Shown: positions 1 to 64,000 of the stretch, one piece after another | Numbering within the stretch: position 1 is the stretch's first letter | Layout: every line of letters starts with the position of its first letter | Assembly: GCA_003344405.1 (NCBI GenBank) | Contig: NOWV01000012.1 | Location: forward strand, 248,001-312,000 | Direction: 5' to 3' | DNA length: 64,000 nucleotides | Source: Trichoplax sp. H2 | Lineage: Eukaryota | Position numbers and translations under genes: made by a program | The notes under the pieces: model-generated | Database searches by the model: none | The model's input: only the letters and a program-made list of their open reading frames with translations | Told to the model about the DNA's origin: nothing

Positions 1-306
1 TACAGCTCGTACTAAAAGCTGTTAAAACCGCAATATTTCACTTTCTAAATGGCATAAGGGAAGTAAAATTTTTAATTGTAACAGTTTTACATTAAGCATA
101 GAGAAGAATACAATAATTGCTGTACTGTACAGTGTAGACTGGACACTCACAGTAAAACTGTTTACTGTGCAAGTTCGTATACGAGTATTCGCGTATATGT
201 AGTACAGCATATACAGTACTATAAGTAAAAGCTGATGTCTACACGAGTCTACACGAAAGTGCCAGGATTCTTTAAATCTTACCAATTGATTGCCTATATT
301 TATAGG

Positions 307-547
307 CGGCAGTAGCAGAATTATCAATGGCTTCAATTTAAAAGGTGAGCTAAAGTTACGTCTTTGAAATTGAAGCCATTGATAACTCAGTGGATTTCCT
401 TTACAGTATTTATATTATTATTATGCAGGAGAACATGATGCGTTACGAGTAGAATTAAAACCCAGATTTTATCATCATAACGAAATGAATGAAATTGACC
501 GGATTGCTCCTATCGTATACGCATACTGGAAAACTTTTGTGGCTTGA
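307..547 (+). other. Possible terminal exons of an unrecognised gene or a spliced non-coding transcript (307-344 and 429-547)
   Basis: TTTATAG acceptor before 307, AAAG|GTGAGC donor after 344 and TATGCAG acceptor before 429. The joined frame reads GSSRIINGFNLKGEHDALRVELKPRFYHHNEMNEIDRIAPIVYAYWKTFVA*. No family recognised. Confidence 0.2.
321..385. repeat. Perfect 19-bp inverted repeat (hairpin)
   Basis: TTATCAATGGCTTCAATTT (321-339) is the exact reverse complement of AAATTGAAGCCATTGATAA (367-385). The 27-nt spacer pairs further (AAAG/CTTT). Confidence 0.9.
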
Positions 548-3500
548 ATAACACTTTTTGCCTGCCAAATTGCACATTGACATAAACGTAGTACTTTAGT
601 ACAATACTGCATCAAATAGAAATGCATTTTAATTTTAATTTCTTCTTATGTCTGCAAGGATTGACGACAGTTACATAAGATGATCATAGACATCCTCTGC
701 ATATAAAGATAAAACACAAAGATATCAACCCGTTTTTGATGATTGACCAGTACACAAACACTATACGGAATCTGGGCAGAATCAATAGAGGAAATCTACC
801 GTCATGGCTCTCCAATAATAATAACTGCCCTTGATATAGTTCTTGAATCAATGTTAGACTATTATCACGCAATGCACATAGTATCAATTGGACATAATCT
901 GCGTTGGACTAGATTAAAAAAATTTGCACGCTAAGCCACTAAAGGTGTTACAACAATCGGATAATACTGCATGTAGTTATTTGGAAATTAGTAAACCACG
1001 AAACATCGCATTATAAGATATGTGATAGATATGACCAGTAAAATAATAATACCAATATGGATAGGCCTAACCTGAACGAAAAGGTTACCTGGAATTAAAT
1101 TAATTAAAAGCTAACAGAGGTAATCTAACAGTAAGAAATGAGCAAGTCTTACTCTATCAGTTTATGAAGTTGTCGCATGATAGATGTTTCTATTCTACGC
1201 TGCACGTATTCATCCACTACATTTAAATCATACCTTGAAGGTATATAATAAAAACACACTGTACTGTATAAAACATAAAGTCTCGGCGTAATATAAAAAT
1301 AAAAATAATATATCTTAGTTTGTAGGCAGAATATGAGAAATGAGATATTATCAAGCAGAAATCAGTTTATAATATTGTCAAGCTTAGCAAATTCCAGTTC
1401 TATAAAAGTACCGCGTAAGTATTATAACGCTAACTGTCTTTCATAACGCATTATTACCATAATGAACACATCTTATTAGATAATTAATTGCGATGATAGT
1501 AAAATAGAATAGCTAGATTTATAAAAACAAAGAACATTCTTGACTATATCTGTCACATGAGTAAATCAAATGAGGATATCAACAATCGTGAGAATATAGG
1601 AAGCCAGCCTACCATCACAACAAGTAGGACAATACAGGCTGTATTGTTTACTTAATCGCTTAACATAGTTAATATCAGAGCATTTACCACACCTGTAACG
1701 CAAAGTTAAAGCAAAATAAATATTATTGAATAAATGTGACGGCTAGATTTGTCTAATAACTAGGACTTGCAGATATCCCTAGATAATTAGCATCCTATCG
1801 TGATAGGACCAAAAATGGATTTAACTCACCCACATCCTGACTCTACTGTTACTAATTGATATTTTTATAGTATATTTTTCTATGACATGCGTCAAAAAAA
1901 TGACCTACAGGGTATAACTAATGGACTTGCTTATTTACGTTATTTATTAGTTGCGAAAAGATCACGTGTTCTACTATTGGATCCAATACGTTCATTATTG
2001 TTTCTTAAGAATGGGCATTGACTGAAGTGTAATCAACGTAAATTAACGGAGAACGGCGCAATATAATATTTGATGTAAAATGATAGACAACACTTTGTTG
2101 GCCTACTATCATTGATTTGTTTTAGTGGAATTATTGATAAACTAGCAAGTATGACCGGCTACACTCAAATTAAATCTTCACTGTAATAGTATTATATGCA
2201 TATATCAAAAGGTGATCAATGATGTGGAGTGATAATTACATTATCATTACTAGTGTAAAGGTAAAAATAGTTTAGAAACTACTCATTACGCTAAGGATTT
2301 GAATTTAGAATAGAAATGAGACAGTTAAATTATAATTAAAATTGAATTTTTTTATTTTATTTACTTTATTATATACTTTGGTCTACATTTGATCAATAAC
2401 TATTTTTTAATAATATTTTAGTTCAGTATAACAATTTATTACTAATATTGGAGAGATAAAATTTTTGTAAGCCGTACAAACCGCGGTATAACCGCTATTA
2501 TTGATGTAACATCTATTACACCTATTAAAAATAAATTCTATATCCGAATAGATAATCTATAAAATTTGCCTACAGCGATCTTTCTAGATCTCTATCTGTA
2601 ACATAATCACTCAATTAGTGATAAGAGATTAAATTAATTGAAATAGTGCCTGGTCGTTCCGTCAACGTTTTACTGGCATTAATATGAACACCAGTATCAT
2701 GAATTTTTGGCAACTATCTTATCTTACATTGAGCGTAACGCGACAATTAAAATCTTGGTTCAGGACTTGAACCGATTAAAATACGAAGATTTATGTAGAA
2801 AATATGAAGATATATCCTAAATAAAAATATATTATTAAATACCTATAATTAGGAAATTGTATCTTAGCCTAACCTCTAATACTCTGAGCTTTCTCATTTT
2901 ACACGCAGTAATGTAAGCAATAGTACATAGCTATAGGAAATTGTTAAGTAAGGATAATACAGATAAAAATAGAACGCTCTTTCTAATGAAGCTACCATTG
3001 TAACATAGATAGATTGATCAATGAATAACACTAATTACGAATTTACATGCTATCACGAGCAGAACATTCCTTTGGCATTTGTTACTGTTAAAATTATAGT
3101 ATAATCTAAATAATAGTGTATTAAATGGTAATTTGAAAGGATATCCTTCATGATACAAATACTCAACTATCACGTTGTAGTCCACAATTTATTGTATACG
3201 CCCACACATCTCTGCTTAACAATATACCCAATAGCACTATTGACTATTAATTTAAATTAGGTATAGTAACGTTATTTAGATGTAAATTTGTGTCAATATA
3301 ACTGTTCATAACAGTATTTTAAGTCAGTGTATGCCAGGAAACAATGCTCCTATAGTAGAATAATTTAAACCCTTAGGCAATAGTAGTAAGCATTTTCTAC
3401 ACAAGGTAAAGTTACTCATAACAACAGCTTTTACTATACGATTAGTTGCTTATTGTTCAACACCATTATTGATCTATTAATGCTTCAGCATAATAAACTA

Positions 3501-3900
3501 TCATCTCATCCTCTTCATATTTTATAGTTAATAGGATGTTTATAGCGCATACGCGCCTAACATTCTACAATATACACTTATAGTATAAGAATAGCGTAAA
3601 AAAGATCGATATCGTTATCCTATAACAAAAATAGATGATTGATCACTAGACCAGTAGGTTATACTTTGGGGGTGTTGAAAAATTCAATGTGCTACTCTCA
3701 AGTATAGTTATTACAGTGTCTAGATAACACTTTTCCTTTTCGAGAAATATCCATATCCCCCCTGCTATCTAGTCTTATTATCTAATCTGTCAAAAGAGAA
3801 TATTTAGCATTCTTCATTTCAGGACACCTACGTGGATTAGAGGTAACATTAAGAAAAAATATTCAAGCGCGATTGAATAAAAGGATCGAAAGAGGGCATC

Positions 3901-6900
3901 ATGACGACTGTGGCAAGAAAAATTGCACCTCGAGCATCTTTTGCTCGATCTAAATCTCTCTCTGATAATATGATGCAAGATTTGTATCTAGCACGAGCTG
4001 GTGGAATGGATGCGGATAGCGGTGATGAAACATCAATTGAGATTAAGGCTATACTACCGGACGGAAATCGTAAAACGGTAAATGCTTGACCTATTTGCCA
4101 TAATCAATTACTCAATGATTTGTCAACATCGTGTTAACCTTATTTACAGCTAACCGATGATTCGATAGCTTACCGTTTTATACAAATTTTTCTTTAGTTT
4201 TAATTACTTTTTTCTTATACAGCGTTGTTTATACGAGTTAAATATGATTCAAATTAAAAAAGAAATGAATCCTTAAATGAGTATTGACCAATACTAATAT
4301 CACTTTATGATCAACTCTATCGCATGCTAGATATTTAATGATATTTCGTCACTGATGTTGATCATTTTCGCGAAAGAACTATCTTACAACATACTTAACT
4401 TATTAAATTTCGGCACAGTAGCATTCTAATATCGTCGATAGGATAAGCGATAAAACAAGTGATACTTCGACCAATTAACTCTAGCTTGATGTGACAATCA
4501 AAATGTTTTAATGATGAGGTGGCTTTTGAAGATTAAATAATCATATCTAAAAAATTGACTACAGAACTTTGAAAAAATAAATACCATCTTATGAAAGACT
4601 TTCATTTATTATAATTATTAAATTGGAAATTAAAGTGACGCAGCTAAAAGACCTATTATTTTAAGTAATTACATATAATGATCTAGCTTCCTATAGATCT
4701 AAAGCAATTATCTGATCTTAATAATATAAAATGCTGAATCAGCTGACAATTATAATCAATAACCCACTGTTGATAATTTCTTATTTTAAAAATGACTAAC
4801 CAAAGCGTTAAAACATTTGTTATCAGTTTTCTTTGAAGTTATTGGATGAAAAGGTATAGAGACTTATGCGAATACTCAAAAGTTTATACGTAGACGTTAA
4901 TAATTACGGTACTTTGAATACGGTTATAATCTTAATCGGCATTTCATAATATTTCTTTATCAGTGCTGGCTTTCTATACGTAAGACGTGAGTGCAATGTA
5001 CAAGATGTCATACAGAGTTCTTGTAACATCCGGAAAACTTCACCATTTACTTTTCTTACTTTTTGCTACATAACGGCTGTAATGATGATAAGATGTAGCA
5101 GATAAACCTATTGTAAACTTCTAGATTCGAAGACTAATAATATACTGATCGCTATTGATGATATAGAAGGACCGTTGATAAAATTTTAGGTGAAAGTATA
5201 GTCCAATTTAATACTGTACTAGCCTGAATTGAAAAAGGATGCTAAAAATTTTGTAATTGAATATTAATTTTACTTACGCATTATTTCGGTCTAATAAGAA
5301 ACTGTAAAATGTAGTTAATTTAAATTTGATACTGTATTAGTAGAAACAAGTTAGTATTGTAAATAGTGATAATCATCATAATATAATGAGAGCGTAACTT
5401 TCGGTGAAGGTTATTCTTAGAAACTTTTGTAATCGTATCTGTCAAACTTTGATCATTCTCATTTCGTTCTTCGAGCTATGCAGCCATAATCATATTGCGC
5501 CTTTCTATTTAATAATACTGTTTAATTGGCTGTAGTTTTTCTTACACTGTTTTAGTTTTAAATATTTCCAATTTTTAGACATTACCTAAATTGTTAATCA
5601 AAGTGCAATTGATTTTTTTTAATGCTAGTGGGTAGAGTATTATGTAAACTGTCGGATCTTAGCTGAATCAACGTAAGGGAATTTGTTTATCCGTATCATC
5701 ACTTGTGTTAGATTTAGTTTAACCTTTCTACAGATTTTCTGACATATGCATAAGAGCTACTGGTCAAGCTACTGTAGAATAAGCTTCTAGTTGGTATCCT
5801 GATACTGTACCATACACTAGAATGAATAACATTAGATTTCAGATCTATTAGAAGATATTTCACCGGTACCATGCTTAGATAAATTCGTATTTCTTTACTA
5901 TGACACGCCGCTAATTGTAATTTATTCGTTAAAAATTAACGACATGAATATTTTGTAATTGAAAATTTAGATATTTACAACGAAAGAACTAACTAAATTA
6001 TACTCCTCCGTGAGACTGTATGAATTTCTAAGCATGCGAGTTGATACGTATTCATTAATTCAGCGTATTTGTGAATCTTCAAGTTTTTAATCATATGAGT
6101 TGATCGCTCAGGAAATTTTTCGTACTTTTATTTTAGATATTCCTCATCATATTTATACAATTATTAATTATTACATCCCGTCTTAATATGATCAAGTTTC
6201 TGCTTTTAAAATCTAACATATTTCATTTCGACTTATCATGGAGCTTGATTTAGTGAATAACCTAAGTAATATTTAACTGATTGCAACTCTTCTTGTTTTC
6301 GAGCAAGCTATTTTATAATGTCCATCTTTTCAGATATAAAACGATCGGTCAATATTTTCTTTCTTGGATGTTTAATTCCAACATTTTAGTAATCAAATAT
6401 ACGTTGTATAATTAAAACAAAAACTGTAGTAGTTCAGCTAGTAAATCTATTGACAATTCCTTTATCACCCTAATTAAATTGAATCCCTATATTCGTCTTT
6501 TCGTTAGTAGCGATCCGTTACCGTATATTTTTCTCAATCGTTGTTTTGGCCTTAATTTAAAACTTGTAATAAAATTTCGCACGTGACTGCTAAATCGAGA
6601 TGGATAACATTTTACAAGTATCAAGATTGCTAACTTTTTCTCATTACTTCCAATCGAATTGTTATGTAAACTCCTGCAATATCAAAGTTCAAGCCATATT
6701 GTAAATGATACAAAAAAAAATCAGCTCACGGACAAAAGGATTGTTCCATGTTCGTCAAGTGTATTTATTAGACATAATAGACTTCATACAGCAAGTGAGA
6801 AAAGAAGGCCATATTGCGTTTGTACTATTTTAGTCTTTTGATCATCTCATTATGGGAATCTAAGCTTCACGGTTTGTTGTCGTCGTCATTACTACTCTAT

Positions 6901-9900
6901 TCAATATCATTTGTAAGAGTTAATCTAACATCCAGTCCATCTGTCAAATGAAAAAGACCATTATGCTTATTTTTCTCATCTATCCTACTCTGATCGCATT
7001 TTTGGGGACTTAATATTGACAGACATGTTATGATTTTCATCGTAGAACTCACTCTCTAACTATGGGTAAATTATTATTATTGTATCGTAGTTATTTCTGC
7101 TGATTCATAATATTTAAGATTTCTTGACTGACATTGTTTAAAACTCAAGAGTTAATACGACGAAAGTTAAAGAATTTAAAGTTTAGTTTTACTATAAGGT
7201 CAGCTATATTAACCAACAATTATAAAACTATAATCTGCCGGTAATCAGCATTATAAAGAGCTGATGAAAGAGTTCAGCCGACAATGTTATAAAAGCTCAT
7301 TCTCACAAAATAATACACATTGCATTCCGTATTGGCCATAGATAGGATATTTCTTCTTTGGGTTATTAACTATCTAGCTAAACAGGATGGACGTGTGCTT
7401 TGTATAGTACAAGCAACGTTATATCTATAGGTTTCGCGGTTATAATTTCTTTTCAAGTTCGTAATTTTATATCTAGTGAATGAACTTTTCGAATATTAAT
7501 AGTGGTAACCTAAAATACGTAAATACTATATAGCCTATTGTATGAATTATTATTCGAATTTCTATACCAAGAAGAGAACAGTTATTAGCTTTTAATATCA
7601 ATATTCCCAGAAAATCAATTACACTTACGATGTACACTTTTTCGGGATACATGTGTAATTAACTTCAACAGCTACAGACAATGTTCATTTTAATGCATAT
7701 CCTCTATCTCCGTTTGTTTGATGCCATATATCGATCAGCGAACTCCGAATATGCGTATATTACAGTAGTATTATTTGCGTCAATATCACAATCTTAATGA
7801 CTATCTAACCTTTCGAATGAAATCATAAGACAAAATGTTAATGCTATTTACTATAATATTTGAGTTAATACGATATGCTCCATTTTATAAAATTTTTATC
7901 AACTATTATCAATAGCTAATAACATAAATCTAGTATCCTTAGCATACAGCATTTAATTATGCGTAGTACTGATAGTTATAACTGTATTGATCAAAGCTTA
8001 CAGAATGAAATGCAATAAGATCAAATTATTATCAAATACTTTTCGAGAGTTGCATCACGTTGCTACAGATAAATTAGTGAGCAATCTCTTGACCAGTTAC
8101 CAAATATTTCGAGATTAAATTCTAAGTAAAGTGCCTTCATTATCCGCGTCTTAGATCGATCAGTAAGTTACGGGAGCAAATCTCTATAAAAATTTTGCGC
8201 ACATCATGGTCTCCTCACTGATAGCCTTTCAATAGTTTATCCTAAGCCATATTGTTTAAGTATCTGTATTATATACTTTCTTTGCTGATTGATTTAAGTA
8301 CCTTTACCTTTTTGGTTACAAACTTTATTGTTTTATAACATTCATTAAAATTTAGCTTAAAATAAACCCAAACCAGCAAATTCCTCGTAAACAACATTGC
8401 AAGTATTCTGTACAGAATGTATGAAGCTAATATACTCTTAGAAAATATTTCTCATGGATCAAAACTATTGAATTAACCTTCAAAGGCGCTTATTTGCATA
8501 GTAATTATAGTTTTTTATGGTTTGAATACTGGAATTATTTTGTATTTATCTGTTCTTTTCTGACGAATTCATGGATTGATTTGAATTCCTGATAGTTAGC
8601 CCGTTAAGCTATTACTTTAAGTCCATTTTGAAAGTAAACGATTACTGTAGCTTTCGTTAGCCCTGAAAAGTTGACATTTTTAATTCACTTCAATTACTTT
8701 CCCTCTCTGTACCAATCGATTAATATATTACAAATAGTCTCAAGAAAACGAAAAGTGCATTCTGTCTTTAAATTTACGAAAAATGCTCATCGATCGCTCC
8801 AAATTATAAGGAAATTAGAGATAAAATGTTATCATTCTTTAAGGAGATTTTTACTTCGTTCAAAAGGATTATTTTCGTCGACTCAGAAGAATTTACATAG
8901 GTTACAGTCGATTACGATGTTCATTTGTAATTATTGTAAAAATTGAACGGCCATGATATGAATTTTACTTAATGTTGTTCATTGTAGCTATCACTAAAAC
9001 AAGTAGATTAATGTGTATGTTTATATTATTGCCTACGGAGCAAGCTAGAAACTAATTATTCCATACAAATGAATATTGATAAGTGAATAGACATAGACAT
9101 ATGTTAATATCAACATATTGAGCATTTTCCTCTCTAAGAATGATATGACTAAAATTAATCCCATAATAATGCTATTATCTTTTTTCCTATAGTTAAATGG
9201 CAAAGTAGGAATGAGGGTTGGGCATTTAGTTGCTGATATCGTCCATCAATTTAACTTATCATCTTGGCATGTTCGTATGTTGCCATCGCGCGCTATCGTT
9301 AATGATGGCTCTGATATAGGCGTCTTAAATGGTGAAGAAATATCAATCGAAGGAATTAGTCAATATCCACAAAGCGATATTATGCAAGGTAAAATAATAA
9401 ATTTTATTTTTAAAAATCATGTGCTATGAGAACGATAATAAGATACAGCATTTTTAGTCATTATATATGACCTTTTCCATCGAGTGAAGATTATTAGCCT
9501 TCATTCATACATTATATGTTCATGGCCAAAGCACTTTCACACTAAATTATTACAGTAGTTTTGAGAATTGTTATGATATAATTTTCAATATAACAACTAA
9601 ATCAACGCTCTCTTTGAAAGCAAATTAATCTTAATAAAATTGGTTTAGTAACAGTTTTAAACAACAAGCATTTGGTTTAATTTATGGGTTAATCCGTGAT
9701 AAATATCCTTTACGTCAATGAAATTGATACAGTTACCGTAATTATGACGACTAAAATCTTGACTTCCTGTTATTTCCTTTTTCCTAACTAGAAAGGAATA
9801 TAGTAATGAAACATTAATCGATTTAAGCAATTCTGTATGAGAAACTCACTGTTACTGGTTTGAATTTTGCTTTGCCTATTGTAGACAGAATTAACTAAGT

Positions 9901-12900
9901 GTAGCATTTAACAACCTTAACAATATTACTATAGTAGAAGAGTAATCAAAAGCCATTCTAGTATAATTCATTTTTCTTGTAATCAAATTTCTAGTTAACC
10001 AATAACAATTAATCACTTCTATCGTCATTACCTATATTGACTCTTATATTTTTTCCATTATTTTCCCTATTTTCCTGGACAACCAAATATTAATCCTATT
10101 AATATATATTGTAATATTGATAATTGATCTATTTAAAAAAATTAGATTGTAAGCAATTACTTTATTCAATAAGTTCACAAGCTCTTTTATAATGAACAAA
10201 AAAACGAAGTACGGTACTCTACTTTAATTTTTGTGAGAAATCTTCTATAATAAGGTTTGGTCAAACCCAATCGAATTTATTTTTGAACCTTTCGCACCTA
10301 AGCTACTACATAGCAATGCATTTATGCAGGAGAAATTTTACTCGTCAATTCATTCGCTATACTAAATGCAACTATGGTAAAGCCTCTACATTGTTTAATT
10401 TCTATCATACTGTACATTACCCTATTCTATTTCTCTATTTTTATTAATTTTTTCTGATGTGAGCCGTTTGACTATTTATCGGCACTACGATATACGAATA
10501 GGCCAATATACATACTTAAGGAGCTACTGGCTTTTTGCTTAGTACTGGGTATCTGATGTTACAAAAACCATGATGTTGTTGACAATCAGACTTAAATTAC
10601 GTTTACCTTGAGATCTTTCATTACTATTCCAAGTAAATTTTGTCAATGTGATAATTTTATAGGCAAAAGAAATACTTTACGTCTATTTGTATTTGCTGAA
10701 AAAATGAATAGTTAAACTAAATATTGATTACTTAGCGAAAGTACTTTGTCACTACAACACTGCCATTGGTAACTGATCGACCTATGCTTCTCGATTTCCT
10801 TATAGAAATGGATGAACGATTAAAATGTGTCAATAATTTGCTTTTCTCCGAAGAGCTTTACTTGGAATCGCTTAAAATTACCATCGATAATTATGCTGAT
10901 CCTCTTTGGTAAGGAAAATTAACTCTAGCGGCTTTTGCCGTATGAAGTATTCATATTGAATGAAAAGAACCTCTCAGAAAAATCCTAAAAGAAATAAAAC
11001 CAATGTCTAAACATAGTGAATTATAATTGATGAATTTTCAATTTTACCACAGGAAATGGGGCTTAAGTGAATTAGAGTACGATACTCTCTTTGGTGGTAT
11101 CAAGCAACTTCGACAGCTTAATACTCTGCTATGGCAAAAGGTAGAAATTAGAGATGTAAATTCAGCTTTCATAAAACAAATTTGGTATGACCAAGACAAT
11201 CAAAACAGATTCTTTAATGGTTTTTAGTAATGGCTTTTGCAATTTTTACCATAAATGTTGCAGTCGAAATTATTTTATATTTCATTTTGTATCGCCGCTT
11301 AAAGCAATAATTTCAGTTATAGTTTAACTTAGTCGTCTGCCGATTTGAAAGCTAGAATATTTTACAAAGTCAATGTGATCATTATGGTGCCGATTATAAT
11401 CGTAGTTAAGCCAATATAAAAGTGCAGATAGAGCAGTCACGGAAAACTTATACTAGCATAAATATAAGGCAATGGCAATGTTGATTTAATTACATTTTAA
11501 GCCAACATAAGAAAAAAGACAGTTAAGACTGTGATAAAATAAATTTCGTGAATGTGGTCGTGGAACGGAGTGCAATATCCATTCCTTCCACGACTAATAA
11601 GCGAATAGTAATTCAAGGAAACAAACAATCTCAGAATACTTGTCTTTATTGTACTGATATCATTTTAGAGGTATTTTAATCGTCTGTCTCTTAATTAAAA
11701 TTCTTTTATTGTCGGCTATCGTTTTCATAAAACAATATTACTCTGGTATCATAGCAATATTAATTCTTTTTATTTAAGGCTTAGATAGTATGCTAGCACA
11801 AGAATGTCCACAGTTAGTAGTTGGCAATAGATTGGTTCAGTATAACAATTGCACATAATTAAACGTTTTAAAAATTTTTATTCGTGCTATACATGAATCA
11901 GTATCCACTTTTACTCATCTATCAGTTGACTAAAACCACTTTCCAAGCTAGTAAAAATTGTTTTGCGTATTAAATCTACTCACAAGATAACATTAACATT
12001 CTATCATGTAATATCGATTCTAAGTAAACTAATTAAGGTAGTATGCGAGCATAAGGATGATTATAGATATGATACTTCGAATTAGCGTAAACGCTATACT
12101 TAATAATTTAATAGCTATCCATGTTGTACTAGTATGAACATTTTTTTTAAAAGCTATTTAATTGATTCATCAGCTAATCAATGAATTAAAACTACTTTAT
12201 TTGTTAATTATTATGATGTCCTAGCAAATATTGATGCAATATTATTACAGTATAGAAACTGTAGTATTAGAGATAGCATCAAAAATCGCAATAATGTTGT
12301 TCAGTCTTCATTTATTCATTTATATAAGCTATCTCATCAGTTAATAATATCGCTTCGTGGTCTTTAATCATTTTTAAGCCGTTTTAGGAACGGTAAGCGC
12401 AAAGACTATTTAAAAATTCGAGCGGTATTAGATTAATATCTATCAAACATATTCTAATTTAAAAATCACTTGTGGAGGTCGAAAAATAACATTACTAAAT
12501 TTGGCTTCCTGTTCAAGCAATCATCCGTTAAATTTAGCGGCACTGGAGAATTGTCGTCAGAATTGACATTACTATGATCATTGAGCACCACAATAGTTTA
12601 TGTAATTACGACTATCGTCTATATAATCACATGATATTACAGCTATTTATCATATCTCTTTTTATTATAGTTGAAAAGTGCTACAGCAACTTGGGATTCC
12701 GAGCTTACTTGCATAGGTAAGATAAAGGCTTTGATAATTACTCAAGAAAGATTTACAGTACATTTGGTTGTACTGATTCTTCTCTCGGGTCTACTTTATC
12801 GTATCATTCTTGGTTAATTCCAAAAAATAAAAAATACAGTACGAGGTTCCCTCCTCCTACATAGAATTCTGTATTAATTGATACCTTTGTAAGCAAGCCT

Positions 12901-15900
12901 ATCTATTCTATCTGTGTCAGTGATGATACTCGTATGTAGAGTATTTGGGTATAAGCCAACCATATCAATTGTAATAGTAGCACACAATTCTATTATTTCT
13001 TTTACCTTGATTAATCTTCATATCAAGTTAGCACAATATTCTACGTATCTCCTAATGTAGTCTAAGCACATCAGCTTATACCGTTACCTTCTTTCATGGT
13101 ATCTTTTTTTATACAGTAGTTACCAACTGTATGTTAATATCATGAAATGCTAGTATATTGTTTCTTGTTAGCATGAAAAATGCGATTTCCAAAAATAACG
13201 CAATAAATTTTAGAGATAATTATTACGAATTCATCCAAAAAGTGGATTTGCATGCAAATTGAGTAAATGTAATTAAAAATAAATGACTAACTAATGCTAT
13301 TATCTCATCATTTAGGTCAGATTTTTGTTTTCTTTGATCTTTTCTGGCCTGTCTACGAAGAATATTACCAAAGTTTTAAATCGGTCAAACTGTAAGTCTC
13401 TTTTCTTATTAGTATTCAATATTTGATTGTTCGATAACTACAAGGGTGAATGGATATTTTATTAATCATGAATAAAACTAAATTTCTGAATAATTCTAAG
13501 CTGTAGTTTTCAAACTATTTATCTTGTCAATTCTATAATTAAAGATAAAACCAATAATCAAATTATATATTAAAAAGATTTTTTTTTAGTAAAGTAAACG
13601 ATAATAAATATCAAAAGTTGTACTATCACACCCTTAGTCAAGTCTTAAGCCACCTTCATAAATTATTTATTTCATCGCGACGAAATTAATCGACGGCTAA
13701 TCTAATAGAACATCTGCGTCAATATTTTAATTACACTGTAATACTATATTATTATCAAATCTGGATTACTATCATTTATACAGCTTCTCTTTTCACCATC
13801 AAATCCAAATTTATTTCTTAACTATATTAACTGTAGTTTTATAAAAGTTCACTACAGTTAATGCTCTCTGAAATACCATCTTGCGAGTGCATTAAGCTGG
13901 TCTTAATTTGATACGATAAATAATATCCCTTTTTAAGTCGGTTTTGAGATTTAACAAAAAACCTTTGATATTACGTACGTTTTTAAAATAAATAGTAACA
14001 TACCCGTACTTAAATTTATATACGAATATTAAGTCGTTGAACACGTTTCTGGGTATATATCTCCATGTAATTAATTTTTGAATAGCAATGATGAATTTCA
14101 CCGATTAGCTTGTAATTAGATGATAGCTTAGAAAATTATTTTCTACCAATCATTTATAGAATACTAAAATCCAAGAAGAGTAATGATCCGACCTTCAGTG
14201 ACTTCTTGCGAACTCAACGTCTTAGCGCTCATCATTCCTTGGAATCATTGTTACTAGCTCCAGTAAGTGATTAAGGTGGTTGTAGCAATATTTTTTATGA
14301 TGCCTTCACTAACCGTGAAAGGAGTTAGAAATCAATTGGACTATCTCACTATTTTTATTTGGTATTGTAATTTATGAAACTCTATTTCTGTTCTGCAAAA
14401 TTCGTATACAAAGATGTTCATGCCAAGTTAATATTGAACGATTGGTCAAGCTTTTTAAATACAATTTAAATTCTACAAAAATTTTTCTATAGTCCTGTAT
14501 CAGTTTTCTTACCCACCTATTCTTTGTTAGTTAATAATTTATAATATACTGTAGTCTTGCATTTTAGAGTTGTATAATAGCCTTATTTGATATTAGTAAC
14601 ATTGCACATGTTTTTCTGAAGCCATTTACGATAAATCTGTTTAGCTTAAAATGAATCTTAGCTAAGGAAACGTCAAATAATTTTATCCTACACTACAATA
14701 AATTAAAAGCTTGCGATTACGTAGTAATTAAATTTAAAAATTTAACTTTATAGAATTCTTAACAGTTTCATTTCAGCAAAGCCAATGTTAATTTAATATA
14801 CCAACGCTATTCTTAAATTAACGATCGCACCGTATAGTATGGTCCTATTTGCTATCTTCTTGACAGTTCTATCAAGACGAAATACTTATTTAAGAAATTC
14901 TCAAAAATACTGTTATAATATTACTTTGCTTAATACCTTGTAAAGTCAATAATCAAATTTGATATTAGCGTAGCTTTATCTTTGGCCGTTCAACAGTACT
15001 GAAATTAGCATATATTACTTACATATTTTAGTAATGAGATTTCTGATTTATTTTCTCTACTTTATTCCCTTCAACTTTAAGCATAAGCATCTAAATAATT
15101 TCAGCTATTAAGTCTAACCGAGCGTAGCAAATTATTTGTATATCGTTTCTACCGTGTTGTCAAACATTTTTAGAATAGTTATGGAAAAATTCATTTCCTA
15201 ATTAGTTTATTTCAAGAGAGATTTTATTAATTAAGTTGTCATTATCAAATTAGCAATTATTATAATCATCGTGGAACAACCATAAATATTTCCGTATCAT
15301 AATTAAACCTCGATATGTCAAAGATAAATTTCACCTTGAAAATTTTGATTTGAAGTTGTCGGTTGAGTTTGCTCTTAATGTCTCTTCTTAATGGCCGTTG
15401 TAGATATAGACCTAAATTTTGCCTTAACTGAATGCAAATTTTCGTAAATGATACGCCTATAGTCAAAACCAGAAACAAATCCACAAAGCATAATTTTTTA
15501 TTTGCACTGACATAACTTTCTTTATTTGAGGCTTTCATTCTAGTAATATTCCTAATCGCAGCTAATAAGAAAGTATATAGTAAATGGCTGCCATTAATAC
15601 CAGTATTCATTCTGTTATAGCTGATTCTCCTTTGTAAACCTGAAAAATAATAGTATCATGAATAATGTAAATAAAAGCGTAGATGGAATCAACGCAAGCA
15701 ATTTATTCTGAAGCTAATCATTACAATAATAATAAAGAAAACAATTTATTGTTTCTCGAAAACTGGATAGGTTTAATATTAAAAAAAATGGCACAAATAA
15801 GTAATAATAATTCCTACCAAATTTGTTAAATTGGTTGTAACTATCTTTAGTCTACATAATTGATGGTCTTTTTTAATAAAGAAATGGCTATTATGATTAT

Positions 15901-18900
15901 TGCACCATATATTGATAATTTCTAACTATATTCTCTTAGTTAGCGATATTAATAGTAAATATTTTTGTCTGTGATAAAGGTTCAACGAATTCCACAATAC
16001 AACAGACTGCTTGGTGACTTGATAGAGAAAACATCCGAAGATCATCCAGACTATAAATATCTGATTGAAACCAAGGAACAAGTTAAACAGGTTGGTTTGA
16101 ATTACGTTATATTAAATTAATATGCTAATAACAGACTTGAATGTATCAATAACCCAAAATATTCTTCTATACCTTATCTTATCACTATATACTCGTCTAA
16201 TATCAGCATGCTATCTATAATCCATCATAAATAATCACCTTTTAGAATAGTTTTAATTCAACCACCTACTGTGTAATTCAATAAGTAAATATATCAAAGG
16301 TGTATTGTAATCATCATACTTCCTACCATTTTTTTCTTCATATCCTACTGTACCTGCTGTGAATATCTATACAGATGATAAGTGAACGTGAACAAGAAGT
16401 AAAAGCTGTTGAGAATGAGGTTAGCATTTTTTAAAACTCCCTTTTCGCTGACCACCTCATAAACATATAGAATTGTATTGTTCTAGCCTTAAATTGTAGC
16501 TCTATTGATGGAATCAATTATCAGCTGACAAATTTATTCTAATATTAGAAGGAATTTTACGGTCATTATGATGACATTGTAGAACATTTTTTAAACTATG
16601 CTTCGTGTCCACCTTTAGAAAATAAAATAAAATTTAATTACGTCTCTGTCGGAAATTCCATTCTAATATACTTAATTTTTCTCCTGTACCATATGAAGTA
16701 ATTTCTCGTAAATCTCATGAAGTATACTATAGCTTGAAATAGTTGTTTACTAGATTCGCAATAACTTTAATATACGAAACAGTAAATTAAAATAGAAACT
16801 TTACTAGTCGTCACGATGGAAAGTAAATATGTCGCTTACATGAAGGATATTGAATAGATATCTAGTCTACCCTATTGTCATATCGTTCTGCAATAGTCAT
16901 TATACTTATTATATTGGTTGCATGGTTGGATAGCAGTAATTAATGAATTCTTTTCTCTCTTTTTGCTATTATATTCTCGATATAATACAGTATAAGTTGA
17001 TACAAATACAAGAAAGATTTCCAAATGATCCACTTTACTTACTGGACGACAGGGTGGCTGTTGCCGAAATGGTAAGTTAACGATCGCTTAATCTCTTCAA
17101 TCCCCCCAAATTTTTTGAATCAAGTCGTATAAGCCAATCTAATAATTGCTGTTAGGAGTGAATTTTTTATATGGGTGCCTTATATTCTCTGTCAATCCCT
17201 GTCGTTGTATCTGTATTAATATCGATATTGATTGATGACAATTATGCAGCAATTTCATTTCTATCCTCCCTTCTACTCGTCTGAGAATCATCATAGTAAA
17301 TCTAGCATTCTCTTCAGTTTCTTAAGCATTAGCATGTCGCTACATTCTTTAGAAATTTAAATCAGGTTTGAAAATCTTTAAGTAGGGTGATAAAATGGTT
17401 TTAGTGCTTAGTAGAAAACGTTAACCTTCATCATTAAATGTTAAATAGCTGGCTACAACCATTTTTTATAAACTATTGATCGTACTGTACAACGTAATCA
17501 TAAAAAGGACTTAGATCTCTATCACTTAGATATTTATAGATTTATCAGTCATTAGTAGCCTCAAATAATTTTAACTTAATGTAAAGAGAATTTGATGCCT
17601 TAATTGCTTATTAAGGCCATTAAGCAGAGATCAGCTGCGGATCACATACATAGTTCGTCAATGCTTGCAAATTTAAATTGAAAATTATTCGTACCATTAA
17701 AATAAAAATTTATTACAATCCCTTCTTACCGCTATTAATTTCCGATTTTTCTGTTATTTACATCTACTATCGGGTTTCTGTAAAAATATATACAAACCTT
17801 ACTCATAGCTAGATAATTTTACGTACGACTATCAGGACACGATACGCTAAAATCAAGCGGAATTAAAGACAATCTTAGCAAACTTTTACTAATTGGTTAA
17901 ATTTTTTACTCCAAGGATTGATAATAATTGCTTATATTTATGAATACAACACAACTTTTACTCTAATAATTCATAATTTTAAATACTATTATCTTCTCGT
18001 TTATGTAATATTTAGAAATCGAAGTCGCATGCTCCTCGTCGACGATCAGCTCCAACTTTGTTCTTGAAACACAATATATCATTCAATAAGCATTCTGGTA
18101 GAAGTATTGCCAAGTAAGTTATTTTATTGCTTTTCGAAGACTTTATTGAAAAAAAATGACATTTTATAATATGCGTGACTTATTAAGGAACAAGTTAATT
18201 ACATGTAAAAGATGGATCACGTTAGTTATCATTTATTATAATAATACTACAGTAATTTATTTATGACATTAATATGAAATGTTTTTAATACAAATCACTT
18301 AGTAACTTATTTGGTATGACAGCGAACAATAAAGTACCCAGGCAATTTATTTATGAAGGTGTTGTTGATATGAATACGGTCAGTCAAATGAAAAATTACA
18401 AGATTCTATTTCCTTGTAATATTTTACCTATATTTGTGCTTCATCCATTAACCCAATTTCACATTTATTTGCAACTGCAGTATAACGTTTTATGGTTATC
18501 GAAATTTTGTATCTGGTCTTATTTAATTTTTAAACTATTACGTTGTAGGGGTTTCAAACAGTTCCACGCTATTTATTCCTATTAAATGATATTCTAATCA
18601 TAGCCAAACCAAAGTAAGTCAATGTCGTCGTATATAAATTTAATAATATATACGTGTATATATATATATATATTGTATTTTCGATGAGCTATTTATGCCT
18701 ACCTTCATTCTATTTTCGTCATTTTTATTACGAAACCTCAATTATTAGGGCTATAATTGATATCGCAACAGTTACAGTAAACCCTTTCTACATTTTTGTT
18801 GCAGAATAGTAAAAGAAGTAAATTAAATCTATTATAAAGATAATCTTTTACTTCCAAGTTTAAAATTGGCTATAATTCTATTTTATTCGTAAAATGATGG

Positions 18901-21900
18901 TTGCAGAAGTCAGAAGTGTTATACAGACTCAATTAGTGATTTAGAGTACAGATTTACCCACTGGTGACATATCGCCTTTCAAAAATAATCATTTCATTAT
19001 GACTATAAATTTAACTACAGAAAGCCATGCTTACCAGTATTGAATCGACGCATTTATTAATGACGTTGCCAGTTAGACGTTTTAGAAAACTATGCAATAC
19101 TATGTAATGACCATTATAGTTAGCGCTAATAAAATTATTTATAGCATTTATACAAGTCGCCATTGCTATTTTCAACAAATGCTACCATGAATTCCTGAAT
19201 CTTTGCATCAATTGTTCTACCGGTGTAGGGGTTCAACATTTAGATTGAAAAATTTAATTCGTGTTACTGATATTTGGCTATCGGAGTCATTCGATGATGT
19301 CTGTGAAGTAGTACAACATCCAGATAAGTCTTTCGTAATTGGATGGCCAATCGTAAATTACTTGGCAACTTTTTCCACAGTTGAAGAAAGGAATCTTTGG
19401 TTTCAATTATTATCGAAGTAATGTTTTTACACTGATAAAAAACAAAGCAACGACGACTGATTTCTATCTAAATTATATGATTTAAAAGAGTAGATGATAA
19501 CTCATTCATGAATATGACTTCTTTTTTCACCACGTAGGCAAATCGAAGAACAACAAGAATACGATGATCCAAAAGCGATATCCGCTACAATATCTCTAAG
19601 AATTTCGGAAATTAATCCTTCATTAAGAGATATTGTAAGCGAAATGATTATAATGTCTAATAATCTTCCTAAGTTATTAGTTTACACAGAAAGCAATCTA
19701 TAGCGTTTACTGTAATCTTGTCATTATGATATTAATTAATCAATCATCTTCACAAGTCCATCTATGTACTATGCAGACCTTTCGTCTCATTTTTAGCTTT
19801 ATATTTTACTGTAGACTATAATAAGATAGCAAACAAGATACTGCTAGTATTTAAAGATGATACCAACATTATTTTAAACTTCATGGCAGATATACGAAAT
19901 GTAATAATGTATTCGTATAAGGGTAGAATAGTTCCCAGAGTAGAATATACAGTAATAACAGTTTTACTTAACCTTTAACTCTAATTCATTTTTAAGGTAA
20001 CCAATATTAATATCACGAATAAAGATGATGTACACTTTGCAATAAAAGAATGTTTAAAGGAGTCACAGTTAGAGGTATTTACAAATTAACAATTATTCAA
20101 TTCTGATTACAAGGCGTTTAAAGTTACGAAGCGGAATAAGATTAACTTCTTACTTCTTTTCTATTTTAAAGATGACCAAAACGCTTTCTCAGCAATTATG
20201 GATTATAACCAATAAAGAAGACGTACTCAATACTCCATTGATTGGTAAATGTTTCCATTTCCGCACAACTGTCACAGCAATGATGACTTAACTGTTGTTT
20301 CCTCTTGCGAACTTTAATATACGCAATTGCAATACAAAAATCTCGTTTAAGTATTTCTTGATAAACTCTGATATAAGCTTAACTCTATATTTTCCCTAAT
20401 TTATAGGCCATGAACGTCTTTATGCCATTAAATGTTTTTCTTTACGAGAAGGACAAGAAAATAATGGATTAGATGGTGTTCTTGAGACAAAAAACACCCA
20501 CGATTCAGAACTACAGTTTGTTATCAGATTCAGAAAGGGTGCTAAAATATCAGCCTTAGGTCAGTGATTTTATGATCCACTAATAGATAGACATATTTCA
20601 TATTCTATAAAACTTCAATTTTATTTGCTAAAAAATAACATTTTACTTGATTTCACTATAAAAATTAACCGGTTATAATTCCTACAGATATCAAGAAAAA
20701 AGGCTTAAGTAAACGTGTGGTAGTGCAATGGCTAAAACATTCAACAGGTAGTATTAAAAATTCATCACCATCAAAAAATCAAGAACCGTTAGCAGAGAAA
20801 GCATCTGGAAGGTAGAATAGAATTAATTTATCAAGCTTATATTACTTTATAAAGTATAGTGGAGGTTTTATTTGACTGGATAGTCATTTATTTTATCGCT
20901 TTCCTCTTATCTAAAGGATATTTGGGGTTCCACTAGAAAAGCTAATTCAAGATGATACATTACCAAAACCTCTCATGGTAATTACGATATGGTCTTCATA
21001 AAAATTATGTCGAAATTATTTACATCCAGACTTAAATTTTCATGTAACTATAGTACGAAATATCAATTCCATTGCTACTTACTAAAATCTTTACGCCCTT
21101 CTTGCTATAGGGAATGCTGCAACAGCTTTCTATTTATGGTCCGACGACAATAGGAGTGTTTCGTAGATCTGCTAATGTTAAAATTATTCGTGAACTACGA
21201 GGATTAATTGAAAGTGGTAAGTCGATTGATAAAACTTGTTCTGAATCACAGTTTGTAAGAGATCGTTATTCCCGCATACTGTATTGATCTAGTATATACC
21301 TTTTAAGTGGCTCTTTGAAATTAGAAAGAGTATTTCATTCATTATATTATAATTTAATGTTGCACTAAAAGTCGCTGGATCTTTTAGTAGTATTTCACAG
21401 ACTTAATTAATTGAAATTGTTATGGTAGCAGTATATAATCGGTTTAATAGACTGCGGCTATGTTGCTATGTCTACAATGTTTAAATTATAGACTGTATAC
21501 GGTTTGGTAGGCTTTGATAAGCTTTATGCATCTTTGATTATACCTGGTTTTAAACATTTTTATTAGCGTGTACCTAATAATTTAGTTTGTAATTGGGATG
21601 ACTTAATCGTTACACTAGCTCTGGCTAGTTTTTGGAGCTATAAATAATTAACTTTAAATGCAAAGCATAGATCCACTTTCATCAGTCTAGGTGCATTATA
21701 CATACTATGATCAGCTAGTTACGAATAAAGTCATATTAACTTTCTCATTACTGAAAAAGGTATGGATATTCTTTATGAAAATCATCAAGTTTTGGTTTTG
21801 GCAGCATTGTTAAAGGTTATTATTATTACTAATTGATCTTTTAAGATTTGCGAATTTTTACGACCACTTCGATATCACTTAACGTAAAGATTTTTAATCG

Positions 21901-24174
21901 ACATAAAAATTCGAATAGTTCACAGAAGTAATTTAATTTGTACTCAGTATAGTTATATACTTTAAGTTATAGTTAATGTGATACTAACTAGAATTTTAAT
22001 TTTTCCAGTGTGTTTAGTTTGATCAAAAATTGCGGATAACAGTAGATGTAACTAACATATTTTCTGTATATATTAAATCAGGAATTTTTACTGTCTCTAC
22101 CCCAACCTGTTTTCGATATTAATTTATTCGAAGAATATCTTATTACAAATAAAATCGAAGATAAGGAAGAAAGAATTAATGCTACGAAAACGTGAGACTT
22201 GATAATAATTAAATAGGAAAGGATAAAAGATTTGTTTATGGAAAAAATTTTCATAATAGAATACTAAACGTGGAATATTTGAATACTTCTCGATACTTTC
22301 GGTGTATATTCTCATAATTTATTTACTTAGTAGTAATTTGCAATTCAATGATTTGTTAGAATATGGCTTACTCTGGTGTTGAATTAGAGCATTTATAAAA
22401 ATATTAAATAGAGTACTTGATTAAAATTTTAAGAATACACTTACTGTATAGAAATACTTTATCTACTGGGAATAGAATTTTATTTCATAATCTCTTACAG
22501 CTAAAGGTTAAAATTTTCTTCCTTTTACATCATTCATTTTAACATGCTATATTAATGAACTATAGGGTATTGCAAAAACAACGAGAGAATTCCAAGGCAG
22601 CTACTGTGTTATTGAATTCTATCTTCTGTGTCTTAAATCGAATACTTGCTCATTGTGAAGAAAATAATATGAATGCCTATAATTTAACGGTGTGCATCTC
22701 GTCAAGTATGATGTGGCCTAAAGATTTAAATATAGCACACCAACGTCGTGATGATATCGTGGAATTTTTTCAATTTTTATTGGAGAATTGTCAAGAGATC
22801 TTAGGTGAAGAGATGCAAGGGTCATTAGGTGATGCTGAACGACCGGTACGACATAAATTAAATCGAAGGAAAGCCGTATCATGCGGTGATGCCTACACTC
22901 TAGATGAGAATGAAGATAGTTCTAATCCAAGTTCAAGTCTTAAATCAATCTGCGATAACCTTGGCCGACGTATAGCTAACGCAGATACTTGCGGTAGCCA
23001 TGATTCAGGCATTGCCAATAGTGATTTATCACATCTAGGATTAGAGAACGATGACAATAGTCAAGGGGATAACGGTAGTATTGCTACATCGGATTCCTCT
23101 GGCGGTCAAGAAATTTCAACAATACAAGAGAAACCACACAACGGTTCAGGTTTTGGAGGTATTGAGAGGCATGAAACTAGATATGGGCGTTTTATTAAAA
23201 ATATATATCAAGGAAATAAGCAAAAAGGTGAAAAAATACGTGACAGTCGGAGTGCTTTTGCAAGTAATAATAAAAAGAACAATAATACCAATAGTCCATT
23301 CTTAAATAAAACTCGAAGAAATGGACGCCCTCGACCACGAGATGATTCTGCATGTAGTGAAGATAGTATTGCTAGTAGTGCTGTGAGCGGAAGCCTTAGT
23401 AAAGATAGCCAAATGGATGAAGGTCAACTATCACAATCAACATCATTAGAATCAACGCGTCCTAAAATGGTTGCTATATCCAGGCATCAAAGTACCCCGT
23501 CAAAAGGACGTAGAATTGGTGGTATTATCATGAAAAAGCTACGCAATAATTCACTTGGTGATGGTGAAGAATATTCATCATCGCCAGTACCCCAGCATAA
23601 ATCTTCTTTAGGCAATAACAGCGACGAAAGTGATAGTACATTTGATTCGAAATTGAAATCACGCTTTGCCTATGGTATGAAATCCAACAAGAAGTCACAG
23701 GATCATGAAAATGACCTATCGTCGTCAACACCTTGTTCTCCATTAAAGAAAGAGTTTGATTCACACGAATTAATATCAAGTGGATCACAACCTGATTTTA
23801 ATAAATTATTCGGTGGAGATGGATCAAAATTAGATTTGCCAATAAAAGAGGATACAATATCAAATTATTCAAAAAGTTCCTCTTCACCAATTGACATTCG
23901 TCCTTCTAGAAGTTATCCTGACTATCGACATGGTTTAACTGAAAGTCATAGTGATTCACACCTGATTAGTTCATCGTTGGATCAGAGTATCATTCCTGTT
24001 GGATCATTACGTAAAGTTGGTACATTTCCAAATGAGGTAGCTATTAGCAATCAGTCATCACTACCGGATATAAATAATCGAGATCGAGGAGGAAATGATT
24101 CAATGGGAAAAGTGTCACCTATAACCAGGGATAAATTTTTGAAAATGAGTTTTACTGAAGAAGAATTTGTTTAA
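3901..24174 (+). CDS. ARHGAP20: ARHGAP20-like Rho regulator with extra N-terminal Raf-like RBD and DH (RhoGEF) domains: RBD-DH-PH-RA-RhoGAP plus Ser-rich tail, ~1306 aa, 24 coding exons
   Basis: Phase-consistent GT-AG exons: 3901-4077, 9193-9388, 10806-10908, 11053-11140, 12671-12716, 13316-13391, 14160-14262, 15980-16090, 16375-16419, 16991-17071, 18016-18113, 18303-18378, 18549-18613, 19229-19417, 19538-19634, 19997-20074, 20172-20244, 20407-20559, 20688-20811, 20917-20977, 21111-21216, 21760-21815, 22082-22191, 22566-24174. Motifs: RBD IKAILPDG..GMRV..LNGEEISIE; DH LLFSEELY and LESLLLAPVQRIPQY..EDHPDY; ARHGAP20-type RRRSAP, SFVIGWPIVNYLATFS and PLIGHE; GAP FGVPLE, GVFRRSAN and NNMNAYNL. 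Confidence 0.85.
11545..11605. repeat. GC-rich hairpin in ARHGAP20-like intron 4
   Basis: GTCGTGGAA (11557-11565) pairs with TTCCACGAC (11586-11594). Inner stem is GGAGTG/CATTCC after a C bulge; outer pairing is TTCGT/GCGAA. Confidence 0.6.
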
Positions 24175-27100
24175 ATTAAAATAAATGCTTAAGAACTTTT
24201 CATCATAAATTTTTTAAACCTGATTTCTGTTTTATTAGTTGTACATTTTATAACATCTAACATAGGCTATTTGAAATTTAGACTTTAATATCCATATTCA
24301 TTGAACTTACTGAACCATATAATGGTATCAATATCTGGAAAGAATATGAAGCGATTAATTTTTAAAGTTATCTTCTGCATTGTCTTTTTAATATCGTATA
24401 TACGAATATATGTAATGTATAGTATGTTTACATAAAATTATATACTACAACAGTAGTAATACATGTTTAGTGTAGCTATTTCTATTTGCATTATCTCAAT
24501 TAGTTGCAACTTATACATAACACTATCATAGGTTCATCATGAAGAAGAATTGGTTATGTAGAAAAATTCGTAAAAATAAACTGCAATATTCTAAAATGAT
24601 GTCTATGAAAGAAAATAATATCCGTGTTTCAATATAACAATTATTGATCAACTTAGCTATTATGGCAATAAATTATTTGTCAGCTAAGATTTTTTAATTA
24701 CCTAATGATCATTGTACCGCAGCAGTTTATTATACATGATGTTTTCACAAGTTGTTGCTTATTTATAAATGTAGAAGATATATGTATATAGTTTGACTAT
24801 GCATGAAGAATAGTAAAAAAATTTCAATGTTGCTGTTATTATTGAATATCGATTTACATACTTGATCCTATGTCATAATTGAATGCTTATTTCTACAATT
24901 GCAGTATAATGCTTCTTGTTTTAAAATGAAGAATACTAAGTATGTGTAGGGATAAATTACGTATTAATTTCATTTTTATCGTCTTAAATTTAATAATTTT
25001 GCCGAACTACGTCGTATATAAATATTCCAACACAATCTGGTAATATCTATGAGAATTATTGAAAAGTTAGAGTTACTTATTAAAGATTGTGCTCTTCGTT
25101 TTGTATTCTTCTCGTCGCTTTCTTTATTCAATATTTACTGTTAAACAAAGGGTATACATAGCTAAATTCTATCTCAATATACTATTTGAAAGAGTTCGCA
25201 TAATATAGTGAAGGGAATAGTGCTTAATATCATTTTTCCGTATTTTCCCTCTTCTTTTAAATAATTATTACTGTTATTAGGCTTATAGAGCGCATGCTGC
25301 CTAGTCGTGTCGATTAAAATGTACCCAATGTCACTGTTGATAATGCATTCAGCAATTCTTTTTTCTTTTTCTTTTTAAATATTAATCTCTATTAGATACA
25401 AGGTAATTTGCAATGTATATATCTAATATTAAAGAGTATAATATGGTAATTGAAATGTTATTATATTTTTCATTTCATTTTCTATTATATAAACTTAATC
25501 CTTAACATCTTATTTTGGTATCTAATTAGAAATATGTAACAGGACTAGATGTAATAATTTATGTCTTAAATTCATCGTTTACAAATAAACAACGTTCATT
25601 TCAAATTGATTGTTACAATGGCAATTACTGTCCATAGCTATTAGTAAACTTTGCTACTTTCATAGTCAATGCGCAAGAAAATTTTCTGTTAGTATAGTAA
25701 CAAATACTTGATTAGAATCAATTAGATTGAATTTAATAATTCATTATCCTGTTTCTAACTTATTATAAAGTAGGCTCAGCCCTTTCTAATGTTTGGATAG
25801 GATTTGTATTGCATAGATATCTGGTATAAAATTGCTATTATCAGCTAACAATACTAGCTTTAAAATAATTTAATTGTATTTATTAATTTTGATGCAGTTG
25901 TTCATGATCCAATCTTTAACTATTCCTCAAGTAGGCTCAATTGTTCTTTATATCAATTATTCTTCATGTGGTGATCCATGGATAGCTAGATATTTAAGGA
26001 AATATCTAGCGAATATCTAGCAGCTAGCAACTCGTGATTTATGCATTTTACCTTACATACATCCAGCCCAGTAAGTGGATCTGTTATCAATTTTTTCCTC
26101 TTACAGCTATTACTTAGTAGAGCACTGATATAAAATCGCAACAACGTTATATTGTAATTGTCATTTGCGATACCTTGCGTAATAAACTATACTGTTTTCG
26201 CTTATCAAATTAGATTTCTTCAGTTACATTTGAATTGAATTATTATGTTTAGTCCTAGAATGAGAACTTTCAAATTTTAGCATTTTATTAAATCTCGTTT
26301 GTACTGTAGCTCTAAGCTAAATTAAGTAAAGAGATTAAATCATATGATATTATTTTCGATATTTTTAGAAAGATTTCCTGTAATTTTATGCCTAATAAGA
26401 TGAATAGTAGATCTTTTCCGTCTTAAAAGGCGATATTTCGTCTATTATTTTAGTAATAAACATTGCAGGTTTATTTTCACGTTGCTTAATAAATCGTAAT
26501 AGTTCTCAACTGTAGAAGCTCTATTTTTAGACGTTATTCGAAAATTTTGAATCGACTAAAATTAATTAACGAATGTTAAGTAGATTGCACTTGATAATTG
26601 AAATTAGTGATAATGATTCTATAATGCCATAATCTGAGTTAAATGATAATTAGCTTAATAATTGATTGCTAATCAGTATGTATTTCTATGATCAAATAAC
26701 ATATAACAGATTTTAAATAGCATCAAATCTTCAAAATACTTAAATTACAGCAGTAAATTTATTATAGACTTGATTTAATATAGATCTGCACCAATTTTGA
26801 ACTTTTGAGCATATTACATAATTTTCACTCTATTACATCATCTTTGCAAGAATAAAAGACCAACTAAAATTAGCTAATTAAAGGGATATCGCGAAATATT
26901 TTAGTAGTGCAACGATTCTTTAATACTATAAGCCATAATTAGCAGTGGTACTATTGAATTTTGCAAAAGATACCGACACTGTATTGACTACTATGACTAA
27001 TAATACTTAAAATAATACTTAAATATCGATTTAATATCATTAGTTAATGTGCAGACGAGTTAACGAATAAGAACCATTTCTGCTACTGCATTTACTACAC

Positions 27101-28228
27101 TCTATCCATTTATCATACTAGGGCGTTTTGAAGTTGATTTACTATTAATACCGATTCAATATCAACTATTAGTTTTGCATTGAAATTCGGATTTTGCAGG
27201 ATAACCTTTTAATACTTTTGCTTTTGATATTTAACACTAATAAATAAATCATATTCTATTAATGCCATTTTTAATATTGAGTTTGTATCATTTGTAAGAT
27301 AGACATTGCCGTATCAAGGATCTAGTTGATAATTAATCGTTATATTGTACGGGTAAGAATATCGTATATGATAATATATAGCTGTATTAGATGTAGCTGC
27401 TATAATATTAACCATAATATACTAAACTTTCCAAATACTCGTATATATAAATACCGCTCAGCATTGCTACAGAGATGAAGTATAATTAAATCATGAGGAC
27501 CTCGTAAAATATGACTATATAGATTAAATCATGGCTCTGATCGATTGTTAAATGCCTGAATTTCTATGAACTTTAAACTTATTAAGTGAGACTGCTACTT
27601 CATGTCAGAAAATTGTCATTTGATTAGCATGAGAACATGATTTAGTTCAGTTGCAACCGACTCTAAGAATCACTGTAACTTATACGGACTAACGGTGGCA
27701 GGCATTCAGAGTTTAGTTTTAATTGAGGGGGTCAAACATTCAATTACCTAACGGATTGCATCTAAAGCGTACATTACTAGTTAAAAGTAGTCTTCCTCTA
27801 TTCGTAACCAAATCATTTCGTATTTTCACTATTTATTTATTTCATAGTTAAATAGCATAATCTATAGAGGTGTTTATTATTTATATATTTAATCAATATG
27901 AATAAAAGTATGTTAAAGGGTTACTCTTATCTAAAAAATATACAGTAAATACATGTACTGAAGTATAAATATCGAATTACTGTAGGTCTCATGTGAGACT
28001 AATCTTACAGTTTAATAAATGCGACAATAAGAAATATTCTGTAGCAATGCATACAACTTGTATAAAGTGAACATGAGCTGCAACGGAAATTATATATATG
28101 AGCCTAAAAATTCTTAATGGGCATTAATGCGGCATAAATCCCATATCGAGTTACTGTTTATCATAATGAGTTCGAAATCGAAATGTTTAGGAGTCATAAA
28201 TAAATAAATAAAACATCTGTTAATGAAA

Positions 28229-31200
28229 CTATTCAGCTCCGGGTGCATCCTCGTAACTATTACTATTGCTTATGCTACAACTATTATCGCCCTTAAATTG
28301 AAGTTGAGGTAATCCTGAATTCTGCCTAACACTTTCCTGGACATTGGAACTATCACAATCTTGATTTATGGCTTGATTTTCTTCTTTCTTATTCACATTA
28401 CCAATCTTGTCTGAGGCTTTAGCAGTTTCATGATCAGCCAATTGACAAGAAAAGTTAGTAGCATCACAAATTTTTGTGCTATCCACAAACTCAGCTGTGT
28501 CATACAAAGTTTTATCTAATATCAACTCGGTGTATTCAGCTGTTGTTTTATATACACTGCTTAAATACATCTCTAATTCCTCACTGTATTCAGATACGTT
28601 ATCAGGGACTCTATAAAATCTTTCATCGTCATCGCAATTTACACAGTTACTTTTATCCTCCACTTTCTGTAGAACTCCTGTTGCTGCTTCAGTTTTGTTA
28701 TTACGATTACTCTCGTCATTGTCTAATTCAATTCGGAGATCATCTTTAAGAGAATTAGTTTCTGACTTATCTGTCAAATCCGCAGCCGTTACGGGTATAC
28801 TAAAATCTAAAGAATCTTCGTCAGATTCGTTATTTTCATCCGGAATTATAGTTAGAAAATCTGTCTTCTCATTACTATCATATAAGCTATCATCACTATT
28901 TTCTAACGATTCTTCTGTTGCGATAGTATCCATATAATCGTTACTACTATGGATTTGATAGGCCTCGGGTGCCTCAGTTAGCTCTACTTCGTCCGGCATT
29001 TCACTGTATTCATTTGTTTTGGTAATATTCGTTATAGAAGTTGATTCACTATTTTAAGAATGAAAAATTAGAATAAATAAACACTTGATCTTGGAAATGT
29101 AAATGCCGGTATGGAACCATCTATCAATAAGGTGATCTTTCGCAGTACAAGGTAAATAAGATAGATAATGCATAATTTTTATTCCGTGATAGTTTGCATA
29201 ACCTTACTGCAGAGAAACATTAGAACATTCACTTTTATAAGTTAATAAATCTCACCGATTTTGTTCATTATTTGAAGGCTTAACCTGCATTTTCGCTTTT
29301 ATCTACAATGCACAAACAAATAAATAGTGTCTTAAATTAGCATAATGCTAATAACACTAAAGAACGATCAGTAAAACGTACATCTTTTTTTGCGTTATGT
29401 ATTTCGTAGGACGTCAGGACTTTAGCATCGTGGCCTATGTAAAAAGGGTTTTATAGAATAAAACTGTCAAATGTGGCAGTAAAGTAACCTAAAGCAAATG
29501 ATATCTGAAAAATCGCATGTATCAGAATCGATAAGCTTAAACCCATCATTTATGTGGTTTGCAAATTTGCTTTACTGTGTTTACGTATAGAAGAGTTTCA
29601 TTCATACTATGTTCAGAATACAAAATTTATAATATATACCGGTAACATGGCATATATAAATAGTATATTTTATAGATATCACTGTTACTATTGCCTAAGT
29701 ATGGCTTGTCAGCAGCTTCTGACATTAATTTTGGTTTTATATAAGAAAAGTGCGTAATTAAGTAAGGTCGTAGAGATGTTATTGGTTTTAATATTTTTTA
29801 AAATGTATGATTTATATAAAAAATACCGATGCTTTCGGTTTCTTCGTTTGCGACATCTTGCGTATTCATTTGGTTTACCACCACTTGCATATCATGATTA
29901 AGTTGTTGTACCTGATATTTATATATACGCGTATACAAACTTAGAAGCAATTCCGGATATCTTAAGCAGCTGTATTATTTATATGAACCTGTTCGCATAG
30001 GCGTTGAATTCGATGTCTCATTAATGAATTACGAGTTATATGCTTGATAGTGTCGTTGGGAAGCTCCTGAAGTTAAATTTTATGTGATGTATAGGATAAG
30101 ATTGTCAGACATTACTGCTTTTAAATAGAATCATGAGAGATAAACGATACAACGTAATTTTTCGGTGACTATTAGTTTACCTTCCGGGCTTGGTATCCTC
30201 GCCTGAACGTAATTAATTAATATATGAAATTTAAATTCAGATATGTATCTAGAGAATCAATTGAATATTACAACACTAACCAATATTTCTGGATTGAAAT
30301 CGCCGCTTGATTTCTTTTTTTGCGATCTTCAGTTGCTAATACAACTTGAAGTTTTCTCATCTTTCAGATTTAACAAGTTACGGGCATTAATACCTTTGCA
30401 CTTAAATTTATTTTTACGATATTCGTATTCGATATACATATGTAATTGTATTACAGGATGTAAGAAATTGCCATTAGTTTATTTTCTTTCAAGCATTTTT
30501 TAATACGAAAGTTAACCTGGTCTTTCAGTTCTTTAACTTCTTGTTCTAAACTTTTCTCCTGCACTTCATGACTTCGAAGTTGGACTATAAGGCTATCACA
30601 GTGGGCATATGTAAGCAATTATTTTATAGCAGAGCAACGGTAAAAATCGTCTACACAACTTAAGAACAAACATGCCACTAATATCTGTGTTTACCTGTTG
30701 TTCGATTTTTGCAAACGTAACGTGGTATCTTCTAAACGTCTCATTCTCAGTTCCTTTAGATTATGCTGTACAAATCTATTATGTTGCCTGGTGTGATAAC
30801 CGCGCCTTTCAATAATTATAATGATATATTGGTAAGACATCCTTTGTTACTTGTACGTTTAGTAGCTATGATAATGTTGACTCTTACACAAAACCTACCA
30901 ATAACTTTGTATTTTAATAGCGGATTTATGTTGATGTAAAAGGCTCAAGTATCGCTTTCGCTGAGTAAAACCTTTAATTTTTGCTTGAATCACGGTAGCC
31001 GCGTGATCCTTGCTCGTAACAAATTTTGAATACGAAAATGACGATGCTTCAGTTTTAGGTTGTAATTTATCAATTGTGTTTTCTAATTCAAGTTCCGATT
31101 GAAATACTGCTGTCTTGGGCTTTGTAGCTACACTTGTAAGTCCCAATATATTAGTATCTTCAGCACTACTTGGTGAGGGTTCCAACGATGAAGAAATTTC

Positions 31201-34200
31201 ATCTTGGTTTATTACATCCGTTTCTATGCTGGTCAGATCAACATTATGAATTTCAGTACTTCGATTTACTGATTTTGATACAACTCTTGCACCATGGTTT
31301 TCATCTCGCTTGATTGATTCTTTATCAGTATTACGATCTTGGCTTTCTTTCATTTTATCTTCTGCATCGAAATGAATACGTTAATGGTAATATAATCTGT
31401 GAGTTCAGTAAATCAAGCGCGAAATGTAAATTTAAATAAAGATCGTTGTCCTAATACACTAAAAGAATATACTACCATGATCTACAGCATCATGTATTAA
31501 CACGAAGTACGCTCGATAAAATTAGTATACTGATGGAAATAATTACCAGCAGATTCTACATTTAGAACATAATCTTCAGATAAAGGGACATAAACGGAGG
31601 TAGATGAAAGGAGTCCATCCTCATGTTGAACTCCAGCAGATCCTAAAGCTTTAGTACAGTTGATCAAGCAAATTACATTCTTGAAAGTATTGGATGATAT
31701 GAGCATAGTCACAAGACTTTGTACGCAAATTTGTATTACGGTATTCGAAATCTGGACAACTGAAAGTATTAATCGTATACTCTATAAAATGTTTTAAACA
31801 GCGTGAATAGCTTTCGAATTGTCTATTTTGTCATGACGGCCATACAAACAGGTAAATACAGGTTCACACGAATAAATACGGTAGATGGCGTACAAGTATT
31901 TAAGTAAAGTACGAATTTAGCTAGCTTGTATGTACAGTATGTATGTAGCGAATCAGATTATACTATGATCATAGTGACATATTCATATTCTTACAAGACG
32001 AATCATTCGTTACCACGGAAGAATTACCAGGGTAGATTGGTTTCGTTTTAGCGTTTACACTCTTTGGTCTTTTACAACTAAACGTTGGGATAAATGTATA
32101 AATTATGCAGAGTACATTTATGTATAGCACTGGGTAAAAAGTATTTGCTTAGCTTAAAAATTTCAAGAGATTCAATCAACGCATACCTAGCATCGTTTTC
32201 TCTGCTCTCTGCTACATTGATCTCATCACGCATACGTATAGAATCTAAAAATAAGGTAATTTATAAGTTCTACCGCCAAAGTAAAATATTAAAATATCTA
32301 AATCAAACGAGAATCTAAAATTGAAAGAATATATAATGCTCAGCAACATAACTGTAAAATAAAAGTATTACCAGTACTGGATAAAATAGATTGATTAACG
32401 GATGTATCCGTTGTATCAAACTGAGCAAGCTGTAATCCCAAATAAGCAATTAATCTTTGATGCAGGTGCTGAAGCTGCTCTTGTCGTTGCAGTAATTCTT
32501 TTTGATGCGACAGCTGTTGCTTTAGGAGTTGATTATGAAAAAATTGAAGCTGATTTTTCCATTGCGGTTGTGATTTTTGAGAGGAAACACTACTCCTTAT
32601 ATGTTGCCATAACTGTTGTTGATCTGCTAATTGTTGCTCGTATAATTTCTTTAGTTGTATTCTTTGTTGCTCAATTAATATTTGATGCCTTCCTTGTAGC
32701 TCCTGCAACTGCTGGTTACTACTAATACTACTTATTGTATCATTTGGCGTAAAGTTTGGTGTAGTAGTAGAATCTGATGGAACTAACGGACTACTACTTC
32801 TACTATCTTTGTCATGGTCTTCATTAATCTGTAGATGAAAACCAAGATTTTCAGTTCTAGCAGCAATATTTTGTACTTTGAAATTAAGCCATCATCACCT
32901 GTGACTTGTTGGCGGCATATTTAGAATATATCCAACGTAAGTACTGAACCAATTCGGACTTTTGACATAAAAGAATTTCTCTTCGTTCTCCTTCCATAAA
33001 TTGCGCTAACATCCTATTGAAATTTAAGCGATATTACCTAACCTTAGGTAAAGACTTTTAAATCTTGAAAGAGAAATCAGTAGATAGTCGTATGATTTAC
33101 TTGTCTTCCTCAGTGACTACTTCATCATCCAGATATTCTATATTGTCAAAAAAACTAATTGCAAAGGCTCTATAGATTGAGTAGCTAATTAAATTAAAAC
33201 AAGCAGTTCGGTTAAGTAAAATAAGGTTATATTTCGTGTCATGAAATGCCAATGTTGCGCTAGATTTTGTTGTATGAAAGGATACAGCTGCTTATCTTTA
33301 GTTAACATAAATGGGTTGTTATTGATATACAGTTGTTGTAAACCTGGTAAGTGGTATAGGTATGCTATCTATAGTGTAAATGAGTCAAAATGAAAAAATA
33401 ATCAAATCAGTTAAGAATAATTATCGCGGACATAATTATTGCAATTAACTTTTTAATACCTCTCTAAGATCACTAATATAATTGTCATTAATAGCAAAAG
33501 CTTGCAGTTGCGGTGGTAGATGTATTGAAACTCTAATAATAAAAGGCAATTATAATACGATATTAAATACTTCTTAAAAGTTGAATCTTCCACTGGGATA
33601 ATTTTATGGCATGCTGTCTTGTGATAACCAATTATAACAGTATACCAAAGGTGTAATAACGGATGTTTTAGATGTTATTAACCTAAAACTATTTAAGGAT
33701 ATTAAAATTACATGAACTCACTTAGAAAGTGAGGATATTCTATTTCCTTGCAAGAAAAGAACCTAATTCCGATAAACAATGTATTGAACAAGTTTAGTAA
33801 TTTTATACTGGAAAGATGGCATGAATAAGTTGATATCGTGTTTTATGATTCAATTCCGAGAAATTAGGTGTCAATTTTTATTAGTCCATACTGATGATAA
33901 TGTACTCTAACGGTCACTAATTAATAGGATAATCTATGTTATCGATACCTTTAGAAACTCTAACTTCGATAAATTCGGCAGTTCTTCAATGCTATATTGG
34001 ATATAAGACAGATAATTTTGTTAAAATGGAGAATTTATGATGGTAGGATTACTGTACTTTAAAATGCACATGTTACAATAAATACTTACTCATTTTGAGA
34101 TAAATCAATATAACGTAGATTCTTATTCAGGAACAGATTATTTACATTCTAGGCAGGGATATAATGATGCAAAAACATTTAGTTAATTTCATGTAAAACA

Positions 34201-35683
34201 GTTAATTGTAAGTGCACAATGTTAGTCAACATGGAATGTTGACTTATGTATAAATCATCAAGCTACCGTGGATTATAATTTCATATGAATTAAGACTGAG
34301 GTTCCGCATGCAATTGTTTAGCTATTTCTATAATTTTCACGGTTTAATACGCTAGCAAGCTAGCATAGTAAACTGCACTGCTTGTAATAATTAAAGTGGG
34401 CATTGCGAAGTGGCTATATACTATAGTTCCTAAACCATGCTGTTGCACTCAAATGATACTATTTGTAGATAATCAGAAGGAAAAACTATAAATTGATGTC
34501 TTGCAGTTTCTACGTAATCAGATCATACTGAACGGCTTGCTTGTACTAAATACCACACTACAATTTCATCAAGCTTATAGCCAATACTGTAGTGGTAAAG
34601 ATTATAGCAATAACAAATGTTGTGCTAATTTAATTTTGTAAAGTTATATAATCCCATGTTAATTCAGGGCGGATAGGGATATTGCAACTTTTAGCTGGAA
34701 TATTGTACACTGGAGCTAAATTATTCTCTACTGACAGGAGTGTAGTGCTGTACAGTACATTAACTTCTATCACAAATACAGGCAGTGCACCCTATCAACT
34801 GTATCTGTATCTGAAAGGCACGGATTAATTATAAATTGTCATAATTAAATAATTATTCCTTAAAGTAGCGTAGACTATAAGAGAAGCACCTAAACTATTT
34901 TACTGCATGCAACAGTAGCAACAGAAATAACATGAAAAGTTGATACCATTACGATAGCAATTTAAAATACTCGTATAGACTACTGTATACAACTGAAATT
35001 TTTAATAATTGCATGAACAAATTTTACATCCACTCAGATTCTACTAAATCGATATAGTCCATACTAAGTAAGGATAATTAATAATTTACCGTTAAATTAT
35101 TATTGGATAGGTTCAAATATTCCAATTCAGTTAAGCCTTCCAGACCTATAGAAGTAAGTAGAAGAGAATATTAATTTTAGCTGTACTGTAGTCAGTTTAT
35201 CAAGACTAAGGAAATTTATTGGTGTATGTTATGGAAGTTTTTAAACTTACCGTTAATTCGAAAGATGCTGTTGTTATGTAAATCTAGATAGCGTAATTGA
35301 ACGTGCAATTCTATCCCGGATAATTTAACTAATCGATTTGAAGCTACAGACAATTTTCTCAGATTGATGATAGGATGTAAACTCTCTAGCGTAGACAACT
35401 GGTTGTTGTCGAGCTTCAAAGTATCAATACTGATTTCATTTTCAATATGAAGGTGCATCCATCCTTGAGCTAAAAAAGCCATTATTAATATATTAATTCA
35501 TTCATTATTCATTGCAGTTTCAACTGTCAATGACATAGTACAGTGCTAGGATATGGTGTAACTTATTGCCTATAAATGTAAAAGTTATCCCAAAATCATA
35601 CAAGATAAATCGGCCACGTTTTCCTCATTATCGTCCATATCGTCAAGACCGTCGAAGAGTTCAGCTCGCAGTACCTCCGCCAT
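28229..35683 (-). CDS. CEP97: Centrosomal protein 97 (LRR + IQ), multi-exon
   Basis: Exon 1 (35683-35602, MAEVLRAE..VADLS) joins exon 2 (35469-35251, SQGWMHL..TLKLDNNQL..LSVASNRLVKL). Further LRR exons VLFLQGNRISSL and HLPPQLQAFAINDNYISDLRE; LRR cap INNNPF..YRAFAISFF..LD; then LVQYL, LLSSTSVYVPL and the IQ region IQSYWRGYHTR..ELRMRRLE, all parallel to human CEP97. Last exon 29049-28229. Confidence 0.85.
33185..33285 (-). other. U12-type (minor spliceosome) GT-AG intron in CEP97
   Basis: 5' splice site GTATCCTTT (33285-33277), branch-like TTTACTTAAC (33220-33211), no strong pyrimidine tract, AG at 33186-33185. Splicing restores the frame (KQL/YSIYR). Confidence 0.8.
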
Positions 35684-36056
35684 CTTCCCAATGTTGTTGT
35701 TGTTGTTCGTAATTTCGAGTTCAATCTTATGATTTCACCTTGGATCTATTTTTCAAATGGAGAAAATGGACACTTTTAATGGCTAAAATGCTGAGTAAGG
35801 GCTTAAAATCGAGGTGAATTCGAGTTTATAGGCCGCTAAAACTAAGAAATTGAACGGATAAAATCAGCGAACAGAGAGCAGATTGTCCAAATATTATAGC
35901 GCTCGCTGTGACTGATATAAAACAGGACAGCTGAGATGACTTCACCTCTGACTTCTCTCGAGCAGGTTGACGCTTTGACAGTGACATGTCAGTCAAGTAG
36001 TATGACGCTCTTGCCGGTGTCAGCGTGCATGCCAATCCACTGAGTCAAGAGGGTGA

Positions 36057-36990
36057 ACTGTACAGTGTACAGTTCAGCGACCTCTGACTTTGTGGCGCGA
36101 CAGTGGATTATTTGAAGTTTTTACCGTGTACAGTACCAACACTACAGTGCGCTCATTGTACAGTACTGTACTGTACGGTACAGTGTACAGTACAGTACTG
36201 TACACCGTACACTACAGCCAGATTAAATTGGCTAGAACAACAGAAAAATAAAATAGTGTGCGCAAAATTTATGCCTAAATTGAGTAAAATTATTATAAGA
36301 GTGTGGCTTCATAACTCCAATTTCATCATCATAATCATGTTCTACAGTTATCCTACTGGTACATCTCAATAGAATTATTAGCAAATCATAACTTTAGTTG
36401 TTCACCCCGATTTTGCCCGTGGAAATTTATCTCGCTGCACAGTGTGCTGAAAGAATGGCTTCTTTCAGTCAAAAGCATACTATGTCTCTATCCATTACCA
36501 ATTTCTATACAGTACTATCACAGCTTTAGCGAAAACACACGTATGTATAGTACAGTACAGTACAGTACAGTAACGTACAGTACTGTACTGTACATACAGT
36601 ACAGTACTGTACACTGTACAGTACGTGAGTGACATGACTGCATGCACTACAGTACAGTACAGTACTGAATACAGTATATTGTACTGTACACTGTACTGCA
36701 CAGTGTACAGTACAGTACAGAACAGTACAGTACTGTACAGTACTGTACAGTACAGTCACTCCATATTAGCCATATTGTACTGTAGTGTAGCCCCTTTACG
36801 GTACACTGTACACTCCGGTATACACTCAGTTCCTGCTAGCCGCTGGCCGCCTCTGCAACGCACTACAGTACTGAATACAGTATATTGTACTGTACACTGT
36901 ACTGCACAGTGTACAGTACAGTACAGTACAGTCACTCCATATTAGCCATATTGTACTGTAGTGTAGCCCCTTTACGGTACACTGTACACT
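36057..36990. repeat. TA(CAGTA|CTGTA)n low-complexity array in the CEP97/CDC40 divergent promoter
   Basis: Dense mixed-orientation TACAG/TACTG pentamers with TACAGTGTA/TACACTGTA variants at about 36128-36217 and 36549-36990. Confidence 0.9.
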
Positions 36991-37036
36991 CCGGTATACA
37001 CTTAGTTCCTGCTAGCCGCTGGCCGCCTCTGCAACG
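36644..37036 (+). repeat. Tandem duplication (~217 bp + ~177 bp) of the sequence immediately 5' of the CDC40 ATG
   Basis: Near-identical copies at 36644-36860 and 36860-37036 (e.g. CACTCCATATTAGCCATATT..GCTAGCCGCTGGCCGCCTCTGCAACG). They differ in pentamer number and in TCAGTT versus TTAGTT. Confidence 0.9.
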
Positions 37037-37045
37037 CCGCCGAAA

Positions 37046-40000
37046 ATGGATGATATTGTGAATGCTTATGATAGCAGTAGCGACAGTAGTCATGATGGAG
37101 AAAGCTCAATAACCACGAGCAATGTCGACTTTCAAACTCTTAAAGAAAAATTCAATTTAAATAGTACGCCACAAATTTTAATTAAGGTATGTCATGGAGA
37201 TCTTGGATAGAGTTTTGACCATGTGTAGTATGCAATAAGAAGAGGTTATCACGTAAAACAGAGTTGATATTGGATCAACTCAATGATGATAGATAAAAAT
37301 TGGAGCTAATCCAATGGTCATCTCATTGGAACTGGAGTCTAACCTCGACATAACCAGCTATTGATTACCTCATGCAATAACTAATATTCCTTTTATTTGT
37401 ATAATAGGAAAGTGTAAATATTAGTCGAAAGATCGATAGCCACGCAAAAGAAGTCAGCTATAATCCTAAATATGAGGAACTGTTTCAACCGGAGGTAAAT
37501 AAGTAGAAAAATCGTAATGGAATAATGTGTATTTGCGCATGTAACAGCACTGCTAACCCATGCTGGATAGTTAGCTAGATATACTTATTACTTACTACAG
37601 TATAGATGATCAATTGCGTGCATATGTAACAATGTATGAACGACACAGCGTCGTCAAGTAGTATTCAAAGGAGCTATTCTTTTGCACTATACATTTACAT
37701 ATTGTCAAACTGACCTAAAAAAAATACGCTTGACATACTCTATTTCTAACCTTTGCATTGGAGTCTGACATGGCCTGCTTGCACTTTTTTATTCATTACA
37801 TTACATGTATGACTAACAATACATAGTCTACAAAGTTATTTCCTAGTATATTTAACTACACACTGTAAATGAGTTTGATGTAAGAACATTTTGAAAATAT
37901 TACAGTACTGTAATTCTATAGCAAAGTTGCTTTGTGGTATACACAATAAAGGAATTTAATATGAGGGTTATTACAAATGATAAATCCATGTGCACTGTAA
38001 GCATTGCCAGCATTCTACTGTAATGTTCTATCTATCAATTCTTAAACCAATACTTAATTGTATATGAAACCGCATCGATGAGCTTAGGTTGGACCTCTAA
38101 ATCCTTTCAAAACCAAGCAGCAAGCGGCACCAAAAAATACACTCTCAGGTGTGAACTTCAAGATAATTCTTCTATAAAGTGACCAAGTAACTCTTTATAC
38201 AACACATTTTAGTTTAATGTATGTAAATTTTACTACCTTTTAGGCTATGTAGAAGATAGTCATTTCAATGATTTCCAGTTTGAAAATCAAAGAAGGACAT
38301 TTTCTACCCACGGTAATAAATATACCCTAAACCAGTTATTTTTTATTACTAATAGTGAAATTTACTATTATTATAGGTGAATGGTTAACTGTCCTAATCT
38401 ATTGCTTATTTATTATTTACATTAAATGCAGGTTACGCGTTAGACCCTTCTGTTGGTAATAGCAATTCTTCTGGAAATAAGTTCGTACTATCTGCAATAA
38501 TGATTGAATTAATTCAAGCAATCTCAAAGGTCTTTACTTATGTGCTCTTTGAATTACATTAACTTATCTACGATCCTTAATTAGCATTATCGGCGATATC
38601 GATATGGCCAGTCAATTAGACGGTAATGAAAGTTTAATTCATGTATTTTTTCAAATTGGATTCTCTTCCATTTTTAATTTAAAGATTAAACTCGATATGA
38701 ACTGAAAGTTTAATCAATCTTTAATGTGTAGGAAGGACAGTTTTTGAATCTGGTAAGAGATTCGGAATTGAGAAAAGAAAGCGTGGCGAACGAGGAGATC
38801 CATCGGATATTGATTGTTATAAAGGTCTGAATCTTAGCTGATAAACCACTATACGCACTGTTATGCCATTGTAAATACTGTACTTTACTAATATTGTAAG
38901 AGTACGAATCTATAGGATGCTTTTTTAGTTAGATTACGTAACTTTGTATACATACTATAGGTCCTTGGGCAGGCTATGTTGATGAGAATAAAATTGCAAA
39001 ACCTACAGAGGTGAGTTATGCTGCTTTATCTTAAGAAATTGGTTGTCACAATGCGATGGCGTAAACGTTAAGGAAAATTTGCGTACATCTTTTGAATCAA
39101 TGTAGGAAGAGCAGGCTGTACTTGATGATTGGAAAACAGTAACAAGCAAGAAAAAGAAGGAAGAGACTGTTGTCGATGAAAGAAGCACACTTCACAGTAC
39201 GGCATCTATATATGTATTGCCTTTGATAACGAATCCAAGAAATTAGGATGCTTTACTATAATGTAATCGGGTTAATACTAATAGCTGACTTTGCTCCCGC
39301 AGTAAAAGATGCATTGGATTATCAAGGGCGATCTTTCCTGCATCCTCCTCAAGATATGGGAGTTAGACTCAACTCCGAAGAACCACCGGAAAAATGCTTT
39401 TTACCGAAGAAGCATATTCATACTTGGTAATATACACGTATATACTTAGAATAATGTATCTCTTTAAAAGGTCCGGTAAATAAGTATTTGTTACACGCTG
39501 ATTAGTCTAACACGCGTACTCCTTCTTATCAATGGCGCAGGACTGGTCATACAAAAGGCGTATCTGCTATTCGTTTATTCCCACTTTCAGGTCATCTGCT
39601 TCTGTCCTGTAGTATGGACAGTAAAATTAAGGTCTGTTATGCTTTTGGGATAGATATTGTATGATAGTAAAAGATAATGAAAAATTTATTATTAATAATA
39701 GCTATGGGAAGTATACGGCAATCGAAGATGCATTCGTACTTACCTAGGTATACTTCGAAAGAATAGATTTTACAATGTATAAAATATTTTCATTTATAAA
39801 AATTTTTATTTAAAACCGCTTTCAATTTATGCCTTCGTAGGACATGACAAAGCTGTTAGGGATATCTGCTTTAATAATGATGGCACTGAATTTTTAAGTG
39901 CAGCCTATGATCGTTATATAAAGCTATGGGATACAGAAACTGGTAGGCTGCTCTATATTATTGTTGTTAACTAGCTTGATATTCGATCACGTTATATTTC

Positions 40001-41300
40001 GTACATACTATTTTAGGTCAATGTAAAGGTAAATTTACTAACAAAAGGATTCCTTACTGTGTCAAATTTAATCCGGAAGAGGTAATGCATATCGAAGTGT
40101 TTCTTAAAACAATTGCAATCACGATTTTGAAATGGCTGTCCATCATTCTATGTAGGATAAACAACATTTATTCGTAGCTGGATTAGCAGATAAAAAAATT
40201 GTTACGGTATGTATTGGATCTTTCGATGTAGCTTAACTCTTGTATTATTTCGAGCAAGCATTGCCTTCTAGCTTGACGTCGGCTTACATTTTATATAGTG
40301 GGATATGAGAGCTAATGAAATTGTGCAAGAATATGATAGGTAATCTAACATCTTGTTATCTTACACTGGCTATTGATTTATAAATCTGAGACAATTTAAA
40401 TTTATCAATCAACTTTAGGCATCTTGGTGCTGTTAACACCGTAACATTTATAGATGACAATAGACGATTTGTGAGTACTTCAGACGACAAGAGTTTACGT
40501 GTCTGGGAATGGTATGTATCACTTTAAATACATTCTTGTCATCGTCATCGATGCTGCAGTACATTATTACTGAGCGCTTTCCTTCCATAACAGGGATATT
40601 CCAGTAGATTCGAAATATATTGCTGATCCTTCCATGCATTCTGTACCAGCTGTAACTCTTTCACCTAATCGTATGTAGACCTAATTTTATTTTATTAAGT
40701 GAAATTAGTTGTTAAAGTCATAATTCTAGCATAGATTTTATTTTATTTTAAAGTTAAGATTTTTAACTATTCGTTTCGCACCAGAAAAATGGCTAGCTTG
40801 CCAATCTATGGATAATCAGATACTGATATATAACGCGCTAAGTAAGATGAGAATGAACCGAAAGAAAGTATTTAAAGGTCACATGGTTGCTGGATATGCA
40901 TGCCAAGTTAATTTTTCACCAGATGGAAGGTAAGCTACAATAGAATACCTACTCATATATAGTATGCACCTAAGTTACGAATTGGTAATTCATAGATAGT
41001 CACAATTGAACGCGTATTGCTAACATATTTTTCTTATTTTGTTTCTAGTTACGTGATATCTGGAGACGCAGACGGCAAGTTATTCATTTGGGATTGGAAA
41101 TCAACGAAAGTATATAGGTTAGATTCACATAAAGTACTGTGATTTTAATTTATTATTTCTCAAAATAATAATTATCAATTTTTTATACTAGTAAATTTAA
41201 GGCTCATGATCAAGTATGTATCGGATGCTGTTGGCTACCTCATGAAACATCGAAAGTGATTACATGTGGTTGGGATGGATTAATAAAGTTATGGGATTAG
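37046..41300 (+). CDS. CDC40: Pre-mRNA-processing factor 17 (CDC40/PRP17), WD40 repeat protein, ~21 exons
   Basis: Exon 1 is 37046-37186. Conserved [93 protein letters not shown], and C-terminal [12 protein letters not shown] (TAG ends at 41300). Confidence 0.95.
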
Positions 41301-43236
41301 GTCATCGTTTTAAATTTATTTTATATTGTATGATTAATTAACGTACACCGAATCTTCGGATAATTTATCTTTTACCTGATATTAAAGCTTTATACTATAG
41401 ATATTAATTCTACAGTTTAGAATTTAGTCGACAGTTTTCATACAGGACCGCTGAAAACATATGAACATTGTTATAAAATTCAAATTTTCAACAATTTGTT
41501 GCGTATTATTCTTTGAAATTGTTATAACAATTCCTTCCATTACGATATGAAACGAAATTAATACCATAAGTTTATGGTTATCATGGATTATTGCAGTTTT
41601 GTAAACTAGTTATAATGATAAGCATAATGCATGGTTGCATATCTTATAAATCTGATATCGACCGTATTGGATGGTGATTATTGTTAACTAGTCACCTGTC
41701 CTTTTAAAGTTTGGACAGATCATCTACGATCGATGTTAAAAGAATTACTAACTCAACATAGTCGATCATCTGAACACCTACGTAATGCATAAATTTAATG
41801 GATCTTGATATGATACAGCATAGAAAGTCAGTAAAAATGGTATGGGGTGCAGTCATGATGTGGTATCGTTATTCATTGGTATTAATTTGCTTGTAAATCT
41901 TCTAAAAGATATAGGTGATTAAAAACGAATATAAAATTTCATGACGTTCTATAATGTACGTATATAGTATGGTAAACCGCCTTCTGTTGCTATGCATGAA
42001 TTTTGCAGTTTGCGAATGTATATTATATCTGTCATGGTTAGAAGATTGAAATTCTAATGTCTTGAGAATACGCATAGTGCAGTTACGGTTTCGTGAGCAC
42101 GTTACATTTTATGAAATGCTACAGAAGTAAACAAGGTTTACTAGAGAAGTTAAATATATGATTGCGTTATTGTTTAATGTATTACATAGTTTACTTTCAA
42201 TCCGGCATTTTACAAGTTATAGTCTAGTGCACTGTAGGTAGCTTTGAGGTGAATTGCATCATTATAATCTTCAAACTGGTACACAAGAACTACCAGATAC
42301 AGAACACTTTGATAGGAATAATTTTTAAACATGTAAAAGTTACACTCTGATGAGGTGTTAAAGAAAGTTAGCATGCATCCGTTACAGCTCTTTATATCCT
42401 AAGAAGCATTCTTAATTTAGCTACCCTATGTAAATGGTGATTGGCTTGGCATTTATTTTGAGGTGATGTACAGTACAACAGCTACCGTACAATAAAAAGG
42501 CCATAAACATGTATCAACATTGGCCGGCTGAGTTGAATATGCAATCATACAGGATTCGATAGAAGTATAAACGTTTATATCTTGCAATAATAAGGAAATA
42601 CGATACTGACGCAACAATGACTAGTAGAAAACTTCAGCAAACAGCTAGCTGTACAAAAAATTTTAATCATATGCGTACTTCAATAAACGATTGCCACATA
42701 CTAGTGCCAAGTATCTATTCTTTGTAACTGTGATACTAGCAGACAAATAATATTGAACAAAAGATGGACCATTAGTAAGGACTACGAGGAAATAGTTAAA
42801 GGAATATCGACTATACCAATTTTTGAATGAGAAAAGTACAGGATGGCAAACTCAACAACCGTACTATAAAAACAATCTCAAAAAGCACTAAGTTTCTCCA
42901 TGAACGAAATTAAGAGATAAATTAATTGACCAGATACTTTTTAACGTTAGGCTAACATTTGGGGTATGGTAGGATCTTCAGTAATTAACATTGTTCCGTC
43001 AATGTGATGGCCAAACGCTTACGATCACAGAAGTTAACTGATCATGAATACTATGGACAGTAACAACCGGAATAAGGCATGATACAAAATGATTTCAAAG
43101 TTATCAATAACAGTCGAATGATGTCAGATAAAGAAACTTTACAGCCTGTCATTCTTATTTTAAAAATTATTAATCTAGTGTCTGGTCGAATTACATCATC
43201 GACATCTTTCTAAAGACGAGATATAATTATAAAGCT

Positions 43237-43701
43237 TTAGTATGGTCGACTTCGTCTCATACGCGGTGGTACTAATGCGATGTCTAAATAATCACCAATT
43301 TGAAATTGGTCACCAAGAGTGATTTGGTCTCCTTCGCTTTTTTGGCCAGAGATAGTTTTACCGATATCTCTTAATCTATAACCACCACGCTTATCTGGAT
43401 AGACAATACCAAATTCAAAGAACGTGCCTCTACGTCTTGAATCGCTATTAACCTCCTTAATCAAACCCATCAGTTCTTTTAAAGTAGCATCTTTCCACGT
43501 GTAAATTTGTAATTCGTTCATTGGAACTCTACCTCTAGAATATTCTTCCATTCTATAATGCCTTCCAACGTTATAAAATACTCTTAAGAGAAAGGGACAA
43601 ATTTTTTTCCTATCTACAGGTACAATTTTCTCTTGATCTTTATCTTTTCCAGACTCAGGTTCATAACGCCTTTGCTCGCCAGCATCACGTTTGTCGGCCA
43701 T
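43237..43701 (-). CDS. SAP18: Sin3-associated protein 18 kDa (SAP18), single coding exon, 154 aa
   Basis: Uninterrupted ORF from ATG 43701: PVDRKKICPFLLRVF, NELQIYTWKDATLKEL, FQIGDYLDIA, and C-terminal RMRRSRPY typical of SAP18. Confidence 0.95.
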   Translation of the reverse strand: MADKRDAGEQRRYEPESGKDKDQEKIVPVDRKKICPFLLRVFYNVGRHYRMEEYSRGRVPMNELQIYTWKDATLKELMGLIKEVNSDSRRRGTFFEFGIVYPDKRGGYRLRDIGKTISGQKSEGDQITLGDQFQIGDYLDIALVPPRMRRSRPY

Positions 43702-43893
43702 GATAGCTTGGTTAGTCCAGTTACTAGCTCGATCTTGCTGATGAAGGCATGTACGCACGCGTGCAGCATCAACCAATCTTCATGGAGGTAAGAGGTTTAT
43801 TACCTCTATGGTACCTTTATTGTGCTAGCTGCTGTATGGGTAGCAATACTGAGTACGGTAGTTGAGGCGCAAAGAGTTGATCACCTCAGCAAA

Positions 43894-43990
43894 GTGTACA
43901 GTACAGTACAAGTGTGTCAGCTGCGTACAGTATTTGTTACGGGCAATGTACTGTACACTGTACGTACAGTACTGTACTGTACAGTACGGT
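43894..43990. repeat. TA(CAGTA|CTGTA)n array at the SAP18 / STI1-domain gene divergent promoter
   Basis: GTGTACAGTACAGTACA and GTACTGTACACTGTACGTACAGTACTGTACTGTACAGTACGGTA. Confidence 0.85.
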
Positions 43991-44565
43991 ATTCTGTATG
44001 GAAGCAGGGTTAAAAGAAATGAAACCTACGGTACGTTACTAAGATACGTGTAACCACGGTACCATGTTAATTTTTCGTGAATTTAATCTCCGTTTTAGTC
44101 TCCAATTGAGATACAGTATATGAGTTAACCGACTAGATGAATGCACATAGAATCTAAAGTTCAGTAAGTCAAGATATGAAATATTAAGATATGTAGTCAT
44201 GACAGTTGATGGGCTCTAAATACGCGTATGCGTGTGTGTACGTGTATATGCCTGTCTTACTATGTGAATTTACGGGTATAGTACTATATGTTTAAATGAG
44301 CTTAATAAATAATTATAATGGTCAACGTCAACTTTACCTATACCTACACCAGAACCATATTATATAAATTGTAGTACTACGATATCACTGTTTTTAGCCC
44401 ATTTCAGTACACAGACTAAAAAGAGAAAGAAAATTGCTAATTAAGTTTTTGTAAGATTGATCGGGTGCAATTTGTCAGCATCGAAAGTTACGAGGTATCG
44501 TTTTCTTTCTTGCAGATACGTCGTATAATTCATTTTTCTTGTAATTGAATTGACTGCATTTTCAT

Positions 44566-46325
44566 ATGGCGGAAATAGATGATGATTCTGGTAAGTCTGT
44601 GATTTATACTTTAACGATGATGACTCGATACAGTACTCTAACATGCTTTGTGCATCGTGTGTAATACTGTAGTGTTACCGATTTAAATATCTATGAATGC
44701 ATGGCTATAAGATATTAATGTAACAAATATGAAGAATGTTAAAATAGTGAATATGTTACAATATAACCTGCAGATGTTGCTACATTATCATAGTTTATAC
44801 GTACTTACTGGTATAGAGATGCAATTTTAATGTAGAAATCCCTGAAATGTAGGTGTTATCCGGCTAGTATTCAACTATTATTTATTTCTTAGATGTGCCT
44901 CCACTGGAGGATATGTCAGACTTGATCGGTAAAGTGCAAGCAATGCGTACAGAAACATCTCAAGAAGTTTCATATAATACAGTTGACTCTAATTACCCCA
45001 GTGGCCAGTCTGCGATAACGGATACTAAGCATGAAGAAACTACTCAGTACAAGGTAACAGAGTACACGATGCTAGTTACGTTTTTTCAGCTTCATTTAGA
45101 TTATTTATTTTAATATTACTGTATTTGTACATTTTAGGCTAGTAATGAATCAACAGCTAAAAAGAACAATTTAACACAAAGTAGCCAATTTGGTGGATTT
45201 AAAAGCGGATTTCTCAATTCGAAGCCAGCTAAAGTTAAATCTCATGGTAAAGTTGAAAAAAAAGGAGGTAAAGGTGCAAAAGAGGATGATTTGGAATTTG
45301 TCAAGCCCAAAAAATCAAAAGAGGATGAATTAAAATTTCAAGAAGTTCAGGATGCTATAAATCAATCTCATCCGTTACTTAAAAATAATGGTAAATTTGA
45401 TTTTGTATATCAATGCTGTAGTATCTCTTATACATACATTTAAAATTGAATGAATTATATACGGACAGAGTTTATCGTGCTATCAATCATGGTTAAGATT
45501 AAGCGAAGAAGAATAAATAACGATTGATCTATGATGTAATTCTGTATACCTTTAGTATCATATCATAATTATAGGTTTTCTTTCTTCATACCTTAGACTG
45601 GGTAACCAATGATTTATTGACCAAGATACAAGCGAATCCTCGTATGCATAAGCAAATAAGTGATCCACGCTTTGTTGCTGCATTAAAAAAATTTGAAACT
45701 GATCGTGAAGGAGCAATGAAACAGTTTCAGGGTGACCCTGAGCTTCAGCAATTTTTCACAGATTTTTGCCAACTTATGGGAAATCATTTTCTTAATATTT
45801 CTAAAGATAAAGATCCCTCAAAATCAGGTATGACAATGTTTTATATCTTTCTGAAAAATATTATATTCTAATAGTAGTGTTATACATATTAGATCAGAAC
45901 GAAGCTGCAGCTGCAACGGAAAATAGGCTTACTCCGAAGAAGCTCTCGCCAGAAGATATAAGAGCACAACAAATAGTATCCGATCCCAAGATAGCAAAAA
46001 TTTTAAACAATTCTGAAGTAAAAGAATTCATAGAACTTCTGAAACGTAATCCAGAAGCCGCTCAGCAGTAAGATTATATTATCAAACTGTTGCAAAAGTA
46101 ATAATCAAAAATCAAATTTTAGTTCATTACCGTATATATTTTACAAAGTTAGAATATATCGCATTAGTAGTCGCCATTTCTGTGTCAGACAACTAACGTT
46201 TTTATAAATTTAAAGCGTTTATCATAATTTTTCTACATAGGTATTTATTCACCGCTCCTAAGGAATTACGGGAGAAATTGCAAAAGCTTGTTGAGTGTGG
46301 AGTTTTATCAGTTCAAAGAAGTTAA
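44566..46325 (+). CDS. Uncharacterised STI1/HOP DP-type domain protein with an N-terminal acidic PXLE motif, ~309 aa, 6 coding exons
   Basis: Phase-consistent exons 44566-44590, 44893-45053, 45138-45390, 45597-45827, 45893-46067, 46241-46325. Protein: MAEIDDDSDVPPLEDM..FGGFKSGFL..WVTNDLLTKIQANP..ISDPRF..GDPELQQF..IVSDPKIAKILNNSEV..LKRNPEAAQQYL..LREKLQKLVECGVL. The DP/NP helical repeats resemble STI1 C-terminal domains. Confidence 0.75.
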
Positions 46326-47568
46326 AAATATTTCAAAGAGTACTACACAGCAAGCATATAGTGGGTTTTTTTTTGTAAATACTTCGGTCTTAGTTGCTGT
46401 TCTGTAGCGGCATAACTGTAATATCCTTACAGAAACGGATGCTAAATTTTAGATAATTAAAACTCCCTCTTGCAGGTTTATTGGCTTACGCTAACTTATT
46501 ATTTCACTCATATTCTGATAACTTCGATGGTGATAGTTGCAATATAACAGCCATGCGATCTAGTTACTGCCGCATTGGCAACCTGTATATGATGAATCTT
46601 CAATCTCTTTTGTTTCATGGTATGTGTACTAAAAGTTATATATCACTAACCACAAACTGCGTGAAATATACTGTAATACTGTACTACCGAAGTGTTCAGC
46701 GTGAACACACGATACAAGTACAGAGTATACGAACGTGCATTTTTCAATTAAGTGAAACAGTATTTTGCTTATTTGTGGTAATAAATTGAAAGCTCATTAA
46801 GTCATTCGGTTGAACTAATGTTTATGGAAGTACAGTATAATTGTACCGATACAGTAATTTTAATTCCGTGAATGCACGATGACGATAGTTTACGTCTGAA
46901 GATTATGCATTGCCCAAACTGATGATAGGGCATACCATGATTCATTAAATTATAATACCAAATAGATTTTGATATCTGGAGATTTTTACGCTCTCAGACA
47001 GTAAATCCAGTTACATGCAAATGTAGAATAAAAACATACTAGTTTTTAAAAATAGAAATCGAGGTTTCCAGAAATTAGATACTGTACAAGTATTTGTGTA
47101 AGACCCTATCGGTCTCATCCTCGCTATGGTATTTCAGCTTCTAGAAATAAAGGTTATAGCTCTGTAGATTGGATATAGATGGCACGCTTACCGATAGTAT
47201 CTTACTTATTATAAGCATCATAAATTTTACCATTTTGCTATTATATTTGATCAGGTTAAATGATTTCAAACTCATCAATACAAGTTACACCTAGATATAC
47301 AAGGCCTTTGGGTCTAACCACCTAAATTTCATTGACTGTCACCACGAAGTATATTTGCAGCTAGTGCAACAGGAGTTACAGATTTATGTCGATTACTACA
47401 TGCGAAACTAAAAAGCAATACTTAATAATTAAACTCCCTTGATGTCACAGTATGAAATCAAAAAATTCCTAGGTTGTAATAATAGTACTCAATGAAGGAA
47501 ATAGCGAAATATTTTTATCAATTTGACCCGAGATAGAGCCGTTTATTAACAAACGATGTACAGTAAAT

Positions 47569-49897
47569 TTAGTTGTGACCAAGAGCTGCTAGCGTTTCAT
47601 TTACTGATTTCAATTGATCAGCTTTATCAGCTTCAGCTTCCCTTTTGAATTTCTGTTGAAAATGGTCAAGTAGCATATAATTAGAAATAGGCTTTCACCT
47701 AAGCATCGCAATATGTAAACATTCAAATCTTGGATAGCGTTCAGTCATACCTGTAATCTTCGTTTATTTTCATAGAAGGCTTTTGCCTTAGCCTTTCGTT
47801 TTTCCTCCAAAGTTGATATTATATCATTATATTTCCAACCAACTTCACTCGATAACTTACCGACTACGGTAAATTTGCGACGTGGCTTAAGTTGGACTAC
47901 TCTCAGAGCAGCAGGAACAACCAAACGCTTCATTTTATCGTAAGGAGCTGGAATGCCTTCAAATGTTTTCAATCTGTTGAGAGCTTCTTCACCTCTTTTC
48001 GTTTTGTGAGGAACCATACCTAAATAACGCGGGGTCATCAGAAATGAGTTCAAGTCATCTTTATTACGATTACTTTGTCGATAAATTGCTACTGGCAGCA
48101 GATCTCTTTTAATTGGCTAACCTCGTACGGTTCTCCACAAGATACGACTAGGTGCTCTGAAATGGAATGGGCCTCTTCTAGGATTGACGTTACAACGTTT
48201 TCTCAGAAAATCCAGATACTTCACTAAAAATTTGCAAGCAATGAAAGGAATAGTAACAATATGAGTTTACAAGCTGTTACCTAAGACCATTTAGATAGCG
48301 TCAATACATACATTTATTTCTGTAGAAGCCACCGCTAATGTTCAACTCTTCACATCGTACTACTACAACTCTTTGACCTAAATTTTAATCACCATACGTT
48401 CGTTATTTTATAAATTTATGATAATGTTAGTATATCGATGCTAGTTTGAAATTATTCATTCTTACCGCTTAAAATTGTTTTAGCAATTGTAGAAGCTAAT
48501 CGGCCCAATAAGTGATTCCTGCCGTCAATGATAATTGCCTAATTGTATAAGAATAACCAAAAAATAATGCGTTATACGAGCAAGACATATCATCACGATT
48601 CATGATTATAAAAAAGCTAAGGTTGCGAACATCAAAAAGAGTTGATCAAGACAAATGAATCTGTAGCAGGTTCAAATGTAAAACTAGTTATTTTTATCAA
48701 GTCCTATTAACATCGACTTTACACAGAGATATAAATTAGCATGGGACTGAAGAAACAGCCATCAATTGCAATTATTATGATCTTTGTTCATGCATTTTCT
48801 ATTACGGCAGTGTGATGAAGTAAAACATAAAAGCTATTTTTAAGTCGATTGCCTAACAGTTGTACTATTGAGGAGACCGAGGGCTTACTGAAATGCATGA
48901 GAAATCATTACATTGTACATCGACATAGGATAGCATGCAGCAATGGTGAATTTGGAGTCAGTAAAAATGGGGTGATACTTCGAATTATACGGCTATACTG
49001 TATACTCGAACGTCAATTTTTGAACCAATTTAATTCTATGGGACACATCCTAGATTCTATTTCTGGACCGTTGGTCTAAAGAGTTCATGAGTATGGCATA
49101 TAGCTCAAGAGAGCAATTAATTTATTCAGTTTGTTCACGATAAACCAATTTTCTATCACCTACGTATAGTACAGTACAACATTATTTTTCAACTTCATTG
49201 CAGTGTGGGAATTCTAGTTTTGTAGATCACCTCAGAATTAGCGAATAAAACACCACTACTGTACTGGATGATATAAATATACCGTACTTGAAATGATAGG
49301 ATCATAACCATCTAAGGTGGTAGCGAGATATCGGACATACAATCTCGAGAATTGAATGTATTTACTTGAGTGCAGAACCTAAATATTCATAGTTTTGTGG
49401 AACTTTTTTCAACAATAATGGTGCAACGTGAGAAATGGAGTACACGATGTGCCATTTCCAGATAGGTTCTGTACGAGTATAAAGTACGCTGACATACATT
49501 GCCATACAGCTATTCATGATAATCTCTGTGTCGAAATTTCAGATTCTTTCACAGTACCACATATACAATAATTCGAAAATGTTTATGATTCCATTTTGAC
49601 TCCTCAATCGTATTTTAAAGCGTGAAAGTTTAGGCTTGTATAGTCGCTTCAGCTTTTACGACTTCTAAAGTTCACGAGCGAGGCCGTTCAACGGTCGAGA
49701 ACGATCAGCACATTATCAAAGAAGTCTCTGCGTATACATATAAATGACTAAAATATCATGATTTATATGGTAACATGGAGAATCGTACAGTGTAATTTAA
49801 AGAAATCTACATCTATTTCTTTAATCTATAAAGGACGATTGTGGATAAAACAGTCAAAAAAATCATTTCATTTTCTACTTACTTTCTCGAAACCCAT
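47569..49897 (-). CDS. RPL13A: 60S ribosomal protein L13a (uL13), 202 aa, 6 exons
   Basis: Exons 49897-49883, 48538-48466, 48377-48312, 48223-48122, 48019-47751, 47652-47569. Motifs [56 protein letters not shown] and [10 protein letters not shown]. Confidence 0.97.
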
Positions 49898-49917
49898 CTT
49901 CCTTGACTTGCTTTACC

Positions 49918-50002
49918 GAAAGAGAAGGAGTTGAGTATTCCACATGGTGTTATACGGGGCGGCCACGCGATCGTGCGTACTAAAGGGCTCTGGGCATGCG
50001 CA
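49918..50002 (-). promoter_or_regulatory. RPL13A promoter: 5'TOP/TCT-like pyrimidine tract, GC box and NRF1-like site
   Basis: CTCCTTCTCTTTC (49930-49918) lies 20 nt upstream of the ATG; GGGGCGGCC at ~49956; TGGGCATGCGCA (49991-50002) matches 11/12 of the NRF1 consensus TGCGCATGCGCA. Confidence 0.6.
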
Positions 50003-50056
50003 TTAGACAAGGACTCCCCACTCATTGCAGTAGAGATTCTTATTACAGATCGGACT

Positions 50057-51400
50057 ACTGTACTACTGAGTCATGACCATATCTTCTGACTACAGTAGGT
50101 ATACTGTGCTCTGTATACTGTAGTACTGTACGGAACATAGTAACCATGTACTGTACGTACAGTACAGTACAGTACACTGTAGATTCTACAGTCAGACTAC
50201 TATACTGTACACTGTACAGTACAGTACAGTAAAACATTTGAAACGATTGCCATACAGTATGTGAAACGGGATGGGAGTCGTGTAGCCACAACTTCGAAAA
50301 TCAGTCCTAAAATCAGGGCAGGTATACGTTTCTGTGATGAGATGCAATTTTAGGACTGATTTTGGAAGTGGTTGCTTTTAGGGGCTCGATGATCCAAATC
50401 ATTCACATTCAGAATAGTAGGTGTATCCGTTGATCCAAAATTTGCCACTAGTTCTCACCGGCTCAGCATGTCTGAGGGACTCGTGGTACAGTACTAAAAA
50501 TCATGTCACCCTATGGCTGTAAAAGTATTAGGCTTAAAGCGACATTGGTTTTCCTTGCAAATGAGATCTGCCGAATTTAGCAACATCGAACATACAGTAC
50601 AGTACAGTAGTGTGGACTGTGGAGTGCTAGCTTGCTAACCCAGTTACACAGTACTGTATGCATCAAACTGTCCGTTGCCGTGAATACAGTATGACTGTAA
50701 AGTATACTGTACTGTACACGAGAGACCTTATACAGTACAGTACTACATACTGTACTGTCGAGCTTGGAGATTCTCTACGTACTGTACACTGTACAGTGTA
50801 CAGTACAGTACAGTACAGTACAGTACTGTGGAGTGCTAACTTACAGTACCTAACCCAGTTACACAGTACTGTACTGTACTGTACTGTATGCATCAAACTG
50901 TCCGTTGCCGTGAATACTGTACAGTACAGTATGACTGTAAACTACAGTATACTGTACTGTACACGAGGACCTTATACTGTACAGTACTGTCGAGCTTGGA
51001 GGTTCTCTACTGCACTGTACAGTACAGTACAGTATGTACAGTGTACAGTACGTACAGTAAAGTACTGTACAGTACTCTAGAAGATACTTTTACCAGTTAT
51101 GATCAATCTGCTTATTTACCTACAGTACTGTTATTTCTGTTCAGAAAAACAACAAACAACATAGAGTGCTAACTTACCTAACCCAGAATGCATCAAATTG
51201 ACAATTGCTATAGAGTAGAGTATAAAGAGACCGTTTCTAGGTAATTTCGAAACGACTAGACTGTACTGTAAACAGAGAGGAAGTTGGTCTGCTGTACTGT
51301 ACTGTTTTGTACTGTTCCAGTACACTGTAGAAGATTCTTTTACGAGTTCAAATGATCCTATTGAACCATTTGTGGAAACCAGTGGGTACAGTACGGTACT
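50057..51400. repeat. TA(CAGTA|CTGTA)n arrays and three related repeat copies in the RPL13A/sestrin divergent promoter
   Basis: Pentamer arrays at about 50057-50230, 50594-51075 and 51260-51400. Related copies start at 50616, 50825 and 51164, sharing GAGTGCTA..CTAACCCAG..ATGCATCAAA. Confidence 0.9.
50291..50369. repeat. 23-bp inverted repeat (1 mismatch) with 33-nt spacer
   Basis: ACTTCGAAAATCAGTCCTAAAAT (50291-50313) versus ATTTTAGGACTGATTTTGGAAGT (50347-50369). Confidence 0.85.
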
Positions 51401-51810
51401 GTAGTTGACTCACCGGTGTGATAACTCGTCTTGATAAGCCACTAAACGCATCTTTTGATCATTACAAGCTGGCAGTCATGACTTTCAAGTGATGTCAGCG
51501 CTCACTCGTTGAGATTACTTGTAGTTAGGAAGTGATGAGTAAAAGGAATTGGTAGGCGATCATTTGATGTATGCATGAGTTAGTAGAGAGATCCATCATT
51601 CTTATATTGAATAGTTGTCGTTCTACTACAACACAACTTGGATAACGATTCAACAAGTCAATAGAATAAGGGTTAATTGTATTCTTATCATCGTCAACGT
51701 ACGCACATACGGACGTTGCGGGTGCTTTTGCTTGTTCCATTTGCAGCTTGTTGTTTAGGTAATCATTTGAACTTGTCCTACTCTTCTTATCGATACCAAC
51801 CACTGTGAAG

Positions 51811-54800
51811 ATGAAGATGGCCGATGATACTTTGATGTCATGCGAAGGTTTCGAATTGTTCACTGCCCTACAAAATAGCGATACAGATGGGAGACACAAC
51901 GTTATGCAACATATCATGGAGTTAATGTGTGAATGGGCTAGAAATACTCAAGTTGATCTGGAGGACGAAACTAAATTAAAGCCTTATTTATGTACTCTAC
52001 TAAGAATATCTTACGAATGTCCGTATGAAGAAGAACGTCTGAAATGTCAAGAGTTATTACAGGATCTAAAGGTAAACCAATAGCATTTTTATTGTCATAA
52101 GCTGAAATCGTTTGAAGTTGAATCATCATGTTGGCACTAAACGATATTTGTGACGAAAGTATTGATTGTATCATACCAATCATTCAACGTTGGACTTCCC
52201 TTAAAATTGTACACTATCTGTCAAAATAGCCACAATCTTGCACAGACATACGTTGTGATAGGTCAGTTTAGCTTTTCAGCGCAAAAAACAACCTACAATT
52301 TTATTTGAATTTTGATACCAAATGACTAAGGTGAAAAAGAATGCATTCGATAGCTAAATGAATTTGAAATGAGCCCATATAAAATCGTGTTAGTACAGGC
52401 TGGTAGATACTGTAGTAAAAGAATTGACGAACGTACAATGACGAGTATTGCATCATTTTCAAGTCAATGCTCTATCTCGTACAAGTTTTTTTTTCACTAA
52501 TAGAACAGCTTCTGTATAATGAAGATTTGAATACAGATTCCTTGACATTAATTCATCATCAATGCTGTAGCTTCGACAAAAATTGGATCAAACATTCCAA
52601 TCGAACTTATTATTTTAACCTTAAAGTAATATGATTGAGGTTCTTTTGCTTTTTGCAGTGTATTTGCTACGTTGCACGGTGCACTCATTTGCTGAATCAG
52701 TAACTATGATTTGCACGATTCATGTTCATCAAATTCAACCTATTGCATTATCACGACACTCCTGGGATCAATGTTGTTCTCACTACTACTCTTGTTATGA
52801 ACATGAATTGAAACTAATGTTTTGTAGAATGCCATCATCATAAATAAATAATATTGTACAGTGCAAATAGCAACTCATCGGAATCGTTGTGAACTACTTT
52901 GCACCATACGTACATGATATATATATAATATCATGAAACCACTTACTGCTACATAATTACTGCTAACTTTCTATATTTAAATTTCTAGCTGTAACTACGC
53001 TCCAACGTATTACAAAAATCTGAGATAGTTGTTAATACACAATGGTATTGTAATACTATATTGTGTCGTAATTGGATTTTTATTGATTTGTCATCCATTA
53101 CAGAAATGAAGATTTTGAACTGACAGTATTAATATCTTAGTGTTGATACTACTGTCTACTGTATGTGCAACTGCTACTTATAACTAACCATCATGAAAAT
53201 TGATGGCATGATAACTACTGATAAACTAATACTGTACAGTACGGTATACGCGAAAGACACTATATAGTAATTTAAAATTTTTTAATCATGATTGTTTTGA
53301 TCATATAGTAGAATATCACCCAATCTTCTGTTCACTTTATTTAAATGATTGCCATGAATTACTTGACTGCCTGTGATAATAGTTGATAGACAACTCTATT
53401 CACTTAGTTCTAGTAGAACGATAGTTATTCGTATTTGATTGGTAGTAGTACAGAACTAGCGATTGATTGATCAATTACGAGTACAGTACATGTAGTACTC
53501 GTATATAGTGGGACAATTGGTAAATGATGTTGTATCATATTTGTTTTCTTTAATTTGCAATCTCTCTCTTTTACAGAATGAATACCACATCGACATTCCT
53601 AAAAGATTACAAAACAGGCCGTCGAAATTTGTAGATATCTCGGAGGTATTTGATAATTTATTGTACTGTACTATACTACTAGAATACGTGCTTGTTGGAT
53701 GTTAAAAAATGTAGTTTCATCTACTTTTTTCAATGTTGACCATGGAAAATACTAAACCTAGTTACATGTATGAGTCATAATTATTCCTATCACTCGCTTC
53801 CATCTTGGTGGGTTACTAATCGTATGAACACTGCACCATATTTTATGTACACGATAGTCATTCTATAACCATATTAAAAATTTTCAATCACTTTAAGGAA
53901 GCAGCTTTCATTTCAATATGCCCAACGTATTGGACAAGCTACAGTATATTAGGCGTTTAAAATTTTGATAGGATATTTTTGCGAAACGATTTATGCTTAA
54001 GAAGGGTGGCCGCGAATTGATATTTTAATTTATCTATGACAAGATCAGTGTACTGTAGTTTGATGATTGGGCGATGGATCGCTAGCATTCCGTATTAGCA
54101 ACGATGTCAAGAGTGCCAATTTGAGTGGGTGATTTGAAGGACTGACGAATAAATTAATCGACTGAGTGATAAACAAGTGGCTAAATGAAACTTGTTCAAT
54201 TTTGCTTCATAGTGTTGATCTATCCATAATATGCCATGCAATGGTCAAGATACACCTTGCATATTTTCCCCGCCAAATGATTCATCTTTGTCAGTTGAAC
54301 ACCATTAGCATGGTTGATCTGCATGCCAATTTAGCATCCTATCTAGTCTTGTGAGCGGTCGATGTTAAGTTATAGCATTGTTATTGCCCCTTTTATTGAA
54401 CGTTTCATCATTCCAATAGTGCGTTGGTCTACCTACTATTCACACTCTTGCAAAATACGTACCGCTTCTGATTTAGAACTATATCAACATTATTCCTTTT
54501 ATCTAAATATGCATTTCCTGTAAGTTAACGTTAACATATATTAAGTCATCCACTTTTACGGACATATGCACGATATATATATATAACGTATTCGAGGAGA
54601 AAAGTAAAGATTTCACCCACTCATTTCTATGCGCCGTAACTTCCTCATTATACTGTACAACGAATCACGTACAATGGAATAATCTGTCTGTACACACTTA
54701 TAACGCCTACTTTTATTGATCCGAGTATGTACTTTACAACATTACATACGTTTTTGTATATTTTTAGAAGCGCACGGGACACGGCACAGGGCTTGAATTA

Positions 54801-57800
54801 ATTCAATCCCTTTGTCAGTTTTCAGTGCGTGGATCACGTACGATAGAAAGATCCATGGCAAAGTTCTTGTTCACTTTTACTGTTCATGCAGATCGATGTG
54901 TTCGTGAATGAAGGGATAAAGAATTGCAAGTTCTGTAGCCACAGTACGTAACAGTATCGTAGTTAACGAATGCAATGCCCAACAAGTTGACGGATCAATG
55001 TGACAAGGTTGATCAATTATATTTTATTTTAGTCTATTCGTGTGATGGATTACTATCGATTTTAGACTAGAGTATAACATCTTCAACAAATAGGGTTGAT
55101 TTCTGCAAAATAGTTGGATTTAGTTTATTTATTTTATTTTTCTTTGAGTTATTTTTCAAGTTCAAAGCACGGCATGTTCAATGTGAGAGATCTCGATCTT
55201 GTAAAAGCCGATAAAGATGATGCAATATCCGCTTTCGTTCTTTACTGCGCATGTTTTCTTGCTTGCCAACTTCATTGTCATTAATTGAGAGAGACAATAC
55301 ATTTCTACAGTACGCAGTACAGTACAGTGCACTATAGTCTGTTGAGAGAGATAAAAGAAAACTTTTTATGCGTTACTCTAAACATCGCTCTGAACAAGAC
55401 TAGCTGTAGCAGTACAGTACACGTACGTGACGACAACGACTGTCATGAACTTCTAGAGGCGTCTGGAAGTCCGTGACACTGTGCACTGTAAAATTAGAAT
55501 ACCAAATACTGTAGCTGATGAAAGTTGAATGAATGCAACAATAAAATCCTACAGTACTGTACTGTATTCAAGAGCTTCTTGCACCAGTACAGTACACGTA
55601 CAGTACTGTACAGTACGTGACTACAACGACTGTCATGAATTTCTAGAGGTATCTGGAAGTCCGTAACACTATGCACTGTAAAACTAGAATACCAAATACT
55701 GTAGCTGATGAAAGCTGAATGAATGCAACAATAAAATCCTACAGTACTGTGTACTGTATTCAAGAGCTTCTTACTATATTGTACTGTACTGTAGTTCACC
55801 AAGAATATACTGTGGGAGTGTATATCAATGACGCAACATCGACCATTTCTTTCACTTTAAAATCAGAAAATTCTCCTAGCAAATTTGTAGACTAAAGAAA
55901 GATACGTTTAACTTGCGACATTGTACCAAACTCATTTTCTTTTACACTGAAGAATCAGTATTAATTGTCATGTAAAGCTCGTTCAGTAGATCGAGTTGGC
56001 TGGTGTTAGTTATCGTAGACAAGTATGCTCTGCAATTTGAAATTATTTTATTGTTAATTTAGCATAGTGTACTAGATAAGAAATTATCGAGAGTAAAAAT
56101 GATCAAATTGTTGTTATCTTCTACTATTCACTATTAATATGCTTATTATCACCTTTTGTTGTCATAGATTGAAGTGTATAAAACCATGGAGGAATCGGTA
56201 ATTTATTGTTTTTCTGCTATATTTTACCCAATATAGAAAAAATATTGTAGCTAGACTTTTACCCCTAAATAAGTTTGCAATTATAAAATAACATGATAGC
56301 AAATAGTTTCCTTGATAATCTCCTCGACATGTAATATGAATTCTTGGCCTTGTTCTACTTATGCATCTCATATAGGTTCAAAATCTTTTTATTGAATCCT
56401 ACCTTACTACTGGTAGGATTACCAACATTGCAAGGGTAATGTCTTGTCATCCGAAATATATGAAAATATTCCAGGAAACTCATAATCAGTTGTTTTATGG
56501 CCCTGGACTATTACCTCATCATTGGAGGCATTACATTGCTATATTGGTAAGGAAGGGCAGGCCTATCAAAGGAATCAAGCCTAATAATTTAGTTTACAAT
56601 AATATGCTTATCACCATTTCAACTACATAAACTGCTTCAGAATTCAATCTATGCACAATGATACAACTAGAAGTGAATAATTAGGACATTCTCTGATATA
56701 GCTTTTAAATACATTTCTTATATGAATATTTTGATAGGCCGCTAGTAGGCATAACTGCTTGTATATGATGCAGTTACACGCGGAAGCGTTTCGATTATAC
56801 CAGAGAGATATCCACTGGTTGAAAGGATTAAGCAATGCTTCGCAAAAATTGATCAATTTCGAGGATTTACTCAATCGTCTGACTTATCAACCATGGACAA
56901 TACAAAAAGAGCACATCGATGTATGCAGCAAAATTACTACTTGAAAAATAATAAATAATCTATATAATCAATCACTACTCCCAATATGAGTATAGACAAG
57001 ATTATTATTTTTAATTTTAACAGGAGCTTGTAGTAGGGGAAAGTGCTTGGTCTATTTCCGAATTGGTACAGGCTGTTGTTATTGTTAGTCATGTAGTGTC
57101 AGTGGTAGGATTTTATTACGGATGTGGAATACATGATGAAATTGACTTCAAGGATGGACATACGTATTCTGAAATGGCTGCTAATGGAAAGAATGATGAG
57201 GATAATTTAGTTCATGCAATGAATCAAACCAAGAAAAAGCTAGATATAACTGATGAAGAAAAACGTCAAAAATTACTTGCAGTCATGTCGGAATATAAAA
57301 GTTTACAAGAACGTCATGAATTACTATCTGAAGATAAAGTGCTAGAAGAAATTGAACTTTTCTTTCGACAAGAAAGTTAGTTTTTTAGGATTGATATTTA
57401 TTTGGCGTATAATAATAATTAATTAATTATTCGTATCGCTACCGTACACAAATGATAACATAATTATAGAGATTGATTATTAAAATTGTTATGGATGCAT
57501 AAAATTACTAGTAGAATTATTCATTATTTTAATCGCTCTTTCTAAATTCTCTATTGTAGAAAATTTTAACGTAACCAGATATTTCTAAATACTTTCATAT
57601 TAAAAGCATGTATTTGGTAATACTCAAATGTTGTTCATACATTTTTCATAGCTGACCATTTGGCCGACGAATCAGAAATAGAGGATACCAAAATTTCTAT
57701 AATTGATAACTTTATGGACAACAGATCTATTGAACAATCGACCGATTTTGCCAAATTAAGTTTAGAAGATAGACAACAGATGGCATTACGCACTCAAGTA

Positions 57801-58573
57801 CGTATCAGGCTATATCTCAAATGTAATTAAAAAAAATATTTCATCAACTTAAATTTTTATAATCTTGCATTATCTATTTAACAGGAGTTTTCTTGGGAAG
57901 ATCAAGGATTTTCTGTAGTTAGTCGATACTATAACGATATTATCGAATTACTGGATGAAAAATTTCGAATAATCTATAATTTAACTTATAACAAGTAAGA
58001 TGATGCAATTATCAAGTGACTACCAGCTTTGCTATTATAGATAATGATTTTATAAACTCTTTTATTGCAGAATGGGTGATACTACTAATACAGACACAAA
58101 AGTATTGAGAACAGCGGTCTGGAATTATATTCAAATGATGAAAGGCGTATGGGATGACTATCTCTATACATCCATTAACAAACTAGTTGCAACAGACTTC
58201 AAGCAGTATATTAAAATGGTATGAATTCGCTATTGAATGGGAAATAATTGTTACCATTGCTATCATATTAATCTCTCGAATTGGTATACAGGTTGCATGC
58301 AAACCGGAAAAGACTTCCCAATACTTATTTCACTCCGGTGTTTATTTATATAATGGATCCGAACAGGTAATTTTATCCTTGATATATTGAAAAATATCGC
58401 TCAAATATTGTATCCTACTTAAAATATAGCCACTAGACAGTATTTACCTTGCTTAATTGATAGTCATTATGTTCAAATTGTAGGTCCATCTAAATCTGCT
58501 ATTCCTGGAATCTCGAAATCAAGCACAACTCCTACACGCTTTACGCGCAATTATGCAGCATTCGCTTGCGTGA
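51811..58573 (+). CDS. SESN: Sestrin (PA26 family), ~544 aa, 11 exons
   Basis: Exons 51811-52071, 53577-53645, 56168-56197, 56376-56546, 56738-56920, 57024-57375, 57652-57797, 57885-57994, 58071-58218, 58292-58366, 58484-58573. Motifs [89 protein letters not shown]. The start could alternatively be ATG 51817. Confidence 0.92.
54770..54946 (+). ncRNA. Candidate structured intronic RNA (three hairpins, 3' ACA) in sestrin intron 2; family not identified
   Basis: Hairpin 1 (54770-54830): GCGCAC/GTGCGT, GGCA/TGTC, AGGG/CCCT, TTGAAT/ATTCAA. Hairpin 2: TGGATC/GATCCA. Hairpin 3: AGTTCTT/AAGAATT, GTTCATG/CGTGAAT. The many G-U pairs work only on the + strand. ATAGAA at 54843-54848 and ACA at 54941-54943. 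Confidence 0.35.
55410..55772 (+). repeat. Tandem duplication (171 bp + 188 bp) embedded in a TA(CAGTA|CTGTA)n array in sestrin intron 2
   Basis: Copies 55410-55580 and 55585-55772 share ACAACGACTGTCATGAA..TCTGGAAGTCCGT..GCTGATGAAAG..CAAGAGCTTCTT. Copy 2 has 15 extra nt at 55601-55615. Confidence 0.9.
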
Positions 58574-59945
58574 TGCAATGAGTGAGATGAATATAATTTT
58601 TGTCATAAAAGAAAAAAATCATAGCTACTTCTTGAATGGCTAGTCGATAATTTTGCAGGAGTCACTGACTACACCACAGTAGTAATATCTTTAAAAAAAA
58701 ATAAATACGATACTACTGTAATTTGGTATTTTGTCAATGCTTCTCCTCCCAAAAATTTACGTACAAATTTAACTTTTGTATGGCATAGTAATTACATTCT
58801 TTCAGCATGTATCTTTAAATACAATCTAATTTAAAATATTTTCACGTAACCTGAAAAATTGTATGATTTCAATTTATGATAGATACCTAGTATCTGTTAT
58901 ACCTTAAATTCTTTCTAATTCCAGAAATTCAAGAAAATTATTTTTAAGCTAATGTCTCCGTGCTATTAATAACAATCATTATGCTATAATTGTATTATTT
59001 TCCAAAATAATACAATAGATGCGTTTCACTGCATTGACAATCTTATAATTTAAGATTTGAAATTGCTTTACTGCATTAATAGGAGTGAATTGGATGATAT
59101 TAAAATCTCATAAATAGTTGACGAAAAACAAGTAACTGACTTGAAGAATAAAATTTGTAACCTAAATATACTTTCTTATAACAAAACTTATATATGTGCG
59201 AGCCGTTGCTCCTAAGTGAATAAGTACTTCTTATTATCTGTAGTTAAAAAAAGGGGGCACTCTTAGAGTGTATTCGATACCGCTATGCATAGTAGTCTAT
59301 GAAGGCATTACTATGATTTCAGATTACATAAAAATAATACAATAATAATAATTGGGTGCTTCATCTAAGAAGGATATTGTTATTAATCGATGTTAACTTG
59401 GCTTTATTAATTGCCAGAGTATTTATATGCCGTACGTACTTTCTCGAGTGTGCACCGTAAAACTCACATTTAAGAACTACTATAAACTATTATTATTAAT
59501 TACTATTTATGACCCTTTCATGCAATTTAAATGCAAGATATTATCACAAAGAATAGATAGGCTTTATTACTATCACATGATATTTGATGTATTAAATTAA
59601 AATACTTGATATGTTAACGCCTGCCCAAAACATTACAAAAAAATGTTATCAGCATTTGCATTAAAAAATGCCATATTACTATTACTATTACCTTCTACGT
59701 TAATTTTCATTATGGTTATACGAAAAGGCACCTCGATACCGTAACGAGTTATGATTCACTACGCTTTAAAATAAAAGTACATTGCAATATATTATGACCG
59801 TTAAGTCAATTAACGTATTTGTACGTAAACAGAAATTAGGTAATACAATTCTGTTTATAGTACTAGTCAGAACTATGCAAATGCTGGCGACAATGTAATA
59901 CTTGCATAGTTTTTATAAGTCTGACAATTGTCAAAGATATACGGC

Positions 59946-62900
59946 CTATGGTGTCAGGCGTTTTGGATCACGCGGGAACATCGAAGTCTTCCGGATATTA
60001 TCCAATCCAAGATATAACATCAGCACGCGTTCCATTCCTAATGTTAGGAGATAAATTAATAAATATAGCGCAATAAAATTTTTCAACATAGTACGTAAAT
60101 GTTGCTAACCTATACCACCACCAGCATGAGGGAAACAACCAAATTTGAAGGAATCAATGTAAGCCTTAATTTTTTCCAAGTCTAAGTGAAATACACGGTA
60201 CGATGTATATGACTAACTGAAATTGTCATAGTGGGGACTAAATTACCTTTCTAGTCAAGCATAATAAAAATCGTAATGCCTTACCAACACTATGGAGTTT
60301 AGCCCTTTCTGTTAAAAATTCGGGATCGTGTATTCGCTGAGCACCCGATAAGATCTCTTCGCCCCTCATGAACATATCATACGAATTTGATTGTTTCTAT
60401 AGTAACGATCATACCGAGTATCACATGATTGTAATATTAAACTTCATCATAAGAACAATAGTTAGGAAAACTTACAGGATTATTTGGATCCGGCATAGTA
60501 TAAAATGGCCTAACTGCCAAAGGATACTTGTCAAGCATATAAAAATCTGTTCCATACTAAATACATAAGTCAAGTAAAGTATTATTATCAGAAAAAATTA
60601 TGATTAGAATCGTAAGCAACGCCACAATTGGTTAGGTTACCTTAGCCTTCACCAGCTTTCCAAGGAATTTCTCATTAGGAGTGCTATTGTTAATGTTAGA
60701 CATCAGTACATTGATGATTTGTTAAAGAACAACACACAATTTAATCAACGATCTTTATTAGTGATGTTGATTAAAAAACAACGAATATGTGTTCTTATAT
60801 ACTGTATTACGAATAGTATCAGTTAACTGCCTTTAAGTATCACGGTGAGAAGAATTGCAAAGTTTAAGCAAAATCTTCATATACTAATGCTAGATTTACC
60901 TCAAATCATCTTCATCACCTATTTCTACGCCATTCTCGCGGAGCATAGAAACAGCTTCAGGAAATTCCAATCGGAGGCTAAGAATGATTATTTGCAATAA
61001 ATAAAATCTTTTTCAGCCACGGTACAAAATATACTTCTTGATAATTAAATTTGTAGAGTTAATTTATTACACAAATACTCACGTCGGCTCAATAAATTGA
61101 AAAGGCTCAGCAGGAAATTGCTTCATTACTACAGCTATTTCTTCAGCGAAACTAAAACGAAGTCATAATTTATACTTTAATTGTACTGCAGTGGAATGTA
61201 ATTATAACTATTTTCAAGTAATTCTTTCAACTTACTTGTCTCTTAAACCTTTAAATATAGAGATAAATAATTCTCCGATGGTTTCTAATACCTAAACATC
61301 AGGTATTATTCGGTGTAACAATGATATTAAAATGAAAGTTAACGTCTGGAGTTCCCAACATATAACAATGCTAGATACACCATACCTCATGATAATGTTC
61401 GTAGAAAGCCATTTCCAAGTCCAAACCAACAAATTCGCATAAATGTCTGTGAGTATTAGAATCTTCCGCTCTGAAGACTCCTCCTACAGTAAAGACTCTG
61501 TCAAAGTCTCCTGCAATTGCCATTTGTTTGTATAGCTGGGGTGATTGTGCTAAATAAGCCTTTCCTACGCAACAAATTTTCCTATGTTACACCGAAATGT
61601 TTAAATAGGAAATGCCTTTTAGTTACTCCTTACCTTTAAAGTAAGATACTTCAAAAACATTTGCACCGCCTTCACTGGCAGCTAGTGGGAAAAATATACA
61701 CATTAAAGAATTGCATTTAATAATAATTTAAAGATATTGAGAAATATCTATTGTAGTTATTAATAATTAATCAATTCACAAACCGGAAATGATTTTTGGA
61801 GTATGAATTTCAACAAAGCCCTTAGAAGTTAAATGATCGCGAAATAGTTTGCATAAAGCTGCTTCAAGCTTGAAGAGAGCTTGATTAGTTGGTGTCTAAA
61901 ACCGTAAGCAGGAATAGTACAAAGTTATCTATTTAGCTAATTGTCTACATAATTTAAATTAATAAAATTTCTTATAACTGTACCCGTAAATCGATTATGC
62001 GGTTATCAAGACGAGTATCTTGATTGACATGAGCCAAAGAACTATCCTAAAATCAATTATATTAAAGATTTTTGTTGCTATTAAGAAAAACAGTACTATC
62101 AATGTTATTTGTCACTTATGTAGGAGCAGTAGTTAGTATCAAATGTTCTAAATAGAGAAAAATTTAAATTTTAAGGTTTTGTTAGAATACCTCAGAAGAT
62201 TGGTCAACACTTCTAGAAGCATCATCAATTTGTAATGGCAATCTAGGAGCGGCAAGACTTGCAACAAACAACTAAAATAGCCAAATATATAAGGACAAAT
62301 TAGTTGCAGGATGTAACTAATACAGGTAAATAATTATAACTTGTATAAATAAAGAATACGTATGTACGAGTATTCTCTCAAACCGTTACCTTATTGATAT
62401 GTAATTCAACATCTTGTTGACTGCATGCTTCAATCTTAGTTGTAACTGCCTTGACGATACCTTCGACATCGACAACAGACTCTTTGTTTACACTGGTTAA
62501 TAAGCAAAGTAATACATGCAATCAGTTAAGCAATAAAAATGTGGTGCAATAACATGACAAAGTAAAATGATACAATTTTGAACATGCTCATAGGATAGAT
62601 TAATAAAAGCAAATAATTACTTCGATGCGAATTTAACCATGGCTTTGCTGACAGTTTCACTAACTGCTGCAATACCTTGAATACTGTAACTTTGTTGCCT
62701 TAAAACTAAGAAACATTGTTTTCCTATAATAGTGTAATATAAGTTATGATGGTTAATAATTATTAGAATAATAACGTGTATTATAAATAAATTTTTCGTA
62801 ATTGTCCATAAATATAGACCTTTGCCACGGCTGTTATGTAATCTAGCTCGAAGAAGCACAGATTGTCCCGCCACTTTTTCATTCAAATCGCGAATCTTGG

Positions 62901-63864
62901 ACCATTTGCGACCTGTACAAAAATGTCGAATTTTGTCCAGATACTTAAAAAGTTTGGAACTAAGTTTTGATAACATTACTTTCATCTTACATTATTCTGC
63001 GTCTCTTGTGAATATTATATCATATCAAGGTACACAGTGCGATACATGGAACATACTTGGCAACATGATTGGTGTAAAATGTGATATGAGAACGTAGCTA
63101 TAACTATATGAACTTAGTTCTATTTGTAGTCGTAAAAAAATATATACAGTGTTGCAAGATCTGTACAATAGTACTAAGAGGTAGTACCTGTTTTCTCTGT
63201 CGACTGTATTAACTTCATGATCCCATAATTGTCTTTAGAAACATCCTAAGAGAAATAGGCGAGTAACAATGGGACACACAATTAAGATAAGCTATCAGAT
63301 ATCGATAAATCCTGTAGCAATTTGTCGTAATTATAATTATCTAACACACGACTGATTAAGGCAATTTAACTGCTTAATAACTTAAAGAAATGACGCTAGG
63401 CTGGCATAAAAGCATAAGGGTTTAAATAGGGTTGTAGTTATACCAATTTCAACGTTTCACTTGCACTAGGTACAGTATTGTCGTTATCATGTTTAGTGAT
63501 TTATCTCTGTTGCGGCTAATATCGGCAGTAAAATACGGACTACCGGTACTATTGGTACTACTTGGATAAATTCGGTGTAATACAGCGAATACCAATAATA
63601 ACTGTCTAATATTCATATAAATTGATAATCCTGCTAAAGCAAATAGCTGTATCATCTCTATATTACTATCAATAAATATAAACACAATATGTGAAATAAG
63701 GACTGCAAAAATAGAATTAATGAGCGGAAATCTTTCCTTTGTATCAGATAGTATCAAAATCTATCATTTATAACTGTTACTAATCACTACTTCATTGAAG
63801 TTTGTTACAAAACATGAAGTGCTACAGTACATACCTCTGCATCTGCTTCGGCTGCTTCAGCACC
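59946..63864 (-). CDS. DARS1: Cytoplasmic aspartate--tRNA ligase, 5'-partial (first exon(s) beyond the window end)
   Basis: Multi-exon: [145 protein letters not shown], and C-terminal [10 protein letters not shown] (TAG at 59948-59946). Confidence 0.96.
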
Positions 63865-64000
63865 CTGTAGAGAAAAATATCAGTAATGAGCGCAAAATCA
63901 TTATGCACCAACATTTTTTCTGCGTTTTAAAGTATACAGTAGCAAAACTCCACGTGCTATCAGCTTGCAACAGAATTAGTTATAGCAACTAACAAATACT

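Follow-up and report, generated by a model that had tools for sequence, protein, structure and literature searches.

Mixed-orientation (ACAGT)n·(ACTGT)n arrays near gene starts of Trichoplax sp. H2 probably belong to the known promoter-proximal pentanucleotide repeat of placozoans

The pentamer ACAGT is the dominant microsatellite of Trichoplax, accounting for 78% of its pentanucleotide repeats; upstream of genes, 54% of the (ACAGT)n loci fall in the nearest 1 kb and 85% in the nearest 5 kb, with enrichment at ribosomal-protein and kinase genes, and such abundance of a pentamer is stated for placozoans only (Wang et al., 2010, Biol Direct, PMC2871265). Repeating ACAGT was named in 2026 as a motif affecting predicted Micro-C maps of T. 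adhaerens, next to repeating ACGG, which comes from a Mutator element (PMC12817080), and Mutator TIR motifs occur in about one third of placozoan promoters (Kim et al., 2025, PMC12221973). The heptamers TACAGTA and TACTGTA, in turn, constitute the canonical Sleeping Beauty footprint (PMC6943129). According to two published censuses, transposases are very few and apparently inactive in Trichoplax: 11 mariner/Tc1 fragments without TIRs, one MITE family of approximately 20 copies, and only 9–12 ORFs in which a transposase, RT or integrase domain is present (PMC2871265 and a second census). Three mariner/Tc1 ORFs of Wang et al. (2010) are intact, each in single copy. In literature searches on Trichoplax ACAGT, pentanucleotide repeats and promoter motifs, only the Chimaera paper and that of Wang et al. 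(2010) bore on the subject, and no paper joining mariner excision footprints with tandem microsatellites was retrieved.

The window analyzed here, i.e., the whole 64-kb stretch of Trichoplax sp. H2 DNA, contains 189 TAC[AT]GTA heptamers (104 TACAGTA and 85 TACTGTA), whereas 15.8 ± 3.9 and 56.4 ± 7.5 were expected per window at Markov orders 1 and 3, respectively (100 simulations each). A preliminary description of this DNA had reported arrays of the heptamer in five regions, one of them (120–220) weak, which was confirmed: 118 of the 189 fall inside these regions (2,964 bp in total). Densities reached 41.8 per kb at 36057–36990 (39 heptamers), 82.5 at 43894–43990 (8), 39.4 at 50057–51400 (53), 32.8 at 55306–55793 (16), and 19.8 at 120–220 (2), thus 20–83 per kb vs. 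1.16 per kb elsewhere (71 in 61,036 bp). A search of the whole window against Rfam at gathering thresholds gave no matches.

The arrays are built from the 4-bp palindrome GTAC chained via a single A or T, with in-phase chains of up to six GTACs, and TRF resolved them as period-5 arrays with the consensus GTACA or GTACT. Because they consist of palindromic GTAC plus one A/T spacer, the 'orientation' of a unit is set by that one base. The whole window holds 364 GTACs. The distance to the next GTAC was 5 bp in 86 cases, 7 bp in 15 and 4 bp in 4, and the spacer in GTAC-N-GTAC was A in 54, T in 29, G in 3 and C in none of the 86, counts that rest on one 64-kb window and are inflated by tandem duplicates. 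The 7-bp variants read TA-CAGTG-TA and TA-CACTG-TA. Of the variants listed in the preliminary description, TACACTGTA (10) and TACAGTGTA (4) are real and are the only true array variants; the remaining three, TACATA, TATGTA and TACGTA, were scarce within arrays (2, 2, and 4 in 2,867 bp, respectively) and, outside them, either at chance level (TACATA/TATGTA: 80 vs. 77–92 expected, both strands) or marginal (TACGTA: 56 vs. 35–56 expected).

The association of the mixed-orientation arrays with promoters was borne out. Three clusters lie between divergent gene starts, the transcription start sites being predicted, with support from an RNA contig for the RPL13A 5′ exon; the genes flanking the arrays (WD40, SAP18, STI1-domain, RPL13A, and sestrin) are divergent and broadly expressed. 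The first interval separates a minus-strand LRR/IQ gene (LRR exon at 35219–35497, IQ exon at 30898–31380) from a plus-strand WD40-repeat gene (37047–41139), the ATG of which, at 37047, lies approximately 55 bp beyond the last array unit. It contains cluster 1a (36057–36217, with spacer strings ATTG and AAT), cluster 1b (36545–36760; TRF period 5, 40 copies), which is the densest stretch, and a tandem duplication of a promoter segment that includes arrays (36640–37040, plus strand; 128-nt core 98% identical). The array at 43894–43990 lies between SAP18 (coding region 43240–43701, minus strand) and a plus-strand STI1-domain (ubiquilin-like) gene (44566–46786), whose first coding exon, as read from the sequence, has its ATG at 44566 and ends at a GTAAGT donor. 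Cluster 3a (50057–50235) precedes RPL13A (uL13; 47532–49897, minus strand), with approximately 130 bp between it and the TOP-like 5′ leader of this gene, which is defined by a spliced RNA contig with CT..AC introns and by the match of its exon at 47751–48017 to uL13 chains (E 1e-34). It is followed by cluster 3b (50590–51080), within a diverged tandem duplication of approximately 230 bp whose copies could be compared, and by the weak cluster 3c (51290–51403), which adjoins a putative upstream exon of the plus-strand sestrin gene region (51811–58570; PA26 exons from 56385). A further weak GTAC-W cluster, with two TACWGTA heptamers, lies at 120–220.

Cluster 4 (55306–55793), within a 190-bp tandem duplication (93–94% identical), had been placed in sestrin intron 2. 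The array is indeed present; that intron belongs to the gene model of the preliminary description, whereas the annotated Trichoplax sestrin is partial and begins at 56385. One sestrin exon matches TRIADDRAFT_25289 of T. adhaerens at 100% identity, and the putative upstream exon (51811–52072) had no relatives among longer proteins and no Pfam match. From cluster 4 to the first sestrin exon that is conserved, the distance is 0.6–1.1 kb, and the cluster, lying upstream, may represent an internal promoter rather than an intron feature. The related statement that none of the arrays lies in a reconstructed exon holds, in that they are absent from supported coding segments (5,311 bp); two solo heptamers (47559 and 61485), however, are in these segments.

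The order of A- and T-type units along the arrays is irregular: 15 of 36 neighboring pairs differ, vs. 17.9 ± 2.9 in shuffles. As a comparison set for the switch rate, 114 (GTACW)n loci of other organisms were retrieved from metagenomes with an orientation-neutral pattern. Units switched between A and T in 13 of 34 pairs in the Trichoplax arrays (38%; approximately 45% would be the random rate) vs. 62 of 1,328 (4.7%) in the metagenome loci (Fisher p 5.6e-9), which are not independent of each other because many contigs share a few projects. G or C spacers were about equally rare in both sets (3 of 86 and 101 of 2,125, respectively; about 4–5%). The window arrays thus depart from the single-orientation, transition-variant pattern of a classical slippage microsatellite, and ordinary repeat slippage does not account for their near-random units in both orientations. 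As single-stranded DNA, cluster 1b folds at −66.2 kcal/mol (z −5.3 vs. shuffles). When A and T were permuted among the W positions, the folding energy was unchanged in six of six regions (z −1.04 to +1.25), and neighboring complementary unit pairs were not in excess; hairpin-templated flipping or cruciform selection is unsupported, the A/T order being no more palindromic than in W-shuffled controls.

Taken together, we consider it probable that the arrays are the pentanucleotide (ACAGT)n·(ACTGT)n repeats of placozoans that are known from promoter-proximal DNA of T. adhaerens, with a promoter or architectural role, turnover by slippage, and a second process acting on the units. They share with the Trichoplax (ACAGT)n microsatellite the tandem unit, the genome and the placement within approximately 1 kb upstream of genes, an identity with the repeat of Wang et al. 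(2010) that the preliminary description overlooked. Most likely, the arrays would serve in cis as a promoter or architectural element, in keeping with the effect of repeating ACAGT on predicted Micro-C maps (PMC12817080), either by offering many copies of a W-centered palindromic site to a putative factor or by forming nucleosome-poor DNA in which a TA step recurs each half helical turn. Array length turns over via slippage-type, often multi-unit indels, while the second process would add or flip units and so leave A- and T-type units in near-random order. The arrays are abundant across the genome in unrelated flanks: word depth was approximately 290–20,000 in array bins vs. approximately 65 in single-copy DNA, 5,959 contigs from run X1 were placed on a 20-kb stretch, and the agreement of the loose-end consensus was 0.37–0.44.

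Length changes were traced in duplicates and strains. In the duplicate at 36640–37040, the sole internal indel is 30 nt long and comprises six mixed A/T units. The copies in cluster 3b differ by indels of 15, 10, 5, 12–14, 6, 3, and 1 bp, all of which are at arrays save the 1-bp one. Among the duplicate differences, the 15-nt one corresponds to three T units and a 2-nt one is TG, which turns a 5-bp into a 7-bp spacing. One derived +5 CAGTA occurs at TTA|CC, a TA without a prior unit; it is missing from the sister copy and from a diverged copy used as outgroup (although not a true one), and it cannot have arisen by duplicating adjacent bases. Array length also varied between strains that are 0.2–0.5% diverged: record minus span was −13, −14, −5, −11, and −6 among the indels listed, a comparison covering the DNA outside the longest arrays (36540–36624 and 50787–50837), within which the strain contigs end. 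In a 5-bp strain polymorphism at 51121, an A-type unit adjoins one of the T type, with the same reservation on polarity. Whole-unit changes (5, 10, 15, and 30 bp) therefore coexist with changes of 2, 3, 6, and 12–14 bp. The array at 43.9 kb is spanned indel-free by single-copy contigs of two related strains and is of equal length across strains, indicating that not all arrays are dynamic.

The variation in length among near-identical strains and young duplicates would also be expected if the arrays were a neutral by-product, namely functionless microsatellites arising and persisting in nucleosome-free, repair-prone promoter DNA of a compact genome in which their placement reflects tolerance. 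The avoidance of coding segments (two heptamers in 5,311 bp) and the position of the arrays upstream of the core promoter rather than on it, as at the RPL13A leader, agree with this. Tolerance alone, however, fails to explain the placement, because introns and other non-coding DNA hold few arrays (1.16 vs. 33–83 heptamers per kb in the four main regions). The mosaic with its A-or-T spacer is also unlike neutral slippage elsewhere, and both the published gene-class enrichment and the in silico effect on contact maps (PMC2871265, PMC12817080) speak against a lack of function. We regard a purely neutral origin as unlikely.

The preliminary description had tentatively interpreted the arrays as footprints piled up through repeated excision of a cut-and-paste element that inserts at TA and has CAG ends (here extended to CAG(TG)), with slippage reshaping the arrays later. 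Every hop would leave TA-CWG-TA and thereby fresh TA (or GTAC) targets, and local hops in open promoter DNA would yield in-phase, randomly oriented arrays. Part of this proposal stood. The array unit is, as had been stated, the canonical Sleeping Beauty-type footprint, TACAGTA or TACTGTA (PMC6943129). The spacer is nearly always A or T, and orientation is near-random, whereas ordinary (GTACW)n is single-oriented. The derived CAGTA at TTA|CC and the polymorphism at 51121 both fit the gain of a footprint, each with the reservation on outgroups given above. Outside arrays, no heptamer is more over-represented than solo TACWGTA (71 vs. 13–31 expected, z 7.3), and the 7-bp variants carry CAGTG, a common terminus of the Tc1 family.

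The flanks of the arrays and the nature of their indels did not agree with this interpretation. Of 28 runs of TA(CWGTA)n with n of at least 2, 17 have G just before them and 19 have C just after them, vs. 16% expected in either case (p 1e-7 and 1e-9, respectively), and a context-free TA target fails on this account. The test rejects that model specifically: such flanks would be expected if the element targeted GTAC, and since many chains end where a 7-bp variant interrupts an array from within, they do not separate random-phase slippage from a GTAC-preferring element. By these same flanks, the arrays differ from the scar bounded by the duplicated TA within unrelated target DNA that characterizes a Tc1/mariner footprint. 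Young copies differ mostly by multi-unit indels or indels that are not multiples of five (30, 15, 10, 12–14, 6, 3, and 2 bp), and one change from 5- to 7-bp spacing amounts to a simple duplication of TG. No copy of TACAGCTGTA, the complete fill-in product, occurs in the window, which counts against footprints, as does the lack of enrichment of TACATA and TATGTA. In agreement with the preliminary description, none of 274 stop-to-stop ORFs of at least 50 aa in the window matched a Pfam transposase family. Of the 69 inverted pairs in the window, the 25 longest included none of the CAG-ended, TA-flanked elements it had envisaged; they paired array against array save for two unrelated hairpins (318–388 and 50284–50376). 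The mariner/Tc1 fragments of the published Trichoplax censuses are few, TIR-less and single-copy. Stacked footprints are an improbable origin of the arrays.

In a broader version, which we also regard as improbable, the arrays would be no ordinary microsatellites but would have grown unit by unit, a break-and-repair process inserting CWGTA, in one orientation or the other, into TA or GTAC sites. Its agent would be a locally hopping cut-and-paste element, with footprints but not copies left behind, or a domesticated transposase or nuclease for which these sites are still targets. If this improbable course applied, the arrays would record recurrent cleavage in open promoter DNA, with two new targets created per event.

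A derivation from TIR remnants of promoter-targeting DNA transposons or MITEs, e.g., Mutator, in which paired TIRs would give both orientations, is very improbable: the Mutator TIR motifs in about one third of promoters (PMC12221973), the naming of repeating ACGG beside ACAGT (PMC12817080), the ACGGTAC motif (6 of its 10 copies in the window adjoin arrays) and a perfect 27-nt inverted repeat in cluster 3b (50804–50830 and 50862–50888, an A-run and a T-run on either side of a 31-nt spacer) are compatible with it, but the non-array parts of the promoters are single-copy in three DNA runs (contig depth approximately 31–60) and array flanks elsewhere share no common consensus (loose-end agreement 0.37–0.44).

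Since the literature has contained both the repeat and its link with promoters from 2010 onwards, the assignment to the placozoan promoter-proximal repeat adds no new class of element. Of interest are the spread of a pentamer repeat to thousands of promoters, in an animal genome that ranks among the poorest in transposons, and the random succession of units in both orientations, compared to a single orientation for the same repeat elsewhere. Should a transposase-like process build the arrays, excision scars would here, for the first time, have accumulated to form a cis-element present across the genome. A factor binding the arrays, should there be one, would be a candidate promoter or insulator protein of placozoans, with a bearing on their recently described promoter hubs.

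Promoter repeats such as poly(dA:dT), yeast promoter repeats and the (GA)n bound by GAGA factor tune chromatin and expression; they are of low complexity, are concentrated in promoters, vary in length, and have been proposed to keep nucleosomes away or to offer many sites to one factor. Unlike poly(dA:dT) and GAGA repeats, the Trichoplax unit is a palindrome-centered pentamer. The Mutator-TIR loop-anchor motif (PMC12221973) is similarly promoter-resident, placozoan-specific and tied to three-dimensional contacts of housekeeping genes, but it differs in its motif (repeating ACGG) and in its link to a transposon, whereas the window arrays have unique flanks and no surrounding multi-copy element. 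Footprints of Tc1/mariner elements such as Sleeping Beauty share the identical 7-mer with its central A or T; a footprint, however, is a lone scar at a donor site near active elements, whereas the window arrays are in-phase chains flanked by G and C that change by multi-unit indels, with no element in the window, in a genome reported to be poor in transposases. The closest match is the (ACAGT)n of Wang et al. (2010), which agrees in organism, unit, upstream placement, and the link to ribosomal-protein genes (here RPL13A) and was treated there as a simple microsatellite and possible transcription factor site; the two-orientation mosaic, the GTAC-plus-W anatomy and the 7-bp variants seen here are not described in the available text of that paper (PMC2871265). 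Ordinary (ACAGT)n at the 114 metagenome loci has the unit and the 5-bp phase in common with the Trichoplax arrays, but varies mainly through A>G or T>C changes, whereas the Trichoplax arrays mix A- and T-type units.

The window (64,000 bp, 32% G+C) contained 364 GTAC tetramers and 189 TAC[AT]GTA heptamers, compared to 15.8 ± 3.9 and 56.4 ± 7.5 heptamers expected from first-order and third-order Markov models, respectively. Five regions totalling 2,964 bp (36057–36990, 43894–43990, 50057–51400, 55306–55793 and a weak one at 120–220) carried 118 of them, at 20–83 per kb vs. 1.16 per kb in the rest of the window, confirming the arrays as reported in the preliminary description. The additional variants listed there, TACATA, TATGTA and TACGTA, did not exceed chance. 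Tandem Repeats Finder returned period-5 arrays with the consensus GTACA (A unit) or GTACT (T unit) at all four main sites, and each unit consists of the palindrome GTAC and the single base after it. GTAC-to-GTAC spacing was 5 bp in 86 cases, 7 bp in 15 and 4 bp in four, with A (54), T (29) or G (3), and never C, as the spacer base. The 7-bp variants included GTAC-ACT-GTAC (eight) and GTAC-AGT-GTAC (four), and of 40 GTAC positions flanked by two good GTACs, 36 were themselves intact. Since the reverse complement of GTAC is again GTAC, (GTACA)n reads as (GTACT)n on the other strand, and a switch of orientation amounts to a single A/T difference.

A sestrin exon was 100% identical to T. adhaerens TRIADDRAFT_25289, and two related strains matched the stretch at about 0.2–0.5% divergence. 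The array at 36 kb lies between an LRR/IQ gene (−) and a WD40 gene (+, ATG at 37047), and that at 43.9 kb between SAP18 (−) and an STI1-domain gene (+, ATG at 44566). The 50–51-kb arrays separate RPL13A (47532–49897, −; spliced RNA contig, exon matching uL13 with E 1e-34) from an exon at 51811–52072 (+), with sestrin further on; on the RPL13A side they start only beyond the core promoter. The array at 55.3–55.8 kb was previously placed in sestrin intron 2; it lies 0.6–1.1 kb upstream of the first conserved sestrin exon (56385). A possible short first exon (ATG at 56187, GTAAT donor), which would share its frame with the exon at 56376, would mean that the array marks an internal promoter and not simply intronic DNA, suggesting an alternative internal sestrin promoter. 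The first 30 kb, with RhoGEF and RhoGAP exons, held no array apart from the weak one, near which a 27-nt inverted repeat was present (318–388, 93% complementary, 17-nt loop). Downstream of sestrin, class II aminoacyl-tRNA synthetase exons (Pfam tRNA-synt_2; 59949–61586, −) were found, the promoter of this gene being expected near or past the right window end.

Several other elements were observed near the arrays. A pyrimidine-rich, TOP-like leader, CTTCTCTTTC, directly precedes the RPL13A ATG at 49897 (region 49920–50010), and about 100 bp upstream is GCGCATGC, which resembles an NRF1 site. The word CCCAGAATGCAT, which resembles a ZNF143/Staf site, is intact at 51170–51200, within a diverged copy of the promoter repeat; in the two others, at 50640–50665 and 50850–50895, a pentamer array splits CCCAG from ATGCAT, at a position where the intact copy has no TA. 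A non-array hairpin between the 50–51-kb arrays (50284–50376; 30-nt arms, 90% complementary, 33-nt loop) had no Rfam match. Upstream of the sestrin exon at 56385, a 190-bp tandem duplication (55410–55772, 93–94% identical) contains TTCTAGAG, which resembles part of a heat-shock element.

The element in the window is an already known repeat. In T. adhaerens, ACAGT was reported to account for 78% of pentanucleotide repeats; 54% of the copies are no more than 1 kb upstream of a gene and 85% no more than 5 kb, ribosomal-protein and kinase genes showing enrichment, and a role as a transcription-factor site was suggested (Wang et al., 2010; PMC2871265). Promoter hubs and a Mutator-TIR motif were described for placozoan housekeeping promoters (Kim et al., 2025; PMC12221973), and repeating ACAGT and transposon-derived ACGG affect predicted Micro-C maps in the Chimaera paper (PMC12817080). 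ACGGTAC, a single CpG transition away from the array word ACAGTAC, occurred ten times, always on the + strand, and adjoined arrays in six cases (36175, 36798, 36974, 44028, 44056 and 51393); it may be related to the "repeating ACGG" transposon motif of placozoan loop anchors. Public contig depth agreed with genome-wide array abundance: 5,959 contigs of one run matched the stretch, and array bins reached word depths of about 290–20,000 vs. about 65 for single copy. Sequences flanking arrays elsewhere had no common consensus (agreement 0.37–0.44), indicating that they do not belong to a larger dispersed element.

Tandem duplication of three promoter segments allowed internal comparisons. The pair at 36.6–37.0 kb (98% identical) differed by a single indel of 30 nt, comprising six mixed units. 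At 50.6–51.0 kb, array indels measured 15 nt (three T units), 10 nt (one T and one A unit), 5, 12–14, 6 and 3 nt, while the unique parts had a single 1-nt indel. In the pair at 55.4–55.8 kb, besides a 1-nt difference, a TG dinucleotide shifted 5-bp to 7-bp spacing; at least one 7-bp variant thus came from dinucleotide duplication. Between strains, array-spanning records differed in length by −13, −14, −5, −11 and −6, and the 43.9-kb array was of constant length. Slippage-type, often multi-unit turnover is therefore real.

The proposal that the arrays are stacked transposon excision footprints appears unlikely. The unit is identical to the canonical Sleeping Beauty scar, given as TACWGTA (W, A or T) in PMC6943129, the spacer is nearly always A or T and units are oriented near-randomly, all of which fit. 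Outside arrays, solo TACWGTA was the most over-represented heptamer (71 vs. 13–31 expected, z 7.3), one derived +5 CAGTA occurred at a TA lacking an earlier unit, and one 5-bp polymorphism put units of the A and T types next to each other. However, runs were flanked by G in 17/28 and by C in 19/28 cases rather than by background bases, which rejects insertion at any TA regardless of context and leaves only a GTAC-preferring element; moreover, most indels were other than +5 and TACAGCTGTA was absent from the window. As noted previously, no transposase is encoded there (none of 274 ORFs of at least 50 aa matched a transposase family), nor was a TA-CAG-ended element found among the 25 longest of 69 inverted-repeat pairs, and two published censuses describe Trichoplax transposases as very few and TIR-less or fragmentary. 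This scarcity, however, carries little weight against the proposal, since an element that hops by cut-and-paste scars the genome but does not multiply in it.

The best-supported reading is a repeat with a putative promoter or architectural role, shaped by slippage and a presumed second process randomising orientation. Slippage does not account for the order of the units: in phased chains A and T alternated nearly at random, with 13 of 34 adjacent pairs differing, where about 45% would be expected by chance. Scanning metagenome contigs with a pattern allowing A or T at the spacer yielded at least 114 loci from organisms other than Trichoplax; those listed were nearly all single-orientation, with 62 of 1,328 adjacent pairs switching (4.7%; Fisher p 5.6e-9 against the window) and a minor orientation of at least 20% in 12 of 114. 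The Trichoplax orientation mosaic is therefore not inherent to the repeat. Its A/T order was also no more palindromic than chance; permuting A/T among W positions left folding energy unchanged in all six regions. The available parts of published accounts of the Trichoplax repeat contained no description of the mosaic, and it is the one feature worth pursuing, testable with existing placozoan genomes. G or C spacers were as rare in the window as in the listed loci, where variants were mostly A>G or T>C. Four metagenome loci (L004, L018, L058 and L078) had G or C spacers in blocks or alternations, such as GTACG or GTACC runs beside GTACA or GTACT. Such blocks in other organisms are as transitions plus slippage predict, whereas the Trichoplax arrays differ.
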